A stretch of 31,976 nt of DNA from a virus. How positions within the stretch are numbered: position 1 is the first letter of the stretch; every line of letters begins with the position of its first letter. The position numbers and the translations under genes were made by a program. The notes beneath the pieces are model-generated. The model did no database searches. It was given only the letters and a program-made list of their open reading frames with translations, and was not told the DNA's origin. Below are positions 1-31,976 of the stretch, piece by piece. The stretch lies in the UHGV virus genome UHGV-0322013, one strand, 5' to 3'.

Positions 1-174
1 GAATTCAGCACGATTATGAACGAGCACGAATGGCCTGCTGATGCTATTGAAGTGCAACTGGCACATGCCAACGGCGGATCTGTGCGCGGGATTTACAACC
101 ATGCTCAGTATCTCGATAAACGCAGAGAAATGATGCAGTGGTGGGCGGACTGGATTGATGAAAAGGTAGAGTGA
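1..174 (+). CDS. int: Tyrosine integrase, C-terminal fragment (P4/IntA-type); the 5' part of the gene lies beyond the window
   Basis: Frame 1 reads through from base 1 to TGA at 172-174: EFSTIMNEHEWPADAIEVQLAHANGGSVRGIYNHAQYLDKRREMMQWWADWIDEKVE, matching the conserved C-terminus of P4-family integrases as recalled. Window starts at GAATTC. Confidence 0.8.
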   Translation, partial: EFSTIMNEHEWPADAIEVQLAHANGGSVRGIYNHAQYLDKRREMMQWWADWIDEKVE

Positions 175-198
175 GCGACCTTAACAACTATCGAATAG

Positions 199-247
199 CA
201 CAAAGCCTTGCAGTCCAGTACAAAGCTTTGTGTTCATCATTTTTGTC
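199..247 (+). terminator. Inverted repeat (8-bp arms CACAAAGC / GCTTTGTG, 18-nt spacer) followed by a T-rich run, just downstream of int; possible int terminator and/or part of attP
   Basis: Read directly: cacaaagc-cttgcagtccagtacaaa-gctttgtg then ttcatcatttttgtc. Confidence 0.3.
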
Positions 248-302
248 TCATCAACCACAGTAAGTCATCGATCGATTAAGAATTTGATGATAGTTTTGTC
301 AA

Positions 303-2219
303 CTATAGCAATCTTATTTCTCCACCATGAACATTTATTGGCGTCATAAGAAGTGGACTCTCTACTACGACAAACCCATTTTCATTACTTATAACCGGGG
401 TCTTTGATTCATCAGATGTTGAAATAACCATCGCTTTATCTCCTGCCACAACACCTAACCAAAACCATGTCCCTAAGTTATGATCTATCTTCAATGCTAA
501 AAAAATAAGCTGTGTATCAGAGTATTGTATTTGCGTTGTCCATTTTGCTCTAGTGTCTGAACCTGAAACCTCTGTAGAAACACTTGCGCCAACTGTATGT
601 GCAGCGGAGCTACCGTTACTCATTTTACCGTTAACAAGTTGCGGGTGGTATTTGCTTGTTTGTTTTGCTTTTCCTATCACTGAACTAAGACCTAAATCCG
701 GGCTATAGAACACTATTGTCTGTTCCACTGTGCTGGCTTCTTTTGCCACTACTGCCGGCAATGTAGTCCCTCCGGCCTTAATGTCAGTTTGCCAGTGAAT
801 ATCTGAAAGATTGTATGGAGATCCCTCGTTAATGTCCCACCAAACCGCTCCGCCACCTATACGGTTATTAGGCATAATTCTTACGTTGGTATTGTCGTCG
901 AATGCACCAAACATTTTCATACTGCTACCGTAAATCCAGCAGTTATCCAGCGTAATGTTATTGGCGCTCGTTGCTATAACCCCATACACATTGCTTTCGT
1001 TTGACTCTATGTAGCATGAATCAAACTTGATGTTATATGCACCTGCAATCCAAACACCGTGAGTACGAAAACTTTCAATACCACAGTTGAACAGCGTAAG
1101 TGCCTCTACCGCACCTTCAAACTTAAAACCTACATCACACTCTCCTGTGTGAACCGATACTAATGGCTGAATGTTGCATTCATCAGTAAAGTGATAGCGA
1201 TGCAGACCAGTAGTATATGTACCATTGCACTGAAGATTTCGAAATAAAGAGTAAAAGCAGCGCTGAGTGTAAACCAACTGCTGGACATTTACTCCAACAA
1301 TATCTGTAACCTCGCATCCAAATACATGATTCCGCAAACGTAACCCCTGATAGAAATTAATCAGTGTGGCATTGCGAATTATTGTTCCTATGGTTAGATA
1401 CTCTTCACCAGACTTTCCAAATACAGAAGATATAGCACCACTAGAAGCTATATAACCAGTCTCAATGAATACGTTATTTTCGTCGGAAGTATCGTCGCGG
1501 CCTACGATGCGAGCGCCCTGAAAATCGATCACTTGCACCCGACGATTAGGGAAATTAGTTGCTTCAATGTCAGATGGAGATTCTGAAGCCAACACATAAA
1601 CTTTACCAGCGATGTAATAGCTTTTCCACGGAGTGGCTACTACTTTAACACCACCTGCACGCCACGCAGCAATCAGAGCGGCCTGAAATGCGTATGTGTC
1701 GTCATGCTTGCTTGGGTTATCTTCTCCGTTTAATAAGTAGGCATCGCCATACGCACCAAAGTCATCTACATTAATTTCCTGATTAAAGTAGTCAGATGCT
1801 TTTCTGGTTGCAGCATCAGCATAAGGCTTCTTAAATGAAATATAAGAAGCACCATCATCAGATGATAATCGCGAAGAAAGTTGATCAGGGTCATACTTCA
1901 GCACATTAGGAAAATAGAATTGCCGCGCTCCATACGCATCATAAACAGCCATAGAGTGGCCTTGCACAGTTACGAACTTGGCAATCTGTCCGTTATATAC
2001 CGGATATCCGGCAGCGTTAATGATGATTGGTTGCGAAACAGGAACGCGAGAGCCGTCTTCGTTCTCTACATAAACCTGAACCCGGTTTTCAGGATTTACC
2101 GGGTCAGTGTCAATTTTCCCGATATAAATTTCGCCATTGGCTACGGCTTTAAAAGAACGCGCCATAGTGAAGAGTTGAGAAGGCATCGATACAATCACAT
2201 TGGCTGTAATGTCTGTCAT
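303..2219 (-). CDS. Tailspike protein: P22 gp9-like N-terminal head-binding domain with a divergent C-terminal receptor-binding (probable polysaccharide depolymerase) domain
   Basis: 638-aa ORF; the N-terminal ~110 aa ([29 protein letters not shown]...[13 protein letters not shown]...NVLKYDPDQ) match the P22 tailspike head-binding domain from memory; the rest is unrelated to P22 gp9. RBS GGAG upstream of ATG. Confidence 0.9.
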
Positions 2220-2275
2220 TTAATTTGCTCCAGATACAAGGAATCGCCGCAGCATGGCCACGGTGAAATTTGGGC

Positions 2276-2300
2276 ATAAAAAAACCCAGCCTAAGCTGGG
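2276..2300 (-). terminator. Rho-independent terminator between ant and the tailspike gene (P22 T-ant analogue)
   Basis: Minus strand reads CCCAGC-TTAG-GCTGGG followed by TTTTTTT. Confidence 0.6.
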
Positions 2301-2319
2301 TCGTTGCGTTGGTTATCTG

Positions 2320-3255
2320 TCAGTAGTTATGTACTGAAGGAGGTAATTCTTTATTCTTAAGTCTCATCCATGCGGAAAGATTCGTTGGTCCGTCTGGCTC
2401 ATTAATATCAACATCTCGTGTGTGATTGATTAAAACGTCTCTCGCCATTCCGATAACATACGAGAACTCATGACCGTAGTCGTAGCATCTGCCTGAATAG
2501 TTCGATTGAATTTGTTTTAGCGCCGGATACAGTTCGCGGAATAATGCCTGTGAGCGGTTGGCATAATCCCATAACCATACAAGGCTGTTTGCTTCTTTTG
2601 CAGAAAGCTCGTTGGTTTTCTTCTCTTGTTTGCCGATGAACTCGCCTTCGAGCGGAACGCGAGCTGCAAGTGACAGTGCTTCGGCAAACTGCTCCTCACT
2701 GATTTCTTTGTACGAACATCCAAAATGGGATTTCAGTGACGACCACATGGTGATCATCGCCTTAGCCTGTTTTTCTTTTGGCAGAGACTGACCGCGACTC
2801 ATGACGAGTTGTTTAATGGCTTCCTGCTGTTCAGTGGTGATTTTACCAGGCAACGCCTTTTTAGCTTTGCGTGGGTTAACTACATGGCCTTTAGTCCAGT
2901 AGTCATGCAGCACGCTAAAGCATTCCTCCTGGTACTGAATCAGTTTATCACGGATGTCAGCACGAACTTTCTCAGGGTTGATGCTGAACAGCCATCCATT
3001 TAACTTCTTCAAAGGAAGGCAGAGTAGCTTACGAAGCTTCCCATCAGCGGCAACCATGTTCATATGAACACAGTTGAATTTGCTAATCTGCTTCATGAGT
3101 TTTGTTTGCTGCGTTGACCAGCTCATTCCAAGGTTTTCAACGATTGGCTTCATCGCAACATATGCAACTCCGGCAGCCATGGCGGTGATAATTTGCTGAC
3201 CGTTGAATGGTACGTAAGAGGTGTTCACTGCTTCTAAAATTGCTATACTATTCAT
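2320..3255 (-). CDS. ant: Antirepressor Ant (P22 immI type)
   Basis: Track ORF 2320..3321; start placed at internal ATG ([46 protein letters not shown]...) which matches the P22 Ant N-terminus and has a GGAG RBS; 311 aa. Confidence 0.85.
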
Positions 3256-3320
3256 GTTGGTTTTTCTCCACGGATTTACTGACAACCGAAGCCCTGACTG
3301 TTCCCGCAGTTGGGGCTTCA
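3250..3320 (+). ncRNA. Candidate sar-like antisense RNA covering the ant ribosome-binding site (arc-ant intercistronic region)
   Basis: Plus strand has a TATACT -10-like hexamer inside the ant 5' end, then sequence antisense to the ant RBS and a stem (GAAGCCC / GGGCTTC). By analogy to P22 sar; boundaries are approximate. Confidence 0.3.
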
Positions 3321-3323
3321 ACT

Positions 3324-3485
3324 TTACGCGCCAATGCGCCCTTCCTTCTTAAAGCTGTCCATTACTCTCTGATAAATCTCAGAGTTAACAGATCGACCAT
3401 TCTCTTCCGCCACCTTGCGTACCAAATCCAATACTTCTTTAGGCCACCGCAAATTGAACTGCGGCATTTTGCTCATTCCTTTCAT
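3324..3485 (-). CDS. arc: Arc repressor (ribbon-helix-helix)
   Basis: Internal start of track ORF 3324..3548 gives [53 protein letters not shown] (53 aa), near-identical to P22 Arc as recalled. Confidence 0.9.
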
Positions 3486-3575
3486 ATTCACCTCACAATA
3501 TGGGTCCACCGTGGACCTATTGAGAATATAGTAGAGTGCTTCTATCATGTCAATACACTAACTTGGAGTGATGGC
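3486..3575. promoter_or_regulatory. immI divergent promoter/operator region: Mnt operator palindrome (about 3502-3518) and Arc operator (about 3528-3548) overlapping Pant and Pmnt
   Basis: GGGTCCACCGTGGACCT is a perfect palindrome matching the P22 Omnt core; ATAGTAGAGTGCTTCTATCAT is the reverse complement of the 21-bp P22 arc operator as recalled. Confidence 0.75.
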
Positions 3576-3827
3576 ATGGCTAGAGATGATCCGCACTTTA
3601 ACTTCCGTATGCCTATGGAAGTAAGGGAGAAATTAAAATTCAGGGCGGAGGCGAATGGGAGATCAATGAACTCTGAGTTGTTACAAATCGTCCAAGATGC
3701 TCTATCAAAACCATCGCCTGTGACTGGATATCGTGACGATGCAGAACGACTCGCTGATGAACAGTCAGATCTTGTTAAGAAGATGGTGTTTGATACGCTG
3801 AAGGATTTGTACAAAAAACCCACCTGA
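3576..3827 (+). CDS. mnt: Mnt repressor (ribbon-helix-helix; maintenance of lysogeny)
   Basis: Internal ATG of track ORF 3207..3827 gives MARDDPHFNFRMPMEVREKLKFRAEANGRSMNSELLQIVQDALSKPSPVTGYRDDAERLADEQSDLVKKMVFDTLKDLYKKPT (83 aa), matching P22 Mnt; GGAG RBS 8 nt upstream. Confidence 0.9.
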   Translation: MARDDPHFNFRMPMEVREKLKFRAEANGRSMNSELLQIVQDALSKPSPVTGYRDDAERLADEQSDLVKKMVFDTLKDLYKKPT

Positions 3828-3845
3828 AGGTGGGTCCTATTTATT
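3812..3845. terminator. Bidirectional rho-independent terminator between convergent mnt and the lipoprotein gene
   Basis: AAAAAACCCACC-TGAA-GGTGGGT then CCTATTTATT; the mnt stop codon TGA is the hairpin loop; A/T runs on both sides. Confidence 0.6.
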
Positions 3846-4263
3846 AGTCTTGCTTTGTTGATGGTATAAGAGATGCGTTTGCCTCTTTTGGCTTCAAGGT
3901 ATACATTCCACCATTAAATGGATCTACAGCAAGCCAACCAATTAACCCACCAAACACAAGGTTCCCACCAATATACCAACCATTAGCATTGGCTTTGATT
4001 GGCAGGGTAACTGGTTCATACCCATCCTTCTCCATAGTGATCTGGTAGCTCTTTTTGCCAAAATAGCTACCATCTGACTTGGCGAGTGTTACACCTTGTG
4101 GGGTCTTACCTTGCGCAACAATCACACCTGACTCATCTTTTACCTTAAAGCTCGCGCCAGAAGGATTGCTGTTCACTTGCACAAGTTGCGTTTCATCACC
4201 AACAATAGTTGCGCACCCAGATAACATGATAACGCCAGCGACGACGCTAATAATCCTCTTCAT
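3844..4263 (-). CDS. Lipoprotein of unknown function (PEGA-like beta domain, Gly-rich hydrophobic C-terminus); accessory gene in the P22 sieA position
   Basis: Track ORF 3844..4275; likely start at MKRIISVVAGVIMLSGC (signal peptide with lipobox LSGC). The mature part shows a PEGA-like pattern (VQVNSNPSGASFKV...GKTPQGVTLAKSDG...DGYEPVTLPI) and ends GGNLVFGGLIGWLAVDPFNGG. Confidence 0.7.
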   Translation of the reverse strand: MKRIISVVAGVIMLSGCATIVGDETQLVQVNSNPSGASFKVKDESGVIVAQGKTPQGVTLAKSDGSYFGKKSYQITMEKDGYEPVTLPIKANANGWYIGGNLVFGGLIGWLAVDPFNGGMYTLKPKEANASLIPSTKQD

Positions 4264-4380
4264 ATCAATTTCCATATTAAAAAAAACGGAAACATCCTAA
4301 TGACAAACCATTCAAATGTGAAGTAGGCAAAAGATGTTTACTTTTTTCATGGTATCCTGCTCAAAACTAAGGAGGTTGGT

Positions 4381-4704
4381 GTGTATACAACAGTTATCGT
4401 GATAGCTATCGCACTCATTGTGGTTCAGTATCAACTGGCATCTTTAAAACAAAAGATATTTGACCTCAAGACTGAGAACGAAGCACTTAAAAACTCAATA
4501 AAAGATGAGAAGAACAAACTATCATTCACTATATCTGATATTGAGCAATCCATTGAAATTATTGAGAATAATATTAACAGACTAAAAAAAGAAGATATTC
4601 ATGAAATCAATAACAATATCAAGGATTTGAAATCTTGGATTAGGAATGTAGGACAAATCTCCACATCAACACGAGATAAGCTCAATCCATCCATGGATGA
4701 CTAA
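4381..4704 (+). CDS. Small membrane-anchored coiled-coil protein, unknown function (AT-rich accessory gene)
   Basis: 107-aa ORF with GTG start 5 nt after AAGGAGG; N-terminal hydrophobic helix (YTTVIVIAIALIVVQY) then heptad-like K/E/N-rich sequence; very AT-rich; on the opposite strand to the flanking late genes. Confidence 0.6.
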   Translation: MYTTVIVIAIALIVVQYQLASLKQKIFDLKTENEALKNSIKDEKNKLSFTISDIEQSIEIIENNINRLKKEDIHEINNNIKDLKSWIRNVGQISTSTRDKLNPSMDD

Positions 4705-6816
4705 TTACTCCTGTGCCATTCCGCTTAGCGATGCCACAATTCCAGCCCTCGCTAAACGCTGGAACTCTTCGTTTCCTAGTGCATCGCGTATTGCTTTTAC
4801 GGCGGCTTTATTTGCCATAAATCTGCGTTCCGCCGCCGCTAATGCTTCTTTACTTCCGCCAGATCTTACTGCTTTCGTGGCTTCCTGAACTGCTTTCTCT
4901 ATCGCATATCGACCACTACGTGTGGTGGCAATTTTAGATACAGCACCTTTTAACCCGGCGCCAACTAAAGCACCTGCGGCAGCGCCTGCAATGCCCCCTC
5001 CTGCTCCACCAACAATGGCACCTGATGTTGAGTTGGCAATTGCATTTAACACTGTTGATGTGACGTTGGATAAACCGGCATCCAGATCGCGTAGTACATT
5101 GGCAGTTCTCCCTGTTCTTTCAATATACTGCTGAGGTTTCACTGCTGCTCTTGCAAGAGTGCCATATGCATCAGCAATTCTTCCGAGTTCTGAGGAATAT
5201 CTGCTAATGGCTTTTACATTTTGTGGGGTAAGTATCCCTGCGATATGGTTAATTCCTGCTGCATCAGATTTGCCACCACGTACACCATGCGAGATAGCAT
5301 CCTGCAACATTGATGATATAGCAGGAACACGCTCTGATTCTGGCAGCGCGCGGATCATAGAATGGAATCCAGCAGGACCATTAAGACCTTTAGCTGACGA
5401 TGATTGAAGAGATTTTACTCCATTCGTAATCAGTGCATCTGTTGCCAAATCACGCCCAAAGACAGACTCTGCACTCTCTTGTGCGGATAACCTCGCTTTA
5501 GACAGATCATTAGCTTTTTGCCAGTCATCAAGAAATCCGCCGTTTTCCGCCATTGTGCGCATATCATCAGTAATTGCCCGGCGTATTTCCCCTGCTCTCC
5601 TTGCCGCATTTGCCTCTCCGCTACGCTTATATTTTTGCTCCGCATCAGCAAATTTCGCTCTCCATGCTTTCATGCCATCAAATGTTACTCCACCTTGATT
5701 GTTTGCCTGAACAAACTGTTTCATTTCAGGAGTAAGCGGTATGCCAGCAGATCGCTCAGCCTGAATAACGGCATTACCATTTAGCATTCTTGCTTTTTGA
5801 TTTGGCATTGTTGACCGCACGTCATCCCATGCCGCGCGCTCGGCATCCTTCATCTGATCAAGATTTTGAAGAATCCTTTGTTTTATAGCCGCACTTTTTT
5901 CTGAGGCTGTTCCAGATGCTGCCCCAAATTCATCAAGGTTTCGACTTAACTTTGATGATATTTCGTTAAATGCTGCCTGATGGGCGTCCTGAACAATTCC
6001 TGGTGTTGATGCCAATGCGCCTTCTGCTTGTGCAATTCCACGACTTCCAGATCGCATTCCTGGTGTTAATGCGTTTATATCAATTCCAGCAGACTCAGCC
6101 GCTTTTGCTACATCTTCTGACACATTAGCGGCCTGACTGGCAATTGACTGACGCCCAGAACCTGACTTTGCCATCCTGGAAACATCATTAGCAGAATTCA
6201 GTGCTGCACCACCAAGAGCCTGTGAAACCCTTGGCGCAATAACGCGCTCGACACCTGAAAGAACGCCTTGAGCACCAATATTGATACCACCGTTAATGGC
6301 AGCATTTTGTGCAAAATCACCCTCCTGATTTGCAGCATCAGCAAGAGAACCTGCAATCATGTTTCCTGCGGAACCGATGTCTCCTGCGAGCTTTGCTGGC
6401 GATCCAGCAGCTTTTGCCGCTGTGCCAATTGGCAGGAGATACCCACCAATTGTTTCACCAGCTTGCGCGTAAGGGTCTGTCGGTCGATCGACTGGACGAT
6501 AGACATCATCCAAAACCTTGGGGCCACCAAGCCCCTGGCTGATTGCATTAATCAGACTTGCGCCACCCTGCAATACGTCAAATGGTATGTTTACCAGACC
6601 ACGGCCAGCCTGTTCTGCAATTTGCCCTGCGCTTTGACCACCAGTGAGCCAGTCAGTGGCTTTTCCTACCAGAGATTGTTCTTCTGGCTGCGATTGGTTT
6701 TGAGTGGATTGATCACCAGAAGACAGCATCTGAGCAATGCGACGTGCTCCCTCAGTATCACCGGCAGCATCAGCATTCCTTAATGCCGTCATCAACTGTT
6801 CGCGACTATAGGCCAT
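4705..6816 (-). CDS. Ejection/internal virion protein, P22 gp16-like (703 aa, longer than P22 gp16)
   Basis: Position after gp20 and Gly/Ala-rich sequence typical of P22 gp16; N-terminus [31 protein letters not shown]. Confidence 0.8.
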
Positions 6817-8090
6817 TACTGACCTCCGAGATATTTATTAATCAGGTCATCATCAGAAAGCTGCTGTTGAGACGGTTGTATGTCCTTCCCGTATTTCTGT
6901 TGCATACGTTTCTGAGCCATCTCAGTGGTTTTTATGATTGTTTTGATAGCTGCTCTGGCTGATTTTTCAGACTGATTTGGGGACAAACTACCAATAGCAT
7001 CCATTACCTTTTGCCCCTCGGCATTACTTAAAGCCCCCATCCCTTTCATCTGCTGAATGCCAGATAAGAATCCCTGAGATTTCAGTGTGTCAACCAGAGT
7101 TTCTGTATCAGCAGCCTCTGTTCCTGGAATGAATCTACTCGATAGTGGGTTTAGGTTTGTTCCGAAATATCCCGTGAATCCTGGACTATTAAGCACTTTT
7201 GTGGCCGTATCTATCGTTCTGGAAAGATTATCCATTCCAGAGTTGTACGCATCTGCCTTATCTCGCTTTGCCTGCTCCATAGCTTGCTGATTCTGCAATC
7301 TCTTGTCCTGCAATTCAGCAAGTTTTAAAGCATTAGTTTCATTTGCGATGAGCCTGTCGTATTTCTTGTCCTCTAATTCCATCCGACGAAGATTGACATT
7401 TTGTTGCGCAATATTGTTGCTTGCCCATCCTCTGGCATTTGTCATGTCATTATTACGGATTGTTTCGTTAATTTTTTGCTGATCCTGCTGGCGACCAACC
7501 ATCTTATCCTGAACAGCAAACGCCTTTTCTGGTCCAAGCGCACCGAGAGACATAGTAGTCAGCATGTGTGATAGCTGCTCTGGATTCTGGATACCTGTCT
7601 GAATCATCCAGTCAGCATTAGCACCAACGCGATTTAACCTGTCCTTGTTGTCAGTAATGAATTTACTGTAGGCTTCCGGTCCCTGAGAAAGAGCGACGTT
7701 AGCCCTCATGGCTAAATCGCCCATATCGTTGCGTTGCTGATCATTAAGACCGGAAAACGCCTGTTGTGCCTGTGCAACAAACGCTGGATTTTCCTGGGCA
7801 AACTTAAATAGTCCCGATGGATCACCAGAAGCCCATGCATCAGCGTGAACCTTATTGAACGCACTAATAGCTTTCTGTTGCTGTTCCTGATTGTAAATAT
7901 CAGCAACTCCAGCCAGACCACGTAACGCGGTCAGGCCAACGTTATTTGCACCTGAGCGAGCCAGTTCATTGTTTTCGCGGATCAGACCAAGCGTTGCGTT
8001 AATGTCGCTTGCCTTTGGCGCATTCTCATTTTGCGTACCGATGCCAGCCAGAAAACCACCAGAATTAATACCCTGTTGCCACGTAGCCAT
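6816..8090 (-). CDS. Ejection protein, P22 gp20-like
   Basis: 424-aa ORF in the conserved P22 order gp7-gp20-gp16; Q/N-rich. Confidence 0.75.
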
Positions 8091-8099
8091 GATTACCCC

Positions 8100-8792
8100 T
8101 TAAAACAACGAGCCAAGCAGACCAAGACCGCCGCCGATCGCAGCCCCCCACGGAGTGGATGAACCAATTAATTTCGCAAGTCCAGCCCCAGCAATAGCAC
8201 CTGACGCACCTCCGCCAATAGCAGATTGCATTGCTGATGGTCTGTTGGCATTTGCCGCTGCAAGAGCCGCACTTTGCTGCGAAATCTGACTCATGTTGTT
8301 GGCATATGTCTGCCCGGCGTTTGCCTGACCTTGCAGTGCGCCAAGACCAACATTTGCCAGATTCTGGTAGTTGTTCATCTGACCAGATAGCCATTGCTGA
8401 CCAAGCGTTGGTGCGATTGTTGCTAACTGATTACTGGTTGCGGTGGAACCCAATCCACCTGTTGCTTCCGCTGCAGCCAGACTCTGATAGCGAGCCTGAC
8501 CTGCAAGGTCTTTATACTGCTGAGAGTTGTAATACTGGTTAAGTGCCTGACCTTGCCCCTCCAGAGACGATAAGTTTTCGAGGCTGCCGACATACTTATC
8601 AGCCAGAGGAGTAAACGGCTTCAGGTTATTCATGATGGTGTTGAACTGCTGATTTTGCAGGTCTGCGGCATACTTCTGAGCTTCTGCGGCATACTTTGCA
8701 CTTTTATCAGAGCTGCCACCTTTCCCGCCTTTTTCAGGGCAATAAGGTTCCTCGCCGCGCAGTTTTCTGCCCAGCTTAAATGCATATAACAT
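8100..8792 (-). CDS. Ejection protein, P22 gp7-like
   Basis: 230-aa ORF (P22 gp7 is 229 aa) with a Gly/Ala-rich C-terminus, in the expected position. Confidence 0.75.
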   Translation of the reverse strand: MLYAFKLGRKLRGEEPYCPEKGGKGGSSDKSAKYAAEAQKYAADLQNQQFNTIMNNLKPFTPLADKYVGSLENLSSLEGQGQALNQYYNSQQYKDLAGQARYQSLAAAEATGGLGSTATSNQLATIAPTLGQQWLSGQMNNYQNLANVGLGALQGQANAGQTYANNMSQISQQSAALAAANANRPSAMQSAIGGGASGAIAGAGLAKLIGSSTPWGAAIGGGLGLLGSLF

Positions 8793-8794
8793 GG

Positions 8795-9250
8795 CTATCT
8801 CCCGTGATTCAGGAAGTCGATTAGTTCTTCGCGTGTAGCACTGTAAAACGTCACGTCATCCACGCCTTTGAAGTATTTCTTGATGGTTCCTACACGATTA
8901 AGGCCAATCATTGCGCAGTACATCTGCCCGTGGCGGAATTTGCGTGCAGCGAACGATGTGACGCACTGAACGGTGGTGTTAGTCAGAATGTATCGCCAGA
9001 ACGCCAGCCCGATTTCCTTGCTGAAGCCGCGAATCTCTGGCAGGTACATGGCGTGGCAATCGAATGTCAGCGGCTGAATCTCCTGATAGTAAACAATTCC
9101 GCCGAACTGCCCGTGCACGTTCACCTCAAAGTAACGGCATTCAGGTTTGTAGTCGTATCCATCACCGTTATTGCTTCCGGCGATAATGTCAGGGTGATTT
9201 CCGACTGCTTCGATCAGGTCGATGTTTCGCGTTGGTTTGAACTGAATCAT
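8795..9250 (-). CDS. P22 gp14-like virion-associated protein
   Basis: 151-aa ORF between the tail needle and gp7 genes, as in P22 gene order. Confidence 0.6.
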   Translation of the reverse strand: MIQFKPTRNIDLIEAVGNHPDIIAGSNNGDGYDYKPECRYFEVNVHGQFGGIVYYQEIQPLTFDCHAMYLPEIRGFSKEIGLAFWRYILTNTTVQCVTSFAARKFRHGQMYCAMIGLNRVGTIKKYFKGVDDVTFYSATREELIDFLNHGR

Positions 9251-10098
9251 TACTGCTCCGCGATTATCTTGATGGTTGTGGCAGTAAACGCCGCACCATT
9301 TGACTGGATGGTTAACGTACTGCCATTTGCGGCAAGAAAGCCGTCTTTATCCACGCTGAAAAACGTAGCTAACAGGATGTTATCGGTCGTTGTCGCCGAG
9401 TTGCGACTGCTTACCAGTGTGTCAGGAACAGAGCCGGAAAAGGTTAGCTGCATTGACCTGTTGGCGGTTCCGCTGGGCCACGTCCCGACGATCGACAGCT
9501 TGAAGAACAAGGTTTTGTTCTCGTTGAACACAACCATCTTGTTGTTAACGGTGTCGAAGAATGGTGCCAACGAGCCGGATGACGGCGTGAGCGTTTTCAG
9601 CAGGCTAACAAGGTTAGTCGGCGCTGTCGGGATGGTTACTGATACGCCAGAGTAAACAACCTCTGATTTCTTACGAGTAGTGGCATACTCAAGAGCATCG
9701 ATGCGCGTTTCATGGTCTGAGAGCGTGTTTTGAATGGCGACAACTTCATCCGTCAGATAATCAATATCGTTTTCTGCTGTCGTTAATCGTGAGTCAAGGC
9801 TGACTATCGCTGCTTCTGCGTTAGTGATCCTTGTTTCGTGGTCCTGAATCTTCGCTTCAGCTGATGCCAGTCGAATTTCGTGATCGACCAGAATCACATC
9901 CTGCTCATCGTTCCTGACTTGTGCGTCATAAGCGCCCTGTCCGGCCTCGTTGGCCTTGTTCGCCACGTTACCAACATCAGTACCCTGTGCGATAACGTAC
10001 AGCAGATATGACTGCGAGAAGATATTGCGTGGAAGGACTGATGTGTCGAGCCGTGTAGCCTGAATGATTACCGGCACATTGAGATTCGAATCCGCCAT
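9250..10098 (-). CDS. Tail needle protein (P22 gp26-like coiled-coil N-terminus with an extra C-terminal knob domain)
   Basis: N-terminus [43 protein letters not shown] matches P22 gp26; 282 aa versus 233 in P22, with a non-coiled-coil C-terminal ~120 aa. Confidence 0.85.
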
Positions 10099-11516
10099 TA
10101 CTCAATCCTTATCTGAGCGCCTGACAGAGTGACAGGTGACTTCGTGATAACGCGCAATTTGAAGCCGACATTTTTCCTGATGCGCCCTACTCTCTTCCAC
10201 AAAACACGCTTGTCGTAAACGAACGGTTCATTCTGCTCAATCATCTGCTCACGACCGTAATTGATGCCATCAGTGGTTGCCGAGAGGAACAGGCGGTCGG
10301 CGTACTGAGCGACACCCGTCGATGATTCCACCTCCAGATCAAAGCATCTGGCGTTATCTGCTTTGAAGAGTGGAGTAAACAGCAGGTGTTCTTGCTGTAG
10401 CCCATACTGGCTGCTGATGTCGAACTGCAATTTTCCGGTCACGGACTCCAGCTTATCGCCGCACGTTATCTGATTGCCTTCGTAAATGAAGTCGATAGCG
10501 CGGTACACATCGTCATACAGGCCTGTTTTCAGCACACACCATTGCGGACCATTGGCGCTTGAAGATGCATCGTACACAAGGACGTGACGCGGAAGATGGA
10601 TAATCAGCAACTCATGCGCATCAAATCGCAGAGACTCCATCACACCATCAGCCAGTTCATCAGCAGTGTAGGAGCGGAGGATTTTCTCAATGCTCGCGCT
10701 GGCGATTGGTGATACCTGACCTGAGCCGATGATGTATACAGACGGCGCACCCGTTGCCGGATTGCTGATAAACGCATAGGAATCAGCAAACGGCGTTTTG
10801 CAGTAAGTCCCGGCGATGCCTTTTTGCACCATCAGTGATGGCTGTGCGACATACAAAGCGGCACCAACGGTGGTTGCGCCAGTCAGGGAGAAATATTCAA
10901 TCGTCGATGAGCCAAAGCAAACGATGAAGTCTCGCCATGTACCTATGCCGATGATGCCGTCCGGCTGCGATTCTGCGCGATATTGTGCGCTGTAACGGTC
11001 AGGATGCGATTCGTCTTCAAGGTCAGTGATAAACCACGAATCAGTTCCGTCTTTTGACCACGCATAACGCCCACGTAAGCGTGTAATGTCGCGGACTGAA
11101 CCTAACTCGTACTGTGTGAATCCGCTGTCTGTAGGCCAGTTTGAGACAGTTTTAACCGTGCCATCATAGCGATACTCGACCAGTTGACCATTAACACCTA
11201 CAGCCTGAGATGTCCGACCATGCGCCATTGATACGCGACCACTTCCGGCGACGTCACCGACTTCGCTTTCGCCTTTGTAAAGCTTCCCACCACACACGCG
11301 ATAAACAGCATTCTGCGCCATGTTGTACTCGACTCCGCGCGATACACCGTTTACATCAGAGCGTTTGGCAATGCCCGGGAATGAGCGAAGATATCCGCTG
11401 CTGTTAAGGATTTCTTTGGGTGTAGCCAACATATTCACTGGTAGATAGTCGATATAGTCGGCATTTCGGAAGTCTTTGCCGACACCTTTCATGAGCGGAA
11501 GTTGCTGAATCGGCAT
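10098..11516 (-). CDS. Tail accessory protein, P22 gp10-like
   Basis: 472 aa, same length as P22 gp10, in the conserved order. Confidence 0.85.
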
Positions 11517-12016
11517 TATTCGCTCCCGTTATCGCAAGGTTCCTTTCGGTGGAAGTAATTCCAACCGTTCCACTTCGCCAACTGGTTACCGCTACCAACA
11601 GGCATACGGTTTGGATAACCGGACTTACATTTAGCGGCTTTTGCTCTGTCCATTGCAGACAGTTTGACGAGTCGCTCTTTCCCGTATCTGGCAGTGGTTA
11701 TAAGTTTTGCAGGCGCTTCCAGCGCATAATCCGGTGCAATGCGGCAGGCAAGGTTGAAAATGACAGCATTGATAGCGTTATTTGATAAACCGTGCTCATC
11801 GCCCGGATCTGGAGCGACATCTGCATCAGCGAAAATGTAGCCAACGTTGATACCAGGTGACACATCACCGCCAAGCCATTCCGCCATCATCATTTCAAGG
11901 TCGTTGACGCCGTCTTCCATAGACTGCGGTTCGACATCGGTTAACGTGGCATTTGATGCAACACCGAGCTTACGTAATGCTGCAAGGACTAAATCACCCT
12001 TCGTTGTCAGGTTCAT
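11516..12016 (-). CDS. Head-tail adaptor / tail accessory protein, P22 gp4-like
   Basis: Internal ATG of track ORF 11516..12085 gives 166 aa ([33 protein letters not shown]...[13 protein letters not shown]...), matching P22 gp4 in sequence and length. Confidence 0.8.
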
Positions 12017-12224
12017 CTGCTGCCGCCTTAGGTTTTCGACCAGGCTTTTTACGCTGTTTTTCTTCTGGCTCTGGCTCTGCAACATCCTTCAAAAGCTCAT
12101 CAGGATGTGAAAACCAACCAGCATCCAGATATTCCTGAAGCTCTTCGGCTTTCACGATTTCAAAGTCGTAGCCAACTCCTTTCCACTTCTTCATGTCGCC
12201 ATGACGAAAGATCATGTGTGTCAT
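11994..12224 (-). CDS. Small acidic hypothetical protein between the coat and gp4 genes
   Basis: Track ORF 11994..12272 trimmed to an ATG with GGAG RBS ([45 protein letters not shown]...); lysine/proline-rich tail; overlaps the gp4 start. Confidence 0.5.
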
Positions 12225-12235
12225 GCTTGTCTCCA

Positions 12236-12262
12236 GATAAAAAAGGGAGCCGAAGCTCCCTC
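12236..12262 (-). terminator. Rho-independent terminator (probably leaky) immediately after the coat protein gene
   Basis: Minus strand GGGAGC-TTCG-GCTCCC followed by TTTTTTAT, just downstream of the coat stop codon. Confidence 0.6.
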
Positions 12263-12268
12263 TGGTTA

Positions 12269-13564
12269 TCACGCAGTCTGGTTAGGCAGACCAACACCAA
12301 TTGCCTCTGGTCGTACAGCACATGCTGAATACCACACAGCAATACGGCACTTACCAGACAGAGTGTTGATATCACCCTGCGTTGCGAAGATGCCGTTAAC
12401 ACCAATACCAGGAATGCTGAAGGAAGACGTTTTCATGCCAGCAAACAGTTCATGGGTTACCGGGATAGGCTGAGACAGCAGACGGATTGAGTCATCAGCC
12501 CAGAACACGTTAGCGGTAGTTGTTGCCACGTTCAGAACGTTTACCGGAGTGGTATCAGCAAGAGAGGTGTTTACGTTAGCGTAAGCCTTCTCTTCTTTTG
12601 TCAGTGACGCGTCATCAAGCGCAATCGGCTTCGGCGTGATTTCGATGTGAGTACCATCGATCACACGGGTGATTGAGAAAGTCGCATCATCAGTCAGCAC
12701 GTTCTTCGCCATCTGAGACAGGAATTTCACACCAGTGAAGCTGATTTTGTCGCCGCGCTTAAATCCGGTGGTGGAGGATACGGTCACCGTTGCAACACGG
12801 TTGTCGACGTTCTCTTTGTTACCATCGGTATCAAGAGTGTATGCCTGCGGCTTAAACTTCTGCGCACCAGAAACAGTTACACCAGTAGCGGTTGACTTGG
12901 TAACTGCCGGAAGTTTCGGTGAGCGAAGAATTTCATCAAAGCCAGCAATCTGACGCTGAATAGTACCGTTGCGATACGCTTCTTCAGGAACGCGCCCGAA
13001 GATGTCACCATCTACCAGGTTGCGGCCTGCTTTGCGGTAATCATCAGGGTTCAGGAAGTAACTGATGCCCATATCGCGGTTTAGCTCACGGGAGAACATC
13101 AGGCGCTCTGCATCAGACACAAAATCCCAGCCAGACAGGCCAGTAGATGGACCAATTGCGCGGGTATCGTGAACAACAAGTGAGCCCATTTCAGTTGCCT
13201 GTTTGGCAATTGCTGACTCAATGTTATTCGCCAGTTTTTTGGCGGATGCCTGGATGCGGCGACGGTAAGAACGCTCATCACGCAGATCATCTGCACGAAG
13301 CTCGAAGAAATCGTTATCCGGATCGCCCATGTTGCATTTCACGGACAGCTCCAGAATCCCGGTTGCGTTGCCAGTTAAATCCCAGCCAGTCTGAGTTGGC
13401 GCTTCCTGCTCAACAGGCATCCACACGGTATTGCTTGAACGTTGCATGGATTCTGCCGGAGGGGTGTATTTTGTCACTTTGGACGCCATTGGCGTCAGGT
13501 TCTGGACGGTTTCGATGATTTCATCGATAGCGTAAGTAACTAACTGCCCTTCTTTGAGAGTCAT
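12269..13564 (-). CDS. Major capsid (coat) protein, P22 gp5-like
   Basis: 431 aa; many blocks match P22 coat as recalled ([55 protein letters not shown]). Confidence 0.95.
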
Positions 13565-13631
13565 ATATTGAATACCTTACTTTCTTTATGTGCTATACTA
13601 TTGTTATATCAACATATAGCGCATTAGGGTT

Positions 13632-14153
13632 ATGAGCATGGAACTGAATGAATACTTCGAATACCGCGATGGTTCTTTGGTTTGGAAAGCCAGAAGCTCT
13701 GAATTTTTCAACAACAAAAAGAATCGCAACTATCACAACGTTTGGAATGCAAAACACGCTGGGAAAGTTGCTGGTCTTTTAGAAAGCAATGGATATATCC
13801 GCATAAGAATTAACGGCATTAAGTGGCTAGCACACCGCATCGTATGGGTAATGTTTAACGGAGATATTCCAGAAGGCATGGAAATTGACCATATAAATGG
13901 GATTCGCCACGACAACAGAATTGAAAATCTTCGTCTTGTGAAAAAATCAGCAAACCAAAGGAATAGAATCAAACTATCTAAAAATAACTCCAGCGGAATA
14001 TCTGGAGTTTACTTTTGCAACACGCGGAAAAGATGGATCGCTCATAAGCGACTGCTTAATGCAAGAGTGCAAAAAGTATGTTCTTCATTCGAAGAGGCGA
14101 AAGAAGTAATCAGAAAGTTTGACGAGGAAAACAACATCACGATATCGAAATAA
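13632..14153 (+). CDS. Free-standing HNH homing endonuclease with AP2-type DNA-binding region
   Basis: 173-aa plus-strand ORF with the HNH core EIDHINGIRHDNRIENLRLV...NQRNR and a following SGISGVYF...KRWIA segment; AT-rich; paralogous to the ORF at 23275..23799. Confidence 0.85.
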   Translation: MSMELNEYFEYRDGSLVWKARSSEFFNNKKNRNYHNVWNAKHAGKVAGLLESNGYIRIRINGIKWLAHRIVWVMFNGDIPEGMEIDHINGIRHDNRIENLRLVKKSANQRNRIKLSKNNSSGISGVYFCNTRKRWIAHKRLLNARVQKVCSSFEEAKEVIRKFDEENNITISK

Positions 14154-15065
14154 TTATCGAATTCCTTTATTCAGTTGCGCCTTGAGCTTGCGGTATGTCT
14201 CTACATCCCCTTTGTTTGCTGCCGCTTCCATCTGCTTTTCAATCGCAGAAATATTTGCAGCAACAGCGTGTCCCTGAATGGGTTCATCAGGTAACGGGGC
14301 TTCTGAAACAGGCTTGGCTCGAGGCTTGAGAGTTAAACGTTCTGACAGTCGAGTGAGTTCAATCAGCGCGGATTGCCCGTCCATCGCCAGCAACTGGCGT
14401 GTTTTCTCAGGATTAGCACCAAGGTGATACATGAGAGCAGCGGATTTCTCCGGGAAGAGGCGCATGATGTCGGCACCGACTGCTGGCGGCACCAGTTGCA
14501 TGAATGCATCCTCTTTCTCCTGATAGTCAGGGATATTGAGCTTTTCCGCTGCGTCGTAGTGCTTACGGGCTGCCTCGACGTATTGCGCTGATTGCTGGGT
14601 GAACTCCTGAGTTTTGCGACCCTGCTCGGCGACAGCCTGGCTTCGTGCGTCCATAGCCTTGATCTGCCATTCACTGTTTGCCTGCTGGAAGGCAGCCAGT
14701 GCGCGGCTCTGGTCATAGTCGTACTTAGCCAGCGCATCTTCGGAAAGATAATCGTTAGGGTCTGGTTGTTTTGGTAACTCAGGGTTCACCCGCAGGTGCT
14801 CCGGCAACTCCCCACGCTTAACCGCTTCCATCTGCTGCTCAAGCTCACGCTGGCGTTTGCGTTCGATGCGGCGACGGGCAAATTCAGCATTAGTTGCCGG
14901 GTATTGTTTTGGTTTCTCATCGTCTTTCAGGACAATCTCGAAGCCTTCTTCCTGACCTGCGTTGTCGTTGGCATTATCGACAACTAAGCCATCAGCAGAT
15001 GCCGCTGCATGATTGCCGGGCAGGGTTAATTCTTCAGAAGCCTGAATGTCGGTGGTTTGGTCCAT
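14154..15065 (-). CDS. Scaffolding protein, P22 gp8-like
   Basis: 303 aa as in P22 gp8, with long near-identical stretches ([99 protein letters not shown]). Confidence 0.95.
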
Positions 15066-15078
15066 GATTAACTCTCTC

Positions 15079-17244
15079 TTATTGAGGTGTCTCGGCTACT
15101 CCGCCGGAGGGGATTTGAACTTGACGCATAAGATTCGCGAAATCCATGCGTTGTGAATGAGTCTGGTCTGCATCTTTAAGAAGCAGCTCAGCGTTAGCAC
15201 GAGCATCTTTGCTGCGCTGTTGCTGGAATTGACCTACGAGCTTGAGGTACTCACGCAGTTCTGCCTGCTTGTCGAGGTCCATATTGTTGAAGATCTCTGC
15301 GATCTTCGCGGCGTTGAGTTGGTTTTGGGCTTCAACCTTGGCGGCCTCAACCTGAATCTGCGCCTGTTGGTTCTCTGCCTTGAGCAATTCAGCCTGACCT
15401 TGCAGAAGGATGCCCTGCGCCTGAATTTGCTCTGCTGATGGCTGCTGCGGCTGTTGTTGTGCCTGTTGTACCATCTCCATCTCTTCAGGTGTTTCTGGTT
15501 TCTTCAGCCCCATCATCACCAGTTGCTTGTTCGCGTACTCTCGCATCATCTCGACGCCTTTACCGTCAAGCAGCGTGAAGTATTGCAGCATCAGCATCTG
15601 GAACTCTGGAGTACCTTGCGGAACCTTGGTAAGTAACTCCTGAATCTCTGCGCGGTTCTGTTCCTTCATGCTCTGGAAGGATGGCCCAACGTCCGTATAG
15701 CACTCATAGCGACCGCGAATGTCGTTGAGTGTGACCACATTGCCGGACTGGTAATCTACAACTTGCGCGTAGAGTTGAACGTCTTTCTCGCTTCCGTCTT
15801 CAAGAGTCAGCGTTACATGGCGAGGAACGTCATAAATATCGTTGACCATTGAGGCATAAATCTCGCCATCACGTCGCATTGCGGTAGCCAGGTTATCCTG
15901 AAACACGTATGTCTCAAGGTCTGCCCGCATGTTCAGTTGATTGACGGTATCGAAAGCGACCTGACCGTTTGCTGCCTGCGCATCCACACCAAGACTAGCC
16001 ACCTCTTTCACTGCGTTGGTGGCAGCCTCAAGCATGTAAGCGTTGGCTTGCGGCACTTCAGGGTTTTCCATGTAGGAGATTGGACCAATCGGCAGGTCGT
16101 TACCGTTTTCATCGGTCCTGTTCTGCAGATAGTACGGATAGTCATCATTTCCACCGTACATGTATTCGTAGCCTTCGATTTGCTCAGGGAAGAAGGTCGG
16201 TTTCTTCTTCGGTGAACGAGCAACAATATCGGCGTTGAACGACATGATCATGTTACGAAGGCGTTGACCGTCTTTCGTCAGCCTTACCACTCCTTCGTAG
16301 CACTCCTTGTCACCAGCGAATGACCATTCGCCATACACTGGAACGATTGGAATATGCTCTCCGGCTATCTTCTCGCGGTCTTTCAGTATCTGCGTGCAGG
16401 TGATGATCGACTTATACACACGCCGACGCTTCACCTTACGCTCTGCTACCTTAATGAATCCACGATTAGCCAGGTCGTCGATGACGTCTTTGATATCCTG
16501 TTGGTAATAGCTGACCGGCTCACCTGTCAGCGGGTCGCGGTAGATGAAGACTTTCTCTTTCTTCTCTTCTACCTCGTAATACTCAGCGACGTAGACGACA
16601 TCATTCGATACCCAAGGAAACAGCCATGTGTCATTCGGATTCTGGAAAGATGGCAAGGTGTCCGGATCAATACCGTAATCCTCTGCGAACTCTTTCCAGC
16701 CATTGCGCGACAAGGCGTTAATCACCGTGCAGTGCTTAGCGTCGCTCTTATCCATCTGCTTGCTGTTGGCTTCCCATATGACGTGTGAGCAGGCTTCATG
16801 GATTGGCAGGCGTCGGATTACCTGATTGTTGCTTGTTGGATCGTTGTCTTCGTACTGCGTGACCAGACGCCATGCACCAACGCCTGACTCTATCTGCTCA
16901 CGAACGCCAACGTTAACGGCAATTTTTGCCGTGTTATGGCGCATATCAGTACGATACATCCCCATCAACACATCGGCTGCATCAGGATTAGCACCGTCTT
17001 TTGGTCGGAAGAGAACGTCGATAGGGTTCCGGCGCATCTCTGCGACCAGTTTCCTGACCACCGGGCGAACAACATCGAATTGTCCGCGATATTGCAGGGT
17101 CGTGTAGTTTGATAGCCAGTCATCCCATTGCGACACTCGGCTAAAATACAGGTCATTTGTCGCCTCGGTTCTGGCTTCATCGCTCGCCATCCAGTCTGCG
17201 TCAAACTTACACAGAATGGAATTGAGTCTGTTTTCGTCGGCCAT
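15079..17244 (-). CDS. Portal protein, P22 gp1-like
   Basis: 721 aa (P22 portal ~725), immediately downstream of the large terminase gene; Q-rich C-terminal barrel region. Confidence 0.9.
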
Positions 17245-18744
17245 TTAAGTTCTCCGTGCGATGGGCCTGATTGGGGCTGGTATCTTTTTCTCTTTTGGTT
17301 TTTTGATGTCGCGCATCATTTTTGCGAAGCGGCGCATCATGTATGCATAGCGAACGGCTGAGAGAACGTCATCGTTAAGCTTGACGATCTTCCCGTTTTC
17401 ATCACGGTGATAGAGGCGGAACTCCTCAAAGAATGGCTCACAGGTGTTGAATACTTTGAAGCGTCCATCGAGCATCATGTCGCGCAATTCAGTGATGCCA
17501 GGCTCAACAGCATTACCGCCATCAGGCCATGTCGCATGCTCCTGTAACATCATAAATCCAGCGTCTGCATACTGCCCTTTGAGCTGCTCACCGCCACCCT
17601 TCTCGTGCTGGTTTCCGTCATGAGGCCATGCAGTTGGCACTTTATGCGCCCATGATTTAACGGCCCCCCACGCCTGAACGGCTGTTTTTTCTTTCGCCTT
17701 CCACACGCGTGAAACGTAGATTGTGTCTGCGTCCTTATCCCACCAAAGCTGAACCTGCGCCTGCGGGTGATCCCATCCGAAATCCATCCCGCCAATTACG
17801 TAGAAGTGATCAGGACACTCGAACGGCTGACACTTAATCGTCTCTTCCGGTATCTGGAAGATTCGACCACTACCCATCGTAGGAATACCGCGAGCACGCG
17901 CCTCTCTCTCATGCTCAGGATAGGATGCGATGATTTGCTCTTTCTGCTCGTCGGTGTAGTGCTCAGCGTCATAGATGGTCATGTTGACCACTTTCTGAGA
18001 CTTGCTGGGATTCTTCAGGAACTTGGTAACAACGTCAGACATCCCCATAAGCGGGGTAAACGTCAGAATTGAGAATTGCCCGTATTTGTTGGTACGGGTA
18101 AGACCTTCACCATAAATGCTGTATGGTGGCTCTTCGTCAAACCACACGCCGTGGATTGTGTCACCCTGCCAGCGAGCACGGCCTTGCGAGTATGGTTTGA
18201 AGTAGCAGATTGAAATGCCATCTTCAACGCCATCAGCCGTGTGATGCTTAACCAGAAGATGATCAACAAGGTTCGGAAAGAAAGGAGACTTCTTCCAGCT
18301 AATGATGTCTTCTTTCGGTATGGAACCGTAGCCTGGCTCGTCATTCTCTTCGATACGACCGCACAGGATGCGTTGAGTCGTTTTGGTTACCGTCTCGTTT
18401 GTCTCGCCGCCAATCCAGAAGACAACAGGCTCATAGAAACGCTTACCTTTCCACTCACCGCCATATTTACCATCAGCAGGATAGCCTTTTGTGCCCGGAT
18501 AACGCCCTGTAAGGTGAAACGCGACTTCGGCAGCACCGGTAAATGACTTACCAAGCTGGTTACCAGCCATAAAACAGCGCTCTGGATAGTCATGCCCGGC
18601 GTCGATGAACTCACGCTGTTTGCTGTATGGCGTAAATTCATATAGCAGGTGTGTGTTCCGGTAGTTCTCTTCTTCTTCGAGTAGCTCGAGCAACTCGATT
18701 TGCTCTTCGTCGCTCAGGTTATCAAGAATCGCGTCCAGTTCCAC
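17245..18744 (-). CDS. Terminase large subunit, P22 gp2-like
   Basis: 499 aa, same length as P22 gp2; position between the small terminase and portal genes. Confidence 0.9.
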
Positions 18745-19210
18745 GGTTGAATAGCTCCTTGATACGAGAGCGTCGCTTATCGCGATCTCCCTTATCAGGT
18801 GTCACGTCTTCAACTTGCGACTGCTCTTTGAGGCCCAAATCACGGGCGATGATGTTAGCGTTGAGAAGGTCAGCGGCTGCGCCAGAAAATTTCTGGTCGT
18901 AGATGATGTCTTCCGCTCGTGATGTGACGTCAGAAAAACCTTCCATTGACCGGAAGGTTCCCCACGTTTGCCTGGTGATATCAAGGAAGGTACACAATCC
19001 TGAAATAGTCATGGCTCGCATCTTAGGGACATTAGCCTTAATTATTTCTCCCTGATATGAAAATACCTTACCCTCCCATAGTGGGTTATCATCAGCCCAC
19101 TCGAAGTATTCACAACAAGCTGCCCACAGCGCCTCAGGCGATTCGAATTTAGGATTTCGCCCATGACTACTGCGGGCCTCCCAAAATCGGTTGCCCTTTG
19201 GTGCTGCCAT
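18722..19210 (-). CDS. Terminase small subunit, P22 gp3-like
   Basis: 162 aa, same length as P22 gp3; N-terminus [46 protein letters not shown] matches as recalled. Confidence 0.9.
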
Positions 19211-19215
19211 ATTGA

Positions 19216-19305
19216 TTATTTCCCTTCTGCTTGCTTATCCCATTCATCGCGGAATTTGGATGGGTTGTCGAAGCCCTGAGAGCCTGAACAAACTTTGATT
19301 ACCAT
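19216..19305 (-). CDS. Possible 29-aa micro-ORF coupled between orf64 and the small terminase gene
   Basis: Hand-translated [29 protein letters not shown]; its ATG overlaps the orf64 stop (TAATG) and AAGGAG sits 8 nt upstream. Not in the ORF track; coordinates approximate. Confidence 0.25.
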
Positions 19306-19499
19306 TACTTAGCTCCTTTCTGCTTGCCTGTGTTTGATGTCGTTTCAGCAGCAGCCCCAGAGCAATTAACGCTACCCGCAACACCATATCCATAACCAGT
19401 CTTGAAGAAATTGTTGCCAGTAAATTGGTTAACAATCTTCCCGCAGCACGGGCAGCGTTGGCATTGGCAATAAGGGGATTGATTATTCCAGTGATACAT
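19305..19499 (-). CDS. Small cysteine-rich hypothetical protein (possible zinc ribbon)
   Basis: Internal start of track ORF 19305..19574 with RBS GGAGAAACAAG-ATG: MYHWNNQSPYCQCQRCPCCGKIVNQF... (64 aa, CxC...CxxC). Confidence 0.5.
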   Translation of the reverse strand: MYHWNNQSPYCQCQRCPCCGKIVNQFTGNNFFKTGYGYGVAGSVNCSGAAAETTSNTGKQKGAK

Positions 19500-19872
19500 C
19501 TTGTTTCTCCTGAATGAATGGCAGGAAGTGATTAACCATCCTGTCCAGCATGTAACAGTACGTCTCGTTGGCATCTTCAGGCCTTGTCGTCACGCCGACA
19601 TCAGAGCAAACGTAAAAGCAGACGTGGGCGCACTCATGAACGAGCGTAGCGATCTGCTGATCGAATACTCCAATCAGATAGCATCGCTCACCCGTATCAG
19701 TGTTTTCATAGTTGCTTGCAAACCCAAGATTGAATGGCTTCTCATCCCCGCTGCCGCCAAGGAATTTATCAGCGTGCTGAAACTGTTCTCTGGTTGTTGC
19801 GAGGTAGACATGTGCACTTTGAAACAGCGGAATGGTGAACGCCGGGAGTTTGTGCCATTTGGCCTTAGCCAT
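19483..19872 (-). CDS. Hypothetical protein with an HExxH motif (possible minimal zinc metallopeptidase)
   Basis: 129 aa; motif LVHECAHVCF; GGAGTG RBS 5 nt upstream; same orientation as the late operon. An equal-length antisense ORF exists but lacks these features. Confidence 0.6.
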   Translation of the reverse strand: MAKAKWHKLPAFTIPLFQSAHVYLATTREQFQHADKFLGGSGDEKPFNLGFASNYENTDTGERCYLIGVFDQQIATLVHECAHVCFYVCSDVGVTTRPEDANETYCYMLDRMVNHFLPFIQEKQDVSLE

Positions 19873-19873
19873 A

Positions 19874-20116
19874 TCACACTCCAGCGGTGAACAGGTCTAA
19901 CGCTTCCTTCGACTTACGCACCGCTTCGATAGTGCGGGTCGTGATATCCGAATTAGCGCCGCCTGACTGGAAGTGAATTTTGAATAGCTCAAGCTTCAGT
20001 TCGTCAGTGCCAATGAACTGAAATGCTTCTTCTGCGGCTGCGTTCTGGTTCATGACCAGCTTGTAAATCTCTAACTGGAATTTCTGTTCTTCAGTCATGG
20101 GAATAATCTCTGCCAT
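19874..20116 (-). CDS. Hypothetical protein (80 aa)
   Basis: Track ORF with GGAG RBS 6 nt upstream of ATG; its stop abuts the orf129 start. Confidence 0.55.
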   Translation of the reverse strand: MAEIIPMTEEQKFQLEIYKLVMNQNAAAEEAFQFIGTDELKLELFKIHFQSGGANSDITTRTIEAVRKSKEALDLFTAGV

Positions 20117-20216
20117 TGTTGGCTCCGTTTATCCGTTAAAAGGGATATCAGTTAAGTTATCCCGTGTAGGGTATAAGCCATTATCAAGCCCACCCGTAGA
20201 TAGGCTTTGTAATGAC

Positions 20217-20405
20217 TTACCCCAGCTTTGCTCGCACCAGTGCATCTTTAGCTTCGAGCAGCTTGCGGAGACCTGCTGACTTTTCAGCACTGTCAGGCAG
20301 TGATTCATCCATCAGTGTCGCAAGGTCACCGATTGGCTTACTTACTTCCTGCAGATGCGCGGGGAGGTGTTGATAAGCGAAATACTTCATGATTGGAGAT
20401 GACAT
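20217..20405 (-). CDS. Hypothetical protein (62 aa)
   Basis: Track ORF with RBS GAGGG upstream of ATG, first gene after the post-Rz terminator. Confidence 0.5.
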   Translation of the reverse strand: MSSPIMKYFAYQHLPAHLQEVSKPIGDLATLMDESLPDSAEKSAGLRKLLEAKDALVRAKLG

Positions 20406-20422
20406 TATTTACCCTCGGTTAG

Positions 20423-20447
20423 TAAAAAGCCTCGCTATTACGAGGCT
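20423..20447 (-). terminator. Rho-independent terminator downstream of Rz
   Basis: Minus strand AGCCTCG-TAATAG-CGAGGCT followed by TTTTT. Confidence 0.55.
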
Positions 20448-20455
20448 ATGATTGT

Positions 20456-20893
20456 TCATTTCAGGCACTGCGTGTTGATATATTCCTGCAGGTAGTTAAC
20501 CTGCGCGGTTATCTTGTCGATTCCACTTCGGAGACGGTAATAATTGAGTTCAGCATCTGCTGTAAGTCCTGGGCTTTCTCCATCGCCCATGCCGCTGGCT
20601 CCGGTCGTTGACTTTGCACAGGTGGCGGCGACTTGCAGGCGCTTACGCCCAGCAGAAACATCAGCACGGAGACTTTCAATAGTCGCGTTAGCATCAGCAA
20701 GCTCCTTTGTGTATCTGGCGTCAAGTTCTGCTACATCACGTTGACGCTTCTGCATGTCAGCGATTGTGGATGTGGCCTTATCGCGCTGTTCTTTATAGGC
20801 GATGGCGTTATCACGGTAATGATTAACAGCCCATGACAGGCAAACGATGATGCAGATAACCAGAGCGGAGATAATCGCGGTTACTCTGCTCAT
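20456..20893 (-). CDS. Rz: Spanin inner-membrane subunit Rz (lambda-like N-terminal half, divergent C-terminal half)
   Basis: [31 protein letters not shown] matches lambda Rz as recalled; the rest diverges; 145 aa. Confidence 0.9.
20509..20694 (-). CDS. Rz1: Spanin outer-membrane lipoprotein subunit Rz1, embedded in the +1 frame of Rz
   Basis: Internal start of track ORF 20509..20724: [20 protein letters not shown]... with lipobox and proline-rich segment, as in lambda Rz1. Confidence 0.75.
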
Positions 20894-21366
20894 ACCTCAA
20901 TCTCTCTGACCGCTCCGCCAGCCTCTTTGAATTTTGCAATCAGGCTGTCAGCCTTATGCTCGAACTGGCCATAACCAGCACCCGGCAGTGAAGCCCAGAT
21001 ATTGCTACAACGGTCGATAGCCTGACGGATATCACCGCGATCAATCATCGGCAAAGCGCCACGTTCCTTAATCTGCTGCAGCGCAACAGCGTCCTGGCTT
21101 TTGGGAGAGAAGTCTTTCAGGCCAAGCTGCTTACGATAGGCATCCCACCAACGGGAAAGAAGCTGGTAACGTCCGGCTGCTGTTGATTTGAGCTTTGGGT
21201 TTAGCGTGACAAGTTTGCGAGGGTGATCGGAGTAATCAGTGAATAGCTCTCCGCCTACAATGACGTCATAACCATGATTTCTGGTTTTCTGACGTCCGTT
21301 ATCAGTTCCCTCCGACCACGCCAGCATATCGAGGAACGCCTTACGTTGATTATTGATTTCCACCAT
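20890..21366 (-). CDS. R: Endolysin R (lytic transglycosylase), lambda R
   Basis: 158 aa, [49 protein letters not shown]... essentially identical to lambda R as recalled. Confidence 0.95.
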
Positions 21367-21673
21367 CTTCTACTCCGGCTTTTTTAGCAGCGAAGCGTTT
21401 GATAAGCGAACCAATCGAGTCAGTACCGATGTAGCCGATGAACACGCTCGTTATATAAGCGAGATTGCTACTTAGTCCGGCGAAGTCGAGAAGGTCACGA
21501 ATGAACCAGGCGATAATGGCGCACATCGTTGCGTCGATTACTGTTTTTGTAAACGCACCGCCATTATACCTGCCGCGAAGGTACGCCATTGCAAACGCAA
21601 GGATTGCCCCGATGCCTTGTTCCTTTGCCGCGAGAATAGCGGCTAACAGGTCATGTTTTTCTGGCATCTTCAT
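21350..21673 (-). CDS. S: Holin/antiholin S (S107/S105 dual start), lambda S
   Basis: 107 aa starting [34 protein letters not shown]; upstream sequence TTATTGGGGGTAAGACATGAAGATGCCAG as in lambda. Confidence 0.95.
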
Positions 21674-21790
21674 GTCTTACCCCCAATAAGGGGATTTGCT
21701 CTATTTAATTAGGAATAAGGTCGATTACTGATAGAACAAATCCAGGCTACTGTGTTTAGTAATCAGATTTGTTCGTGACCGATATGCACG

Positions 21791-21828
21791 GGCAAAACGG
21801 CAGGAGGTTGTTAGCGCAACCTCCTGCC
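21791..21828 (-). terminator. Perfect 12-bp GC-rich palindrome (GGCAGGAGGTTG / CAACCTCCTGCC) with a short U-tract on the minus strand, between pR' and S
   Basis: Read directly; followed on the minus strand by GTTTTGCC. Confidence 0.5.
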
Positions 21829-21963
21829 ACCCGCTTTCACGAAGCCAGCCATTGCGCTGGTTTTCTTTTATGCAAAGCACACCGCACCGTAGCCACAGCG
21901 GATAAGGTGATTATTTTTGTCTGTCTGGTATTTGGTTTGATGTGCTTTCAGAAAGGCCGTGCT

Positions 21964-22000
21964 TAAAACGCAAAAAGCCCCGAGCTATTAACTCAGGGCT
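21964..22000 (-). terminator. tR'-like terminator ending a short pR' leader RNA (about 65 nt)
   Basis: Minus strand AGCCCTGAG-TTAATAG-CTCGGGGCT (9-bp stem with one G-U pair) followed by TTTTTGCGTTTT. Confidence 0.65.
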
Positions 22001-22029
22001 TTATTTAACGAGTGCATTTATCCATCGTT

Positions 22030-22064
22030 GGGTCAAATTTACCCAACTTTATTCAAAAAGTCAA
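22030..22064 (-). promoter_or_regulatory. Late promoter pR' with overlapping qut region
   Basis: Minus strand TTGACT, 17 bp, TAAATT, just downstream of the Q stop; matches the lambda pR' arrangement as recalled. Confidence 0.7.
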
Positions 22065-22106
22065 TATTATGCCGTTAATATGTTGCCATCCGTGGCAATC
22101 ATGCTG

Positions 22107-22730
22107 CTAACGTGTGACCGCATTCAAAATGTTGTCTGCGATTGACTCTTCTTTGTGGCATTGCACCACCAGAGCGTCATACAGCGGCTTAACAGTGCGT
22201 GACCAGGTGGGTTGGGTAAGGTTTGGGATTAGCATCGTTACAGCGCGATATGCGGCGCTTGCTGGCATCCTGGAATAGCCGACGCCTTTGCATCTTCCGC
22301 ACTCTTTCTCGACAACTCTCCCCCACTGCTCTGTTTTGGCAATATCAACCGCACGGCCTGTACCGTGGCAATCTCTGCATCTTGCGCCCGGCGTCGCGGC
22401 ACTACGGCAATAATCCGCATAAGCGAATGTTGCGAGCACTTGCAGTACCTTTGCCTTAGTATTTCCTTCAAGTTTTGCAACGCCACGGTATTTCCCCGAT
22501 ACCTTGTGTGCAAATTGCATCAGATAGTTGATAGCCTTTTGTTTGTCGTTCTGGCTGAGCTCATGCTTACCGCAGAATGCAGCCATTCCGAATCCGGCTT
22601 GTGATTGCGCCATCCCCATAGCAGCCATCACATCAGTACCGGAAAGAGAGTCAGAAGCCGTAGCCCGTGGTGAGTCGCTCATCATCGGGCTTTTTGGCGA
22701 ATGAAATTTAGCTACGCTTTCGAGTCTCAT
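22107..22730 (-). CDS. Q: Late antiterminator Q (lambda Q)
   Basis: 207 aa beginning MRLESVAKFHSPKSPMMSDSPRATASDSLSGTDVMAAMGMAQSQAGFGMAAFCG, essentially identical to lambda Q as recalled; zinc-binding CRDCHGTG...CGRCKGVG. Confidence 0.95.
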   Translation of the reverse strand: MRLESVAKFHSPKSPMMSDSPRATASDSLSGTDVMAAMGMAQSQAGFGMAAFCGKHELSQNDKQKAINYLMQFAHKVSGKYRGVAKLEGNTKAKVLQVLATFAYADYCRSAATPGARCRDCHGTGRAVDIAKTEQWGRVVEKECGRCKGVGYSRMPASAAYRAVTMLIPNLTQPTWSRTVKPLYDALVVQCHKEESIADNILNAVTR

Positions 22731-22915
22731 GGCCTTCCCCTTTTGCCCTGTTTGACCATCAGGACGCCGTTAACTATTACGTGACGCTCGCCTTTGCTGT
22801 CTCGGTTGTACTTGAGCACTGTTCCTCTTGCGCAGGAAAGCATCCTTGCCACTTCGGTCTGATTGCCTCGTGTCTGGATAAGAAGCTCTGGTATCGTTTG
22901 AATTGTGGCGTTCAT
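22727..22915 (-). CDS. ninH: NinH-like protein
   Basis: 62 aa; core KTIPELLIQTRGNQTEVARMLSCARGTVLKY...VNGVLMV resembles lambda NinH; position immediately upstream of Q. Confidence 0.7.
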   Translation of the reverse strand: MNATIQTIPELLIQTRGNQTEVARMLSCARGTVLKYNRDSKGERHVIVNGVLMVKQGKRGRP

Positions 22916-23274
22916 ACGTTCTCCAGTTCGGTGATTTTTATTCCAAGCCGTCCGCCTGGTACTTTCACACCACGAATTACGCGAATGTCATCGAATTGCT
23001 CGTCGTCTTCCGCAAATCCGGCGTGGATAAGGGAGTCGAGTAAACCTTTCAGGATGTTGTCGAGGTCGCGGCGGCGGGAATCTGGAACGTCTGCGATGAC
23101 TTTGATGCGGAGTCGTGATTTGGTGAAAATGTCTAACTTGAGTTGGCGAATGATTTGCTGAACGTCTTTTCGGTATTTCTGGCCTTTATCGCTGATGTAG
23201 TATTGGCTTTCCCGTCTTCGCCAGTAGGTGTTCAGCGACGGTGGGTACGGAAGTGTGAATCTGTATTCTGCCAT
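22912..23274 (-). CDS. rusA: Holliday junction resolvase RusA
   Basis: 120 aa; motifs TLPYPPSLNTYWR and PDSRRRDLDNILKGLLDSL...GGRL match the RusA family. Confidence 0.85.
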   Translation of the reverse strand: MAEYRFTLPYPPSLNTYWRRRESQYYISDKGQKYRKDVQQIIRQLKLDIFTKSRLRIKVIADVPDSRRRDLDNILKGLLDSLIHAGFAEDDEQFDDIRVIRGVKVPGGRLGIKITELENV

Positions 23275-23799
23275 TTATCCTCTCCCATGATTATGGTGAT
23301 ACCCCAATCGTGATTCCGCCAATTTTCTGGCATTAACGGCTAGAGATATGTCATCGTATAATCCAAGAAATATCTTTTTATTATCACTGTTTATATATGC
23401 GCCCCACTTTTTATTCTTCTTATAGTAGGCAACCCCCATTACTCCAGAGCGATTATTAATAGGCTTTTTTCTGTTCCTTGAATTCTGTTTATCATCTACA
23501 ACGCGCAAATTGCATATTCTGTTATCGCTTTTAACTCCATTTATGTGGTCAATTTCCCCATCAGGTTCACTTCCATAAAAGGATATCCATGCGATTCTAT
23601 GAGCTCGACAAACTTTTTTACTTACAGATATACGAACGTATCCTTTTTCATCTATAGAACCAGCAATCTTACCGGCATATGTTGAATTCCAGCACTCTCT
23701 TACACTTTCTCTTCTCTTGTATATAAACAAACCTGTTTCGCTATTATATTCATACAATTCATTGATTTCTTTTTGTGTTGGATATCTTTTACCGTTCAT
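23275..23799 (-). CDS. Free-standing HNH homing endonuclease with AP2-type DNA-binding region (paralog of 13632..14153)
   Basis: 174 aa; HNH core EIDHINGVKSDNRICNLRVV...NSRNR then SGVMGVAYY...KKWGA; AT-rich; start overlaps the ybcO stop (ATGA) and its stop abuts the rusA start. Confidence 0.85.
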   Translation of the reverse strand: MNGKRYPTQKEINELYEYNSETGLFIYKRRESVRECWNSTYAGKIAGSIDEKGYVRISVSKKVCRAHRIAWISFYGSEPDGEIDHINGVKSDNRICNLRVVDDKQNSRNRKKPINNRSGVMGVAYYKKNKKWGAYINSDNKKIFLGLYDDISLAVNARKLAESRLGYHHNHGRG

Positions 23800-24086
23800 G
23801 ACTTAATCTTCCCCTCCTTCAGCAGTATCGCCTGCGTCCTGATCACGCCTTCGAGGTGGTAAAGTCTGGCGTCTTTGTTGTCGAGATTATGGGTGCGTCG
23901 GTCGATTTCATCGTGACACGCGCTACAAGCCCATGCACCGATCAGGTCGTCAGGCTTCATTCCCGTTCCGCAAATTCCGGCCATCCGGTAATGTGCCAGA
24001 ACTGTAGTTTCAGGATTACCATTGCATACGCCGTAAATACGTACCTGGCATTCTCTGTTGCGCGCTTCTTTGCGTAGGTTAGCCAT
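23796..24086 (-). CDS. YbcO-like protein (DUF1364; Cys-rich putative nuclease of lambdoid nin regions)
   Basis: 96 aa, MANLRKEARNRECQVRIYGVCNGNPETTVLAHYRMAGICGTGMKPDDLIGAWACSACHDEIDRRTH resembles DLP12 YbcO as recalled. Confidence 0.6.
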   Translation of the reverse strand: MANLRKEARNRECQVRIYGVCNGNPETTVLAHYRMAGICGTGMKPDDLIGAWACSACHDEIDRRTHNLDNKDARLYHLEGVIRTQAILLKEGKIKS

Positions 24087-24808
24087 TAAGCAGCCTCCCC
24101 TGTTACTTTCAGCATTCCGTTATCGAGCAGCTTTCTGGTCAGCCACTGTTGGCCACGCCCGGTGATTTTTGTGGTGAACGATATCTGTATTCCGTGATTT
24201 GTATTGACCGCTGTTTCTTTCACTGTGAAATAGCCGCGATCCATATATTCCTGCATTGGCACATTGCGCCGGGAACCTGAAGCAATAAGGATTTTGTGAT
24301 CGCGCATCCACGCAAACAGTTTGTTTGGACCAATACCGACAACCTTTGCAAAGTTTCCAATCAAAATTCCGCTGGCTTCGCCAACTCGATCGGCAAACTA
24401 AACTTTAGGTGCGGCAATTGCGAGCTGGTTTTCCAGTTGCATTTTCTGCTCAGCAAGATCAGCAGCAAGGCGCAACGCTTCTGGTAGCGTTTTGGGGATA
24501 TTAACCGCAGCTTCTTCAAGCTCTCGCCAGCGGTCAACAAGGCGAGCGGTGAACTCTGGCGACAACTGGGCAACAACAACAATACTATCTCGCTTACCTT
24601 GTTCGCCTTCGAAGACGTAATGCTCGTACTGAACATTGAACCCTAAGTTGATGATTCTTTCGGAAACCTCAATTTGAGGAAGCCGGATAACACCATTTTT
24701 AGCCAGCGTTTCGATGGTACGTTTCACATTGTCATGACGCTTACTAACCAACTCAGCGATTTCAATGCTTGTCATTTTGATGGCATTGCCATTTATTAAC
24801 TCATTCAT
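24086..24808 (-). pseudogene. Antirepressor-like gene (Rha-type N-terminal domain plus KilAC C-terminal domain) interrupted by a single in-frame TAG at 24398-24400
   Basis: Track ORFs 24398..24808 ([33 protein letters not shown]...) and 24086..24364 are in the same frame (start coordinates differ by 444 nt); I read 11 sense codons between the TAG and the annotated TTG. Confidence 0.65.
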
Positions 24809-24971
24809 CGTCTTCTTTCTCGTACATTGAGCTATTCTGATCGCTCATCAGTTCTGCGCAGCAATCGGAGCACACGTGAACTTCCAGCACATGCAGCTTC
24901 TGACCGCAGTTAGCGCACGTTAAAGCCCGCTCGACGCTTTCTTGTTCGTAACTTCGATTTGGGTCAATCAC
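24801..24971 (-). CDS. ninF: NinF-like protein
   Basis: Hand-translated from a GTG with [67 protein letters not shown] (56 aa), closely matching lambda NinF as recalled. Not in the ORF track; coordinates approximate. Confidence 0.65.
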
Positions 24972-25150
24972 CTTGTTTTCCTCGCACGCTCTCTAAGCCA
25001 CCTGATATCCCACAGGTGAGCCGTGTAATTGAAGGTTTTTACGTCAGATTCTTTTGGGATTGGCTTGCGTTTATTTCTGGAGCGTTTCGTTGGAAGGTAT
25101 TTGCAGTTTTCGCAGATGATGTCGGTGATGCTTCGTCGCTGTCGTCTCAT
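24968..25150 (-). CDS. ninE: NinE-like protein
   Basis: Internal ATG of track ORF 24968..25195, overlapping the ninB stop (ATGA): [37 protein letters not shown]... (60 aa); size and position match lambda NinE. Confidence 0.6.
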
Positions 25151-25557
25151 TCGTACCTCCTGTCGGTAAATCTGACACCCTGACCAATAGCCCATGCTGT
25201 CGTGTACTCAATCAGGCTTGCCATGCGCTTCACGCTCATCTGCGCGCTACTTTCGCGAATGTTGACGTATTCGCCTTCAAGCCCGGGCAAAACATCAGCT
25301 TCCTGCTTTGTTGCCACTGCATGACCGCTTATCAACAAAACCTTCCATTGTTCTGGTTTTAACCATTTGCCGCACCATTGAACCTGACTTGCGATATCCG
25401 CCAGCATCGCGTGAAATTTTGCGTTCTGGTCAAGGTTGCGCTTGTAGTCAGTAATGCGGATGGTAACTGGCTTGTCTTTATCGAGTGGTGTTGCGAGGAT
25501 GGCATTTATTGCGGCTTGCTGTTGTTGCTTAGTTCGGAGGAAGATTGTTTGCTTCAT
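25147..25557 (-). CDS. ninB: NinB (Orf-family recombination mediator)
   Basis: 136 aa; [36 protein letters not shown] resembles lambda NinB (RSLDQNRKLWACLGDVSRQVEWHGRWLDAESWKCVF) as recalled. Confidence 0.8.
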
Positions 25558-25559
25558 CG

Positions 25560-25913
25560 TTACTCCTTCACTTTGATTCCAGCGGCGCGAAGAACCTCTT
25601 CAATTTCCCATCCAGCATGCACAGGATAGCGGTCTGAACCGTCGCAGCATTTATCCTTTTCGCTATATGACACCGCCACATCATCCCAATAATCGTCAGG
25701 CGCATGACCAGCCTGAATCCATATAAGATGTGCATGAGGCTTTGGTAGCTCAATTTCTATTGCCGCCCTGCTATCTATCCATGCTTGCCATGCATTATGT
25801 AAGTCTGGGTTGTGCAGGTAATCACCCAGCATTCGCTTATTAACAATTTCCTCTACTGAGATATTGAATTGCTTTGATGCCCATTGCTCGAAAGACTTTC
25901 TTGATTCGTCCAT
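25560..25913 (-). CDS. Hypothetical nin-region protein
   Basis: Track ORF 25560..25937 trimmed to the first ATG (MDESRKSFEQWASKQFNISVEEIVNKRMLGDYLHNPDLHNAWQAWIDS...); Trp/Asp-rich. Confidence 0.5.
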   Translation of the reverse strand: MDESRKSFEQWASKQFNISVEEIVNKRMLGDYLHNPDLHNAWQAWIDSRAAIEIELPKPHAHLIWIQAGHAPDDYWDDVAVSYSEKDKCCDGSDRYPVHAGWEIEEVLRAAGIKVKE

Positions 25914-25914
25914 A

Positions 25915-26130
25915 TCAATCCCCGTTAGTCGTTTCACTCACGAATCTGACAAAACCAGCCATGTTAATTTGCATGAGTTTTTTCAACACTTTGTCTCGCC
26001 GGCTACGTTTTGGTTTTGGCCTGTGGTTGAATCTTTCACAAACTGGAAGGCTTGATGATTTCCAGTACCTATTACGCCTTGCTCCATCTTCCGCCATATC
26101 GGCATGAATAAGGTCTGCGAGTGTGCTCAT
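25915..26130 (-). CDS. Hypothetical basic protein
   Basis: Track ORF 25915..26136, ATG start 10 nt after GGAG; lysine/arginine-rich middle (RPKPKRSRRDKVLKK). Confidence 0.4.
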   Translation of the reverse strand: MSTLADLIHADMAEDGARRNRYWKSSSLPVCERFNHRPKPKRSRRDKVLKKLMQINMAGFVRFVSETTNGD

Positions 26131-26144
26131 ATTCACCTCTCCAG

Positions 26145-26327
26145 TTACATTGGTTTTGTAATGTTGCTAGTCATCTTACGAATAAAAAAATGCGTACGTA
26201 GCTTTGCTTCCCACATGTAAATCTCCTCAAGGCGAGATAAATCTACGAATACCGGACCTTTGTAATCTGGTCTTGATGCCCTTATGTATGAGCTAATAGT
26301 TTGTGCATCTTGCTCGTCAAGATTCAT
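26145..26327 (-). CDS. Hypothetical protein (60 aa)
   Basis: Track ORF with RBS GAGGG 6 nt upstream of ATG. Confidence 0.45.
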   Translation of the reverse strand: MNLDEQDAQTISSYIRASRPDYKGPVFVDLSRLEEIYMWEAKLRTHFFIRKMTSNITKPM

Positions 26328-26520
26328 GACTTCCCTCTCTAACAGATTTCAGGTTATTCCACTCCGTTACCGCACTGCGATAATTCGCGGCCGCCACAGC
26401 GGCGTGGTTAGCGCAGTAGATTTGGCACCCGCTCTCCATGTCAAATATTGTCGGTGATTTTCCGCATTTACATTTTTTGGCACGCGGTGCGTCTGAACAC
26501 ATTCCGTTAACGGTGTCCAT
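26317..26520 (-). CDS. Hypothetical Cys-rich protein (possible zinc ribbon)
   Basis: 67 aa, CKCGKSPTIFDMESGCQIYCANH; strong RBS GAGGGGG upstream of ATG; first gene after the post-P terminator. Confidence 0.5.
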   Translation of the reverse strand: MDTVNGMCSDAPRAKKCKCGKSPTIFDMESGCQIYCANHAAVAAANYRSAVTEWNNLKSVREGSHES

Positions 26521-26544
26521 CAGGATCCCCCTCGTTCTTAATCC

Positions 26545-26575
26545 AATAAAAAAGGGCTACTGTGTAAATAGCCCC
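26545..26575 (-). terminator. tR2-like rho-independent terminator between the helicase gene and the nin region
   Basis: Minus strand GGGCTA-TTTACACAG-TAGCCC followed by TTTTTTATT. Confidence 0.5.
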
Positions 26576-26604
26576 TGTTATTAGCTCAGTGATGTAGATG
26601 GTCA

Positions 26605-28041
26605 TCAGAATCCTCCTTTCTTCTTGGACTGCGGTTCCTCACGTTCACGGCGGCGCATTTCAGCAGACTGTTGGTCTGTGTCATAAATAGCGCCATTTGC
26701 CTGAATGCAATACACCGTGCCGGTATTGCCATGACGATTGAGACGAAGGATTAGTTCGGTTTCACCAGGAGGAACGCTGTCATCAAAAGCACCTTCACGA
26801 TGGATCCCGACCCAATAATCGCAATCCTGTTCAATCTGCCCTGTATCTCGTGAGTCACTTGGTAATGGGCGTTTATTGGTTCGGCTTTCCAGTGCGCGGT
26901 TAAGTTGTGTCAGAAGCACAACAACGCAATCAAGCTCTTTGGCAAGGTTCTTCAGTCCTTTGGTGATCATGCCGTAAGCAAGGTCGTTGCGATCGGCCTT
27001 CTCAGCGGTCATTAGTGTCAGGTAATCGACCAGAATCATGCCAACACATCCTTTTTCTCGCTTGATTCGACGGCTTTCGCTGACGATTTGAGCCAGAGAT
27101 AATCCCGGCGTGTCGTCGATGTAAAGCAGGTCGATTTCACTCAAGCGATTGGCTGTTTCGATCGCCCTGTTGAAGTCACCATCGTAATCACCCTGATAGC
27201 CGTCATCAGCGTCATTTGTCGCCGGAAGGTAAAAAATATTCGGGTTAACACCTGACTTCTGTCCCACCAGTTTTTCCAGTATCTGATCACCTGGCATTTC
27301 AAGGCTGAACATCAGAGCGGGCTTTTTCTCATGCACTGCGCAATTGATTGCCATCTGGCTGTATAGCGTCGTTTTCCCCATCTTAGGGCGAGCTCCAATG
27401 ACAAACAGAGAGCCTTTCACCAGACCTTTCGGTGACAGCATCCTGTCCAGCGATGGGATCCCTGTGCTCATTCCCCGTTGTTCGCCTGATGGGTCAAATC
27501 GTTTCTCAAGGTCGCTAACCCAGTCTTCCATGACCTCACCAAATGAGCGAAGGCCGCGACGCGATCCGGTTTTTGCATGGTCTGTCAGTTGCGTGAAAAT
27601 CACCTGAATAGCTTCGTACTTCTGCGTTGCAGTCATTCCGTTGCGTGAATAGAGCAATTCCGTCGCTTCAGTCATGCGGTTGATGGCGTAGCGTTCCATT
27701 GCGGTTTCACGAACCTGCATTGCATAGGCAACGATGTTTGCGGCGCTTGGCGTGTTCTTTGCGATCTCAGCGATATAAGCAAAACCGCCAACAGACGCCG
27801 TTAACGATTTACGCTCCAGTTCATCGAAAAGCGTCAGGCCATCTACTGGCTTTTGCTCCCGGTGCATTCTGGTTATTTCTTCGAAAAGGATTTTGTGTGA
27901 TCTGCTGTAAAATGAATCTGGCTTCAGCATCGCTAGAACTTTCTGGACGCGCTCACTGCTGTCATCATCCAGAAGCAATCCACCAATCACCGCCTGCTCT
28001 GCCTCGATGCTATGGGGCGGCGCATAAAAATTATCGGTCAT
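26605..28041 (-). CDS. Replicative DNA helicase, DnaB family (P22 gene 12 analogue)
   Basis: Track ORF 26605..28056 trimmed to an ATG with GAGGG RBS; DnaB N-terminal motif SIEAEQAVIGGLLLD and Walker A GARPKMGKTT; 478 aa. Confidence 0.9.
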   Translation of the reverse strand: MTDNFYAPPHSIEAEQAVIGGLLLDDDSSERVQKVLAMLKPDSFYSRSHKILFEEITRMHREQKPVDGLTLFDELERKSLTASVGGFAYIAEIAKNTPSAANIVAYAMQVRETAMERYAINRMTEATELLYSRNGMTATQKYEAIQVIFTQLTDHAKTGSRRGLRSFGEVMEDWVSDLEKRFDPSGEQRGMSTGIPSLDRMLSPKGLVKGSLFVIGARPKMGKTTLYSQMAINCAVHEKKPALMFSLEMPGDQILEKLVGQKSGVNPNIFYLPATNDADDGYQGDYDGDFNRAIETANRLSEIDLLYIDDTPGLSLAQIVSESRRIKREKGCVGMILVDYLTLMTAEKADRNDLAYGMITKGLKNLAKELDCVVVLLTQLNRALESRTNKRPLPSDSRDTGQIEQDCDYWVGIHREGAFDDSVPPGETELILRLNRHGNTGTVYCIQANGAIYDTDQQSAEMRRREREEPQSKKKGGF

Positions 28042-28930
28042 CGTGTTCACCCTCACGAACTTTCAGGTAGGTATTGTCGTTAAGCAGGAAATCAAATCCC
28101 TTTTTGTGCCAGACGGTTCCGCGTTGATGGTTTAGGCGTTCTTCGAACATCCATCGGCAATTTTCGCCTACGTAGCTCAAATAATTTCTCCAGTCCTGCA
28201 TCGTGAACCCATGCCCGTCAAGCTGGCGGGTTATCACTCCGGCTTTGCGCCAGAACGTTCGGATCTGGTTTTTACGCTTGTCATTCAGTGCGCGGATTTT
28301 TGGCGCTTCAGGAAGGATTTCGTGGTAAGCATCGACAACATCCTGACAGCTAACGGAAGGTTTTTTCTTGTCAGACTTTTTGTCTGCTGTGGCACTCTCT
28401 AATACGTCAGTATTAGAGATAATATTATTATATTCTTTATCTGTGGTAATTTGCTGGTAATCTGCTGGTACAGTATTGCTTACAGGCATTGGTATTTCTG
28501 GCTTTGAGGTGGTAATTTGCTGGTAATCTGCTGGTACAAAATTTGACTGATAATCGTCATATTTCTCTACCGAGAAAACTGAGAATTTACCGTGTGAAAC
28601 CCAGTCAATCATGCCGAGTTTTTTGAACTTTCTAAGCAGGTACTGAACGCGATCTGGTTTGAGTCCTGTTTCAAACGCCAGAGAGTTTCTACCGCCAAGT
28701 AGCTTCCCTCTGCCTACCAGAATTTCTCCTGCGTCAGTCATTACATACTCAGGCGTATGCTTTGCTTTGAGGATTAAGTGAACCCACAGATGCGCAGCTT
28801 CTGCGTCCTTGTAAAACGGCACATCCATAATTTTACGGTGCAGCAAGGCATACCCCTTACCGCTGCTTTGATGCGGTTGTTGTAGCCTTCTGGCCTCTCT
28901 GGCTTCGGCTAGATTAGATATGTTACTCAT
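28031..28930 (-). CDS. Replication initiation protein (lambda O / P22 gene 18 analogue) containing the origin
   Basis: 299 aa directly upstream of the helicase gene and overlapping its start; AAGGAG RBS; DNA iterons lie inside the coding region (repeated peptide [10 protein letters not shown]). Confidence 0.8.
28410..28538. repeat. Candidate replication origin: two identical 29-bp direct repeats built from TGCTGGTAAT-type iterons, adjacent to an AT-rich stretch, inside the replication initiator gene
   Basis: TGGTAATTTGCTGGTAATCTGCTGGTACA occurs at about 28444-28472 and 28510-28538; AT-rich run TATTAGAGATAATATTATTATATTCTTTAT at about 28410-28440. Confidence 0.7.
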
Positions 28931-29068
28931 GACCTTTCTCCTTCTGCATCAGCTTCACTTTTTCCAACTCAGCCCGGAATCGACCAGGCTGCTTGAAGCT
29001 GGACAGGAAGCGATCACGTAGTATGTGTTTGTGAATTTTGTCCTGGTAAGGACTGAGTGGTTTTGTCA

Positions 29069-29473
29069 TTAAGCCTCCTCTACTTCGTAATCAGCGAAGT
29101 AACCAGTAGACATTTTTAAAAACCTTGATTCGGTGACTGTGTAAGCCTTCCTTCCTTTCCTCTCCTTGCCTTCAGGCTCTATGAGGTGGCACGAATAAAT
29201 GATTCTGCGCTGCCAGTTGCCTGGCATTTCCACCACTGCCAGAACCTCAAGAATTCTCTTTCCTTCAGCATCAGCGGTGTAAAAACACTGATCACCATAA
29301 CCACAATCGGCTGGCTCATAATTTTTGTGACAACCGCCAATCCAGCGCTCATCGGTATGCACGTTGCCGTCATAAGACTGATAATCTGTGCATACGAAGA
29401 TAAATGGATATACGGTTTCGAACTTGTCACCGGCCTTTATGCCGGTGTTTACTTGCTTGGTTTGTCCTGGCAT
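29069..29473 (-). CDS. Hypothetical Cys/His-rich protein between cII and the replication genes
   Basis: Track ORF 29069..29680 trimmed to the ATG at 29473 with RBS AGGAG ([65 protein letters not shown]...); 134 aa. The longer form would overlap cII. Confidence 0.6.
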
Positions 29474-29482
29474 AATTACTCC

Positions 29483-29546
29483 TGTTACTTGGCGTAACAC
29501 AGTGTGCTTAAGCGTCCAGACTGCTACCAACAGCTGGGCGTTTTTC
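29483..29546 (+). ncRNA. Candidate oop-like antisense RNA overlapping the 3' end of cII
   Basis: Plus-strand promoter-like TTTACT, 17 bp, CATAAT, then a terminator inside the cII 3' end (CGTCCAG...CTGGGCG followed by TTTTTCTTTT). Arrangement mirrors lambda oop; boundaries approximate. Confidence 0.35.
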
Positions 29547-29786
29547 TTTTGTGAGAATCGATGCCACCTGCTGAGCAAGTCTCGCCATCTCATCATCAAC
29601 AACTCCCCATTCAAGAACAGCCAGAAGCATGGCCATCTTTGGGATAAAGCTGTCTTTCCATCGCGAAATTTGCGATTCATTAATCCCTAACGCGTCGGCA
29701 ACCTTTCGCTGACCACGTACAGCAATTCGATTCAGGATGTTGCTTGTAATTGCATTCGCTTTCTTGCGAGTACTTGTAAGTTGCAT
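29508..29786 (-). CDS. cII: Transcriptional activator CII
   Basis: Track ORF 29508..29846 trimmed to the ATG where the upstream DNA matches the lambda cII leader (AAGGAAATACTTACATATG); protein shares ALGINESQISRWK...MLLAVLEWGVVDDEMARLA with lambda CII (92 aa). Confidence 0.9.
   Translation of the reverse strand: MQLTSTRKKANAITSNILNRIAVRGQRKVADALGINESQISRWKDSFIPKMAMLLAVLEWGVVDDEMARLAQQVASILTKEKRPAVGSSLDA
29750..29763 (+). promoter_or_regulatory. CII-binding site of a pRE-like promoter (TTGC-N6-TTGC) inside the 5' end of cII, oriented toward cI
   Basis: Plus strand TTGCTTGTAATTGC. Confidence 0.6.
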
Positions 29787-29865
29787 ATGTAAGTATTTCC
29801 TTAGATAACAATTGATTGAATGTATGCAAATAAATGCATACACCATAGGTGTGGTTTAATTTGAT

Positions 29866-29897
29866 GCCCTTTTTCAGGGCTGGGATGTGTAAGAGCG
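29866..29897 (-). promoter_or_regulatory. nutR (boxA CGCTCTTACACA and boxB GCCCTGAAAAAGGGC) between cro and cII
   Basis: The minus strand carries both boxes in lambda nutR order; boxB is a 5-bp stem with a GAAAA loop. Confidence 0.8.
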
Positions 29898-29905
29898 TTG
29901 ATAAC

Positions 29906-30136
29906 TTAAGCAGCCATTAATTCAGGCCAGATGCTTTCCCAATCAACCGGATGAAGGTCTTTGCGAGTCACTTCACCATTGCTGAACTTCTCAATCAGAA
30001 CACAAAGTGCTGCGCCCAATTCATGATTACGGCTAAGTGCTTTCCTCAAATAGCCGATAGAAGTTCCGCACTTGGTGGCAAATTCTCTCTGCTCTTCCAG
30101 TGAAAGGGAGTTCAGATACAAGCGGAGTTCTTCCAT
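29906..30136 (-). CDS. cro: Cro-like repressor (HTH), divergent from cI
   Basis: 76-aa ORF with AAGGAG RBS, first gene of the rightward early operon opposite cI; not similar to lambda Cro. Confidence 0.7.
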   Translation of the reverse strand: MEELRLYLNSLSLEEQREFATKCGTSIGYLRKALSRNHELGAALCVLIEKFSNGEVTRKDLHPVDWESIWPELMAA

Positions 30137-30244
30137 TTGCTATCTCCTTCCCGTTGTTGAATAAGGTAAGTTTACCTGCAGGTAAAAAACAAATCAATAC
30201 CCACAGGTTATTTACCAACAGGTAATCAAAGATAGAATTAAATC
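30137..30244. promoter_or_regulatory. Right operator/promoter region (OR, pR, pRM) with repeated TTACCTGCAGGTAA-type palindromic half-sites
   Basis: TTTACCTGCAGGTAAA (about 30171-30186), CCCACAGGTTA and TTTACCAACAGGTAATC (about 30200-30228); TAGAAT -10-like hexamer 7 nt before the cI ATG (near-leaderless, as for lambda pRM). Confidence 0.7.
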
Positions 30245-30931
30245 ATGGATAAATACGAACAAAGACGACTAAGGCTGATAGAGATAAGAGACCGATTCTG
30301 TAATGGAAAGGCCTCAGAGTTGGCTCGTCGAATAGAAAGGGAACCATCATACGTTTCCAGAATGCTGTATCCGGAAGGAAAAAGCGGAAAAAAACGCATT
30401 GCTGACGATATGATGGAACTAATTGAAAAATCTTTTAATCTCCCACGCGGATGGATGGACATGCTTGCAGATAGCAAAGTTGGATCTGCAGACCATCTTG
30501 AGTTTGCGGGTAACGTTCGTGCGGGTTTTGTTCCGGTAATTGGTGAAGCCGTTTTGGGAGTTGATGGCTCAGTGGATATGATTGAATTCAGATCCGGTTG
30601 GTTAAGCATCTACAGTGGCGATAAAGATGCTTACGGTCTGAAGGTTAAGGGTGACAGCATGTGGCCAAGGATTCAGTCAGGAGAATATGTTGTTATTGAA
30701 CCAAATACGCCAGTACATCCAGGTGATGAAGTCTTTGTAAGGACCAAAGATGGTCATAACATGATAAAGATCATGAACAAAACAAGAGACGGAGACTATC
30801 AGTTTAGTAGTATAAACAGCGATCACCGTCCAATCACTCTTCCTGTTGAAGAAGTTGATAAAATGCATTTTGTTTCAGCTATTGTGAAACACACTAGGTA
30901 CGTAGACCAGGACGATCTGCCAAAATTTTGA
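30245..30931 (+). CDS. cI: CI-type prophage repressor (N-terminal HTH, C-terminal LexA/S24-like autocleavage domain)
   Basis: 228 aa; C-terminal domain with GDSMWPRI and downstream lysine, typical of S24 peptidase-type repressors; divergent from cro across the operator region. Confidence 0.85.
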   Translation: MDKYEQRRLRLIEIRDRFCNGKASELARRIEREPSYVSRMLYPEGKSGKKRIADDMMELIEKSFNLPRGWMDMLADSKVGSADHLEFAGNVRAGFVPVIGEAVLGVDGSVDMIEFRSGWLSIYSGDKDAYGLKVKGDSMWPRIQSGEYVVIEPNTPVHPGDEVFVRTKDGHNMIKIMNKTRDGDYQFSSINSDHRPITLPVEEVDKMHFVSAIVKHTRYVDQDDLPKF

Positions 30932-30945
30932 GGATAAAGCAGCAA

Positions 30946-31242
30946 ATGTTTATACCAGGTATAGTGGTCGCTGTTGTAATCATCTGCTTCATATGGGCAA
31001 AGTTATCTCCTGTAAGCTCTAAGCATACAGCTGAACTCATGAAGAAGAAGCATCTTATACATGAGGCAGAAACGATAATTAAGAAGTTCAAAGGCATGTC
31101 ATATGACGACATGTCATCAGATCAGATTGCTATATATAAATGCGCCATTGAGCGTCTTGACTACTTAAACGGACTCAAACCCAAACACACCCCGGTAGAA
31201 TCAAAATTGCCGCAATGGCCAAGCAATCCAAATAGCTTCTGA
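30946..31242 (+). CDS. Small membrane protein co-transcribed with cI (rexAB position); unknown function
   Basis: Track ORF 30928..31242 overlaps the cI stop; probable ATG at 30946: MFIPGIVVAVVIICFIWAKLSPVSS... (98 aa, one N-terminal TM helix then a charged soluble region); followed by a terminator and then OL/pL. Confidence 0.6.
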   Translation: MFIPGIVVAVVIICFIWAKLSPVSSKHTAELMKKKHLIHEAETIIKKFKGMSYDDMSSDQIAIYKCAIERLDYLNGLKPKHTPVESKLPQWPSNPNSF

Positions 31243-31253
31243 CATCTCCTTTC

Positions 31254-31277
31254 AGCCCGCAAAGCGGGCTTTTTTAT
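31254..31277 (+). terminator. tImm-like rho-independent terminator ending the cI operon
   Basis: AGCCCGC-AAA-GCGGGCT followed by TTTTTTAT. Confidence 0.7.
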
Positions 31278-31296
31278 ATCAATCCAAAAAATTAAT

Positions 31297-31380
31297 TACC
31301 TGAAAATTCAAACAGGTAAACTCTCACACCAATTTTATTTACCTGCAGGTATAGACAACAGTTTTACCTGTAGGTATATT
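31297..31380. promoter_or_regulatory. Left operator/promoter region (OL, pL) with three TACCTG...CAGGTA operator sites
   Basis: TTACCTGAAAATTCAAACAGGTAA, TTTACCTGCAGGTATA and TTTACCTGTAGGTATATT; candidate pL -35 TAGACA and -10 TATATT spaced 17 bp. Confidence 0.65.
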
Positions 31381-31420
31381 TTAAGCCATCAGCAGGACGC
31401 ACTAACCACCATGAAGGTGA

Positions 31421-31451
31421 TGCTCTTAAAAATTTAGCCCTGAAGAAGGGC
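31421..31451 (+). promoter_or_regulatory. nutL (boxA GCTCTTAAA and boxB GCCCTGAAGAAGGGC)
   Basis: TGCTCTTAAAAATTTAGCCCTGAAGAAGGGCAGCATTCAAAGCAGAAGGCTTTGGGGTGTG matches lambda nutL as recalled. Confidence 0.85.
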
Positions 31452-31719
31452 AGCATTCAAAGCAGAAGGCTTTGGGGTGTGGTGAAGCCAGCTAGTCACT
31501 GGCAAGTGCTTACCTACTGTTGAGCGGTGAAGCGCTCCCAACGCTAGCAATAGCGTGGACGAGATGGGGAGCCGCGGGCGATAAGGCCGCCATAACGCGC
31601 ACGTTGTCGCATGGAAAAATCACTGGGGTGCCGGTTATACCCCTCCGAATGAGACTCAACAAGCTGGAGCTAGACTACCAGCCACCACACCACCAAAGCT
31701 AACTGACAGGAGAATCCAG

Positions 31720-31976
31720 ATGGATGCACAAACACGCCGCCGCGAACGTCGCGCAGAGAAACAGGCTCAATGGAAAGCAGCAAATCCCCTGTTGGTTGGG
31801 GTAAGCGCAAAACCAGTTAACCGCCCTATTCTCTCGCTGAATCGCAAACCGAAATCACGAGTAGAAAGCGCACTGAATCCGATAGACCTTACGGTGCTGG
31901 CTGAATACCACGAACAGATTGAAAGCAACCTGCAACGTATTGAGCGCAAGAATCAGCGCACATGGTACAGCAAGCC
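31720..31976 (+). CDS. N: Antitermination protein N (lambda N), 5' partial; continues beyond the window
   Basis: MDAQTRRRERRAEKQAQWKAANPLLVGVSAKPVNRPILSLNRKPKSRVESALNPIDLTVLAEYHEQIESNLQRIERKNQRTWYSK is essentially identical to lambda N over the 85 visible residues; RBS AGGAG. Confidence 0.95.
   Translation, partial: MDAQTRRRERRAEKQAQWKAANPLLVGVSAKPVNRPILSLNRKPKSRVESALNPIDLTVLAEYHEQIESNLQRIERKNQRTWYSK

Follow-up and report, generated by a model that had tools for sequence, protein, structure and literature searches.

Which hosts a P22-like phage can infect is set by the receptor domain of its tailspike, and such domains are in use as serotyping and anti-virulence reagents. The virus genome UHGV-0322013, whose whole stretch of 31,976 nucleotides is called the window here, carries at 303-2219 on the minus strand a gene whose product an earlier note, made from the sequence alone, had described as a tailspike with a conserved P22-type head-binding domain and a different receptor-binding domain. 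The locus raises the question of what kind of protein this receptor domain is and which glycan it recognizes.

The tailspike gene and its prophage

The window is a P22-like (Lederbergvirus) prophage. Upstream of the tailspike gene and on the same strand lie ant, arc/mnt, the gp16, gp20 and gp7 ejection-protein genes, the tail-needle gene and gp10/gp4-type genes, in which the Pfam domains P22_AR_N/C (ant), Arc, P22 gp16, Inj_translocase, P22_gp7, Phage_tail_NK, Phage_stabilise and P22_Tail-4 were found. The tailspike gene thus closes the P22-type virion module and comes after immI (mnt/arc/ant), and the DNA of the flanking region is 86-96% identical to CUS-3, N7, epsilon34, HK620 and P22. A public prophage contig (L002) matches the first 12 kb of the window at 99.99% identity; in it the tailspike gene is followed by an IntS-type integrase gene, tRNA-Arg (argW), yfdC, mlaA and fadL; a full-length int followed by tRNA-Arg (argW) and yfdC is also present in E. 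coli EC6. The chromosomal flank of L002 is 100% identical to E. coli genomes, indicating that the host is E. coli. The phage appears to be a temperate P22-like one, inserted at argW in this species, with this gene encoding its tailspike. The features at this end of the window are:

16-174, plus strand: 3' end of an IntS-type integrase gene, convergent with the tailspike gene (ORF list)
190-302, minus strand: non-coding DNA just 3' of the tailspike gene and moving together with it (nucleotide similarity to other copies)
303-2219, minus strand: tailspike gene, 638 codons plus stop (stop codon at 303-305; ORF list)
1881-2219, minus strand: N-terminal head-binding (tail-anchor) domain, residues 1-113 (Pfam PF09008)
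2283-2302, minus strand: terminator-like hairpin between ant and the tailspike gene (pattern scan; 8-bp stem with 5 G-C pairs, then a T run)

The tailspike gene is an uninterrupted open reading frame from ATG to stop, in which GGAG (2228-2231) precedes the ATG by 8 nt, and a protein identical to its 638-residue product (P0002) is present in a public protein collection. The Pfam Head_binding profile (PF09008) aligns with residues 1-113 over all of its 113 positions (E 5.3e-64), and this anchor domain is 70% identical to P22 gp9 over 115 aligned residues and 87% identical to Sf6 gp14 over 114. When all PDB chains were searched with the protein sequence (phmmer), gp9 aligned at residues 1-118 only and Sf6 gp14 at 1-162 only, and no match at E < 1 was obtained past residue ~170. 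Nucleotide matches to the gene in about 1100 complete E. coli genomes cover its positions 1-340 only. The end of this similarity at about nucleotide 340 places a recombination joint directly after the YDPDQ motif, whose position was checked by translation (Q113, codon 1881-1883). At the other end of the gene, nucleotide similarity to the copies in Salmonella (L005) and in other E. coli (L014 and L019) runs ~105-113 nt beyond the stop codon. The division drawn in the earlier note, with ~110 P22-type residues followed by ~520 others, is therefore accurate, since both the anchor profile and the nucleotide joint end at Q113 and the gp9 match stops five residues later. Its further statement that the second part is unrelated to the P22 endorhamnosidase holds for the sequence but not for the fold class, as both are right-handed beta-helices. 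The protein is an ordinary modular tailspike with a conserved P22-type anchor and a different beta-helix receptor domain. Residues 1-113 would fix the spike to the phage tail, and they may be nearly constant because they must fit a conserved tail machine.

The gap between the tailspike gene and int is ~130 bp (175-302), and no gtrABC, oac or neuO-type gene was found between the two. In contrast, Sf6, CUS-3 and the argW prophage of E. coli HKUOPY1 have a seroconversion gene at this place (compare L013 7542-10149 and L016 4406-5407). The phage studied here apparently does not seroconvert its host from the tailspike-int locus.

Elsewhere in the window, the coat (12269-13564) and scaffold (14154-15065) genes of the P22-like head module are separated by an HNH endonuclease gene of 173 codons on the other strand (13632-14153, plus strand; Pfam HNH_3 E 4e-22, phrog_99), which coincides with a local dip in GC to 0.45 and looks like a free-standing homing endonuclease insertion. 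Two further genes occupy the position of P22 sieA, between the gp16 homologue and mnt: one at 3844-4275 (minus strand) encodes a predicted lipoprotein of 143 aa with a weak PEGA-domain match (phrog_6823), and the product of the other at 4381-4704 (plus strand) has 107 aa, a hydrophobic segment near its N-terminus and a coiled coil (phrog_5962). A role in superinfection exclusion, or as morons, may be considered for both.

Fold and conserved residues of the receptor module

From residue ~114 onward the protein would form a self-contained, horizontally exchanged receptor module composed of a neck, a beta-helix and a C-terminal beta-sandwich, for which the following features were delimited:

1770-1880, minus strand: neck or linker, residues ~114-150, start of the mobile receptor module (boundary seen with other anchors; model helices; hhalign)
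660-1769, minus strand: right-handed parallel beta-helix, residues ~151-520, the presumed glycan-binding and glycan-cleaving domain
1005-1076, minus strand: candidate catalytic residues on adjacent helix turns, E382 (1074-1076), Y403 (1011-1013) and E405 (1005-1007) (conservation; codons checked by translation)
306-659, minus strand: C-terminal beta-sandwich, residues ~521-638 (model strands at 545-637)

An AlphaFold2 monomer model was built from an alignment of 78 homologues and reached a mean pLDDT of 83.9, with most of residues 150-520 above 90. It contains helices at 111-126 and 141-154, then stacked short beta strands up to ~520, and an all-beta C-terminal domain. In a Foldseek search against the PDB, Sf6 tailspike entries came top (E 1e-14 to 2e-7, TM ~0.45-0.55, 12-13% identity in the receptor part), and the nearest solved neighbours of the predicted pectin-lyase-like helix were phage tailspikes and depolymerases. 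The beta-helix that the earlier note had presumed for the receptor part is thus supported by a high-confidence model and by its neighbours in fold. The predicted structure settles the fold class as a right-handed parallel beta-helix, a class which by itself does not decide between hydrolase, lyase and binder chemistry.

Conservation among the homologues, which extend down to ~20% identity, was considered residue by residue. Y403 and E405 are invariant, E382 and N349 are each 99% conserved and Y323 is 94% conserved. E382 and E405 are 23 residues apart, approximately one helix turn, and carboxylates spaced by one turn are the usual catalytic geometry in beta-helix glycosidases. E382 and E405, together with Y403, are the most likely candidates for catalytic residues, judging from this conservation pattern and spacing. 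Locating the active site through homology to Sf6 was abandoned, since hhalign aligns residues 123-233 with Sf6 gp14 135-223 and gives no alignment past 233, and the fold searches came without residue alignments. At least 90% of the homologues keep G531, T562, I564, G589, G615 and R636 of the C-terminal domain, suggesting that the helix and the C-terminal domain travel as one unit.

A search of the tailspike against NCBIfam gave no match, and BFVD returned generic tailspike matches only. The PHROG label "colanic acid degradation" was discarded as a functional clue because the family so labelled consists of O16-targeting spikes with receptor domains 24% identical to the one studied here.

Known relatives and exchange of the module

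Tailspikes of P22, Sf6 and HK620 are endoglycosidases, and that of CUS-3 carries an endosialidase. Among these proteins the nearest solved relative is Sf6 gp14 (endorhamnosidase; PDB 2vbk, 4urr, 7ukj), which besides the 87% identical anchor shares homology through the neck and first helix turns to residue ~233 and has the same layout of a beta-helix followed by a C-terminal beta-sandwich. It is nevertheless not a close relative, as the identity and TM values of its receptor domain given above indicate. The P22 gp9 gene likewise follows ant behind a terminator and its product shares the fold class, but the lack of sequence similarity past residue 118 places the protein studied here outside the gp9 receptor-domain family; the target of gp9 is the Salmonella O:4 O antigen (PMC11990801). 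The tailspike of CUS-3 is similar up to residue 193 only, and a Pfam search for endosialidase-type features (sialidase domain, Peptidase_S74 chaperone) gave no match. The O16-specific tailspikes of the Lederbergvirus phages Huey, Dewey, Louie and CurroJimenez (phrog_8280) also combine a P22-type anchor with a pectin-lyase-like helix, and the phrog_8280 profile matches residues 1-432. The receptor domain is 24% identical to that of Huey over 218 of 519 residues, which is below the threshold for one receptor-domain subtype of 30% identity over 60% coverage used by Pas et al. (PMC10408124). The protein is therefore not of the O16 subtype and presumably has another substrate. Anchor domain, gene position and predicted beta-helix fold are all those of a P22-like tailspike.

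Copies of the protein are common. When 5.8 billion proteins were searched through a word index, more than 100 of length 638 aa with receptor domains 92-100% identical were obtained, which come from P22-like prophages of E. coli and Salmonella enterica and are labelled "phage tailspike protein" at NCBI, on hundreds of contigs in all; some occur on many contigs (P0021 on 198, P0023 on 184 and P0024 on 64). Those of Rubislaw and E. coli prophages (for example EHC92944.1, with cluster representatives P0012, P0021, P0023, P0024 and P0071) share the architecture and have receptor domains 95-100% identical, and among these near-identical tailspikes no member with a tested substrate or a solved structure was found, so that the protein is present in databases already, though uncharacterized. 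The Salmonella copies differ in their location. Those of the P0023 carriers (L005-L010) are the last prophage gene beside hutI/hutG/hutC with no adjoining integrase gene, unlike the copy studied here, which lies beside int at argW. In the Salmonella variant P0093 an integrase gene again adjoins the tailspike gene.

The receptor module (residues ~114-638) is also fused to at least four other anchors, namely PF18668, a T7 gp17-like anchor and two further N-termini. Modules 76-87% identical stand behind quite different N-termini in proteins of 650 aa; one such fusion type is encoded at the end of the tail module in siphovirus genomes of ~45 kb with PolA, SNF2 and DUF1833 genes, and another carries the PF18668 anchor. 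More distant relatives, 35-59% identical, have T7 gp17-like and other anchors, and a P22-anchored version in Proteus prophages is 53% identical. Among the annotated phages, the receptor domain is matched best by XXQ42883.1, a "tail fiber protein" of phage vB_EcoP_P64441 (Slopekvirinae), which is 68.7% identical over residues 142-638, has another N-terminal anchor and belongs to a lytic podovirus that also encodes an endosialidase. With this best phage match uncharacterized and the receptor domain unmatched in the PDB, the searches returned no tailspike of known specificity with high full-length identity, in agreement with the earlier note. Modular exchange of anchor and receptor domain has been described by Pas et al. 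(PMC10408124), and a conserved anchor with a swapped receptor domain is a textbook phenomenon that will not surprise the specialist.

Taken as a general mechanism, we are highly confident that an anchor is joined here to an exchangeable, glycan-specific and probably hydrolytic beta-helix that sets the host range. If it resembles those of P22, Sf6 and HK620, the spike is presumably trimeric. Its helix would hold the host's O-antigen chains lengthwise and, acting as an endoglycosidase, cleave them, which would bring the virion down to the outer membrane.

Host distribution and candidate substrate

The earlier note had also stated that the substrate cannot be read from the sequence. This is correct for the sequence alone, but the distribution of hosts yields a candidate. 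Casjens and Grose in 2016 reportedly linked 18 Salmonella tailspike types to O antigens. One passage of PMC10408124, citing Casjens and Grose 2016, has it that the tailspike type of Lederbergvirus prophages follows the O antigen of the host. Rubislaw is the only serovar named among the Salmonella carriers (2 records; receptor domain 97% identical), and this serovar is O:11 (PMC3464306). In E. coli, DNA of the receptor domain is present in only 3 of 5426 complete genomes, with the following copies and galF-gnd clusters:

EC6: intact copy, receptor domain 88% identical in amino acids; O60-type wzm/wzt cluster
HKUOPY1: pseudogene remnant at argW; O75 cluster
2017.06.05CC: C-terminal remnant in a decayed prophage; O91-family cluster

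The O75 cluster connects the two genera. The closest relative of the O75 Wzy outside E. coli belongs to a Salmonella protein cluster with named members from Rubislaw and Aberdeen, both O:11. Comparison of the O75 (L032 1-11858, E. coli TD225-C4) and O:11 (L035 5172-17687, Salmonella) O-antigen clusters showed that they are collinear, with the shared order rmlB-rmlD-rmlA-rmlC-GT-wzy-GT-GT-manC-manB-wzx between galF and gnd and with identities of 56-65% for the three glycosyltransferases, 68% for Wzy and 63% for Wzx. As a rule, E. coli and Salmonella clusters that are collinear at such identity specify repeat units that are the same or almost so, and the shared unit would, from its genes, contain rhamnose and mannose. 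In the literature searched, no statement of an O75 = O:11 pairing was found. The Rubislaw carriers, the O75 remnant and the homology of the clusters mean that two independent host observations converge on one glycan, and since O75 accounts for only 60 of the 5426 genomes, such convergence by chance alone would be rare. We consider it slightly better than an even proposition that the substrate is a rhamnose/mannose O antigen common, in identical or closely related form, to E. coli O75 and Salmonella O:11.

The carriers of closely related receptor domains are, however, not uniform. Besides O:11 and the O75 remnant they include the intact copy in an O60-type strain and the remnant in an O91-family strain, the only intact copy among complete E. 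coli genomes being that of EC6, with its O60-type cluster of the ABC-transporter class, and no intact copy was found among the 60 complete O75 genomes. Three galF-gnd types in three E. coli carriers would fit a glycan-degrading tailspike with a receptor other than the O75/O:11 antigen, such as other or several O antigens, a capsule, the enterobacterial common antigen or an exopolysaccharide. This reading agrees with the view of Pas et al. (PMC10408124) that a receptor-protein subtype shared by several serogroups probably has a target other than the O antigen, and with the pairing of the related vB_EcoP_P64441 protein with a capsule-specific endosialidase. We regard it as rather unlikely but deserving of weight. 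Against it, two of the three E. coli copies are pseudogene remnants: those of HKUOPY1 and 2017.06.05CC, both in decayed prophages, may predate a switch of the O antigen. The EC6 copy, at only 88% identity, may have diverged in specificity, and the match between Rubislaw, the O75 remnant and the cluster homology would be improbable by chance when O:11 is one of many groups and O75 is as infrequent as stated above.

Other alternatives concern the chemistry. That the beta-helix only binds its glycan, or modifies it without cutting the chain, for example by deacetylation, is improbable in our estimate, because the Glu, Tyr and Glu on adjacent turns are 99-100% conserved in 78 homologues down to ~20% identity, which suggests catalysis, and because the characterized P22-like spikes are endoglycosidases (P22, Sf6, HK620) or an endosialidase (CUS-3) (PMC11990801). 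A polysaccharide lyase acting by beta-elimination on a capsule or O antigen that contains uronic acid seems very improbable. The fold by itself cannot tell a hydrolase from a lyase. The sugar pathways encoded in the O75 and O:11 clusters are, however, those of rhamnose and mannose, and a step specific to uronic acid is absent, from which it follows that their unit is probably neutral and beta-elimination impossible. The whole explanation, in which the tailspike of an argW-integrated Lederbergvirus carries an exchangeable receptor module that acts as an endoglycosidase on the O75/O:11 O antigen, is in our judgement probably right. We propose more tentatively, at somewhat less than even confidence, that the module represents a so far uncharacterized Glu-Tyr-Glu endoglycosidase family specific for the shared O75/O:11 O antigen.

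Several other routes to the substrate were tried. O60 was rejected because the Wzm of EC6 has no close Salmonella relative (its best full-length match is 82% identical, in Klebsiella), so that the O60 type cannot explain the Salmonella carriers; the O60-type cluster is found in only 3 complete E. coli genomes. The serotype of the host of the window could not be taken from its flank, as the strains 100% identical over 8.5 kb beside argW are O86, O75 and O21 and hence uninformative. Matching tailspike-bearing contigs with O-antigen genes by assembly accession gave no overlap, in look-ups that collapse similar places.

Two of the carrier lineages show further peculiarities. In EC6 (L012 21253-23564 and 45680-46933), IS5 splits the colanic-acid manC and IS1 truncates a glycosyltransferase gene at the end of the O60-type cluster, so that the glycans on its surface may not be those that its genotype predicts. 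The strain 2017.06.05CC (L014) and CP029212.1 (L019 1-21917) belong to one E. coli lineage with a decayed P22-like prophage that lacks the head genes, and within this lineage some strains have kept an intact tailspike gene whereas in others it is truncated. The decayed prophage adjoins IS1 as well as a defence island that carries genes for FRG, DEAD-box helicase/HamA (Hachiman-like) and AbiJ.

If the O75/O:11 assignment is true, the near identity of the protein across genera would reflect recent traffic of phages or modules between E. coli and Salmonella, enabled by the shared receptor. The example itself shows how the hosts of a tailspike, considered together with the homology of their O-antigen clusters, can narrow down its substrate. 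Should the assignment hold, the protein would be a ready-made reagent for O75 typing or decapsulation, and together with its relatives in lytic phages a candidate for O75-targeted phage design. O75 includes the pandemic ST1193 lineage, and no O75-specific tailspike was found in the literature searched. O75 is also among the serogroups of an ExPEC conjugate vaccine in clinical development (PMC9614730).

In vB_EcoP_P64441 (L001 1-7494), the spike is an endo-N-acetylneuraminidase (K1 capsule) and the 68.7% identical receptor protein is encoded separately, after the lysis genes. The ST1193 clone is O75:K1, so that a dual specificity of this phage for K1 and O75 would make sense.

Follow-up and report, generated by a model that had tools for sequence, protein, structure and literature searches.

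A very probable sar antisense RNA gene in the immI region of a mosaic P22-like phage genome

In phage P22 the ant mRNA is kept from initiating translation by a small antisense RNA, sar, which base-pairs with it across the ribosome-binding site (RBS) and which is needed for proper control of the antirepressor and for the establishment of lysogeny (PMC12197685; PMC7968456). Here we ask whether a comparable RNA is encoded between arc and ant in a 31,976-nt stretch of viral DNA (hereafter the window), as an earlier note on this DNA had proposed. Our data indicate that positions 3221-3325 of the plus strand are, with little room left for doubt, the sar gene of a P22-like immI region. The element itself is already known, as sar is annotated in an identical copy in Salmonella phage epsilon34, and it reveals no new biology.

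The immI region of the window

The window comprises most of a mosaic P22-like (Lederbergvirus) genome in reverse-strand reading, and its gene content includes the tailspike, the immI region, ejection and head genes, terminase, lysis genes, Q and early genes. The immI features are as follows.

2320..3255, minus strand: ant, the antirepressor (311 aa) and target gene of sar; ORF
3255-3253, minus strand: ant start codon, ATG
3269-3265, minus strand: ant Shine-Dalgarno (SD) sequence, GGAGA
3324..3485, minus strand: arc (53 aa), first gene of the Pant operon; ORF, with Arc annotated at the aligned position in epsilon34 and P22
3326-3324, minus strand: arc stop codon
3502..3553, no strand assigned: immI control region; promoter scan and alignment to the operators annotated in P22
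3502-3518, no strand assigned: Omnt; 16 of 17 bases as in P22, one outermost base differing
3528-3548, no strand assigned: Oarc; identical to P22
3520-3548, plus strand: Pmnt; promoter scan, 10 of 12 consensus matches
3553-3525, minus strand: Pant; promoter scan, 11 of 12 consensus matches
3576..3827, plus strand: mnt (83 aa), repressor of Pant in the lysogen; ORF, with Mnt annotated at the aligned position in epsilon34 and P22

This is the arrangement of a P22-type immI region: mnt diverges from arc-ant, the promoter scan places Pmnt and Pant as overlapping and divergent promoters, Omnt and Oarc are both present, and the Arc, Mnt and Ant reading frames are all in place. Conservation of the immI operators, on which the earlier note had relied, is borne out by the alignment.

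The Ant protein carries both Pfam antirepressor domains (P22_AR_N, E 5.3e-45; P22_AR_C, E 5.6e-30) and is 81% identical to the Ant of epsilon34 and 93% identical to that of N7. Between these domains lies a central patch of ant (2654-2887, minus strand) that is 97-100% N7-like yet only 35-43% identical to epsilon34, while both ends of the gene are epsilon34-like; owing to this patch Ant is 11 residues longer than the P22 and epsilon34 proteins. The N7-like patch marks an intragenic mosaic joint. Downstream of mnt are two small genes in common with epsilon34 (gp15; gp14/hkcB-like). The product of the first (3844-4275, minus strand) has a lipoprotein-like N-terminus (…LSGC) and a weak, sub-threshold match to the PEGA domain, and the second (4381-4704, plus strand) encodes a coiled-coil protein whose N-terminal part includes a hydrophobic segment.

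The predicted sar RNA and its promoter

On the strand opposite ant we found a promoter sequence and an RNA gene with the following parts.

3221..3249, plus strand: Psar; maps onto the Psar annotated in P22 (BK000583) and epsilon34
3221-3226, plus strand: Psar -35 hexamer, GTGTTC
3241-3242, plus strand: TG of the extended -10, giving TGCTATACT
3244-3249, plus strand: Psar -10 hexamer, TATACT
3256..3325, plus strand: sar antisense RNA (about 68-70 nt); Rfam RF00262, with ends taken from the P22 annotation via the alignment
3256..3283, plus strand: sar hairpin I; minimum free energy fold and Rfam consensus structure
3288..3325, plus strand: sar intrinsic terminator; fold, the same stretch being annotated as the sar terminator in P22

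The sar RNA model (RF00262) was the sole Rfam family detected in the window, matching 3256-3323 of the plus strand across its whole length (model positions 1-68 of 68) with 95.6 bits and an E-value of 1.5e-19, more than double its gathering score of 43. The match sits in the arc-ant intercistronic region over the ant SD, and the plus strand from 3256 onward is a perfect complement of the 68-nt arc-ant spacer throughout its length, SD GGAGA included, so that the predicted complementarity to the ant RBS is present in full. Folding of the 70-nt RNA gives two hairpins with a combined energy of -29.4 kcal/mol (z = -4.78 versus shuffles). Hairpin I has a 6-bp stem (GUUGGU/ACUGAC) and a 16-nt loop in which the anti-SD sequence UCUCC is found (3265-3269). 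The second, the stem-loop that had been noticed ahead of arc, is a GC-rich hairpin of 14 bp (3288-3319) with AACUUU directly after it, where the final two U overlap the arc stop codon; its stem is identical to that of the annotated P22 sar terminator, and its U tract is short, with three U only. Two plus-strand ORFs that run over this region (3207-3827 and 3221-3352) were considered and set aside as artefacts, arising from mnt read-through or antisense frames.

The promoter Psar has a 17-nt spacer and lies entirely inside ant codons 2-12, its extended -10 TGCTATACT falling wholly within codons 2-5. Its -10 and TG are identical to those of Psar in P22 and epsilon34 at the same position, and its -35 differs from that of P22 by one base. 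In P22, transcription converging from Pant activates Psar. The -10-like TATACT pointed out in the earlier note exists, its actual site being six bases to the left of the interval that had been assigned to the RNA (3250-3320). The accompanying claim that sar starts inside the 5' end of ant is right for the promoter and wrong for the transcript: a start about 7 nt past the -10 would place the RNA 5' end at 3256, adjoining the ant ATG, as in the P22 annotation.

Taken by itself the -10 motif is statistically unremarkable and cannot carry the argument, as the window holds two copies of TGNTATACT where 0.61 would be expected, and 14 of 100 shuffles contain at least two copies. The sar element as a whole, unlike the motif alone, is far beyond chance.

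The window's only other copy of TGCTATACT (13591-13599) is situated 33 nt upstream of the ATG of an ORF of 173 aa that encodes an HNH_3 endonuclease domain (13591-14153, plus strand; Pfam E 3.9e-22), and is probably that ORF's own extended -10 promoter. The ORF lies antisense between the coat (12269-13564) and scaffold (14154-15065) genes, which adjoin directly in phage IME10, and it looks like a homing-endonuclease moron within the late operon.

A generic scan for sigma-70 promoters and terminators called Pant, Pmnt and the mnt terminator, and called neither Psar nor the sar terminator. The scan calls a promoter only with 4 or more of 6 matches in the -35 and a terminator only with 5 or more T in the tail, and the sar terminator went uncalled because its U tract is short. 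We considered the missed calls as evidence against sar and rejected them as such, since the experimentally defined Psar and terminator of P22 fail the same rules.

Over 551 bases around sar the window is 99.5% identical to epsilon34 and 93.9% identical to P22. From Psar through the arc stop codon it does not differ from epsilon34 at all (EU570103, misc_RNA 15539-15606; Psar 15614-15642), where the record annotates a 'small antisense regulatory RNA' and a promoter 'located by similarity with P22 Psar', and the epsilon34 genome paper describes Sar as encoded and immI as apparently functional (PMC2629481). The likeness extends to the setting, with sar between arc and ant, mnt flanking, and the two shared downstream genes. 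Differences from epsilon34 are confined to the surroundings of the element, namely the mosaic background of the window with its late genes resembling those of the E. coli phages HK620 and IME10, and the N7-like patch in ant.

Relative to P22 (RF00262; BK000583 15021-15090, where sar promoter, antisense RNA and terminator are annotated), 68 of 70 RNA bases and the -10 are identical, and the architecture is shared: a promoter within ant, an RNA that begins beside the ant ATG and folds into two hairpins, and a terminator that overlaps the arc stop. The alignment to P22 that had been suggested as a check therefore finds the promoter conserved, with just three substitutions between Psar and the arc stop codon. 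All are A to C in the direction from P22 to the window, at 3226 (the -35, GTGTTA to GTGTTC), 3271 (hairpin I loop) and 3303 (terminator loop).

The first of these substitutions raises the question of whether Psar has been weakened in the lineage of epsilon34, N7 and the window, such that little or no sar is made and Arc and Mnt alone control ant. The -35 GTGTTC retains 2 of 6 matches to TTGACA, one fewer than GTGTTA in P22, and the generic scan made no call here. The extended -10 TGCTATACT is intact, however, and promoters of this (TGn) type rely little on their -35. The GTGTTC variant is moreover stable, being unchanged in epsilon34, UPF_BP1 and N7, the sar stretch is matched with an identity of 99% or more in 87 E. 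coli records, and the remaining RNA has not decayed. We therefore regard such a weakening of Psar as quite improbable, and an active sar gene as the preferred reading.

Divergent homologues and distribution

A BLAST search run at higher sensitivity recovered the segment that extends from the -10 through the sar 3' end in 71 phage records. The Rfam sar model scores above its gathering score in P22, epsilon34, N7, S.Kent 1-2-1, Kapi1, EC.P3, Cronobacter ES2, SPN3UB and S107, and below it in SEN22; in Erwinia Midgardsormr38 it gave no match at E-values up to 0.01. Among 5426 complete E. coli genomes, 835 (about 15%) likewise carried a sar-like stretch, and the one RefSeq record that we inspected, the prophage in the E. 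coli F374 chromosome, lacks any annotated RNA between arc and ant.

For ten homologues, a MAFFT-based consensus fold recovered only the terminator hairpin, hairpin I being misaligned between subgroups, and hairpin I was therefore compared from Rfam model alignments and single-sequence folds. Its stem shows compensatory variants (UCAAUA/UGUUGA, UCGUUA/UUACGA and GUCGGU/ACUGGC, for GUUGGU/ACUGAC in the window), and a pyrimidine-rich anti-SD remains in its loop across the homologues. The 32-nt terminator hairpin (3288-3319), on the other hand, is near-invariant across loci that differ in hairpin I, in arc and in the N-terminus of the antirepressor, a degree of conservation that exceeds what a terminator stem normally needs. 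Hairpin-only BLAST matches in Emek and in an E. coli prophage raised the prospect that the hairpin is also used independently, which we rejected: both lie at the same site upstream of an antirepressor, and both have a sar-like promoter and hairpin I, the 5' half having diverged.

This excess conservation is what would be expected had the hairpin been selected mainly on the minus strand, as a processing or stability element of the arc-ant mRNA or as a module boundary, with the plus-strand RNA merely incidental. No U tract follows the hairpin on the minus strand, however, whereas one is present on the plus strand and is longer in divergent homologues (AACUUUUU, AACGUUUUU), and in every locus the position of the plus-strand promoter co-varies with the hairpin. 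Selection chiefly on the minus strand is accordingly even harder to credit than a weakened promoter. The two roles are not mutually exclusive, and a minus-strand role could exist in addition to termination of sar.

The promoter is likewise kept where its coding context changes. Of ten aligned divergent loci, nine share both TGCTATACT and its distance to the ant ATG, SPN3UB being the exception with TGCTACAAT in its place. The N-terminal domain of the antirepressor meanwhile varies among P22_AR_N (window, S.Kent), Bro-N (Kapi1, SPN3UB) and KilA-N (Emek); since the promoter is conserved despite these domain switches, what is kept is a nucleotide signal and not a protein domain. That TGCTATACT, lying as it does entirely inside ant codons 2-5, is conserved solely as coding for the Ant peptide M-N/K-S-I-A can be given almost no credence, as the peptide is kept before three unrelated N-terminal domains, SPN3UB has changed the encoded residues to N-I-V-A yet keeps the TG and a good, consensus-like -10 (TACAAT), and in P22 Psar has been experimentally defined at this very site, as annotated in BK000583.

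Probable antisense control of ant and its significance

Given that the element matches epsilon34 at every base and P22 at nearly every base, we infer the same function for it, and production of the RNA and repression of ant in this phage are thus carried over from the P22 work. On this model Psar, a sigma-70 promoter of the extended -10 type within the first codons of ant, would drive transcription in the direction of arc. The resulting RNA of about 68-70 nt, its first base adjoining the ant start codon, would end at the GC-rich hairpin and its short U tract. With its anti-SD UCUCC presented in the loop of the 5' hairpin, sar would pair with the arc-ant leader of the Pant transcript and sequester the ant RBS, such that translation of the antirepressor is blocked and arc is left untouched. 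Sequestration of the RBS would in turn hold Ant output low during infection, allowing lysogeny to be established, and Mnt and Arc would control Pant at the level of transcription. In P22 infection sar has been detected by small-RNA sequencing, where the 'P22J-sar' entry, 104 nt long, has its 5' end 6 nt ahead of the annotated +1 and extends past the terminator into arc (PMC13397905, Table 2); this extent suggests either imprecise ends or some read-through of the terminator in vivo.

Two other phage antisense RNAs invite comparison. Like sar, the c4 RNA of P1 and P7 is a small phage RNA that blocks translation of ant by pairing around its RBS (PMC12197685). Its sequence is unrelated, however, and c4 is processed from the transcript of its own target and acts via short complementary loops, whereas sar is a convergent, fully complementary cis-antisense transcript. 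The OOP RNA of lambdoid phages is, similarly to sar, a short cis-antisense RNA with its own promoter and intrinsic terminator that affects the choice between lysis and lysogeny (PMC12197685), but it targets the 3' end of the cII mRNA and promotes its decay without occluding an RBS, and it has no sequence relationship to sar.

Antisense control by sar is an early, textbook case, and the importance of the present locus beyond its correct annotation is slight. Automatically annotated E. coli prophages tend to have no entry for the sar RNA. With sar placed alongside Mnt and Arc, this mosaic P22-like genome holds a complete immI control circuit for the antirepressor. Although speculative, and in our view rather doubtful as a whole, it is conceivable that the sar unit is a portable regulatory cassette, which would combine an extended -10 in a fixed M-N/K-S-I-A leader peptide with a variable hairpin I and a near-invariant 32-nt terminator hairpin, would be joined to any of three unrelated N-terminal domains, and would apparently be present without annotation in about 15% of complete E. 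coli genomes. A second function of the hairpin is possible within this proposal, and its near-invariance could then reflect a recombination joint between modules or a signal in the ant mRNA.

What the first reader, a model, noticed from the sequence alone, without database searches (positions are those of the whole stretch)
3844..4704. Divergent AT-rich gene pair (PEGA-like lipoprotein plus membrane-anchored coiled-coil protein) in the P22 sieA position
Between the gp16 gene and immI, where P22 carries sieA, there are two genes transcribed away from each other from a ~105-bp AT-rich spacer. One is a lipoprotein with a clear lipobox and a Gly-zipper-like hydrophobic C-terminus; the other is a GTG-initiated 107-aa protein with an N-terminal TM helix and a long predicted coiled coil. 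Their composition, own promoter region and placement in a known superinfection-exclusion hotspot suggest a two-component envelope module (exclusion, receptor masking or conversion), but neither resembles SieA.
Basis: partly seen in the sequence, partly recalled or inferred. Interest (0 to 1): 0.65.

Follow-up and report, generated by a model that had tools for sequence, protein, structure and literature searches.

The report
Two independent prophage envelope-protein cassettes
Both genes are real but are separate accessory genes, not a matched pair: one is a wandering prophage outer-membrane lipoprotein, and the other sits behind the same control sequence as the P22 exclusion gene sieA, making it a testable candidate for a new phage-exclusion protein.

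Summary
A 139-aa lipoprotein gene (3844-4263, -) and a GTG-initiated 107-aa gene for a membrane helix plus coiled coil (4381-4704, +) diverge from a 33% G+C spacer, between gene 16 and immI of an E. coli P22-like prophage.

Both genes are already published with unknown function. They are Salmonella phage epsilon34 genes 15 and 14 (98.3% nt identity); gene 14 is the HK620 hkcB homologue.

They are not a two-component module:
- Only 10 of 5426 complete E. coli genomes carry both.
- The lipoprotein pairs with at least five different neighbours.
- hkcB often occurs without it.

The lipoprotein has a PEGA/transthyretin-like beta-sandwich and a conserved Gly-rich hydrophobic segment. Its relatives occupy moron slots in other prophage types.

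hkcB is the true counterpart of sieA. It has the same orientation, and its roughly 45-nt leader, including the GTG start, is near-identical (one substitution) to the one upstream of P22 sieA. That leader precedes at least 12 unrelated small ORF families, 11 of them membrane or exported. hkcB is under purifying selection, and its stop codon always abuts that of an HK620/CUS-3-type gene 16.

The most likely function is prophage-expressed envelope modification or exclusion. This is inferred, not shown.

The parts
3844..4263 (-). Lipoprotein gene, 139 aa from the second ATG (the ORF extends to 4275). It is the epsilon34 gene 15 homologue and belongs to PHROG 6823. Layout: signal peptide with lipobox LSGC, then a PEGA/transthyretin-like beta-sandwich (residues 24-93), a Gly-rich hydrophobic segment, and two returning strands (121-131).
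4213..4215 (-). Codon of the lipobox cysteine (Cys17 of the 139-aa form). It is followed by Ala-Thr, so there is no Asp at +2. By the E. coli Lol sorting rule this implies an outer-membrane lipoprotein.
   Evidence: read directly; invariant C17 and A18; the sorting rule is established knowledge, not tested here
3901..3984 (-). Conserved hydrophobic Gly-rich segment, residues 94-121 (NGWYIGGNLVFGGLIGWLAVDPFNGGMY). It is the family signature GWYxxGNLxFGGLIGWLxVDPxTGAM. It is probably a membrane-inserted re-entrant or oligomerising element.
   Evidence: most conserved block; pLDDT <50 for residues 96-112, flanked by confident strands; mean hydropathy 1.38 over residues 96-113
3818..3843 (.). Bidirectional intrinsic terminator shared by mnt (+) and the lipoprotein gene (-). 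On the - strand the stem GACCCACC/GGTGGGT is followed by TTTTTTG.
   Evidence: annotated as a terminator in epsilon34
4294..4322 (-). Promoter-like site (TTCACA-17-TAGGAT, 9 of 12 matches) upstream of the lipoprotein gene. This is a consensus-level match only.
   Evidence: the count of such sites is not above the shuffle expectation
4338..4383 (+). Shared cassette leader ACTTTTTTCATGGTATCCTGCTCAAAACTAAGGAGGTTGGTGTG. It contains an extended -10-like TGGTATCCT, the Shine-Dalgarno AGGAGG and the GTG start. It is near-identical (one substitution, T/A) upstream of P22 sieA, and a 29-nt core of it precedes at least 12 unrelated ORF families.
4381..4704 (+). hkcB homologue (epsilon34 gene 14, PHROG 5962), 107 aa. 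Layout: transmembrane helix at residues 1-21 (Q16 and Q18 invariant), a continuous heptad coiled coil at about residues 22-85 (Asn33 at an 'a' position), and a conserved tail SW(I/L)(K/R)NVGxIxxSTRDK(L/I)NPSxD(D/N).
4702..4707 (.). Stop-to-stop junction TAATTA, where the hkcB stop codon directly abuts the stop codon of convergent gene 16. A zero-nucleotide gap was found in all 8 hand-examined loci and all 14 IMG/VR loci. No intrinsic terminator follows on the + strand.
4705..6816 (-). Gene 16, the DNA-transfer (ejection) protein, 703 aa, of HK620/CUS-3 type. This is the only gp16 type found next to hkcB.
3256..3827 (.). The flanking immI control elements that bound the lipoprotein cassette: sar RNA (3256-3323, +), arc (3324-3485, -) and mnt (3576-3827, +).

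Best explanation
The finding is two independent accessory ('moron') cassettes sitting side by side in the hypervariable region between gene 16 and the tailspike gene of an E. coli P22-like prophage.

**Cassette 1, the lipoprotein.** It is a mobile gene co-oriented with the late operon and ending at its own terminator.
- Shown: a lipobox, a PEGA/transthyretin-like beta-sandwich, and a highly conserved Gly-rich hydrophobic segment.
- Shown: enterobacterial relatives lie in accessory slots of unrelated prophages. One slot is between the tail chaperone and tape-measure genes, which is the position of the HK97 gp15 exclusion moron. Others are between tail genes I and J, and after the Q gene.
- Inferred: it is an outer-membrane inner-leaflet lipoprotein whose hydrophobic segment dips into the membrane or drives oligomerisation. 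It would alter the envelope of the lysogen, and of the late-infected cell. The most likely effect is to hinder the trans-envelope DNA-delivery step of incoming phages.

**Cassette 2, hkcB.** It occupies the sieA expression slot.
- Shown: the leader, Shine-Dalgarno sequence and GTG start are near-identical to those of P22 sieA (one substitution in about 45 nt), and the gene has the same orientation, convergent on gene 16.
- Shown: the gene is under protein-level purifying selection. It occurs only next to HK620/CUS-3-type gene 16, with a zero-nucleotide gap.
- Inferred: it is made in the lysogen as sieA is. It would anchor in the inner membrane as a coiled-coil oligomer. Its conserved tail would then interfere with the gp16/gp20 ejection conduit of superinfecting P22-like phages that carry this type of ejection protein.

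The two products do not need each other.
For: **Identity.** The region is 98.3% identical to epsilon34 genes 15 and 14, which were published as function-unknown members of the 'ant moron'.

**Independence of the two genes.**
- The pair is in 10 of 5426 complete E. coli genomes, against 123 with the lipoprotein allele and 155 with hkcB.
- The lipoprotein combines with at least five different downstream cassettes.
- Phages exist with only one of the two genes.

**Lipoprotein.**
- The AlphaFold model has mean pLDDT 75.6, with the sandwich above 90.
- PEGA hits occur in 10 of 44 relatives.
- Every sampled genomic context is a prophage. Two of these contexts coincide with the HK97 moron sites gp15 and gp22/23.

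**hkcB.**
- P22 sieA is likewise convergent on gene 16 and has the near-identical leader.
- In 80 IMG/VR loci the leader precedes 12 unrelated families, including SieA with its FGRYPGEAxGFNK motif. 11 of the 12 have a transmembrane segment or signal peptide.
- dN/dS is 0.13-0.45 overall. It is 0.05-0.18 for the transmembrane helix and 0.07-0.30 for the tail, at synonymous divergence up to 0.8.
- The stop codon abuts the gene 16 stop in 8 of 8 and 14 of 14 loci, always with the same gp16 type.

**Precedents at this slot.** Two known exclusion factors at this position both act through gene 16.
- SieA escape mutations map to the C-terminal regions of gp16 and gp20 (PMC10883804).
- The BTP1 antisense RNA STnc6030 has escape mutations at the 3' end of the gene 16 homologue (PMC7067206).
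Against: - No functional data exist for either protein. PADLOC gave no meaningful hit (none for the lipoprotein, only weak coiled-coil matches for HkcB), and both PHROG families have unknown function.
- Guilt by position is weak evidence. One of the 12 cassette families is a soluble protein, and other ant-moron genes are not exclusion genes.
- HkcB topology is unresolved. No positive charge precedes the helix, while K23, K25 and K30 follow it. HK620 HkcB has Glu3 before the helix. The positive-inside rule therefore places the coiled coil in the cytoplasm, not the periplasm.
- Promoters are consensus-level guesses only. Expression in lysogens has not been shown for these genes.
- The strict HkcB-gp16-type association could be simple linkage, because the recombination boundary lies inside the 3' end of gene 16.
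- The lipoprotein family is very large (5188 representative clusters). Most members probably have nothing to do with phages.
- No promoter-like site was found for the homologues in lambda-like contexts.
Confidence: 0.5

Rival explanations
1. The lipoprotein and HkcB would form an obligate two-component envelope module, with an outer-membrane lipoprotein and an inner-membrane coiled-coil protein bridging the periplasm as spanins or exclusion complexes do.
For: - The genes are adjacent and divergent around one spacer.
- An outer-membrane lipoprotein plus a protein with an N-terminal transmembrane helix and coiled coil superficially resembles Rz1/Rz. There are weak PHROG Rz-like hits at E 0.008-0.08.
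- The pair recurs in epsilon34, in 10 E. coli genomes and in a Salmonella contig with a 58%-identical HkcB allele.
- 8 of 13 HkcB loci in IMG/VR have the lipoprotein.
Against: - Each gene occurs far more often without the other.
- The lipoprotein partners with at least five unrelated cassettes, and also sits alone in siphovirus prophages.
- CUS-3, SEN22 and HK620 lack the lipoprotein.
- The phage has its own holin, endolysin and Rz cassette at 20456-21673.
- HkcB topology may place the coil in the cytoplasm.
Confidence: 0.06
2. The lipoprotein would be a host-fitness (lysogenic conversion) factor rather than an anti-phage factor. Like lambda Bor, it would strengthen or remodel the outer membrane, for example for serum, bile or detergent resistance or for adhesion.
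For: - The family is widespread in non-phage bacteria (5188 representative clusters, including Zoogloea and Acinetobacter).
- The domain is a generic surface-protein fold.
- It is carried by prophages with different receptors and tail types. This argues against blocking one specific receptor.
- HK97-like prophages that carry it also carry a porin moron.
Against: - Its slots coincide with known exclusion-gene positions: the HK97 gp15 site and the P22 ant moron.
- There is no homology to Bor/Iss, Lom, TraT or any virulence factor in Pfam, NCBIfam or PHROGs.
Confidence: 0.25
3. The hkcB locus would act mainly through RNA. Its transcript would run without a terminator into the 3' end of gene 16 and act as an antisense exclusion RNA, like STnc6030 of the P22-like prophage BTP1.
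For: - The orientation and position match those of STnc6030. Its escape mutations map to the 3' end of the gene 16 homologue.
- The hkcB stop codon abuts the gene 16 stop codon, and no intrinsic terminator follows within about 1.2 kb.
- The junction and the gene 16 3' end are conserved.
Against: - The ORF is under clear protein-level purifying selection, with many synonymous changes in the transmembrane and tail regions.
- It has a strong Shine-Dalgarno sequence and a conserved start.
- The same slot encodes the protein SieA.
- An antisense tail could still add to the protein's effect. The two mechanisms are not exclusive.
Confidence: 0.12
4. HkcB would serve the phage's own cycle rather than exclusion. 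For example, it could modulate gp16 function or export, lysis timing, or cell division of the lysogen.
For: - It is strictly linked to one gp16 type.
- There are weak DivIC/FtsL-type matches to residues 5-45.
Against: - hkcB is anti-sense to the late operon, so late transcription opposes it.
- Phages with the same gp16 type do without it: Dewey, Huey, Louie and phiSG1.
- The FtsB comparison gave an hhalign probability of 0.4%.
Confidence: 0.07

Closest known systems
P22 SieA (inner-membrane superinfection exclusion protein; PHROG 7745; Leavitt et al. 2024, PMC10883804)
   Same: - hkcB lies in the same slot between gene 16 and immI, with the same orientation convergent on gene 16.
- The roughly 45-nt leader, Shine-Dalgarno sequence and GTG start are near-identical, with one substitution.
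- Both are small membrane proteins encoded by P22-like prophages.
   Different: - There is no sequence similarity.
- SieA has about 4 hydrophobic segments and the FxRYPxEAxxFNK motif. HkcB has one transmembrane helix, a roughly 65-residue coiled coil and a different conserved tail.
- SieA sits 22 nt from a P22/A35-type gene 16. HkcB sits 0 nt from an HK620/CUS-3-type gene 16.
- The function of HkcB is untested.
Salmonella phage epsilon34 genes 14 and 15, and HK620/CUS-3 hkcB (Villafane et al. 2008, PMC2629481; GenBank EU570103, AF335538, CP000711)
   Same: These are the same genes. The whole 1.3-kb region is 98.3% identical at the nucleotide level. By tblastn the lipoprotein is 100% identical to its epsilon34 counterpart and HkcB is 95% identical.
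   Different: - The window is an E. coli prophage with a different tailspike and a mosaic backbone.
- Those papers list the genes as function unknown. They do not describe the shared leader or how the cassettes assort.
HK97 gp15 moron (inner-membrane exclusion protein encoded between the tail chaperone and tape-measure genes; Cumby et al. 2012, cited in PMC10883804)
   Same: Relatives of the lipoprotein (69% identity) occupy exactly this slot in HK97-like E. coli prophages. Both are small envelope proteins inserted in a structural operon, next to the gene for the DNA-conduit protein.
   Different: - The sequences are unrelated, and gp15 is 62 aa.
- gp15 is an inner-membrane protein, whereas this is a predicted outer-membrane lipoprotein.
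- The parallel is positional only.
Exclusion lipoproteins Cor (phi80/N15/HK022) and Llp (T5)
   Same: They are phage-encoded outer-membrane lipoproteins that protect the cell at the entry step. This is what the lipoprotein may work like.
   Different: - Only the signal peptide and lipobox match: PHROG 1119 at E 0.0016 over residues 5-24, and NCBIfam Cor at E 0.078.
- The mature domain is unrelated and about twice as long.
- Cor and Llp block FhuA, but this gene is carried by phages with various receptors.
BTP1 STnc6030 antisense exclusion RNA (Owen et al. 2020, PMC7067206)
   Same: It is a prophage-expressed transcript in the anti-late orientation that ends over the 3' end of the gene 16 homologue. 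The hkcB transcript has the same geometry and no terminator.
   Different: STnc6030 has no ORF longer than 60 aa. hkcB is a conserved protein-coding gene.
Two-component spanins Rz/Rz1
   Same: The architecture is superficially alike: an inner-membrane protein with an N-terminal transmembrane helix and a coiled coil, plus an outer-membrane lipoprotein.
   Different: - The genes here are divergent and independently assorting, and they lie outside the lysis cassette.
- The phage has a true Rz, PHROG 13 at E 7e-73.
- The lipoprotein is a folded 123-aa domain, not a short Pro-rich peptide.

Membership tests
SieA superinfection-exclusion family | Sequence homology to SieA types A, B or C, including the motif FxRYPxEAxxFNK and about 4 transmembrane segments | tested here: not met
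   BLASTP of HkcB and of the lipoprotein against P22 SieA gave E >= 0.04, with only 10-31 residues aligned. HkcB has one hydrophobic segment, against four in SieA.
SieA superinfection-exclusion family | Genomic slot: between gene 16 and gene 9 of a P22-like phage, convergent on gene 16, behind the sieA leader | tested here: met
   This is met for hkcB only. The orientation matches, and the roughly 45-nt leader including the GTG is near-identical, with one substitution.
SieA superinfection-exclusion family | Blocks DNA entry of P22-like phages when expressed alone | not testable with these tools
   This needs plating and DNA-entry assays.
Bacterial lipoprotein (Lpp-type signal peptide) | N-terminal signal peptide ending in the lipobox [LVI][ASTVI][GAS]C | tested here: met
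   The sequence is MKRIISVVAGVIMLSG|C. Cys17 is invariant in 28 of 28 homologues.
PEGA domain (Pfam PF08308) | Score above the Pfam gathering threshold | tested here: inconclusive
   The window protein scores 17.5-17.6 bits against a cutoff of 20.8 (E 0.004). However, 10 of 44 family relatives hit PEGA (best E 5e-9), and the model has the matching beta-sandwich fold.
Moron (independently transcribed insert in a phage operon) | Present or absent between genes that are adjacent in related phages | tested here: met
   Dewey, Huey and Louie go straight from gene 16 to the tailspike gene. The slot contents differ between relatives.
Moron (independently transcribed insert in a phage operon) | Own promoter and own terminator | tested here: inconclusive
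   A terminator is present at 3818-3843. Promoters are consensus-level only and are not above the shuffle expectation. No promoter-like site was found for lambda-context homologues.
Two-component spanin (Rz/Rz1) | Paired genes in the lysis cassette that are co-oriented and co-inherited | tested here: not met
   The genes are divergent, lie outside the lysis cassette and assort independently. A separate Rz is present.
Cor/Llp exclusion lipoproteins | Homology of the mature domain | tested here: not met
   Matches are confined to the signal peptide, residues 5-24 and 5-33.
FtsB/FtsL/DivIC divisome coiled-coil proteins | Profile-level homology | tested here: not met
   Pfam DivIC gave E 0.0028, below its cutoff. 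hhalign of the HkcB alignment against E. coli FtsB gave a probability of 0.4%.
Known anti-phage defence systems (PADLOC-DB 2.0) | Match to any defence-protein model | tested here: not met
   There was no hit for the lipoprotein. HkcB gave only weak coiled-coil noise, E >= 8.5e-4.

The most novel reading that the evidence does not exclude
The sieA slot of P22-like phages would be a cassette-exchange locus. One conserved promoter/leader ending in a GTG start would act as a fixed recombination and expression anchor, and at least 12 unrelated small envelope proteins are swapped in behind it.

Many of these would be uncharacterised exclusion factors aimed at the ejection-protein conduit. HkcB would define a new single-pass coiled-coil class matched to HK620/CUS-3-type gp16. 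In published experiments, phages with HK620 ejection proteins partly escape SieA.

The PEGA lipoprotein would be a second, outer-membrane layer of entry block that hops between podovirus and siphovirus prophages.
Probability: 0.3. Interest if true: 0.65.

Novelty: new member of a known kind. Interest (0 to 1): 0.42.

Why it matters
The two genes themselves are not new. They have been in GenBank since 2001 (hkcB) and 2008 (epsilon34 genes 14 and 15), with unknown function.

What the follow-up adds is a concrete, cheap experiment. hkcB and at least ten other small membrane or exported ORF families are expressed from essentially the same leader as sieA, the one characterised exclusion gene of this locus. 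The published sieA assay can therefore be applied directly. That assay uses a single-copy insertion with about 100 bp of native upstream DNA, a plating panel, and hybrid phages with swapped ejection proteins.

A positive result would give new classes of DNA-entry blockers for short-tailed phages. It would also help to explain why genes 16 and 20 are so variable.

The lipoprotein is one of the commoner uncharacterised prophage cargo genes in E. coli. One related cluster, P0063 (69% identical), is listed in 710 data blocks of the assembly collection. Its signature motif has no Pfam family.

Tried and rejected
1. FtsB/FtsL/DivIC mimicry by HkcB. This was suggested by weak Pfam/NCBIfam hits and a shared L-Q-Y in the transmembrane helix. 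It was rejected because hhalign gave a probability of 0.4%.
2. Spanin pair. Rejected on several grounds: a real Rz cassette lies elsewhere in the window, the genes are divergent, and they assort independently.
3. Cor-like homology of the lipoprotein. Only the signal peptide matches.
4. The idea that the alternative 161/171-aa gene beside the lipoprotein in Gally and EC32 is a SieA type. It is another lipoprotein, PHROG 6067, with no similarity to SieA.
5. Paralogy of either protein to gp16, gp20 or any other ORF in the window. None was found.
6. Solved-structure relatives by sequence. The lipoprotein has none, and HkcB gives only generic coiled coils.
7. BFVD fold search. It found one unnamed viral homologue and generic sandwiches.
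8. The AFDB50 fold library was unavailable.
9. The leader pattern has no exact match in the one-genome-per-species GTDB collection. It has at least 80 matches in IMG/VR.
10. Rfam finds only sar RNA in 2000-6000. Nothing lies in the target region.
11. Literature searches for hkcB, 'ant moron', PEGA lipoprotein with prophage, and P22-like exclusion found no functional study of either gene.
Full report
**1. Observation**

The window carries a 143-codon ORF at 3844-4275 (-) and a GTG-initiated 107-codon ORF at 4381-4704 (+), diverging from a short spacer.

- **Lipoprotein ORF.** Its likely start is the second ATG at 4263, giving 139 aa. Every homologue, and the epsilon34 annotation, begins there. 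The product starts MKRIISVVAGVIMLSG|C, which is a textbook lipobox. It contains the hydrophobic Gly-rich stretch NGWYIGGNLVFGGLIGWLAVDPFNGGMY.
- **Second ORF.** It has AGGAGG 5 nt upstream of the GTG. It has one strongly hydrophobic N-terminal segment and an uninterrupted heptad pattern from about residue 22 to 86, with Asn33 at an 'a' position. AlphaFold models it as a single helix covering residues 2-101, with pLDDT 73.
- **G+C content.** hkcB is 32.1% and the spacer 33%. The lipoprotein gene is 44.3%, against 47.4% for the window. Only half of the pair is clearly AT-rich.
- **Flanks.** On one side lies gene 16 (4705-6816, PHROG 770, DNA transfer protein). On the other lies an intact immI region. 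It comprises mnt at 3576-3827, arc, sar RNA at 3256-3323 (Rfam, 95.6 bits) and ant.

**2. Identity**

- The 1.3-kb region is 98.3% identical to Salmonella phage epsilon34, where the ORFs are genes 15 (lipoprotein) and 14. Gene 14 is the homologue of hkcB of HK620 and CUS-3.
- Villafane et al. 2008 (PMC2629481) described both genes as function-unknown members of the 'ant moron'. This is the hypervariable insert between genes 16 and 9 of P22-like phages.
- The window as a whole is a mosaic E. coli Lederbergvirus-type prophage. Its closest relatives are HZ41, IME10, Dewey and CUS-3.
- No paper in the searchable library reports a function for either gene.

**3. Are they a module? No**

- Among 5426 complete E. 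coli genomes, the lipoprotein allele is present in 123 and hkcB in 155. Both together are found in only 10, even with sensitive blastn.
- CUS-3, SEN22, HK620 and several metagenomic prophages have hkcB with other neighbours.
- Gally, vB_EcoP-720R6 and many E. coli prophages have the lipoprotein with another gene in place of hkcB.
- A Salmonella contig combines a 99%-identical lipoprotein with a 58%-identical HkcB. A mosaic joint therefore lies in the spacer.
- In IMG/VR loci the lipoprotein lies upstream of HkcB (8 of 13), a 129-aa secreted protein (7 of 12), a 62-aa membrane protein (3 of 9), a 75-aa membrane protein (1 of 6) and others. It was never upstream of SieA (0 of 5).
- The phage also has its own holin, endolysin and Rz cassette at 20456-21673. 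The pair is therefore not a spanin.

**4. The lipoprotein**

- **Family size.** A word-indexed search found 715 relatives. These are mostly 137-aa proteins of Enterobacterales, with some in Pasteurellaceae. An exhaustive profile search found 5188 representative clusters at E <= 1e-3, reaching Zoogloea and Acinetobacter.
- **Family signature.** The family shares a lipobox, a beta domain and the signature GWYxxGNLxFGGLIGWLxVDPxTGAMxxLxP. No Pfam model covers this signature.
- **PEGA domain.** PEGA (PF08308) is sub-threshold for the window protein (17.5-17.6 bits against a cutoff of 20.8). It is hit by 10 of 44 relatives, with best E 5e-9.
- **Structure.** The AlphaFold model (mean pLDDT 75.6) has a confident sandwich at residues 24-93. 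The hydrophobic segment 96-112 is unconfident (pLDDT <50). Two strands at 121-131 pack back on the sandwich. This geometry makes a re-entrant or oligomerising hairpin more likely than a membrane-spanning helix.
- **Sorting.** Ala at position +2 predicts Lol sorting to the outer membrane. This rests on established knowledge and was not tested here.

All five sampled genomic contexts of enterobacterial and Pasteurellaceae relatives are prophages:

| Context | Host |
|---|---|
| Between tail chaperone T and the tape-measure gene | HK97-like E. coli prophages |
| Immediately before the tape-measure gene in two of three loci sampled; among other accessory genes in the third | Proteus prophages |
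| Between tail genes I and J | Pseudescherichia |
| Downstream of Q, next to an antirepressor gene | Actinobacillus |
| Ant moron, between gene 16 and immI | P22-like prophages (this window) |

Two of these sites are exactly the HK97 moron sites. HK97 gp15, a published exclusion protein, lies between T and H. HK97 gp22/23 lie between I and J. In every context the gene is co-oriented with the late genes.

The gene is rare in isolated phages, appearing in 4 of 50,697 records. It is common in prophages.

**5. hkcB**

- **Distribution.** The family is tiny, with 18 clusters among 5.8 billion proteins. It is confined to P22-like phages.
- **Junction with gene 16.** In 8 loci examined by hand and 14 IMG/VR loci, its stop codon directly abuts the stop codon of convergent gene 16 (TAATTA, zero spacer). 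That gene 16 is always of the roughly 700-aa HK620/CUS-3 type. The same gp16 type also exists without hkcB in phages that lack the whole insert.
- **Conservation.** The transmembrane helix (Q16 and Q18 invariant) and the C-terminal tail are conserved. The coil is variable.
- **Selection.** Nei-Gojobori estimates give dN/dS of 0.13-0.45 overall. The transmembrane helix gives 0.05-0.18 and the tail 0.07-0.30, at synonymous divergence up to 0.8. The conservation is therefore at the protein level and is not just DNA linkage to gene 16.
- **Topology.** This is unresolved. There is no positive charge before the helix, while K23, K25 and K30 follow it. In HK620 HkcB, Glu3 precedes the helix. The positive-inside rule therefore favours a cytoplasmic coil.

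**6. hkcB sits in the sieA expression slot**

- P22 sieA is likewise convergent on gene 16.
- The 45 nt upstream of hkcB (window 4338-4383) are ACTTTTTTCATGGTATCCTGC(T/A)CAAAACTAAGGAGGTTGGTGTG. This stretch includes an extended -10-like TGGTATCCT, the Shine-Dalgarno sequence and the GTG start. It is near-identical upstream of P22 sieA, with one substitution.
- The E. coli megablast first flagged this as a 34-50-nt island shared with otherwise unrelated loci. An alignment confirmed it.

The ORFs that start right after the leader fall into 12 unrelated families:

| Family | Loci |
|---|---|
| HkcB | 16 |
| 129-aa secreted protein | 15 |
| 62-aa membrane protein | 9 |
| Second 109-aa transmembrane helix plus coiled-coil family (PHROG 8100) | 9 |
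| 75-aa protein with two hydrophobic segments | 6 |
| SieA, with its FGRYPGEAxGFNK motif | 6 |
| 149-aa membrane protein | 5 |
| 116-aa membrane protein | 3 |
| 106-aa membrane protein | 3 |
| 99-aa secreted protein | 3 |
| 140-aa soluble protein | 3 |
| YobH-like 68-aa protein | 2 |

- Ten families have at least one strongly hydrophobic 17-residue segment, and one more has a signal-peptide-like N-terminus.
- None of the families scanned against PHROGs has a known function.
- Each cassette keeps a characteristic distance to gene 16: 0 nt for HkcB, 22 nt for SieA, 24 nt for the 129-aa protein and 17 nt for several others.
- The slot is therefore bounded by a conserved leader on one side and the 3' end of gene 16 on the other.
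- The CUS-3 record annotates 'boundary sequences' in this region. The concept of short conserved linkers is thus not new, but I found no description of this particular one.

**7. Mechanism (inference)**

Two exclusion determinants are already known at exactly this position and orientation, and both act through the ejection proteins.

[quoted passage not shown] Its escape mutations map to the C-terminal regions of gp16 and gp20, and it is active when cloned with its native upstream DNA.
- The BTP1 antisense RNA STnc6030 is highly expressed in lysogens. Its escape mutations map to the 3' end of the gene 16 homologue.

Given the shared leader, I infer the following for HkcB:
- It is made in the lysogen.
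- It forms an inner-membrane-anchored coiled-coil oligomer.
- It uses its conserved tail to disturb assembly or function of the gp16/gp20 conduit of incoming P22-like phages.

No intrinsic terminator follows hkcB, so an added antisense effect on gene 16 mRNA is possible.

For the lipoprotein I infer an outer-membrane inner-leaflet protein. Its Gly-rich segment would insert or oligomerise, and it would either hinder trans-envelope DNA delivery or act as a Bor-like host-fitness factor.

None of these functional steps is shown.

**8. Verdict**

- The genes are already catalogued.
- The 'two-component' reading is not supported.
- The 'exclusion hotspot' reading is strengthened. It is now sharpened into a directly testable hypothesis for hkcB, plus a previously unremarked cassette slot that shares the sieA leader.

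Noticed in passing
L007:4645-4977 and 5001-5324; IMG/VR loci: A second family with a transmembrane helix and coiled coil (PHROG 8100, 109-110 aa) uses the same leader in other phages. In one contig it sits in tandem immediately upstream of hkcB. Its N-terminal half aligns with HkcB residues 4-54 (hhalign probability 77%, E 2e-5), but its C-terminal half is unrelated. This may be a domain-swapped relative.
   Followed up: partly
L010, L012, L013 (about 10260-11420): HK97-like E. coli prophages carry the lipoprotein homologue between the tail chaperone and tape-measure genes. They also carry a porin gene (Pfam Porin_1/Porin_4) inserted between tail genes M and L. That makes two envelope morons in one tail operon.
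   Followed up: no
L025:332-1356 (E. coli strain 400660): In this P22-like prophage the space between mnt and the sieA-type slot holds a YafO-family toxin gene and a 188-aa hypothetical gene. The slot itself holds a YobH-family 68-aa gene behind the shared leader.
   Followed up: no
L003:3640-4155; L024:4069-4554: Gally and E. coli EC32 have a different 161-aa lipoprotein next to the PEGA lipoprotein, in the anti-late orientation. It begins MKKSLLIIPLLLAGC, has a Q-rich helical region and belongs to PHROG 6067. It has its own upstream sequence rather than the shared leader.
   Followed up: partly
L030 (E. coli isolate A357, NZ_CM163381.1): This is the closest match to the pair, at 99.7%. The pair lies directly beside the tailspike gene with no mnt, arc or ant. 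The prophage is next to ybhB and the bio operon. The pair therefore travels without immI.
   Followed up: no
window 4705-6816 compared with L002 and L004: My global alignment gives 78% identity between CUS-3 and HK620 gp16. The SieA paper states they are only 26% identical. I did not resolve the discrepancy. It matters for arguments about which ejection protein determines SieA escape.
   Followed up: no
window 1-2219: The window starts in the 3' end of an integrase gene (ORF 16-174, matching the Dewey integrase). It is followed by a 638-aa tailspike with the P22 head-binding domain. The receptor-binding part is a beta-helix that differs from that of epsilon34.
   Followed up: no
window 3256-3323: A full-length sar antisense RNA (Rfam RF00262, 95.6 bits) confirms an intact P22-type immI control region next to the finding.
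   Followed up: yes

Follow-up and report, generated by a model that had tools for sequence, protein, structure and literature searches.

The stretch of DNA analysed here, called the window, comprises 31,976 nucleotides of the virus genome UHGV-0322013 and belongs to a P22-like (Lederbergvirus-type) phage or prophage, whose operons lie on the minus strand. The genes found include those for a tailspike head-binding domain, ant/mnt-type immI genes, gp3, a DnaB-type helicase, a cI-type repressor, a Q-type antiterminator (22107-22730) and the terminase (17245-19210). The late block on the minus strand contains the portal gene (15079-17244; Pfam P22_portal, E 1.9e-160), the P22-type scaffolding gene, gp8-like (14154-15065; Pfam Phage-scaffold, E 2.1e-178), and the P22-type coat gene, gp5-like (12269-13564; Pfam P22_CoatProtein, E 1.5e-164).

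At the scaffold/coat junction, an open reading frame on the plus strand (13632-14153), coding for 173 amino acids from its first ATG, is antisense to both neighbours. An antisense HNH endonuclease gene of this length had been placed here by the first-pass annotation, and the open reading frame itself, the Pfam matches of the flanking genes and the HNH_3 match described below bear it out. Its TAA stop codon (14151-14153) directly abuts that of the scaffold gene (TAA, read as TTA on the plus strand, 14154-14156), as previously noted, and the two together (14151-14156) mark the exact right boundary of the insert. On the other side the distance to the coat start, estimated before at about 67 bp, is exactly 67 nt (13565-13631), measured between the HNH ATG and the coat ATG (13562-13564, minus strand). 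The segment is also AT-rich relative to its neighbours, as had been stated: GC content is 0.377 over the 589 bp from 13565 to 14153, compared with 0.506 for the coat gene, 0.530 for the scaffold gene and 0.474 for the window, and the 67-nt spacer taken alone reaches 0.284. In RefSeq (PGAP) the start is set at 13638, the second ATG, which gives a protein of 171 residues; this is the probable real start, because an AGGG at 13626-13629 is correctly spaced for this codon only.

The HNH gene lies between two complete open reading frames and is not embedded in an intron or intein of a host gene. A scan of 13300-14400 for group I or group II introns or any other Rfam family at E ≤ 1 returned only two chance eukaryotic matches. 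An intron- or intein-encoded homing endonuclease is thus ruled out by the two complete flanking genes and by the Rfam scan.

Domain composition of the encoded protein

The protein matches Pfam HNH_3 (PF13392) at residues 66-110 with 78 bits (E 3.9e-22), the curated cut-off being 24.8 bits; it also matches PHROG 99, described as HNH endonuclease (E 1.3e-50), and the PADLOC homing endonuclease models (E 1.2e-11), while no NCBIfam model matching it was found. The nuclease core, of the beta-beta-alpha-metal type, is encoded at 13827-13961 on the plus strand (residues 66-110) and contains D86-H87, N99 and N108. In an alignment of 64 sequences, formed by the window protein and 63 homologues, the invariant residues are H68, D86, H87, D94, N95, R96, N99, L100 and N108. 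The window protein thus has an intact catalytic D-H...N...N set, formed by the invariant D86, H87, N99 and N108; a lack of HNH catalytic residues, which the first-pass annotation had considered as an argument against its own proposal, is not observed.

A profile built from the same alignment matches the homing endonuclease I-HmuI (PDB 1U3E) at positions 32-108 (E 1.4e-7) and plant AP2/ERF domains at positions 109-163, the best being WRI1 (7WQ5, E 3.3e-6) and TEM1 (7ET4, E 1e-3). The predicted AP2-type DNA-binding domain, three strands followed by a helix, would correspond to 13992-14129 on the plus strand (about residues 121-166). An AlphaFold (AF2) model has an overall pLDDT of 89; in it the nuclease core consists of strands 83-87 and 100-104 and helix 105-112 (pLDDT above 90), and the C-terminal module of strands 126-129, 134-141 and 144-150 and helix 153-166 (pLDDT about 90). 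Foldseek retrieves 1U3E as the top PDB match, with probability 1.00 and a sequence identity of about 23%; as the domains are splayed, the global TM score against it reaches only 0.35. After I-HmuI come the AP2 domains 3IGM, 6SY0, 9HQV and 7WQ5, with weak E-values. On the single sequence, Pfam AP2 (PF00847) remains below threshold (17.7 bits against 33.3), and only profile positions 1-19 are aligned. The designation HNH-AP2, used in the first-pass annotation, is therefore right for the nuclease part and, at the level of family and fold, for the AP2 part as well, since profile and fold both match; the AP2 domain is divergent and the single-sequence Pfam threshold does not recover it. As judged from profiles and the predicted fold, the protein is an I-HmuI-like HNH nuclease, of predicted activity, fused to an AP2-type DNA-binding domain.

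I-HmuI, from Bacillus phage SPO1, agrees with the window protein in the nuclease core, the N-terminal strand region and the D-H...N...N pattern; it differs in being encoded by an intron, whereas the gene in the window is free-standing, and in its C-terminal DNA-binding module, which is helical and not of AP2 type. HNH-AP2 endonucleases from phages, cyanobacteria and ciliates share the two-domain architecture, apart from the divergence of the AP2 domain in the window protein. Magnani and colleagues reportedly proposed in 2004 that such enzymes are the origin of the plant AP2/ERF domain; to our knowledge, no target site or homing context has been described for them. Among the homologues listed for the window protein, about one-fifth have precomputed Pfam matches to both AP2 and HNH_3.

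Occupied and empty junctions in close relatives

The phages Dewey and Louie contain the same segment at 99% identity, while IME10, APC_JM3.2, HZ41 and CurroJimenez/Bas106 have flanks that are 97.5% identical, are 590 bp shorter and do not contain the HNH gene. In these empty sites the scaffold TAA overlaps the coat ATG (TAATG), the coding strand reading ...GGAATTCGATAATGGCATTAAAT..., and the Shine-Dalgarno sequence of the coat gene (AAGGAAT) is inside the 3' end of the scaffold gene. Thus, the insertion proposed in the first-pass annotation is corroborated by relatives that retain an empty site. Of 43 distinct junction haplotypes from a variety of P22-like lineages, 40 end in ATAATG, which indicates that translational coupling through TAATG is the ancestral state.

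The P22-like head module was found in 217 of 5426 complete Escherichia coli genomes, and 20 of these 217 contain the HNH insert; it is also present in 11 of the 80 IMG/VR loci having the most similar coat genes. Altogether, about 9-14% of close relatives possess the gene and about 90% do not. GenBank and RefSeq label it as HNH endonuclease; the genome announcement of Dewey and Louie and the BASEL paper do not mention an insertion between scaffold and coat genes. A truncated version of 102 amino acids occurs in at least one E. coli genome (P0005).

HNH proteins encoded beside the terminase genes of cos phages are known packaging factors, and the location of the gene inside the morphogenesis cluster could recall an accessory factor of the HK97 gp74 type, required by the terminase for DNA packaging. 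This explanation is extremely improbable and was rejected: about 90% of near-identical, viable relatives, including the isolated phages IME10 and Bas106, do without the gene; the terminase is separated from it by the portal and scaffold genes; the protein belongs to the HNH_3/I-HmuI family with an AP2 domain and not to the HK97 gp74 type; and the gene is antisense to the operon.

Occupied and empty alleles differ also in the adjacent end of the coat gene. All the occupied alleles have, with respect to the common empty allele (hapA), 14 substitutions within coat nt 1-45, corresponding to codons 1-15 (13520-13564, minus strand). Between the window and IME10, 14 of 38 differences in the coat gene are inside these 45 nt and 24 in the other 1251 nt (binomial P 1.6e-11). 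The changed codons are found between codons 2 and 13, and 7 of the 10 are synonymous; the amino-acid replacements are A2T, N4K and L13I. A comparison of 16 distinct occupied with 64 distinct empty haplotypes gives a divergence of 0.31 in coat nt 1-45, which falls to 0.012-0.022 just beyond, equal to the diversity within groups. On the scaffold side there is no differentiation between the two states, and background level is reached from the first base. Linkage of the tract with the HNH gene is complete, in 11 of 11 IMG/VR loci and in 20 of 20 E. coli genomes. The insertion had been described as precise, which is correct for the scaffold-side boundary, exact to the base, and not for the coat side, where the 14 substitutions in 45 nt are found. 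As they are present in the first 45 nt of all occupied alleles, the mobile unit would be the insert together with the flanking coat tract.

The flanks appear as a freely recombining pool, common to occupied and empty states, in which nucleotide diversity is 0.007-0.025; in the insert it is 0.0038, 2-6-fold lower. From this low diversity, the spread of the insert within the E. coli lineage looks recent. A mixed allele, hapB, was found in eight E. coli prophages, among them one in strain AVS0578: it is empty, with a perfect TAATG, and its coat gene is of the empty type at nt 4-9 but of the occupied type at nt 12-39.

Related genes at the same junction and their spacers

In a search of a set of 5.8 billion proteins, the nearest homologues are P0002 (82% identity), P0003 (74%) and P0004 (59-61%); the remaining ones have at most 60% identity, and those above 50% cover only about half to three-quarters of the protein. 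All three of the nearest genes lie antisense between P22-type scaffold and coat genes, with spacers of 60-67 nt, and the stop codons abut in two of the three loci. In these lineages, with HNH identities of 82, 74 and 61%, coat identity is 89, 72-74 and 69% and scaffold identity 75, 73 and 51%, respectively. A fifth lineage, L102, also has an HNH gene at this junction and in this orientation; the protein, of 178 amino acids, shares 45-49% identity with the others. The coat background of L102 differs from that of the L009 and L010 lineages by dS 0.285 and pN 0.009. The presence of HNH genes only 45% identical in similar coat backgrounds (L009/L010 versus L102) indicates independent acquisitions, at least two. 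GTDB species representatives contain no close homologue, the only matches being at 39-40% in Pseudomonas and Roseateles, and JGI metagenomes provided no same-site lineage beyond those already found.

The occurrence of homologues at the same junction, and the fact that HNH identity tracks coat and scaffold identity in the three closer ones, argue that the association with this site is old. Thus, the insertion, also called recent in the first-pass annotation, is recent in its spread through the E. coli lineage and not in its association with the site, where homologues are as distant as 82, 74, 61 and 45-49%. The contrary possibility, that of an ancestral conserved gene, is half borne out: diverged lineages do have homologues at the same junction, yet most near relatives are empty.

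Between lineages, the synonymous sites of the HNH genes are saturated (pS 0.69-0.94), while pN is 0.10-0.26; between the window and L014 HNH genes dN/dS is 0.06, the same as for the coat gene. Saturated synonymous sites, low pN and this dN/dS suggest, at the sequence level, that the nuclease gene has long been kept functional. Full-length open reading frames are found in the window, Dewey, Louie, each of five E. coli prophages retrieved and 11 of 11 IMG/VR copies. It is consequently very unlikely that the gene has lost its activity and survives only as a decaying remnant of an earlier invasion, as the truncated version in P0005 might indicate, and a pseudogene was rejected because of the full-length reading frames, the invariant catalytic residues and the dN/dS value.

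Purifying selection, together with the same-site, same-orientation homologues in diverged lineages, three of which track coat and scaffold identity, could also be expected from an old accessory gene of the P22-like head module, inherited vertically, lost many times and now immobile. Indeed, as regards the 82, 74 and 61% identities taken by themselves, a long vertical residence with occasional loss fits just as well as frequent homing. However, the exact TAATG would seldom be re-created by chance deletions of about 590 bp, and 40 of 43 haplotypes end in ATAATG; the insert is 2-6-fold less diverse than flanks that do not differentiate occupied from empty alleles; very different HNH genes (45% identity) reside in nearly identical coat backgrounds; and the AT-rich composition (GC 0.38 against 0.51-0.53) marks the gene as foreign to the module. 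Pure vertical inheritance is for these reasons quite improbable.

The 67-nt spacer (13565-13631) has putative functions on both strands, as promoter and ribosome-binding site of the HNH gene on the plus strand and as replacement ribosome-binding site of the coat gene on the minus strand. Conservation among the four related same-site lineages is seen in the approximately 35 nt nearest to the coat gene and is less clear in L015, the lineage of the 61% homologue. An extended -10 promoter-like element, TGCTATACT, read by eye at 13591-13599 on the plus strand, is the presumptive promoter of the HNH gene; L009 has the same TGCTATACT, L014 has TGCTATAAT, L102 has TGATAAAAT and L015 has TTGTATAAT. A two-hexamer -35/-10 consensus scan of the plus strand returned no promoter for the gene. 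The -10 element is overlapped by an imperfect inverted repeat, GCTATACTATTG / CAACATATAGC, at 13592-13620; the spacer folds with -11.7 kcal/mol (z -1.97), and a hairpin is found at the same relative place in all five lineages, overlapping the -10 element, with a different sequence each time. Autorepression is known for I-TevI, and by analogy the repeat could be an operator; alternatively, it could be a hairpin of the late mRNA just upstream of the coat Shine-Dalgarno sequence. The latter, TAAGGT (13574-13579, minus strand), is located 9 nt upstream of the coat ATG and is supplied by the insert; equivalent AAGG motifs are present in L009, L014 and L015, while L102 has only AGGAA. On the late strand, structured RNA around the coat start is not significant (z -0.53).

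Proposed homing and competing explanations

The segment 13565-14153 is best explained as an HNH-AP2 homing endonuclease gene (HEG) with a site-specific lineage history, a kind of element that is already known. We assign a probability of roughly 0.78 to the reading, derived from sequence comparison, that it is a free-standing HEG whose target is the conserved 5' end of the coat gene. Three sets of data concern the target. Among empty alleles of the L010 lineage, coat nt 1-45 differ by 0-7% and the rest of the gene by 7-13%, while occupied alleles differ from these empties by 16-24% in nt 1-45. The sequence GAAGG(G/A)CAG is found at coat codons 5-7 in all five occupied lineages and in none of 38 empty haplotypes (Fisher 1e-6, a value that ignores phylogenetic kinship), most of the empty haplotypes reading GAAGGTCAA. 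Finally, L155, an empty allele of an L014-like lineage, has a coat protein that natively begins with MTLKEGQ; since it encodes the matching N-terminus, A2T, N4K and L13I look like donor sequence co-converted from an L014-like lineage. An MTL N-terminus of the coat protein was discarded as a universal signature of the HEG, because L009 has MAL and L015 MGL, and because MTLKEGQ is native in the empty L155.

In the proposed mechanism, the HNH gene would be transcribed from its own extended -10 promoter, convergently with the Q-antiterminated late operon, and the protein would recognise the scaffold-stop/coat-start region of P22-like genomes that do not contain the gene (...AAGGAATnnAATAATGGCnyTnAAyGAAGGTCAA...). 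The enzyme would nick or cut the empty site within or next to coat nt ~1-45, the predicted recognition and cleavage region, and recombinational repair from an occupied genome would transfer the gene and, with it, as much as about 45 nt of the donor coat 5' end. Two things would protect occupied genomes: the insert interrupts the site, and coat codons 2-13 have mainly synonymous changes, among them GGT-CAA to GG(G/A)-CAG, which is common to the five occupied lineages. The ancestral TAATG coupling between scaffold and coat genes would be broken by the insert, and the new Shine-Dalgarno sequence of the coat gene would compensate for this. Short-tract repair around a cut inside the coat gene, not reaching the HNH gene, may have produced hapB, which is a probable partly converted, 'resistant empty' allele; alternatively, hapB may represent the ancestral state into which the gene was inserted, and to that extent it also weighs against the HEG. 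Other considerations against it are that GG(G/A)CAG may owe its presence to common descent along with the gene, and not to selection for immunity, the lineages being non-independent, and that the standard -35/-10 scan returned no promoter on the HNH strand.

Free-standing HEGs are well studied in virulent T4-type phages, for which intronless homing, co-conversion of flanking sequence and marker exclusion have been described (PMC2988022, PMC2790892), and hardly in temperate P22-like phages. The T4 genes MobA-MobE, with MobE between nrdA and nrdB, are likewise intergenic, HNH-type and polymorphic for presence or absence, with co-conversion of the flanks (PMC2790892, PMC2988022). The T4 enzymes usually cleave at a distance of hundreds to thousands of bp from the gene that encodes them (PMC2988022). 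By contrast, the HEG-linked tract in the window ends no more than 45 nt from the insertion point, and an adjacent target of this type resembles that of an intron-encoded enzyme more than those of the free-standing T4 HEGs, a further point against the preferred interpretation. Moreover, the host is a temperate podovirus, the gene is antisense in a single antiterminated late operon and the insert replaces a translational coupling. In lactococcal Skunavirus, I-HmuI-like HNH genes cluster by insertion location and vary among close phages (PMC12724721); the likeness resides in the site-specific HNH lineages, five of them here at one junction, and the difference in phage group and host, as well as in the experimental demonstration of marker exclusion in Skunavirus. 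HNH HEGs occur sporadically in other P22-like phages, in SEN22 between terminase and portal and in epsilon34 as gene 31 (PMC5261728, PMC2629481), hence at locations other than the scaffold/coat junction.

A nuclease of this kind may also be kept for the benefit of the phage, as a weapon that cuts the coat 5' end of co- or superinfecting P22-like phages that do not possess the gene; it would have its own sigma-70 promoter, be expressed perhaps even in the prophage, and homing would be a by-product. Strong and lasting purifying selection, with dN/dS of 0.06 and catalytic residues intact in five lineages, a conserved architecture including a promoter-like element independent of the late operon, and the occurrence of the gene in temperate phages and prophages are in agreement with this idea, and it is established that HEGs can bring about marker exclusion between related phages (PMC2988022, PMC12724721). 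On the other hand, repeated selfish homing also maintains an intact open reading frame, and the advantage of exclusion is not sweeping, since only about 9-14% of close relatives have the gene. Such a primary role in exclusion is therefore possible but rather unlikely; it is compatible with the HEG explanation and the two are not mutually exclusive.

Some features of the five lineages, namely the constant antisense orientation, the own promoter-like element, the lineage-specific dyad and the replacement coat ribosome-binding site, suggest a broader and equally tentative idea: HNH-AP2 nucleases may form an ancient guild adapted to the P22-like scaffold/coat junction, expressed by the prophage and cutting the coat start of superinfecting relatives. 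If this were true, the nuclease would both exclude competitors and hop from prophage to incoming phage, the promoter would be constitutive and the lineage-specific dyad could be an autoregulatory operator.

The homing endonuclease reading does not overturn current understanding, and the value of the locus is mainly that of a ready-made experimental system: occupied and empty alleles with flanks 97-99% identical, the hapB allele and a predicted target of 20-45 bp constitute a natural test system, and both states are available as isolates, Dewey and Louie on one side and CurroJimenez/Bas106 on the other, with the same E. coli K-12 host. As the insert replaces TAATG coupling by an independent ribosome-binding site, it would also offer, in a classic model of assembly, a naturally occurring disturbance of scaffold:coat expression.

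Judging from the gene order and the Q antiterminator, the HNH gene is traversed in antisense by late transcription. This arrangement is tolerated, Dewey and Louie being viable isolates (PMC12243541, PMC11990801). An 8-bp stem-loop is present inside the HNH open reading frame, at 13986-14009; on the late (minus) strand it is followed by ATTTTTAG and is terminator-like in appearance.

A second HNH gene and variants of the junction copy

Besides the HNH gene lying antisense between scaffold and coat, the window contains a second HNH_3 ORF (23275-23799, minus strand; 174 aa), which lies in the nin region, directly upstream of rusA, and has the same, sense orientation as the early-right operon; its product is 42% identical to the scaffold/coat HNH protein. 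The flanks of this ORF are matched at about 97% in HK140, HK620, HK97 and HK022, where the span is 525 bp shorter, indicating that the nin-region gene, like the scaffold/coat one, is a presence/absence insertion.

One of the five lineages with an HNH gene at the scaffold/coat junction is L102 (IMG/VR UViG_3300038809_000005, locus 1365-2000), whose 178-aa protein displays only 45-49% identity with the HNHs of the other lineages. Here the insertion point lies directly 3' of TAATG, the sequence in which scaffold stop and coat start overlap at empty sites, and a residual ATG is therefore left; the interval from the scaffold stop to the HNH stop contains a hairpin, TTGGCAC-aataa-GTGCCA. A shortened form of the window's scaffold/coat HNH (102 aa) is encoded in an E. 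coli genome at NCBI (P0005); its N-terminus differs from that of the full-length protein, while identity is complete from GDIPEGM on. One or more copies of the gene are thus decaying or frameshifted.

Secondary structures in and upstream of the HNH gene

An 8-bp stem-loop is present within the HNH coding sequence (window 13986-14009), where the AP2-domain motif SGISGV is encoded. Since ATTTTTAG follows it on the late (minus) strand, the stem-loop resembles an intrinsic terminator that late transcription would encounter.

Each of the five same-site lineages has an inverted repeat that overlaps the putative HNH -10 element and whose sequence differs from lineage to lineage (window 13592-13620; L014 1384-1449; L009 885-951; L015 2776-2835; L102 1929-2000). 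Four lineages have fold z-scores between -1.4 and -3.3 for this region, and L102 has one of -0.7; the repeat may serve as an operator or, in the late mRNA, form a hairpin 5' of the coat RBS.

Empty coat alleles and the immI-like region

The hapB coat genes, empty alleles of the E. coli prophages L005-L007 (strains AVS0578, NMBU_W05E18 and ECONIH6), encode 432 aa and contain 3 inserted nt roughly 420 nt from the gene start; their occupied-type sequence is limited to coat nt 12-39.

In the immI-like region (window 3207-3827, plus strand, and 2320-3321, minus strand), Arc and Mnt domains are listed in a single frame within one ORF, opposite to an antirepressor (P22_AR_N/C). The Arc/Mnt ORF, 206 aa as listed, is probably over-extended upstream of the true arc/mnt starts.

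What the first reader, a model, noticed from the sequence alone, without database searches (positions are those of the whole stretch)
19216..20405. Cluster of four or five small uncharacterised genes, including an HExxH protein, between the lysis cassette and terminase
After a terminator downstream of Rz and before the small terminase gene lie tightly packed minus-strand ORFs of 62, 80, 129, 64 and possibly 29 aa, each with a recognisable RBS and overlapping or abutting stops and starts. The 129-aa protein carries HECAH, which could be a minimal zinc-metallopeptidase site; the 64-aa protein is Cys-rich. I recognise none of them. This position is a variable accessory slot in P22-like phages, and small late-expressed proteins here are candidates for anti-defence or host-takeover functions.
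Basis: partly seen in the sequence, partly recalled or inferred. Interest (0 to 1): 0.5.

Follow-up and report, generated by a model that had tools for sequence, protein, structure and literature searches.

The report
Accessory gene island before phage terminase
Between the lysis genes and the DNA-packaging genes of this P22-like E. coli prophage lie five real small genes that are shuffled independently among phages; one belongs to a very large, unnamed phage family that keeps company with known immune-signal "sponge" proteins, and one is a miniature zinc-protease-like protein.

Summary
On the minus strand, after a terminator hairpin behind Rz (20447-20428), lie ORFs of 62, 80, 129, 64 and 29 aa, each with a Shine-Dalgarno sequence.

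- **orf80** is P22 Orf80 (DUF2560), which is dispensable in P22.
- **orf129** is the Orf129 of phages L and ST64T. Across 72 relatives at 23-49% identity, the only invariant residues are G50, H79, E80, H83 and E103. That is HExxH plus a Glu 20 residues on, a gluzincin-type zinc site on a zincin-like predicted fold. No substrate is known.
- **orf62** is the most interesting gene.
  - It belongs to a cross-phylum phage family without a Pfam model: more than 8000 clusters, about 70% identity to a mycobacteriophage protein.
  - The domain occurs fused to Tad2 and to Sequestin.
  - In a related phage it follows Acb2 and Tad2 genes, and in sibling prophages an Acb4 gene sits at the corresponding place upstream of orf80.
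  - A 2025 preprint picked family members as sponge candidates. None scored against the Thoeris I, Thoeris II, CBASS or Pycsar strains it was transformed into.
- **orf64 and orf29** show an excess of synonymous changes, so both are probably coding.

Overall this is an ordinary mosaic late-operon accessory slot that often serves as an anti-defence island. All functions proposed here are inferred.

The parts
20428..20447 (-). Intrinsic-terminator-like hairpin just after Rz. It marks the upstream edge of the accessory slot and is presumably read through by Q-modified RNA polymerase.
   Evidence: 8-bp stem with 5 G-C pairs, a 4-nt loop and a TTTTT tail. The Q antiterminator gene is at 22107-22730 (PF03589, E 1e-57). 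No sigma-70-like promoter was found on the minus strand within 18700-21000.
20217..20405 (-). orf62: a 62-aa, three-helix protein of a very large cross-phylum phage family (phrog_1761/5120, no Pfam model). Candidate immune-signal sponge with an unknown ligand.
   Evidence: PHROG hits at E 1e-33 and 2e-22. No Pfam, NCBIfam, PADLOC or PDB sequence hit. tblastn found 321 phage records, including Vibrio (81% identity), Acinetobacter (74%), Mycobacterium phage Phayonce (70%), Gordonia, Brevibacterium, an N4-like roseophage and Myxococcus Mx4. There are 2201 clusters at 90% identity with one query and at least 8000 with a profile. Invariant residues are F9 H13 L14 S22 E41 R47 L49 E51 K53 V57. Fusions exist to Tad2 (P0440) and to Sequestin PF21825. 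The gene neighbours Acb2, Tad2 and Acb4 genes.
19874..20116 (-). orf80: homologue of P22 Orf80 (DUF2560), helical, function unknown, dispensable in P22.
   Evidence: PF10834 at E 1e-43 and phrog_571. It is 97% identical to P22 orf80 at the DNA level. P22 deleted for orf25-orf80 gives viable phage (PMC11016777). [quoted passage not shown]
19483..19872 (-). orf129: stand-alone mini-zincin with an HExxH...E site (H79, E80, H83, E103). Homologue of Orf129 of phages L and ST64T. Probable zinc metallopeptidase with an unknown substrate.
   Evidence: phrog_1365 at E 5e-37. There are 871 representatives at 50% identity. Invariant residues are G50 H79 E80 H83 E103 in 72 sequences at 23-49% identity. 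The AF2 model has pLDDT 84.9 with strand-strand-helix-strand-strand, then helix 74-92 carrying HExxH and helix 103-127 starting at E103. BFVD gave 29 structural matches at E<=1e-3, three of the listed matches being named SprT-like or metalloprotease. A profile search against PDB sequences gave marginal matches, mostly zincins aligned at the motif (myroilysin E 0.016).
19305..19499 (-). orf64: Cys-rich 64-aa orphan (CxCxxCxCC, then GYGYG, then an Ala/Thr/Ser/Lys tail). Probably a real gene. It has only been seen directly behind an orf129-type gene.
   Evidence: The ORF is open at 64 codons in all 13 distinct variants, including two at 85-91% DNA identity. There are 16 synonymous against 20 non-synonymous changes versus 21% expected (P=0.001). 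The alternative frame is not conserved. It has no homologue in the phage records and no family hit. PGAP does not annotate it. It occurs in 18 of 5426 E. coli genomes.
19216..19305 (-). orf29: micro-ORF (23-31 aa in different phages) with the conserved core [16 protein letters not shown][A/T]EG, lying just upstream of the small terminase gene.
   Evidence: The last 75 bp are 96-97% identical in about 200 E. coli genomes, upstream of different terminase types. The frame keeps an ATG, a Shine-Dalgarno sequence and a stop/start overlap behind three different upstream genes. There are 11 synonymous against 15 non-synonymous changes (P=0.006); in the core, 6 against 6 (P=0.01). It is not annotated in the records examined.
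18722..19210 (-). Small terminase subunit (P22 gp3 type), the downstream edge of the slot.
   Evidence: PF16677 GP3_package at E 8e-31 and phrog_606.
20456..20893 (-). Rz i-spanin, the last gene of the lysis cassette.
   Evidence: PF03245 at E 2e-35 and phrog_13.

Best explanation
The stretch is the lysis-to-terminase accessory slot of a P22-like (Lederbergvirus-type) E. coli prophage.

**Expression (inferred).** It is transcribed late, as part of the Q-antiterminated late operon. That transcript should read through the hairpin behind Rz.

**Organisation (shown).** It holds five real small genes that are separate cassettes, exchanged independently among lambdoid and P22-like phages. In many relatives the same slot is an anti-defence island carrying the known signal sponges Acb4, Acb2 and Tad2.

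**Proposed functions (all inferred).**
1. orf62 forms a small helical homo-oligomer that sequesters a host immune signalling nucleotide. That nucleotide would differ from the signals of the Thoeris I, Thoeris II, type I CBASS and Pycsar systems already screened. An equivalent activity that neutralises signalling immunity is also possible.
2. orf129 is a zinc endopeptidase of the gluzincin type. H79, H83 and E103 would hold the metal and E80 would act as the general base. It would cut a host or phage protein late in infection.
3. orf80 (DUF2560), orf64 (Cys-rich) and orf29 (micro-ORF before the small terminase gene) are expressed accessory peptides. Their activity is unknown and they are not needed for basic growth.
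For: **Slot and mosaicism.** Gene orders differ in P22, ST64T, E. coli, Klebsiella, Citrobacter and metagenomic prophages.

**Late-operon context.** Q, holin, Rz, terS, terL and the portal are identified. No minus-strand promoter-like site lies inside the cluster.

**Known sponges in the slot.**
- PF13876 (Acb4, as equated by Tal et al.) is present in L001, L004, L067, L121, L124 and L139.
- PF24729 (Acb2) followed by PF11195 (Tad2), then the orf62 homologue, is present in L054.
- tblastn matches to the L054 Acb2 and Tad2-like proteins lie upstream of the zincin in L126, L129, L132 (Acb2) and in L123, L136 (Tad2-like).

**orf62.**
- It is fused to Tad2 and to Sequestin.
- Family members were chosen by an independent structure-based pipeline as predicted hexamers with positively charged pockets.
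- It shows extreme cross-phylum conservation.

**orf129.**
- The HExxH+E signature is invariant.
- The confident model places the motif and E103 on two consecutive helices behind a beta sheet.
- The only named structural relatives among the viral matches listed are SprT-like proteins or metalloproteases.
- Marginal profile matches in the PDB are mostly zincins aligned at the motif.

**orf64 and orf29.** Both show synonymous-change excess and ORF integrity.

**orf80.** It is non-essential in P22.
Against: - No function was measured here.
- The orf62-family members shown from Table S2 of Tal et al. gave no culture collapse with Thoeris I, Thoeris II, type I CBASS or Pycsar wherever transformation succeeded.
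- orf62 matches no known sponge family by HMM or profile.
- My single-sequence model of orf62 is only moderate (pLDDT 68), and I could not model oligomers.
- orf129 is below the SprT-like gathering score (12.8 against 25.6 bits).
- I could not inspect the ligand geometry in the model.
- The zincin and DUF2560 keep their place next to the terminase even in phages without sponge genes, and in one distant phage. They may therefore be framework genes beside the island rather than part of it.
- Late expression is inferred from position only.
Confidence: 0.6

Rival explanations
1. Packaging or late-gene helpers rather than anti-defence. On this reading orf129, orf80 and the micro-ORF orf29 belong functionally with the terminase or head genes. 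They might process a packaging or head protein, or tune translation of the small terminase. The sponge genes would merely be inserted next to them.
For: The zincin sits between lysis genes and terS in ST64T/L, mEp021, and Klebsiella, Citrobacter and other prophages. In a distant metagenomic phage it lies three genes before the probable terminase and an SU10-type portal. orf29 abuts terS, and in L149 and L123 it overlaps the next gene's start by TAATG. Its 75 bp are conserved before several terminase types. Dec, a head decoration protein, also lives in this slot.
Against: P22 packages DNA without orf129, orf64 or orf29 at this site. P22 lacking orf25-orf80 is viable. Many prophages with the same terminase lack the zincin: 16 of 5426 E. 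coli genomes have most of the cluster, while 2549 match some part of it. One distant homologue sits next to a thymidylate synthase gene instead. P22's own paralogue lies in immI.
Confidence: 0.2
2. orf62 is not a signal sponge. It would instead bind a universally conserved host macromolecule (for example a component of transcription, translation or proteolysis), or act as a small regulator or antitoxin-like protein.
For: It was negative in every signalling-defence screen in which it could be tested. About 70% identity between proteobacterial and actinobacterial phages would also fit a target that is nearly identical in all bacteria. Its genomic contexts are very diverse: early regions of T4-like and N4-like phages, behind a holin, between head genes.
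Against: The domain is repeatedly fused to two different sponge domains, Tad2 and Sequestin. In Tad2-Sequestin fusions that position is filled by another sponge. It lies in an Acb2-Tad2-orf62 array. Family members were predicted to form hexamers with positively charged pockets.
Confidence: 0.3
3. The HExxH of orf129 serves a non-proteolytic role. Examples are a metal-dependent peptide-modifying enzyme acting on the adjacent Cys-rich orf64 (a RiPP-like pair), or a purely structural metal site.
For: There is a weak NCBIfam hit to the aKG-HExxH-type peptide beta-hydroxylase domain (TIGR04267, E 0.0024). Every orf64 found lies directly behind an orf129-type gene with a 17-nt overlap. This holds even where that gene is only 63% identical.
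Against: The TIGR04267 match covers only 30 residues around the motif and scores 17.9 bits against a cut-off of 40. Most orf129 homologues have no orf64 behind them. The invariant Glu 20 residues after the motif, on the next helix, is the gluzincin protease arrangement (the thermolysin spacing is from my own knowledge).
Confidence: 0.1
4. orf64 and orf29 are not genes. The 272 bases between orf129 and terS would then be a non-coding leader or a recombination linker that happens to hold open frames.
For: PGAP annotates neither. There are no homologues or family hits. Among the closest variants, all seven changes in orf64 are non-synonymous. The 75-bp block is conserved at the DNA level across modules, as a boundary sequence would be.
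Against: With the more divergent variants included, both frames show a significant excess of synonymous changes, while the overlapping alternative frame does not. Both keep a strong Shine-Dalgarno sequence and coupled stop/start codons in different contexts. orf64 keeps exactly 64 codons in 13 variants.
Confidence: 0.2

Closest known systems
Acb4 (Pfam PF13876, N4 gp49 / Sf6 gene 66 family), an anti-CBASS sponge
   Same: It occupies the corresponding place in the slot in sibling prophages (L001, L004, L121), upstream of the DUF2560 gene, and it directly precedes the orf62 homologue in L067. It is a small phage protein. In other phages Acb4 is fused to Sequestin, as the orf62 domain also is.
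   Different: There is no sequence similarity to orf62 (BLASTP found nothing; no Pfam hit). Acb4 has a demonstrated ligand, whereas orf62 has none.
Sequestin (PF21825), Tad2 (PF11195) and Acb2 (PF24729) viral signal sponges
   Same: They are short phage proteins. Sequestin is helical and 60-80 aa long. The orf62 domain is found fused to Tad2 and to Sequestin, and it is encoded next to Acb2 and Tad2 genes. Family members were predicted to be homo-oligomers with positively charged pockets.
   Different: orf62 matches none of these models. A profile-profile comparison with Sequestin gives 0.4% probability. No anti-defence activity was seen in the published screen, which used Thoeris I, Thoeris II, CBASS and two Pycsar strains.
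Orf129 of Salmonella phages L and ST64T (also epsilon34 gp70); SprT-like zincins and minimal gluzincins
   Same: It is about 60% identical to Orf129 and sits in the same position between the lysis genes and gene 3. It shares the HExxH helix preceded by a beta sheet. The third ligand, Glu, lies on the following helix as in gluzincins. Some structural relatives in BFVD are labelled SprT-like.
   Different: Orf129 itself has never been characterised. SprT, Spartan and Wss1 use a third His rather than a Glu (my own knowledge), and the Pfam SprT-like score is below threshold. No solved structure matches significantly.
P22 orf25-pid-orf80 moron locus
   Same: It has the same genomic place and shares orf80. 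That region is dispensable in P22, and it holds pid, a small ORFan gene that alters host gene expression.
   Different: The window has no rha, orf25, pid or orf59c. It carries orf62, orf129, orf64 and orf29 instead.

Membership tests
DUF2560 (PF10834) - orf80 | Match to the family HMM above the gathering score | tested here: met
   147.7 bits against a cut-off of 25, E 1e-43, full length.
Gluzincin-type zinc metallopeptidase - orf129 | HExxH motif conserved across the family | tested here: met
   H79, E80 and H83 are invariant in 34 close and 72 distant relatives.
Gluzincin-type zinc metallopeptidase - orf129 | Third metal ligand is a Glu downstream, on the helix after the active-site helix | tested here: met
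   E103 is invariant, lies 20 residues after H83, and is the first residue of predicted helix 103-127, which follows helix 74-92. The ligand geometry in the model could not be inspected.
Gluzincin-type zinc metallopeptidase - orf129 | Zinc binding and peptide-bond hydrolysis | not testable with these tools
   This needs purified protein, metal analysis, and E80A and H79A mutants.
Gluzincin-type zinc metallopeptidase - orf129 | Significant structural similarity to a solved zincin | tested here: not met
SprT-like family (PF10263) - orf129 | Match to the family HMM above the gathering score | tested here: not met
   12.8 bits against 25.6, E 0.11. Only 3 of 72 relatives match at E<=0.01, the best at 4e-4.
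aKG-HExxH peptide beta-hydroxylase (TIGR04267) - orf129 | Match to the domain model above its cut-off | tested here: not met
   17.9 bits against 40; only residues 75-104 align.
Sequestin (PF21825) - orf62 | Match to the family HMM or profile | tested here: not met
   No Pfam hit at E<=1. hhalign probability is 0.4%. In fusion proteins PF21825 matches only the C-terminal half, not the orf62-like half.
Tad2 (PF11195), Acb4 (PF13876), Acb2/Tad1 (PF24729) - orf62 | Match to the family HMM | tested here: not met
   No Pfam hit for orf62 or for its L054 homologue. No PDB sequence hit.
Viral signal sponge (operational traits listed by Tal et al. 2025) | Short phage protein (often under 100 aa) of unknown function | tested here: met
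   62 aa, phage and prophage encoded, with no annotated domain.
Viral signal sponge (operational traits listed by Tal et al. 2025) | Homo-oligomer with positively charged pockets between protomers | not tested
   No oligomer modelling tool was available. Table S2 of the preprint lists family members at 45-62% identity to orf62 as predicted hexamers.
Viral signal sponge (operational traits listed by Tal et al. 2025) | Binds and sequesters an immune signalling molecule, cancelling defence | not testable with these tools
   In the published screen, the family members shown caused no culture collapse with Thoeris I, Thoeris II, type I CBASS or Pycsar wherever transformation succeeded. Other signals were not tested.

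The most novel reading that the evidence does not exclude
orf62 represents a very large, still unnamed family of phage immune antagonists. It has at least 8000 sequence clusters, from coliphages to mycobacteriophages. It would most likely be a sponge for a signalling molecule outside those screened so far. Candidates are cyclic trinucleotides, cyclic oligoadenylates of type III CRISPR, N7-cADPR or other CBASS products. In addition, the mini-zincin orf129, a frequent resident of the same island, would be a protease that destroys a host defence protein.
Probability: 0.3. Interest if true: 0.75.

Novelty: new member of a known kind. Interest (0 to 1): 0.5.

Why it matters
The cluster itself is an ordinary mosaic accessory slot. 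Its value lies in two protein families that are abundant in phages and have no known function.

**orf62.** This family is unusually conserved across bacterial phyla and has no Pfam model. Several lines of evidence tie it to known signal sponges: fusion to Tad2, fusion to Sequestin, a gene array Acb2-Tad2-orf62, adjacency to Acb4 in one phage, and Acb4 at the corresponding position in sibling prophages. It failed the published screen, so it is an "orphan sponge candidate". Finding its ligand or target could reveal either a new sponge specificity or a defence signal not yet covered by known inhibitors.

**orf129.** This family is a roughly 120-aa stand-alone zincin present in hundreds of phage lineages. 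It could be a convenient minimal model protease. If it cuts a host protein, it would be a new kind of phage counter-measure.

**orf64 and orf29.** These results show that current annotation misses conserved micro-genes directly upstream of the terminase genes in many E. coli prophages.

Tried and rejected
1. **orf62 as Acb2/Vs.4.** I suspected this from memory. There is no PDB sequence hit and no PF24729 hit, so I rejected it.
2. **orf62 as the C-terminal half of the Gp49/Acb4 protein found at the corresponding place.** BLASTP found no alignment. Rejected.
3. **orf62 as TadIV-1 (T4 Vs.3).** That family is confined to Straboviridae and is about 92 aa long. Rejected.
4. **orf62 as Bes1/Bes2 of N4-like phages.** Nothing in that paper connects them.
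5. **An alternative 63-aa hydrophobic frame (19244-19435) as the real gene instead of orf64.** Three near-identical sequences suggested this. It was rejected once more divergent variants were added: that frame gets Leu-to-Pro changes and breaks, with no synonymous excess.
7. **A mistake on my part.** The model is only moderate (pLDDT 68) and I did not use it for fold search.
8. **Literature searches.** Searches for the PHROG numbers, DUF2560 and phage HExxH anti-defence proteases gave nothing useful.
9. **PADLOC.** No hits for any of the five proteins.
10. **Rfam and tRNA scans.** Nothing was found inside the cluster.
11. **Context of distant orf129 relatives.** Three of four look-ups returned contigs too short to be informative.
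Full report
**1. What is there.**
The window is a P22-like prophage read on the minus strand. The gene order is:
- Q antiterminator (22107-22730, PF03589);
- lambda-S-type holin (PF05106);
- an ORF in the endolysin position (20890-21366) with no Pfam hit;
- Rz (PF03245);
- the cluster;
- P22-type small terminase (PF16677);
- large terminase and P22 portal.

Each is preceded by a Shine-Dalgarno sequence 6-7 nt upstream, and the stops and starts are tightly packed or overlap (read). A terminator-like hairpin follows Rz at 20447-20428. No promoter-like site lies on the minus strand inside the cluster. Expression from the Q-dependent late transcript is therefore the simplest reading, but it is inferred.

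**2. The slot is mosaic.**
No phage record covers 80% of the 1.4-kb stretch; hits cover only orf80 and the terminase end. Only 16 of 5426 complete E. coli genomes carry most of the cluster, and those lack orf62. In contrast, 2549 genomes match some part of it.

Gene orders in relatives differ widely:
- P22: Rz, rha, orf25, orf80, orf59c, gene 3.
- ST64T: gene 15, Orf-118 (DUF2560), Orf-129, Orf-134 (Dec decoration family), gene 3.
- Stx-type prophage: Rha, Gp49 family, DUF2560, then a different terminase.

Maps of 88 orf62 loci and 40 orf129 loci show each gene appearing with or without the others.

**3. orf80.**
This is P22 Orf80, Pfam DUF2560 (E 1e-43). P22 deleted for orf25-orf80 yields viable phage (PMC11016777). 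[quoted passage not shown] Its function remains unknown. It is often, but not always, adjacent to the zincin, in either order.

**4. orf129.**
- *Homologues.* It is about 60% identical to Orf129 of phages L, ST64T, ST104, SE1 and epsilon34 gp70. It belongs to phrog_1365. A profile search of 1.84 billion representatives found 871 relatives, nearly all stand-alone proteins of about 120 aa.
- *Conserved site.* In 72 of them, at 23-49% identity to the query, the only invariant columns are G50, H79, E80, H83 and E103. D91 is invariant among close relatives but is not conserved more widely. The pattern is HExxH plus a Glu 20 residues after the second His. From my own knowledge, this is the spacing in thermolysin (H142, H146, E166).
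- *Predicted fold.* The AlphaFold2 model is confident (pLDDT 84.9, pTM 0.80). It has two strands, a helix, two strands, a helix at 74-92 bearing HExxH, and a helix at 103-127 that begins at E103. From my own knowledge, this is the order of elements in the catalytic core of zincins.
- *Viral structural relatives.* Against predicted viral structures there are 29 matches at E<=1e-3. They come from Pseudomonas, Ralstonia, Achromobacter, Acinetobacter, Erwinia, crAss-like and other phages. The only named ones listed are 'SprT-like' or 'Metalloprotease'.
- *SprT-like family.* The Pfam SprT-like score is below threshold (3 of 72 relatives).
- *Conclusion.* I call it a probable mini-gluzincin and not a member of any curated family. 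The substrate is unknown.
- *Position.* Its place between the lysis genes and the terminase is kept in ST64T/L, mEp021, and Klebsiella, Citrobacter and other prophages. It is also kept in one distant metagenomic phage. This leaves room for a packaging-related role. However, P22 lacks it there, and one distant homologue lies next to a thymidylate synthase gene.

**5. orf62.**
- *Distribution.* This was the surprise. tblastn finds it in 321 phage records from very different hosts. These include Vibrio (81% identity), Erwinia jumbo phages (79%), Acinetobacter (74%), a T4-like Acinetobacter phage (72%) and Mycobacterium phage Phayonce (70%). Others are Gordonia, Brevibacterium, N4-like roseophages and Myxococcus Mx4. 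Genomic positions are unrelated: early regions, behind a holin, between head genes.
- *Database status.* There is no Pfam, NCBIfam, PADLOC or PDB sequence match.
- *Conservation and shape.* Ten positions are invariant in 41 diverse sequences. A single-sequence model gives three helices at moderate confidence.
- *Fusions.*
  - P0440 is this domain followed by a Tad2-like domain (PF11195, E 2e-23).
  - P0382 is a tandem duplicate of the domain.
  - P0433 adds a zinc ribbon.
- *Published screen.* The preprint of Tal et al. (10.1101/2025.07.12.664507) found new sponges by looking for domains fused to Tad2 (PF11195) and Acb4 (PF13876), and named PF21825 Sequestin.
  - Its Table S1 contains proteins whose N-terminal half is the orf62 domain (59-67% identical to orf62). 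I confirmed that PF21825 matches only their C-terminal half.
  - Its Table S2 lists 124 candidates chosen as short phage proteins predicted to form homo-oligomers with positively charged pockets. It includes at least four members of this family at 45-62% identity to orf62, predicted as hexamers.
  - None of the members shown caused culture collapse with Thoeris I, Thoeris II, type I CBASS or Pycsar, wherever transformation succeeded. For at least two, the cCMP Pycsar strain could not be transformed.
- *Neighbourhood.*
  - The 'Gp49 family' gene at the corresponding place in sibling prophages is PF13876, that is, Acb4.
  - In locus L054 the order after Rz is Acb2 (PF24729), Tad2-like, the orf62 homologue, Rha, DUF2560, the zincin, terS.
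  - In L067 Acb4 directly precedes the orf62 homologue.
  - Known sponge genes, or tblastn matches to them, also lie within about 1.2 kb upstream of the zincin in nine of the orf129 loci examined.
- *Not Sequestin.* orf62 is not a distant Sequestin (hhalign probability 0.4%).
- *Reading.* My best reading is a sponge-like antagonist whose ligand has not been tested. The main rival is a binder of a universally conserved host component.

**6. orf64 and orf29.**
The 272 bases between orf129 and terS occur in 18 E. coli genomes. They have no homologue in phage records in either frame.

Three near-identical sequences at first suggested that an overlapping hydrophobic frame was the real gene. Thirteen distinct variants, two of them 9-15% divergent, reversed that:
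- orf64 stays open at 64 codons in all of them. It has 16 synonymous and 20 non-synonymous changes against 21% synonymous expected (P=0.001).
- The alternative frame shows no excess (P=0.5) and takes Leu-to-Pro changes.

The last 75 bases, most of orf29, are 96-97% identical in about 200 E. coli genomes, in front of at least three terminase types. In each of three upstream contexts an ATG with a Shine-Dalgarno sequence opens the same frame, giving 23-31 aa with the core [16 protein letters not shown][A/T]EG. The changes are enriched for synonymous ones (P=0.006; core P=0.01). The numbers are small and the events are not phylogenetically corrected, so I rate both ORFs as probable genes, not proven ones.

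**7. Verdict.**
- The slot is variable.
- The HExxH motif is real and conserved.
- An anti-defence role is plausible by association for orf62, but nothing is demonstrated.
- Two of the 'unrecognised' genes are known named ORFs of unknown function.

The cluster is a new combination of known kinds of cassettes. The open questions it points to are the ligand or target of the orf62 family and the substrate of the phage mini-zincin.

Noticed in passing
L152/L097 (P22 BK000583, about 13861-14226, + strand): P22 carries an unannotated 121-aa ORF between sieA and orf59a/mnt in the immI region. It is 35% identical to orf129, with HECAH and NETYCY intact. P22 therefore does have this zincin family, at another place on the late-transcribed strand.
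   Followed up: partly
window 3256-3323 (+): Rfam finds the sar antisense RNA (95.6 bits against a gathering score of 43), so the window carries a P22-type immI (ant/arc/mnt) region.
   Followed up: no
L054 3152-5731: A related phage has, after Rz: Acb2 (PF24729), a Tad2-like protein of 142 aa, the orf62 homologue, Rha, DUF2560, the zincin and terS. This is a compact array of two known sponges followed by the unknown orf62.
   Followed up: yes
window 19205-19280 (-); L004 and L005 1488-1575: The 75-bp block holding the micro-ORF is conserved at 96-97% in about 200 E. coli genomes, in front of P22-type, Sf6-type and PBSX-associated terminase genes. It is unannotated in the records examined. Both versions give a weak sub-threshold hit to Pfam DUF2740 (E 0.06-0.11).
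   Followed up: partly
L007 3374-3514; L108 2874-3014: In Klebsiella and Citrobacter prophages the zincin is followed by an overlapping 46-aa Lys-rich ORF (phrog_2423) instead of orf64.
   Followed up: no
L002 2890-3294 (ST64T Orf-134): The gene after Orf-129 in ST64T is a homologue of the head decoration protein family (phrog_3018, E 9e-59), so a structural gene also lives in this slot.
   Followed up: no
P0382, P0433 (proteins): The orf62 domain also occurs as a tandem duplicate in one protein and fused to a C-terminal zinc ribbon in another.
   Followed up: no
window 19501-19890 (+): A 129-aa TTG-started ORF lies antisense to orf129 over nearly its whole length. It is most likely a shadow ORF of the real gene.
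   Followed up: no

Follow-up and report, generated by a model that had tools for sequence, protein, structure and literature searches.

A P22-like lambdoid prophage of Escherichia coli with lambda-type N, Q, S and R and an inherited module junction inside Rz

A phage is classically called lambdoid if it recombines with lambda into viable hybrids. P22-like phages that carry a lambda Q gene at 98-99% identity and typically have mosaic early regions have already been published (PMC2629481). The window studied here, that is, the whole 31,976-nt stretch of virus genome UHGV-0322013, extends from the int 3′ end to midway through N. Very probably, these ~32 kb belong to a temperate lambdoid phage that occurs naturally in E. 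coli and is P22-like (Lederbergvirus-type), its modules being patchworked from the common lambdoid gene pool.

Nucleotide identity to eight reference phages, followed block by block along the window, jumps abruptly between 0% and 95-100%. The nearest relatives are HK97, HK542 and HK544 for S-R-Rz, mEp043 for immunity and N, HK620 and HK542 for O/P and nin, and Dewey for the virion genes. HK620 (NC_002730, Lederbergvirus HK620), an E. coli phage that is P22-like and has Q, S and R of the lambda type, shares O, P, ninB/E/F, roi, rusA, ninH and the pR′/terminator leader at 96-100%. However, its immunity region and its N, annotated as H19B/21-like, have no nucleotide match here, nor do its packaging/procapsid genes over 11.5-19.2 kb; the 3′ part of its Rz is of a third type, its record annotates mere remnants of mnt and ant, and its late leader contains a long insert. 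Dewey and Louie (PQ850600, PQ850616) share the virion genes at 96-100% over 4.7-19.2 kb, with the HNH gene lying between those for scaffold and coat, as well as the S-R-Rz cassette with its joint (95.5%) and a lambda-type N, but they have another immunity region, another tailspike body and gp20, a long lambda-like late leader, no nucleotide match across the immI region, and replication genes annotated as a DnaC-like loader, without nucleotide match to the O/P genes here. In mEp043 c-1 (NC_019706, Aguilavirus), cro, cI, the operators, the 98-aa ORF, nutL, the 195-nt N-leader and N (97.3%) are shared, and so is the Q-S-R-Rz region (92-100%), whereas the virion is annotated as having a lambda-like siphovirus tail (tape measure, major tail protein), the replication gene is of the primase type and cII is different.

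The likeness to lambda (NC_001416) extends over N, both boxB elements, the cII leader, Q, the S leader, S, R and Rz codons 1-31, but not over immunity, replication, most of nin, the 6S leader, the Rz 3′ part, Rz1 or any virion gene. P22 (AF217253) shares virion order and homology, immI with sar, Rz/Rz1 (92% at the nucleotide level) and lambda-type genes 23 (Q) and 13 (S); its tailspike body is unrelated, its virion genes reach no more than 72-87% identity, and gene 24 (N), c2/cro, genes 18/12 and lysozyme 19 show a distant relationship or none. The lysis cassette of the HK97/HK022 type combines lambda-type S and R with HK97-type Rz/Rz1 and has the same intragenic junction; it matches 20456-21100, which covers Rz plus the neighbouring 207 nt of R, as a single piece at 94.9%, with 100% over 20802-20862, and shows point differences only. 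The features of the window are collected in Table 1.

Table 1. Features of the 31,976-nt window
Feature	Position	Strand	Type or match
P22-type virion module	303-19210	-	gp3, gp2, gp1, gp8, (HNH), gp5, gp4, gp10, gp26, gp14, gp7, gp20, gp16, (immI), gp9 tailspike
P22-type immI module	2320-3827		ant, sar RNA, arc, mnt
ant	2320-3255	-	Pfam P22_AR_N/C
sar antisense RNA	3256-3323	+	Rfam RF00262, 95.6 bits (gathering score 43)
arc	3324-3485	-	Pfam Arc label
mnt	3576-3827	+	Pfam Mnt label
Rz (i-spanin), 145 aa	20456-20893	-	Pfam Phage_lysis, 1.6e-35
Rz1 (o-spanin), 61 aa	20509-20694	-	embedded in Rz, +1 frame; lipobox LLGVSAC
Conserved Rz 5′ block, ~113 nt	20778-20893	-	transmembrane-domain coding; BLAST end-points
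Rz crossover interval	20802-20815		codons 27-31; higher coordinates lambda, lower P22/HK97
R endolysin, 158 aa	20890-21366	-	lambda-type transglycosylase
S holin/antiholin	21350-21673	-	lambda dual start (Met1-Lys2-Met3); Pfam Phage_holin_3_1
S leader	21674-21846	-	1 mismatch to lambda 45013-45185
Non-lambda late leader	21847-22005	-	unrelated to the ~400-nt lambda stretch here
pR′ and Q-binding region	22036-22064	-	TTGACT, 17-nt spacer, TAAATT; promoter scan and alignment
Q late antiterminator, 207 aa	22107-22730	-	Pfam Antiterm
nin region	22727-25557	-	ninH, rusA, HNH endonuclease, ybcO-like (hkbD), roi, ninF, ninE, ninB
Replication module	26605-29069	-	P (DnaB-like helicase), O, DUF2740 gene; HK620/HK022-type
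Accessory gene, 134 aa	29069-29473	-	between cII and O module; phrog_30464, 2.7e-95
cII, 92 aa	29508-29786	-	HK620/HK542-type
mEp043-type immunity region	29906-31380		cro, OR, cI, 98-aa ORF, OL/pL
cro	29906-30136	-	
OR operators	30172-30185; 30212-30225		TTACCTGCAGGTAA; TTACCAACAGGTAA
cI	30245-30931	+	Peptidase_S24
Membrane ORF, 98 aa	30946-31242	+	
OL/pL	~31295-31380		three similar operators
Non-lambda N-leader segment	31482-31676	+	195 nt; ~80 nt in lambda
N antiterminator, first 85 codons	31720-31976	+	runs off window end
Lambda-like block: opening ~92-113 nt of Rz, with R, S and the S leader	20781-21844		lambda 46078-45015; 96.5% over 1064 nt
Lambda-like block: Q and pR′ core	22022-22731		lambda 44594-43885; 97.6%
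Lambda-like block: ninE/F	24806-25143		lambda 42434-42097; 93.2%
Lambda-like block: nutR and cII leader to cII ATG	29784-29897	-	lambda 38362-38249; 99.1%, 1 mismatch in 114 nt
Lambda-like block: nutL	31387-31481	+	lambda 35583-35489; 96.8%
Lambda-like block: N Shine-Dalgarno and N	31686-31976		lambda 35394-35104; 99.0%

The lambdoid gene order int ... N, cI, cro, cII, replication, nin, Q, lysis and virion genes is evident from the ORF map and homologies, and the rest of it is visible in the map of a related prophage. The genes of Table 1 lie on the minus strand except where marked +, and the minus strand of the window corresponds to the plus strand of lambda. In the 11.5-kb region from 20456 to the window end, stringent blastn recovers six lambda-like blocks of 93-99% identity that make up 2.6 kb. 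These blocks, together with the protein identities of N (84/85, 98.8%), Q (206/207, 99.5%), S (106/107, 99.1%) and R (155/158, 98.1%), bear out the initial annotation, in which N, nutL, nutR, the cII leader, Q, the S leader, S and R had been read as near-identical to lambda.

The 85 visible amino acids of N are confirmed, with the start at 31720, and contain the boxB-binding arginine-rich peptide (Pfam N36, 2.2e-26). Both early leaders contain boxA and boxB. In nutR, boxA CGCTCTTAC (29889-29897) and boxB GCCCTGAAAAAGGGC (29866-29880) are identical to lambda; in nutL, boxB GCCCTGAAGAAGGGC (31437-31451) is identical and boxA TGCTCTTAA (31421-31429) has one change. Antitermination of the lambda N/nut type is therefore predicted. 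The 1.5 kb between the lambda-identical boxB elements, by comparison, is that of mEp043 at 97%, and 29864-31700 matches mEp043 c-1 in a single piece at 97.3%. The cI repressor shares only 23-27% of its amino acids with the lambda and P22 repressors, cro shares 23-27% with lambda, and O and P share 25-26%, in agreement with the earlier reading that cI, cro, the operators, and the replication and morphogenetic genes are of other origin. The N-leader segment has a fold z-score of -3.6, with a long base stem formed by the flanks 31468-31484 and 31683-31700; 19 phage records contain it at 99.5% identity, and it has no match in Rfam.

The O/P module is 97-100% identical to HK620, and O and P match HK620/HK542 (98%). 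Many prophages of E. coli have the adjacent 134-aa accessory protein in the corresponding place (815 index blocks); it has no match in Pfam or PADLOC. cII shares 56% of its amino acids with lambda cII and 77% with P22 c1, is 92-100% identical to HK620/HK542 at the nucleotide level over 29601-29800, and contains a TTGC-N6-TTGC box at 29740-29753. Outside an HNH endonuclease insert (23275-23799; HNH_3, 1.1e-16), which is absent at that site from all eight references, the nin region is 96-99% identical to HK620/HK97, and ninE/F are 93% identical to lambda. Some decay is seen in roi, which has an in-frame TAG nonsense codon.

Q is 96% identical to P22 gp23. The promoter pR′, taken initially as lambda-identical, is of the lambda type but closer to HK620, P22 and HK97: between the hexamers it has two mismatches to lambda and none to HK620, and the 22001-22100 stretch with pR′/qut is 86% identical to lambda and 97-98% to HK620, P22 and HK97. 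Nor are the 160 bp from qut to the S leader those of lambda. A tR′-like intrinsic terminator hairpin was found by terminator scan at 21974-22002, immediately after qut, so that a short hairpin of the P22/HK620 type stands in place of the 194-nt 6S leader of lambda. The first ~34 nt of this late leader (21972-22005, with the hairpin) match HK620 and P22, and the entire stretch is 95-100% identical to mEp043. The P22/HK620-type late leader divides the lambda-like late region into two blocks. Lambda-type Q, pR′ with a predicted Q-binding element and the terminator hairpin that follows would together form a lambda-type Q/qut system. Beyond this leader, lambda-like sequence resumes with the S leader, which is 100% identical over 21701-21800, and the dual start ATGAAGATG of S (21665-21673).

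The virion genes follow the P22 order and comprise genes 3, 2, 1, 8, 5, 4, 10, 26, 14, 7, 20, 16 and 9, the set by which P22-like phages are recognized, with Pfam matches to P22_portal, P22_CoatProtein, Phage-scaffold, P22_Tail-4, Phage_stabilise, P22_gp7, Inj_translocase, Phage_P22_gp16 and Head_binding. Their P22 type had been recognized initially, but the rough 80-90% identity then given was somewhat too high: they are 65-97% identical to P22, and 72-87% over long blastn HSPs; identity to Dewey in a 250-nt table is 96-100%. A P22-like immI is upheld, with mnt, arc and ant and with sar directly between arc and ant; it is 89-90% identical over HSPs to P22 37986-39537, and some 250-nt windows reach 97-98%. 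The junction of a P22-like virion and immI with lambda-type regulatory and lysis blocks is thus confirmed, the matches having E-values from 0 to 1e-39.

R is 90-99% identical to lambda at the nucleotide level, and P22 gp19 is unrelated to it (25%). Rz has a hydrophobic N-terminus and the Phage_lysis domain, and Rz1 with its lipobox cysteine is embedded in it, as in two-component spanins. A four-way alignment shows that Rz codons 1-31 are lambda-identical and that the remainder is of the P22 gene 15/HK97 type; the whole protein is 89% identical to P22 gp15 and only 62.5% to lambda Rz. Alignment places the breakpoint in the interval between the first lambda mismatch (20801) and the last P22-specific mismatch (20816). 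A mosaic junction within Rz had been proposed initially and stands, but near-identity does not extend over the N-terminal half: it stops at about codon 31 of 145 (20802). From there down to ~20645 similarity to lambda is only ~75%, and a 21-nt indel relative to lambda lies just past the 20802-20862 transition. Rz1 is located wholly within the P22/HK97-type part. Of its 61 residues, 4 deviate from the P22 Rz1 frame (93% identity); it is 45% identical to lambda Rz1, and the pair is not of the lambda type. HK97-type and lambda-type o-spanins are separate families (Kongari 2018, PMC6139136), and by its sequence Rz1 is assigned to the HK97 type.

Such a pattern could in principle arise without recombination in Rz, if the membrane anchor and the overlap with R constrained the 5′ part more strongly while the 3′ part diverged faster, and the first ~113 nt of Rz are indeed conserved in very many lambdoid phages. 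However, the rankings of the references reverse along the gene: lambda is 97% identical over the first 31 nt (20863-20893) and 60% over the last 346 nt (20456-20801), whereas P22 is 55% and 92% identical, respectively, and HK97 is 94% identical over the latter. Rate variation cannot give opposite rankings of lambda and P22. In addition, R, the block upstream, has no P22 homologue, and synonymous sites in the Rz 5′ part are also those of lambda. We therefore regard divergence without recombination as very unlikely, and the alignments show a real change of ancestry inside Rz.

The same R/Rz joint is found in 57-61 phage records, including HK97, HK022, epsilon34, g341c and Dewey, as one piece of 94-96% identity. 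Because it is common to about 60 phage records, the junction is inherited and old, and not an event of this genome. The conserved Rz 5′ block is 90-96% identical among cassettes that differ in endolysin and Rz 3′ part. BLAST matches tend to end either where Rz starts or at the far edge of this block: in query coordinates, many records match only 323/326-438, and others break off at 322, 377, 404 or, where Rz starts, 438. Many lysis cassettes change partners at this block, an exchange point used repeatedly.

It might be asked whether two lambdoid prophages were mis-joined at the conserved S/R/Rz region during assembly, the junction being an artefact. A Logan short-read contig (32,097 bp), which matches 1-12219 at 99.99% and then runs into int, yfdC and mlaA, should by arithmetic end near ~20830, inside the conserved Rz block, showing that assemblers do break there, and the 100% match over 10456-30893 is itself a metagenome scaffold (ENA, human metagenome). 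However, a 51-kb contig of the isolate assembly GCA_012072085.1 spans 10456-29803 ungapped at 99.85%, three further assemblies span 10705-23253 at 98-99%, and the sequenced isolates HK97, HK022, epsilon34, Dewey and others have the identical joint. The related complete-genome prophage OkiPb01675, which adjoins tRNA-Arg, has the same cII-nutR-cro-cI block at 93-100%, followed by nutL and N. The same arrangement in independent assemblies makes a chimera very unlikely. The mosaic is genuine and represents ordinary textbook lambdoid mosaicism.

Lambda and P22 were the references by which the blocks were first recognized, and one may think of a lambda-P22 hybrid made in the laboratory, like the classical lambda immP22. 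The blocks, however, fall short of 100% against both lambda (93-99%) and P22 (72-92%); each is nearer a wild phage (HK542, HK97, mEp043, HK620 or Dewey); and a human-metagenome scaffold as well as wild-isolate assemblies contain the element, the near-identical Logan contig placing it as a prophage beside yfdC/mlaA. A laboratory origin is hardly conceivable, and the block comparison indicates that the element is not a lambda × P22 cross, every block being nearer to natural E. coli phages. In a genome search, as suggested initially, no record among 50,697 phage genomes covers at least 80% of either window half (best cover 60-63%). Phage species are delimited at ~95% nucleotide identity across the whole genome, and by this measure the window would not belong to an existing species of P22-like phages. 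It is a new combination of known modules.

Within each module, interacting parts stay together. Lambda-type N is paired with lambda-type boxB in nutL and nutR, around an unrelated mEp043-type cI-cro-operator cassette; lambda-type Q is paired with lambda-type pR′/qut; and the periplasmic part of Rz is paired with the whole embedded Rz1, both of the P22/HK97 type. Module borders fall at gene boundaries or in short stretches common to all these phages, and the border in Rz is located at the distal edge of the membrane-anchor block that is conserved across endolysin and Rz/Rz1 types. Recombination in conserved blocks is the classical model, and homologous recombination inside this one would exchange either side and leave both genes intact. 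Apart from roi, all ORFs and sites in the modules are intact, and the modules would work as in lambda and P22. Because blocks are 93-99% identical to lambda, it is plausible that this phage could form viable hybrids with lambda.

Almost every gene is on the minus strand, which thus has lambda's orientation. At one end the window opens with the 3′ end of an integrase gene of IntS type, and at the other it stops 85 codons into N; the part of the element leading from N round to int falls outside it. From start to end it carries the int 3′ end, tailspike, immI (the mnt/arc/ant/sar module), P22-type genes for injection, tail, head and packaging, small ORFs, Rz/Rz1, R, S, the late leader, pR′, Q, the nin region, P, O, cII, nutR, cro, cI, OL/pL, nutL and N. 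No tRNA genes were found in the window.

Using blastn with a stringent mismatch penalty, we delimited six lambda-like blocks, totaling 2.6 kb within an 11.5-kb region. The initial annotation had named N, the nut sites, the cII leader, Q, the S leader, S and R as lambda-like, and this list is recovered when the window is compared with lambda, P22 and HK620 by local blastn. The proteins do not show only low similarity to lambda (N, 84/85; Q, 206/207; S, 106/107; R, 155/158 identical residues). It is also evident that cI, cro and the replication genes are of other origin, as had been proposed, with 23-27% protein identity between cI, cro, O and P and their lambda counterparts. Both boxB sequences are those of lambda, boxA is identical in nutR and has one change in nutL, and S retains an intact dual start (ATGAAGATG). 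In identity tables computed in 100-nt steps against eight reference phage genomes, abrupt jumps between 0% and 95-100% are seen, typical of lambdoid mosaics. Just 3′ of int, a 37-nt stretch matches lambda 27474-27510, which we take to be the tI/sib terminator region, at 92%; the integrase here is of another type (IntS-like).

Positions of the features discussed, with nucleotide identities unless stated
Feature	Position (strand)	Lambda	P22	Remarks
37-nt stretch	197-233	92%
Tailspike	303-1880 (-)
Lipoprotein	3844-4275 (-)			143 aa, predicted; phrog_6823
Membrane ORF	4381-4704 (+)			107 aa, coiled coil
Tail needle gp26	9250-10098 (-)			282 aa
HNH_3 gene 1	13632-14153 (+)			free-standing
Rz, 3′ part	20456-20801	60%, 21-nt indel	92%	four-way alignment; HK97 94%
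Rz1	20509-20694	45% (protein)	93% (protein)	61 aa; lipobox
Rz, next part	20817-20862	98%	87%	four-way alignment
Rz nt 1-31	20863-20893	97%	55%	four-way alignment
Rz 5′ end, R, S, S leader	20781-21844	96.5%
Hairpin and T-run	21974-22002
Q and pR′ core	22022-22731	97.6%
pR′	22036-22064
HNH_3 gene 2	23275-23799 (-)			free-standing
roi	24086-24808 (-)			TAG at 24398-24400
ninE/F	24806-25143	93.2%
Four small ORFs	25560-26520 (-)
orf134	29069-29473 (-)			134 aa; phrog_30464
nutR and cII leader	29784-29897	99.1%
nutL	31387-31481	96.8%
N-leader segment	31482-31676 (+)			195 nt
N Shine-Dalgarno and N	31686-31976	99.0%

Q, pR′ and the S leader had been described together as lambda-like. Both ends of this stretch are, but they form two blocks split by 160 bp of other origin, with lambda identity picking up again at 21846 and extending across the S leader. 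pR′ and the ~35 bases transcribed first are of lambda type, with HK620 closest. They are followed directly by a strong hairpin and T-run, an arrangement also seen in P22 and HK620, and the lambda 6S leader is absent.

We confirmed a mosaic junction inside Rz, the i-spanin gene. Differences specific to P22 end at 20816 and those specific to lambda begin at 20801, which confines the exchange point to 20802-20815 (Rz codons 27-31). Uneven constraint along Rz can be rejected as an explanation, because the ranking of lambda and P22 reverses across this interval, which marks a change of ancestry. The N-terminus of Rz is lambda-like, but near-identity stops at 20802 and does not span the N-terminal half as first described. 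A junction in the middle of the gene is likewise rejected: default BLAST stretches the lambda match to 20645, and stringent scoring and site-by-site counts bring it to 20802. The periplasmic part of Rz and Rz1, the embedded o-spanin, contact each other in the periplasm, and the junction position leaves the two together. Rz1 lies wholly on the P22/HK97 side, in agreement with the division of o-spanins into HK97-type and lambda-type families inside a single i-spanin family (PMC6139136).

The exact Rz protein recurs on contigs where its neighbours are also the same. Over 10456-30893 an ENA metagenome scaffold matches at 100%, and the isolate assembly GCA_012072085.1 is 99.85% identical, ungapped, over 10456-29803, beyond which it has a different immunity region. 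Three further assemblies match at 98-99% over 10705-23253. A Logan contig (99.99% over 1-12219) continues from int into yfdC and mlaA, and a related complete-genome prophage has a tRNA-Arg gene between int and yfdC. On this evidence from independent contigs we reject both an assembly chimera and a laboratory hybrid; the identity levels, and wild relatives closer than lambda or P22, also speak against a lambda x P22 cross or such a hybrid.

The virion genes are of P22 type as annotated, but at 72-87% over long HSPs and not 80-90%; they are 96-100% identical to those of phage Dewey, and an HK620-type virion gave no nucleotide match over 11.5-19.2 kb. The P22-like immI also stands and is complete (ant, arc and mnt, 89-90% to P22), with the sar RNA (95.6 bits) exactly between arc and ant. 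The tailspike body, 3′ of a P22-type head-binding domain, has a nucleotide match in none of the eight references and only a weak beta-helix match in Pfam; the identical protein is on 10 public contigs. The tail needle gp26 carries an Sf6-type C-terminal knob (PF16532, 3.7e-108) although the procapsid genes are of P22 type, a further mosaic joint within a gene. Between gene 16 and mnt, at the site that sieA occupies in P22, are the lipoprotein and membrane ORFs, possible superinfection-exclusion morons for which PADLOC gives no support. One HNH_3 endonuclease gene is inserted exactly between scaffold and coat, as in Dewey, and the other lies between rusA and a ybcO-like gene, where none of the eight references has an insert; both look like homing endonucleases.

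The immunity region matches mEp043 c-1 in one piece (97.3%), from cro, OR, cI and a 98-aa ORF through OL/pL, nutL and the N leader to N, with TTACCTGNNGGTAA-like operators. O, P and the DUF2740 gene are HK620/HK542-type (97-100%), most nin genes are HK620/HK97-type, and cII joins an HK620-type coding part to lambda's leader. Between P and ninB, four small ORFs (phrog_343; DUF7301/phrog_1785; phrog_21123; phrog_6308) replace the equivalent HK620 segment, and HK97 matches just the final ~280 bp. In the antirepressor-like gene roi (KilAC/ANT-type), codon 137 is GAG in HK620 but an in-frame TAG here. This stop is missing from two other relatives; its presence in GCA_012072085.1 and the ENA scaffold shows that it is a real, inherited nonsense mutation, with a 136-aa N-terminal domain all that remains. 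orf134, between cII and the DUF2740/O genes, encodes a protein that recurs unchanged, at the same site, in many E. coli prophages whose immunity and replication modules differ (815 index blocks). Every unassigned ORF falls in an existing PHROG family, of unknown function; for these ORFs, among them orf134, the lipoprotein of 143 aa and the 98-aa ORF that follows cI, Pfam gave no match and the PADLOC defence search only weak coiled-coil noise.

Where the lambda leader hairpin has its apical part, the 195-nt N-leader segment replaces lambda's ~80 nt, and the conserved flanks form a long stem with each other (fold z = -3.6). All 19 phage records having the segment (including Sf6, HK446, HK544, HK633, mEp043, mEp213 and Sf101) carry it at 99.5% identity, as do ~11 phages that are otherwise mosaic, and it is more conserved than its own flanks; most of these records have no annotated feature at the site. 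Rfam returned no family for it, only chance matches at E<=1, and the uniform identity of the database copies makes a covariation test impossible. It might conceivably be a functional structured RNA, such as an alternative RNase III or translation-control domain for N.

The Rz junction is not confined to this genome. R and Rz form one 94-96% piece in 57-61 phage records, including HK97, HK022, HK75, HK544, epsilon34, g341c, Sf101, IME10 and Dewey. We further compared the match end-points of the lysis-cassette search, in which query 326 is window position 20781 and query 438 the Rz start codon. In lambda-type phages the match begins at query 326 and extends upward; in Stx phages and those with an RrrD-type lysozyme, Rz alone is matched, ending at the start codon; in Salmonella P22-like phages the match reaches query 404. 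In many phages it is restricted to query 323/326-438 (90-96%), a 5′ Rz block of ~113 nt that codes for the membrane anchor and is common to cassettes differing on both flanks. Homologous recombination in this block would reassort endolysin and spanin modules, and the block may be kept partly as a linker for such swaps. This linker reading is an alternative to a functional RNA in the N leader, and we consider this pair of readings improbable.

Whether this is a known phage was asked of 50,697 phage records, none of which covers at least 80% of either half. The best phage matches are HK620, HK633 and HK542 for the early and lysis half (~60% covered, 96% identity) and Dewey and Louie for the virion half (63% covered, 96% identity); the best of 5,426 complete E. 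coli genomes covers 74% at 96.4%. The module combination is absent from deposited phage genomes, yet present in public E. coli assemblies. The window is a new combination of known modules with nothing mechanistically new, and would rank as a new species-level member of an established kind. The literature already describes P22-like phages whose Q is 98-99% identical to lambda's, whose qut is identical and whose early regions are "typically mosaic" (PMC2629481), and co-transfer of interdependent genes in lambdoid phages was analysed earlier with the same HK and mEp phages (PMC9836094). As a clean, well-resolved case, the window illustrates the modular mosaicism by which lambdoid phages are defined, and it matters little past annotation. 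Partners that interact travel together, as do N and the nut sites, Q and qut, the repressor and its operators, and Rz1 and the periplasmic domain of Rz. Mildly useful is the nucleotide-level Rz boundary at the edge of a widespread 5′ block, a position that fits recombination within short, conserved linkers.

What the first reader, a model, noticed from the sequence alone, without database searches (positions are those of the whole stretch)
23275..23799. Second, paralogous HNH-AP2 endonuclease inserted between ybcO and rusA with translational coupling
A 174-aa HNH endonuclease of the same family as the one at 13632..14153 sits in the nin region. Its ATG overlaps the ybcO stop (ATGA) and its stop abuts the rusA start, so it is embedded in the operon without disturbing flanking reading frames. 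Two paralogous free-standing endonucleases in one ~40-kb phage, each at a precise gene junction, suggests ongoing intragenomic or intergenomic homing.
Basis: partly seen in the sequence, partly recalled or inferred. Interest (0 to 1): 0.55.

Follow-up and report, generated by a model that had tools for sequence, protein, structure and literature searches.

The report
Mobile HNH-AP2 endonuclease gene before rusA
A small selfish nuclease gene sits exactly between two conserved genes of a P22-like E. coli phage; about 97% of related phages lack it, and it is an ordinary member of a very common class of phage homing endonuclease genes, with a tidy insertion anatomy.

Summary
A 174-aa ORF lies at 23275..23799 on the minus strand. 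Its ATG overlaps the ybcO stop (ATGA) and its TAA abuts the rusA ATG.

The protein has an I-HmuI-like HNH domain followed by an AP2-fold domain. It is 42% identical to the HNH at 13632..14153.

It is a presence/absence insertion:
- All 260 matching phage records, including HK97, HK022 and HK620, lack it, and their junction is exactly 525 bp shorter.
- Only 33 of about 996 E. coli genomes with this junction carry it.

Several features point to a mobile cassette:
- It is AT-rich (35% versus about 50% GC).
- All 24 copies examined are intact, with pN/pS about 0.17.
- It is 4-7 times less diverse than the ybcO and rusA DNA beside it.
- It occurs in many different prophage mosaics, always at this one site.

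The cassette takes over rusA's original start (ATGAACG). It gives rusA a new ribosome-binding site, a new start and a rewritten 21-nt 5' end. That 21-nt patch was found in all 52 insert-bearing sequences checked and in none of the 23 insert-free junctions that search retrieved.

The two HNH genes are old family relatives, not recent paralogues. They have no shared flanking DNA and occur in non-overlapping sets of genomes.

The best reading is a free-standing homing endonuclease gene. Cleavage and homing are untested.

The parts
23275..23799 (-). Free-standing HNH-AP2 endonuclease gene (174 aa), the 525-bp insert
   Evidence: ORF. Pfam HNH_3 at 1.1e-16 and phrog_99 at 2e-62. The insert is absent from 260 phage records, whose junction is exactly 525 bp shorter, and present in 33 of 5426 E. 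coli genomes. GC is 35% against 49-52% in the flanks.
23476..23607 (-). HNH (His-Me finger) catalytic domain, residues 65-108
   Evidence: Pfam HNH_3 covers residues 65-108. H67, D84, H85, D92, N97 and N109 are invariant in a 72-sequence family alignment. The family profile hits I-HmuI 1u3e at E = 1e-7, and 1u3e is the Foldseek top hit.
23305..23448 (-). AP2-fold DNA-binding domain, residues about 118-165
   Evidence: The AlphaFold2 model shows three strands (123-126, 131-138, 141-148) followed by helix 151-165, with mean pLDDT 93.9. Foldseek matches the TEM1, WRI1 and ERF1 AP2 domains at rmsd 1.2 A. The family profile hits WRI1 7wq5 at E = 1e-8. Pfam AP2 on the single sequence is below threshold (14.6 versus 33.3 bits).
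23796..23799 (-). ATGA overlap of the ybcO stop with the HNH start; in insert-free alleles this is the ybcO stop / rusA start overlap
   Evidence: Sequence. In HK97 the ybcO and rusA CDSs overlap by 4 nt. The first 7 nt of the HNH ORF (ATGAACG) equal the first 7 nt of rusA in empty alleles.
23278..23286 (-). Shine-Dalgarno-like GGGAGAGGA inside the HNH 3' end, serving the relocated rusA start
   Evidence: Sequence upstream of the rusA ATG is ...CATGGGAGAGGATAAATG. Its function is inferred.
23254..23274 (-). Rewritten first 21 nt of rusA (ATGGCAGAATACAGATTCACA, MAEYRFT instead of MNEYQFV), linked to the insert
   Evidence: 11 of 21 nt differ from the empty alleles, while the rest of the flanks are 97-98% identical. 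The patch is present in 33 of 33 insert-bearing E. coli genomes. The 23 insert-free genomes retrieved in the same search match only from query nt 22, directly after the patch. It is also present in 19 of 19 IMG/VR contigs. It shows zero variation among copies up to rusA nt 44.
22912..23274 (-). rusA (Holliday-junction resolvase), the downstream host gene
   Evidence: Pfam RusA.
23796..24086 (-). ybcO (DUF1364 putative nuclease), the upstream host gene
   Evidence: Pfam YbcO at 5.5e-43.
13632..14153 (+). The other, independent HNH-AP2 gene, antisense between the scaffold and coat genes
   Evidence: Pfam HNH_3. Present in phages Dewey and Louie and in 20 E. coli genomes. Absent from IME10 and others, whose junction is 590 bp shorter. 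The empty allele has a scaffold/coat TAATG overlap.

Best explanation
This is a free-standing homing endonuclease gene cassette of the phage HNH-AP2 class, lodged at the ybcO/rusA stop-start overlap of the nin region of a P22-like lambdoid phage.

Anatomy (shown):
- The cassette has no promoter-like or terminator-like site in the sense orientation, so it appears to depend on the surrounding transcript.
- It uses the ATGAACG that is the rusA start in insert-free phages, so it keeps the ATGA overlap with ybcO.
- Its own 3' end carries a ribosome-binding site and a new ATG for rusA.
- The first 21 nt of rusA are rewritten.

Mechanism (inferred):
- The gene is transcribed with the delayed-early nin operon during lytic growth or induction.
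- The AP2 domain recognises the insert-free ybcO-rusA junction of a co-replicating relative.
- The I-HmuI-like HNH domain nicks or cuts nearby.
- Recombinational repair from the insert-bearing genome copies the cassette in. The co-conversion tract is short, roughly from the ATG to rusA nt 44.
- The interrupted and rewritten junction in the carrier probably protects it from its own enzyme.
For: Domains:
- Pfam HNH_3 at 60.6 bits.
- The family profile hits the I-HmuI homing endonuclease 1u3e (E = 1e-7) and the AP2 domain of WRI1 (E = 1e-8).
- The AlphaFold2 model has pLDDT 93.9, with I-HmuI and then AP2 domains as the best folds.
- The catalytic D84, H85 and Asn residues are invariant in the family alignment.

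Presence/absence at one exact site:
- 0 of 260 phage records carry the insert, and their junction is 525 bp shorter.
- 33 of about 996 E. coli genomes with the junction carry it.
- 18 IMG/VR contigs carry it.
- No copy of 98% identity or more occurs anywhere else, and the next relatives are 56% identical or less.

Foreign composition: 35% GC against about 50% in the flanks.

The gene is maintained: 24 of 24 copies are intact, with 10 synonymous and 7 non-synonymous segregating sites, giving pN/pS about 0.17.

Spread across older alleles:
- Nucleotide diversity is 0.74% in the insert, 5.2% in the 300 nt of ybcO and 2.8% in rusA.
- 23 loci hold 20 distinct ybcO and 21 distinct rusA alleles but only 12 distinct inserts.
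- Variation resumes at -2 and -12 upstream and at rusA nt 45 downstream.
- Carriers differ in Q, in the gene upstream of ybcO, in replication genes and in terminase type.

The 21-nt rusA patch is linked to the insert in 52 of 52 sequences. None of the 23 insert-free junctions retrieved in that search has it.

No Rfam family matches, so the gene is not intron-borne. No sense-strand promoter or terminator was detected.

Background from the literature:
- Free-standing HNH and GIY-YIG genes in T4 sit between conserved genes, are often promoter-less cassettes, and spread by intronless homing (PMC2988022).
- HNH-AP2 is a recognised homing endonuclease class in phages (PMC10448857; PMC2248197).
Against: - No cleavage, nicking or inheritance experiment exists. 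The target site is inferred only from the position of the insert.
- Free-standing endonucleases in T4 often cut hundreds of base pairs away from their own gene, so the junction may not be the cut site.
- The insert is rare, at about 3% of junctions. That fits a weak or recent drive, or simple hitch-hiking.
- Low insert diversity against diverse flanks could also arise if ordinary lambdoid recombination keeps replacing the flanks from the large insert-free pool.
- Most of the rusA patch resembles a natural rusA allele (MNEYRFT...GAGTACAGATTCACG...) found without the insert in another context. The patch may therefore be hitch-hiking donor sequence rather than selected immunity.
- Pfam AP2 does not reach threshold on this single sequence.
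Confidence: 0.7

Rival explanations
1. Passive cargo. The gene entered this junction once by illegitimate recombination. It has since been shuffled among prophages only by the ordinary homologous recombination that makes lambdoid genomes mosaic. Its nuclease plays no part in its own spread, or cuts elsewhere.
For: - The ybcO-rusA-ninH block is itself a widely shared recombining module, present in about 1000 E. coli genomes at 95-99% identity.
- The insert is rare, at 33 genomes.
- The patch resembles a natural rusA allele.
- There is no direct evidence of cleavage.
Against: - A neutral or slightly costly insert would be expected to decay. Instead 24 of 24 copies are intact, with pN/pS about 0.17.
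- Flank variation resumes within 2-12 nt upstream and 45 nt downstream of a nearly invariant cassette. That needs many very local exchanges exactly at the cassette edges, which break-induced conversion explains more simply.
- The protein belongs to a class known to home.
Confidence: 0.18
2. Domesticated nuclease. The gene serves the phage, for example by cutting competing lambdoid genomes (exclusion), by degrading host DNA, or by working with YbcO and RusA in recombination. It is not primarily a selfish element.
For: - Purifying selection acts on the protein.
- It lies between two nuclease-type recombination genes.
- There is a weak PADLOC 'HEase' match.
- The literature notes that HNH genes resembling homing endonucleases can be co-opted, as with HK97 gp74 and terminase.
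Against: - About 97% of phages with the same module lack it, including all cultured phages in the collection, so it is dispensable.
- It is not next to a terminase or a cos site.
- Exclusion of relatives by cutting their insert-free allele is mechanistically the same as homing.
Confidence: 0.09
3. One reading: the two HNH genes in this phage are paralogues produced by intragenomic copying, or by ongoing homing between the two sites.
For: They belong to the same family (phrog_99) and have the same architecture.
Against: - The proteins are only 42% identical. DNA similarity is limited to 41-42-nt stretches at 73-79% identity.
- The flanks and empty-site sequences are not similar.
- The genes lie in opposite orientation relative to their host genes.
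- The 33 and 20 carrier genomes are disjoint. E. coli 730V1 has the other HNH beside an empty ybcO-rusA junction.
- Phages Dewey and Louie carry only the other one.
Confidence: 0.02

Closest known systems
I-HmuI (Bacillus phage SPO1 HNH homing endonuclease, PDB 1u3e)
   Same: Both have an HNH_3-type His-Me finger with the conserved D-H...N...N motif. 1u3e is the best solved-structure match by profile (E = 1e-7) and by fold.
   Different: I-HmuI is encoded in a group I intron. From my own knowledge of the 1u3e structure, it uses NUMOD-type and helix-turn-helix DNA-binding modules. This gene is free-standing with no Rfam hit and has an AP2-fold C-terminal domain. Identity over the aligned part is about 28%.
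HNH-AP2 (HNN-AP2) free-standing endonucleases of phages such as Xanthomonas phages Xp10, OP1 and Xop411, and the ICP1 IPA-HNH genes
   Same: Both have an N-terminal HNH/HNN domain with HR(I/L)AW, DH, DNR, NLR and (E/Q)N boxes, followed by a C-terminal AP2 domain. Both are scattered between conserved phage genes and vary between close relatives (PMC2248197; PMC10448857).
   Different: This one is in a temperate P22-like lambdoid phage, at a stop-start overlap in the nin operon. Its closest relatives in any database are 56% identical or less. None of these named enzymes has been shown to target a rusA junction.
T4 mob and seg genes (intronless homing, for example mobE between nrdA and nrdB, segG before gene 32)
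   Same: Both are promoter-less cassettes placed between conserved genes. Both carry expression signals for the downstream gene inside the endonuclease ORF, and both are variably present among relatives (PMC2988022). T4 segD is antisense between capsid genes, as the other HNH of this window is.
   Different: The T4 enzymes have different DNA-binding domains (zinc finger and others) and lie in a virulent phage. Their cleavage and co-conversion have been shown experimentally, which is not the case here.
HK97 gp74-type terminase-associated HNH
   Same: It is a small HNH protein in a lambdoid-type coliphage.
   Different: gp74 sits next to terminase and cos, and is conserved and needed for packaging. 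This gene is in the nin region of a phage with P22-type virion genes and is absent from about 97% of relatives.

Membership tests
HNH / His-Me finger endonuclease (Pfam HNH_3, I-HmuI-like) | Profile match above the curated threshold | tested here: met
   PF13392 scores 60.6 bits against a cut-off of 24.8, over residues 65-108.
HNH / His-Me finger endonuclease (Pfam HNH_3, I-HmuI-like) | Catalytic Asp-His pair and metal-binding Asn residues are conserved | tested here: met
   H67, D84, H85, D92, N97 and N109 are invariant in the 72-sequence alignment and align to the I-HmuI D-H...N motif.
HNH / His-Me finger endonuclease (Pfam HNH_3, I-HmuI-like) | Beta-beta-alpha-metal fold | tested here: met
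   In the AlphaFold2 model (pLDDT 93.9) the elements are strands 82-85 and 98-101 and helix 103-108. The Foldseek top hit is 1u3e at E = 4.6e-4 over 109 columns.
HNH / His-Me finger endonuclease (Pfam HNH_3, I-HmuI-like) | Metal-dependent DNA nicking or cleavage | not testable with these tools
   This needs purified protein.
AP2 DNA-binding domain | Pfam AP2 match above the gathering score | tested here: not met
   PF00847 scores 14.6 bits against 33.3, covering residues 118-142 only. Many homologues at 40-49% identity do carry a precomputed PF00847 hit.
AP2 DNA-binding domain | Three-stranded sheet packed on one helix, similar to solved AP2 domains | tested here: met
   Strands 123-126, 131-138 and 141-148 are followed by helix 151-165. 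TEM1, WRI1 and ERF1 match at rmsd 1.2 A over 45-50 residues with probability 1.00. The family profile hits 7wq5 at E = 1e-8.
Free-standing homing endonuclease gene (intronless homing) | Gene present or absent at one exact position between genes conserved among relatives | tested here: met
   The junction is 525 bp shorter in 260 phage records and in about 963 E. coli genomes. The insert is present in 33 genomes and 18 IMG/VR contigs, always at this site.
Free-standing homing endonuclease gene (intronless homing) | Evidence of horizontal movement: an element younger than its flanks, found in different backgrounds | tested here: met
   Diversity is 0.74% in the insert against 5.2% and 2.8% in the flanks. 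There are 12 insert alleles on 20-21 flank alleles, and at least 7 different mosaics. Flank replacement by ordinary recombination is not excluded.
Free-standing homing endonuclease gene (intronless homing) | The carrier allele differs from the empty allele at the presumed target, giving self-immunity | tested here: inconclusive
   The junction is split by the insert, and 11 of the first 21 rusA nt differ, in perfect linkage with the insert. The target is unknown, however, and the patch resembles a natural allele.
Free-standing homing endonuclease gene (intronless homing) | Site-specific cleavage of the element-free allele and nuclease-dependent over-transmission in crosses | not testable with these tools
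   This needs in vitro cleavage assays and mixed-infection experiments.
Intron- or intein-encoded homing endonuclease | Embedded in a self-splicing RNA or in-frame in a host protein | tested here: not met
   No Rfam family matches at E <= 1 in 22800..24200. The ORF lies between two complete genes.
Recent intragenomic paralogue of the 13632..14153 HNH | High DNA identity or shared flanks between the two copies, and co-occurrence | tested here: not met
   The proteins are 42% identical. The only nucleotide similarity is in stretches of about 40 nt. The flanks are unrelated. The carrier genome sets are disjoint.

The most novel reading that the evidence does not exclude
The cassette is built to capture a start codon. 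It lands on the stop-start overlap of two coupled genes, takes the downstream gene's start and coupling for itself, and brings a substitute ribosome site, ATG and recoded first codons for the displaced gene. The other HNH-AP2 gene in the same phage does the equivalent at the scaffold/coat TAATG overlap, replacing TGGCATTA with about 598 nt and a new ATGACTCTC start. This could be a general design of HNH-AP2 elements in lambdoid phages: translation-initiation junctions as homing sites, with the recoded codons giving immunity. If so, lambdoid phages would offer a genetically easy system for studying HNH-AP2 homing.
Probability: 0.3. Interest if true: 0.5.

Novelty: new member of a known kind. 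Interest (0 to 1): 0.3.

Why it matters
The gene adds a clean, datable case of a homing-type endonuclease in temperate lambdoid phages. Such elements have mostly been studied in virulent phages such as T4, SPO1, T5 and ICP1.

The insert-free and insert-bearing alleles are both abundant in E. coli, and classic phages such as HK97, HK022 and HK620 carry the empty site. Cleavage specificity, co-conversion and the cost or benefit of the element could therefore be tested directly.

It also shows, at base-pair resolution, how such an element can enter a translationally coupled operon without silencing the downstream gene. It does not change what is known about the class.

Tried and rejected
- A scan of GTDB species representatives for close relatives gave only one 41% relative, in a Kiritimatiellae MAG. 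No donor lineage was found.
- The protein database gave one 90%-identity cluster (145 members, E. coli), and after it nothing above 56% apart from a 96-aa Symbiopectobacterium fragment that is 72% identical over a third of the protein.
- NCBIfam gave no hit.
- Pfam AP2 was below threshold on the single sequence. I relied on the family profile and the fold instead.
- Rfam gave nothing, so an intron was rejected.
- The promoter and terminator scan found nothing in the sense orientation. It found one promoter-like site on the opposite strand, fewer than the shuffled sequences gave.
- I looked for a shared target motif between the two HNH sites and found only chance 7-10-mers.
- I first read the 21-nt rusA patch as purely selected recoding. 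I softened this after finding a natural MNEYRFT rusA allele without the insert.
- For the other HNH, most of its apparent 39-nt coat patch is a natural coat allele found in 8 insert-free genomes. Only the first 9 nt are specific to the cassette.
- Literature searches for an HNH homing element at rusA or in the nin region of lambdoid phages found nothing specific.

Full report
**What is there**

The window is a P22-like temperate phage genome read in reverse. It carries a tailspike with the P22 head-binding domain, an immI region with Mnt and Ant, portal, terminase, lysis genes, Q, the nin region, the O and P replication genes, and a repressor.

At 23275..23799 on the minus strand lies a 174-aa ORF. 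Its ATG overlaps the TGA of ybcO (23796..24086) as ATGA. Its TAA is followed at once by the ATG of rusA (22912..23274). Pfam confirms YbcO, RusA, NinH and Q around it.

**What the protein is**

- Pfam HNH_3 scores 60.6 bits against a cut-off of 24.8, and phrog_99 'HNH endonuclease' scores 2e-62.
- A profile built from 72 homologues hits the SPO1 homing endonuclease I-HmuI (1u3e, E = 1e-7) with positions 40-112. It hits plant AP2 domains (WRI1 at E = 1e-8, TEM1 at 5e-5) with positions 116-165.
- The AlphaFold2 model is confident (pLDDT 93.9, pTM 0.80). It shows a beta-beta-alpha HNH core and a C-terminal three-stranded sheet plus helix.
- Foldseek ranks I-HmuI first, then AP2 domains at rmsd 1.2 A.
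- H67, D84, H85, D92, N97 and N109 are invariant in the family alignment.
- Pfam AP2 on the single sequence is below threshold, at 14.6 against 33.3 bits. The AP2 assignment therefore rests on the family profile and the fold.

HNH-AP2 is a recognised class of free-standing endonucleases in phages (PMC2248197; PMC10448857).

**It is an insertion**

- All 260 phage records that match the flanks lack the gene. In HK97, HK022, HK620, HK140, CUS-3 and others, the matching stretch is exactly 525 bp shorter.
- In HK97, ybcO and rusA overlap by ATGA.
- Among 5426 complete E. coli genomes, about 996 carry this junction and 33 carry the insert.
- IMG/VR adds 18 contigs with copies at 98% identity or more.
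- No copy lies anywhere else. The next relatives in phages, IMG/VR and a 5.8-billion-protein database are 56% identical or less.
- GC content is 35%, against 49-52% in the flanks.

**Base-pair anatomy**

- Empty allele: ...GAAGATTAAGYCATGAACG|AATATCAGTTTGTGCTTCC...
- Filled allele, left end: ...CATGAACG|GTAAAAG...
- Filled allele, right end: ...GGGAGAGGATAAATGGCAG|AATACAGATTCACACTTCC...

The HNH ORF begins with the seven nucleotides that begin rusA in empty alleles, so it keeps the ATGA overlap with ybcO. rusA receives a new ATG, preceded by a Shine-Dalgarno-like GGGAGAGGA inside the HNH 3' end.

The first 21 nt of rusA differ at 11 positions (MNEYQFV becomes MAEYRFT), while the remaining flanks are 97-98% identical. 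This patch is present in all 33 insert-bearing genomes. The 23 insert-free genomes retrieved in the same search match only from nucleotide 22 onward. It is also present in all 19 IMG/VR contigs that contain it, each with the HNH directly upstream where enough sequence was available.

A rare natural rusA allele without the insert reads MNEYRFT (ATGAATGAGTACAGATTCACG). It lies directly after roi, with no ybcO. Much of the patch is therefore probably donor-allele sequence carried along with the cassette, and only codon 2 is clearly specific to the cassette. Whether the patch protects against self-cleavage is an inference.

**Evidence for mobility**

Seven fully examined carriers (the window and six E. 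coli prophages) differ in their Q gene, in the gene upstream of ybcO, in their replication genes and in terminase type.

Across 23 loci with complete flanks:
- Nucleotide diversity is 0.74% in the insert, 0 in the patch, 5.2% in the last 300 nt of ybcO and 2.8% in the rest of rusA.
- There are 20 distinct ybcO alleles and 21 distinct rusA alleles, but only 12 distinct inserts.
- Variable sites resume at -2 and -12 upstream, and at rusA nt 45 downstream.

All 24 full copies are intact. They show 10 synonymous and 7 non-synonymous segregating sites over 104 and 418 sites respectively, giving pN/pS of about 0.17. So the protein is under purifying selection, and the cassette is younger than the alleles it sits in.

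This is the pattern expected for homing with short conversion tracts. Repeated replacement of the flanks by ordinary recombination cannot be excluded from sequence alone.

**Expression**

No sense-strand promoter-like or terminator-like site lies in 22700..24400, and no Rfam family matches. The gene is therefore most likely read from the delayed-early nin transcript and translated by coupling to ybcO. Both steps are inferred. T4 has direct precedents: promoter-less mob and seg cassettes that carry expression signals for the downstream gene (PMC2988022).

**The 'second paralogue' claim**

The 13632..14153 protein is 42% identical (E = 8e-32) and belongs to the same phrog. Against a recent relationship:
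- DNA similarity is limited to stretches of about 40 nt in the HNH motif.
- The flanks share only chance 7-10-mers.
- That gene lies antisense between the scaffold and coat genes.
- It is present in phages Dewey and Louie and in 20 E. coli genomes, and absent from IME10, APC_JM3.2, HZ41 and CurroJimenez.
- None of the 20 genomes is among the 33 that carry the nin-region gene.
- E. coli 730V1 has the capsid-region gene about 10 kb from an empty ybcO-rusA junction.

These are two independent acquisitions from one large family. That family has matches in 3569 phage records. The window's combination of both genes is not seen in any of the 5426 complete genomes.

There is a parallel between the two sites. 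The empty scaffold/coat junction is a TAATG overlap. The cassette there replaces TGGCATTA and supplies a new coat start, ATGACTCTC (MTL instead of MAL). Both elements sit on a stop-start overlap and rewrite the first codons of the downstream gene.

**Verdict**

This is a new member of a known kind: a free-standing HNH-AP2 homing-type endonuclease gene. RefSeq already annotates it as an 'HNH endonuclease signature motif containing protein'.

The presence/absence polymorphism, the low diversity, the single site and the intact ORFs make selfish mobility the best explanation, at confidence about 0.7. The enzyme's target and the homing step remain untested.

Interest is modest. The value lies in the clean anatomy and in an experimentally convenient system, not in a new principle.

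Noticed in passing
window 24398..24400 (minus strand), within 24086..24808: The roi/antirepressor gene carries a premature amber stop (GAG to TAG relative to HK97 roi). It splits the gene into a Rha-like N-terminal ORF (24398..24808) and a KilAC/ANT C-terminal ORF (24086..24364). This is probably a pseudogene or a sequencing error.
   Followed up: partly
window 13556..14153 and 13565..13631: The other HNH-AP2 gene is antisense to the scaffold and coat genes, with a 67-nt spacer before the coat start. Empty alleles (IME10, E. coli ECONIH6) have a scaffold/coat TAATG overlap. The cassette replaces TGGCATTA and supplies a new coat start, ATGACTCTC. Most of the apparent 39-nt coat 'patch' is a natural coat allele also found in 8 insert-free genomes.
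   Followed up: partly
L002 11509..11976; L007 9071..9577; L031 227..794; L006 6231..6743 and 3686..4171; L004 10913..11557: Related E. coli prophages carry other free-standing nuclease genes at other junctions. These are a NUMOD4-HNH between the replication protein and primase, an HNH splitting ninF, an HNH between Q and holin, and GIY-YIG genes near the lysis genes and between cII and the replication gene. P22-like and lambdoid prophages appear to host a whole population of such elements.
   Followed up: no
L001 2045..2335 (HK97 gp66) and window 23796..24086: RefSeq phage records name the conserved YbcO/DUF1364 protein 'HNH endonuclease', whereas E. coli RefSeq calls it 'DUF1364 domain-containing protein'. 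Annotation-based searches for 'HNH' in this region will therefore confuse the conserved ybcO with the mobile insert.
   Followed up: no
L030 1620..1680: A metagenome-derived lambdoid contig has rusA directly after the roi/ANT gene with no ybcO. Its rusA 5' end (MNEYRFT) resembles the cassette-linked patch and may be a relative of the allele in which the cassette first settled.
   Followed up: partly
P0105 (Symbiopectobacterium sp., 96 aa): This is the only protein outside the E. coli cluster with more than 56% identity to the nin-region HNH. It is a 96-aa fragment that is 72% identical over about a third of the query, and could be a decayed copy in another genus.
   Followed up: no
window 3207..3827 (+): The Arc and Mnt domain matches occupy only residues 125-203 of a 206-aa mechanical ORF. 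The real mnt gene probably starts internally. Together with the P22_AR antirepressor at 2320..3321, this marks a P22-type immI region.
   Followed up: no

What the first reader, a model, noticed from the sequence alone, without database searches (positions are those of the whole stretch)
30137..31380. Immunity specificity defined by a 12-bp palindromic operator motif, TACCTGCAGGTA
Both OR and OL contain three related sites built around TTACCTG...CAGGTAA, one with a perfect PstI-containing palindrome. This differs from the lambda, 434 and P22 operators as I recall them, implying an immunity group distinct from the lambda-type N system that flanks it.
Basis: partly seen in the sequence, partly recalled or inferred. 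Interest (0 to 1): 0.4.

Follow-up and report, generated by a model that had tools for sequence, protein, structure and literature searches.

The report
mEp043-type phage immunity operators (TACC-N4-GGTA)
This is the on/off switch of a P22-like E. coli prophage, an ordinary lambda-style repressor/Cro/operator module of the already sequenced mEp043 immunity type; its real recognition motif is TACC-N4-GGTA, not the PstI palindrome.

Summary
The repeated motif is real and far beyond chance. TACC-N4-GGTA occurs four times in 32 kb (0.14 expected), all at OR or OL. A fifth site, OR2, has one core mismatch.

Two details of the observation are off. OL has two canonical sites plus an odd split pair (TTACCTG-N10-CAGGTAA), not three related sites. 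The PstI core TGCA is incidental.

The region is 97% identical to phage mEp043, which is sequenced and functionally placed in its own immunity group, though I found no published description of its operators. It sits in 52 of 5,426 complete E. coli genomes.

The repressor is a mosaic. Its S24 autocleavage domain resembles that of H-19B and 933W cI. Its N-terminal helix-turn-helix domain is unrelated to theirs.

That N-terminal domain, a Cro partner and the operators travel together. In 35 of 38 prophage loci, from Escherichia to Neisseria and Burkholderia, the motif lies at -73 and/or -33 from the repressor start. H-19B and 933W-type loci lack it. The central four bases vary freely, mostly as YRYR.

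The closest solved structure is the Salmonella phage SPC32H Rep. Its own locus has the same half-sites with a 5-bp centre.

Verdict: an ordinary lambdoid switch and a new member of a known kind. The distinct-immunity reading is supported.

The parts
29906..30136 (-). cro (76 aa), a YdaS/Cro-like HTH protein transcribed from PR
   Evidence: ORF. Matches phrog_35 'transcriptional repressor' at 7.5e-16. Pfam YdaS_toxin scores 26 bits, below its cutoff of 30. Homologues diverge from the repressor in 37 of 45 loci that carry the NTD.
30169..30197 (-). Inferred PR: -35 TTGATT (reverse complement of 30192-30197), 17-nt spacer, -10 TAAACT (reverse complement of 30169-30174)
   Evidence: Read directly from the sequence. 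It scores 8/12, so it falls below the threshold of the scan. The TCAA next to OR2 (= TTGA of the -35) is near-invariant in 30 loci (OR2 matrix positions -3 to 0). This assignment is an inference.
30173..30184 (.). OR1, TACCTGCAGGTA (perfect core); overlaps the PR -10 and spacer
   Evidence: An equivalent site lies at -72/-73 from the repressor ATG in 39 of 40 loci.
30198..30209 (.). OR2, TACCCACAGGTT (one core mismatch); abuts the PR -35; centre at -41.5 from the inferred PRM start
   Evidence: In the family it lies 25 bp from OR1 in 31 of 39 loci (24-26 bp in all) and usually has one mismatch in its right half.
30213..30224 (.). OR3, TACCAACAGGTA; overlaps the PRM -35 and spacer
   Evidence: A site lies at -32/-33 from the ATG, with an exact core in 26 of 39 loci.
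30211..30238 (+). PRM-like promoter TTTACC-16-TAGAAT; the cI ATG is 7 nt after the -10, implying a leaderless cI mRNA
   Evidence: Promoter scan, 9/12. A TAnAAT-like hexamer 6-7 nt before the ATG, with no Shine-Dalgarno sequence, recurs in many loci. Function is inferred.
30245..30931 (+). cI repressor (228 aa). NTD, residues 1-78: HTH, with the recognition helix predicted at residues 34-40 (PSYVSRM). CTD: S24 peptidase, with the GDSM serine at S138 and K175
   Evidence: Pfam Peptidase_S24 1.4e-17. The CTD resembles H-19B/933W cI (~65% identity by tblastn) but the NTD is unrelated. AF2 model of the NTD has pLDDT 90. Foldseek top hit is 5d50, TM 0.85. The protein is 98% identical to mEp043 cI.
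30928..31242 (+). Small ORF (104 aa from TTG 30928, or 98 aa from ATG 30946) co-transcribed with cI, in the position of lambda rex; function unknown
   Evidence: Matches phrog_10450 (unknown function) at 3e-55. Found only in mEp043-type loci.
31254..31277 (+). Intrinsic terminator ending the cI operon
   Evidence: 7-bp stem with 6 GC pairs, followed by a T run.
31296..31319 (.). Split pair of half-sites, TTACCTG-N10-CAGGTAA; a possible weak or auxiliary 'OL3'
   Evidence: 2 matches to the gapped pattern, 0 expected. Present only in close relatives. Function not established.
31340..31351 (.). OL2, TACCTGCAGGTA; immediately upstream of the PL -35
   Evidence: Pairs 25-26 bp apart downstream of the repressor gene are found in 18 of 38 genome loci.
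31365..31376 (.). OL1, TACCTGTAGGTA; overlaps the PL spacer and -10
31352..31380 (+). PL: TAGACA-17-TATATT; inferred start at A31388
   Evidence: Promoter scan, 10/12. The same site is annotated 'putative PL' in mEp043. Homology to the lambda PL transcript begins at 31384.
31421..31451 (+). nutL (boxA TGCTCTTAA, boxB GCCCTGAAGAAGGGC) of the lambda-type N system; lies outside the immunity module
   Evidence: Sequence. nutL boxA and boxB are annotated on matching records such as HK544 and Sf6.

Best explanation
This is the immunity (lysis-lysogeny) switch of a P22-like E. coli prophage, of the mEp043 immunity type.

The players:
- A LexA-like cI repressor. Its N-terminal five-helix HTH domain is joined to an S24 autocleavage domain of the H-19B/933W kind.
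- A small YdaS/Cro-like protein.
- Both are inferred to bind as dimers to palindromic operators of consensus T-TACC-YRYR-GGTA-A.

Recognition:
- The outer TACC/GGTA blocks are the base-specific contacts. They are probably read by the invariant S35, Y36 and R39 of the recognition helix.
- The central four bases are not read base by base. They probably tune affinity through DNA shape.

Control logic, all inferred from geometry:
- OR1 covers the PR -10 and OR2 abuts the PR -35, so repressor at these sites shuts off cro and the early right operon.
- OR2 is centred at -41.5 of PRM, the position from which lambda cI activates PRM.
- OR3 lies on the PRM -35, so it would auto-repress cI.
- cI mRNA from PRM is leaderless.
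- OL1 and OL2 cover PL in the same way and shut off the lambda-type N operon.
- Induction is by RecA-stimulated self-cleavage of the shared S24 domain, probably at L104-G105.

What is shown and what is inferred:
- Shown here: the sites, their enrichment, their co-inheritance with the NTD and Cro, the fold, the S24 domain and the mosaic boundaries.
- Inferred: who binds where, the promoter assignments, activation and autorepression, and the cleavage site.
For: Motif enrichment:
- 4 exact TACC-N4-GGTA sites against 0.14 expected, all at OR or OL.

The motif follows the NTD, not the CTD:
- Across 38 species-representative loci encoding the NTD, there are 60 exact hits in the 4,940 bp upstream of the repressor genes, at -72/-73 and -32/-33. 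The remaining 224 kb has 49 hits, of which 36 form 18 pairs 25-26 bp apart.
- H-19B and phi24B (933W-type) share only the CTD and have no such site.
- OR geometry is fixed: OR2 at +24 to +26 and OR3 at +39 to +40 from OR1 in all 39 loci scored.
- Cro homologues co-occur in 37 of 45 loci and are absent from H-19B and phi24B.

Where variation falls:
- Among six close relatives, 0 of 40 core positions vary against 9 of 20 centre positions (p=1e-5).
- The centre is YRYR in 66 of 116 sites, against about 6% expected by chance.

The protein:
- NTD model pLDDT 90, with HTH helices at 23-29 and 34-40.
- Foldseek top hit is SPC32H Rep (5d50), TM 0.85 and 1.6 A, followed by XRE-type regulators.
- Y36, R39, M40 and L41 are invariant in the family.
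- S24 domain hit at 1.4e-17. L104 and G105 are invariant with H-19B and 933W.

Promoters, terminator and function:
- PL, PRM and the terminator are found by the consensus scan.
- mEp043 is in a functionally separate immunity group (PMC3442831).
Against: - No binding experiment exists for this repressor or for mEp043 in the literature I could search.
- PR reaches only 8/12 to consensus and was not called by the scan.
- OR2 and OR3 are 15 bp centre to centre, about 1.4 helical turns. That is tighter than in lambda, and two dimers may clash or lie on different faces of the helix.
- OR2 is intrinsically weaker than OR3 in most loci. This is unlike lambda and would need cooperativity, yet the related 933W repressor is reported not to bind cooperatively (PMC3317979).
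- The closest solved homologue, SPC32H Rep, is reported to bind as a tetramer with DNA-binding pairs drawn from different dimers (PMC9638917). A simple dimer model is therefore not guaranteed.
- The site logos are partly circular, because sites were chosen by their TACC/GGTA match.
Confidence: 0.85

Rival explanations
1. The components are the same, but binding is non-canonical, as in SPC32H Rep. The repressor acts as a tetramer (a dimer of dimers) in which NTDs from different dimers pair on each palindrome. One tetramer would occupy the closely spaced OR2+OR3 pair (15 bp apart), or bridge OR1/OR2 and OL1/OL2, rather than independent dimers filling sites in order of affinity.
For: - The NTD's nearest solved relative is SPC32H Rep.
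- The SPC32H locus itself has the same TTACC/GGTAA half-sites in adjacent pairs 17 bp apart.
- Rep is reported to bind DNA as a tetramer, with the pairs that bind each palindrome coming from different dimers (PMC9638917).
- The 15-bp OR2-OR3 spacing is strictly conserved, which suggests a fixed protein geometry.
Against: - Tetramerisation in Rep resides in its own C-terminal domain (PMC9986798). The window's cI lacks that domain and has an S24 domain of the 933W/H-19B kind instead.
- The same operator layout is kept whichever of at least three C-terminal modules is attached. This argues that the layout is dictated by the promoters and the NTD, not by one particular oligomer.
Confidence: 0.1
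2. One reading: immunity specificity is set by the full 12-bp palindrome TACCTGCAGGTA, including the PstI core. On this view variants of the centre would define different immunities.
For: - The exact 12-mer occurs twice, at OR1 and OL2.
- Centre positions are the most variable positions among close relatives. That could in principle mean diverging specificities.
Against: - Within one phage the five sites already carry different centres (TGCA, CACA, AACA, TGCA, TGTA), and a single repressor must bind all of them.
- mEp043, with a 98.7% identical NTD, has no TGCA centre at its four TACC-N4-GGTA sites; its OR2 centre is CATA.
- Only 4 of 116 family sites have TGCA.
Confidence: 0.03
3. The repeats are chance, or are non-regulatory repeats such as recombination scars or host-factor sites.
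For: Short two-copy repeats are common, and one unrelated 1-mismatch match lies at 20483.
Against: - Enrichment: 4 sites observed against 0.14 expected, with none outside OR and OL.
- The position relative to the repressor start is fixed in 35 of 38 loci across two proteobacterial classes.
- The sites overlap promoter hexamers.
Confidence: 0.01

Closest known systems
Phage mEp043 immunity region (JQ182734 / NC_019706 / PV340537)
   Same: - 96.9% nucleotide identity over cro-OR-cI-small ORF-OL.
- cI is 98% identical and its NTD 98.7%.
- The same five operator positions, the same split site, and the same lambda-type nutL-N next door.
- Reported as its own immunity group (PMC3442831).
   Different: - The operator centres differ at four of the five sites: OR1 TGCA/TGTA, OR2 CACA/CATA, OR3 AACA/GGCA, OL2 TGCA/TATA; OL1 is TGTA in both.
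- The rest of the genome differs. The window is a P22-like phage related to HZ41, IME10 and CUS-3, whereas mEp043 is an Aguilavirus.
- In the mEp043 record only a 'putative PL' is annotated, and no operators.
933W / H-19B cI repressors (Stx phages)
   Same: - The C-terminal S24 autocleavage and dimerisation domain is shared: about 65% identity over 135 residues, with L104-G105, GDSM and the lysine all conserved.
- The gene order cro-OR-cI is the same.
   Different: - The NTD is unrelated in sequence.
- 933W operators are 15 bp with an odd centre and a G-A-A-C half-site at positions 2-5 (PMC3317979).
- There is no TACC-N4-GGTA in the H-19B or phi24B loci.
- The Cro proteins are not homologous.
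Salmonella phage SPC32H / epsilon15 Rep (PDB 5d50, 5d4z)
   Same: - It is the closest solved structure to the NTD: TM 0.85, 1.6 A over 72 residues, 26% identity, with profile E=0.06 over the full NTD.
- Its own control region carries the same TTACC/GGTAA half-sites, with adjacent sites and a TCAA just upstream.
   Different: - The half-sites are spaced N5, not N4.
- The recognition helix differs (QNLVNRW against PSYVSRM), and Rep lacks the 5-residue YPEGK loop insertion.
- The C-terminal domain is a tetramerisation and Ant-binding domain, not S24, and induction is by an antirepressor (PMC9638917, PMC9986798).
Lambda OR/OL switch
   Same: - Divergent cI and cro around a tripartite OR.
- O1 lies over the -10 and O2 is near the -35.
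- OR2 is centred about -42 from PRM.
- The cI mRNA is leaderless.
- cI has an HTH NTD plus an S24 CTD.
- OL/PL drives an N gene with nutL.
- These parallels draw on established knowledge of lambda.
   Different: - The operator sequence and length differ: a 12-14 bp even palindrome against lambda's 17 bp.
- OR2-OR3 spacing is 15 bp, against 23 bp in lambda.
- OR3 is not the weakest site by sequence.
- OL has two canonical sites.
- There is no DNA or NTD similarity to lambda.

Membership tests
Lambdoid immunity module (cI / OR / cro plus OL-PL) | Divergently transcribed repressor and cro genes flanking an intergenic region with repeated palindromic operators that overlap the promoters | tested here: met
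   ORFs, sites, and promoter overlaps and direct reading of the sequence.
Lambdoid immunity module (cI / OR / cro plus OL-PL) | A second operator cluster of the same motif over the leftward early promoter, upstream of an antiterminator gene | tested here: met
   OL1 and OL2 at 31365 and 31340 overlap PL at 31352-31380. nutL and lambda-type N lie downstream.
Lambdoid immunity module (cI / OR / cro plus OL-PL) | A repressor made of an HTH DNA-binding domain plus a LexA/S24 autocleavage domain | tested here: met
   Pfam S24 at 1.4e-17. The NTD has an XRE-like HTH fold by AF2 and Foldseek.
Lambdoid immunity module (cI / OR / cro plus OL-PL) | The repressor and Cro actually bind these sites, and RecA induces cleavage | not testable with these tools
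   This needs EMSA or footprinting and a RecA cleavage assay.
mEp043 immunity group | Near-identical repressor DNA-binding domain and operator half-sites | tested here: met
   The NTD is 98.7% identical. All TACC/GGTA cores are identical.
mEp043 immunity group | Reciprocal cross-immunity in plating tests | not testable with these tools
   Only mEp043's own group assignment is reported (PMC3442831).
933W / H-19B immunity | The same DNA-binding domain and the 15-bp operators with G-A-A-C at half-site positions 2-5 | tested here: not met
   The NTD is unrelated. No motif is shared. Only the CTD is shared.
Lambda, 434 and P22 immunities | Sequence similarity of the immunity region or of the repressor NTD | tested here: not met
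   Megablast of 29900-31400 hits only mEp043. tblastn with the NTD at E<=0.01 does not return lambda, 434 or P22, although these records are in the collection.
SPC32H Rep-like NTD family | The same fold, with detectable sequence homology of the NTD | tested here: met
   Foldseek TM 0.85, probability 1.00. Profile E=0.06 over the full length, which is marginal by sequence.
SPC32H Rep-like NTD family | The same operator spacing and C-terminal tetramerisation/Ant-binding domain | tested here: not met
   N4 here against N5 in SPC32H. The CTD here is S24.

The most novel reading that the evidence does not exclude
The cro/operator/cI-NTD cassette is one ancient and very widely shared specificity. 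The half-site, spacing, recognition helix and promoter layout are identical from Escherichia to Neisseria, Burkholderia and Xanthomonas phages.

Phages would then diversify immunity not by changing the contacted bases but in two other ways:
- by rapidly changing the uncontacted operator centres, which are hypervariable among near-identical E. coli prophages, so that affinity is tuned by indirect readout;
- by swapping the C-terminal induction module among an S24 of the 933W type, another S24, and a short tail that depends on an antirepressor.

If so, prophages in different genera could cross-repress one another. A one-base change in half-site spacing (N4 against N5), linked to a 5-residue loop insertion, would mark the real specificity boundary with the SPC32H and SfV types.
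Probability: 0.2. Interest if true: 0.5.

Novelty: new member of a known kind. Interest (0 to 1): 0.3.

Why it matters
Taken alone, this is a routine annotation result. The window carries the mEp043-type immunity module on a P22-like backbone, which illustrates lambdoid mosaicism. The right-hand junction falls within four bases of the PL start, and a second junction lies inside cI, between the DNA-binding and cleavage domains.

What the comparative work adds:
- a concrete operator definition (T-TACC-YRYR-GGTA-A), testable by experiment;
- a promoter map for an immunity group that, as far as I could search, has no published operator analysis;
- evidence that this uncurated HTH subfamily (about 1,000 clusters at 50% identity, no Pfam model) carries its operators and Cro with it across Gamma- and Betaproteobacteria.

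This helps in predicting prophage cross-immunity and in annotating repressors now labelled 'hypothetical' or just 'S24 family peptidase'.

Tried and rejected
- **Literature search for the operator strings.** TACCTGCAGGTA and six variants returned only unrelated primer hits.
- **mEp043 literature.** It holds no operator or repressor biochemistry.
- **Primary papers not held in the library.** These were SPC32H Rep (PNAS 2016, J Virol 2013) and the 933W repressor (J Bacteriol 2004). As a result, Rep's published operators and the 933W Leu-Gly cleavage site rest on secondary sources or my memory.
- **Pfam on the NTD.** No HTH family matched; the only hit was a sub-threshold MarR match at E=0.08. 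The fold had to be established by structure prediction instead.
- **933W-like operators.** Suggested by the mEp043 annotation 'similar to CI of 933W'. Rejected, because only the CTD is shared.
- **PstI site as a functional element.** Rejected, because it is not conserved even in mEp043.
- **Split site as a conserved OL3.** Rejected as a family feature, because it is absent from CharmingMan, Yersinia, Serratia and the MAG loci.
- **Rfam on the OL/nutL/N leader.** Nothing reached a gathering score.
Full report
**1. What is in the window**

Reading 29400-31976 and listing ORFs shows a lambdoid early region in reverse orientation. From left to right:
- a DnaB-like P gene and an O-like gene;
- a cII gene (Pfam Phage_CII, 4.5e-43);
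- a 76-aa cro on the minus strand (29906-30136);
- a 108-bp intergenic OR (30137-30244);
- a 228-aa cI on the plus strand (30245-30931);
- a 104-aa ORF (30928-31242);
- an intrinsic terminator (31254-31270);
- OL/PL (31290-31380);
- nutL and a lambda-type N gene (from 31721) that runs off the window.

The first 25 kb is a P22-like virion and lysis module related to HZ41, IME10 and CUS-3.

**2. Checking the observation**

TACCTGCAGGTA is exact at 30173 and 31340. It has 1 mismatch at 31365, 2 at 30213 and 3 at 30198. The relaxed pattern TACCNNNNGGTA gives 4 hits against 0.14 expected, with 0 of 100 shuffles reaching 4. All four lie in OR or OL.

OR therefore has three sites, with starts 25 and 15 bp apart. 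OL has two canonical sites 25 bp apart.

It is kept in mEp043 and four other close relatives, but these are 96-99.7% identical overall. Zero of 14 variable arm positions is not significant (p=0.6). It is absent from all distant loci of the family.

**3. Identity of the region**

- Megablast of 29900-31400 against 50,697 phage records hits only mEp043, in three records at 96.9% identity.
- The mEp043 records annotate cI, Cro, a hypothetical protein and a 'putative PL', but no operators.
- The module is in 52 of 5,426 complete E. coli genomes, always chromosomal and single copy.
- mEp043 is one of Kameyama's Mexican coliphages. It is stated to belong to an immunity group separate from lambda, HK022 and the other phages of that set (PMC3442831; PMC9836094).
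- I found no paper printing these operator sequences in a phage context and no repressor biochemistry for mEp043.

**4. The repressor is a mosaic, and the motif follows its N-terminal domain**

The mEp043 record calls cI 'similar to 933W CI'. Alignment shows that this applies only to the C-terminal S24 domain. From about residue 83 the sequence is largely conserved with H-19B and 933W-type cI, whereas residues 1-80 are unrelated (CTD about 65% identity by tblastn).

933W operators, defined experimentally, are 15 bp with an odd centre and G-A-A-C at half-site positions 2-5 (PMC3317979). The phi24B and H-19B control regions contain no TACC-N4-GGTA.

Searching with the NTD alone gave these results:
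- It is 70-81% identical in roughly 135-aa proteins of Yersinia, Serratia, Arsenophonus and others that lack S24, and 77% identical in phage CharmingMan, where it is fused to a different S24 domain.
- All of these sit in the same context, cro-like gene then OR then repressor, with cII, O and P beyond.
- Every one carries TACC-N4-GGTA in register.

A scan of one genome per bacterial species found 38 loci in Gamma- and Betaproteobacteria:
- In 35 of them an exact site lies at -72/-73 and/or -32/-33 from the repressor ATG.
- That is 60 exact hits in 4,940 bp upstream, where about 0.08 is expected.
- The remaining 224 kb has 49 hits, of which 36 form 18 pairs 25-26 bp apart downstream of the repressor gene, the equivalent of OL.
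- OR geometry is essentially fixed: OR2 at +24 to +26 and OR3 at +39 to +40 from OR1 in all 39 loci scored.

Cro homologues co-occur in 37 of 45 loci. They are missing from H-19B and phi24B, and from a Klebsiella-centred subgroup that also lacks OR2.

The evolutionary and functional unit is therefore cro + operators + cI-NTD, and C-terminal modules are exchanged freely. The NTD family is large, with 1,045 clusters at 50% identity at E<=1e-3, and it matches no Pfam model.

**5. What the operator really is**

- Positions that were not used to pick the sites still carry information. There is a T (or A) just outside TACC, a pyrimidine at the first central position and a purine at the last. The centre is YRYR in 66 of 116 distinct strong sites, against about 6% by chance.
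- TGCA accounts for 4 of those 116 sites.
- Among six close relatives, all operator substitutions fall in the central tetranucleotides (9 of 20 positions vary). None falls in the 40 core positions, and 14 of 192 other intergenic positions vary (centre against other p=3e-5; core against centre p=1e-5).
- The consensus is T-TACC-YRYR-GGTA-A. The outer blocks are the constrained, presumably contacted, bases. The centre is free, and even unusually variable.
- This resembles the way 434 and P22 operator centres act through DNA shape. That comparison is my inference from established knowledge of those systems.

**6. Fold of the DNA-binding domain**

- An AlphaFold2 model of residues 1-74, built on 18 homologues, has pLDDT 90.4, with helices at 3-18, 23-29, 34-40 and 54-63.
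- Foldseek against the PDB ranks the Rep-Ant complex of a Salmonella temperate phage first (5d50; TM 0.85, 1.6 A over 72 residues, 26% identity). XRE-type regulators such as C.Esp1396I, ClgR and HigA follow.
- A sequence profile also puts 5d50 first, at E=0.06 over the full NTD.
- That chain is SPC32H Rep, at 100% identity.
- The predicted recognition helix is P34-S-Y-V-S-R-M40. Y36, R39, M40 and L41 are invariant across the family. A basic loop, YPEGKxGKKRI, follows it.

SPC32H's own control region has ATTACC-ATTAT-GGTAAT and TTACC-TTTAT-GGTAAT, the same half-sites with a 5-bp centre, at five places. SfV cI (39% NTD identity) also has a TACC-N5-GGTA. Both proteins lack the 5-residue loop insertion. 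Xanthomonas phage Rb1 and Mannheimia phage 587AP2 have the loop and keep N4 and the same OR layout. This correlation rests on few cases.

**7. Inferred mechanism**

The promoter scan finds PL (TAGACA-17-TATATT, 31352-31380, 10/12) and a PRM-like promoter (TTTACC-16-TAGAAT, 30211-30238, 9/12).
- *PL.* OL1 overlaps the PL spacer and -10, and OL2 abuts the -35.
- *PRM.* Its -35 is the left half of OR3. The cI ATG starts 7 nt after the -10 with no Shine-Dalgarno sequence, a pattern repeated across loci, so cI mRNA is probably leaderless, as in lambda. OR2 is centred at -41.5 from that start, the position from which lambda cI activates PRM.
- *PR.* I read it by eye on the minus strand: -35 TTGATT, 17 nt, -10 TAAACT. 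It scores only 8/12 and the scan did not call it. However, the TCAA next to OR2 (= TTGA of the -35) is near-invariant in the family. OR1 covers the -10.
- *CTD.* It has GDSM (S138) and K175 spaced as in LexA. L104-G105 is invariant with H-19B and 933W. From memory, 933W cleaves at a Leu-Gly; I could not verify this.

All binding, activation, autorepression and cleavage statements are inferences.

*Points of unease.* OR2 is usually the weakest site by sequence, while OR3 is often perfect. OR2 and OR3 are only 15 bp apart. The related 933W repressor is reported to be non-cooperative. SPC32H Rep binds as a tetramer. The tetramer mode is the main rival model. I rate it low for this cI because Rep's tetramerisation domain is absent here.

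**8. Mosaic boundaries**

Homology to lambda, Sf6, HK446 and others starts at 31384, four bases before the inferred PL +1 at A31388. A second junction lies inside cI at about residue 80.

**9. Verdict**

This is an ordinary lambdoid immunity switch of the mEp043 type on a P22-like backbone.
- It is a new member of a known kind.
- The modest added value is an operator definition and promoter map for an immunity group with no published operator analysis that I could find, and the demonstration that this cassette is conserved across two proteobacterial classes.

Noticed in passing
window 30177-30180, 30202-30205, 30217-30220, 31344-31347, 31369-31372: The central four bases of the operators are the most variable positions among six near-identical copies. 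Nine of 20 centre positions vary, against 14 of 192 other intergenic positions (p=3e-5), and 0 of 40 in the TACC/GGTA cores. This could reflect affinity tuning, diversifying selection, or gene conversion between sites.
   Followed up: partly
L050 (SPC32H) 1104, 1121, 1845, 1907, 1983; L051 (SfV) 1457: Repressors with a related NTD but without the 5-residue YPEGK loop insertion have the same TACC/GGTA half-sites spaced N5 instead of N4. NTDs with the loop, including Xanthomonas Rb1 and Mannheimia 587AP2, have N4. This suggests a possible spacing rule, but it rests on few cases.
   Followed up: partly
L006-L009 3001-3414 and many P00xx proteins: The same NTD is fused to a short tail of about 60 aa with no S24 domain in roughly 135-aa repressors of Yersinia, Serratia, Arsenophonus and others. 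In the Yersinia loci a Bro-N-domain gene lies downstream. These prophages are probably induced by an antirepressor rather than by RecA cleavage.
   Followed up: no
window 30928-31242 (+): A 104-aa ORF (98 aa from ATG 30946) with a hydrophobic N-terminus overlaps the cI stop codon and lies before the terminator, in the position of lambda rex. It matches phrog_10450 (unknown function) and is found only in mEp043-type loci. It is a candidate lysogen-expressed exclusion or defence gene.
   Followed up: partly
window 31470-31700 (+): The PL leader between nutL and N contains a GC-rich segment of about 200 nt. It is absent from lambda but present in Sf6, HK446 and mEp043. It folds well beyond shuffled controls (-92.5 kcal/mol, z=-3.6) and is closed by a long-range helix. 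No Rfam family matches it.
   Followed up: partly
L054 641-1329 (E. coli HH97): This genome's copy of the cI gene is annotated as frameshifted. Its cro ribosome-binding region also carries an insertion and substitutions. It is possibly a decaying prophage.
   Followed up: no
L024, L025, L029-L031 (Klebsiella spp.): This subgroup keeps the NTD and an OR1-like site at -73. It lacks the Cro homologue and the OR2 site, and has a different sequence (TTGCTATATTTT) in their place. Its C-terminal domain is a more distant S24 (about 31% identity).
   Followed up: no
window 29766-29779 (approximate): A TTGC-N6-TTGT sequence lies inside the start of cII. It corresponds to the 'putative lambda cII binding site TTGC-N6-TTGC' annotated in mEp043, and so marks a probable PRE for establishment of repression. 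It has one mismatch here.
   Followed up: no
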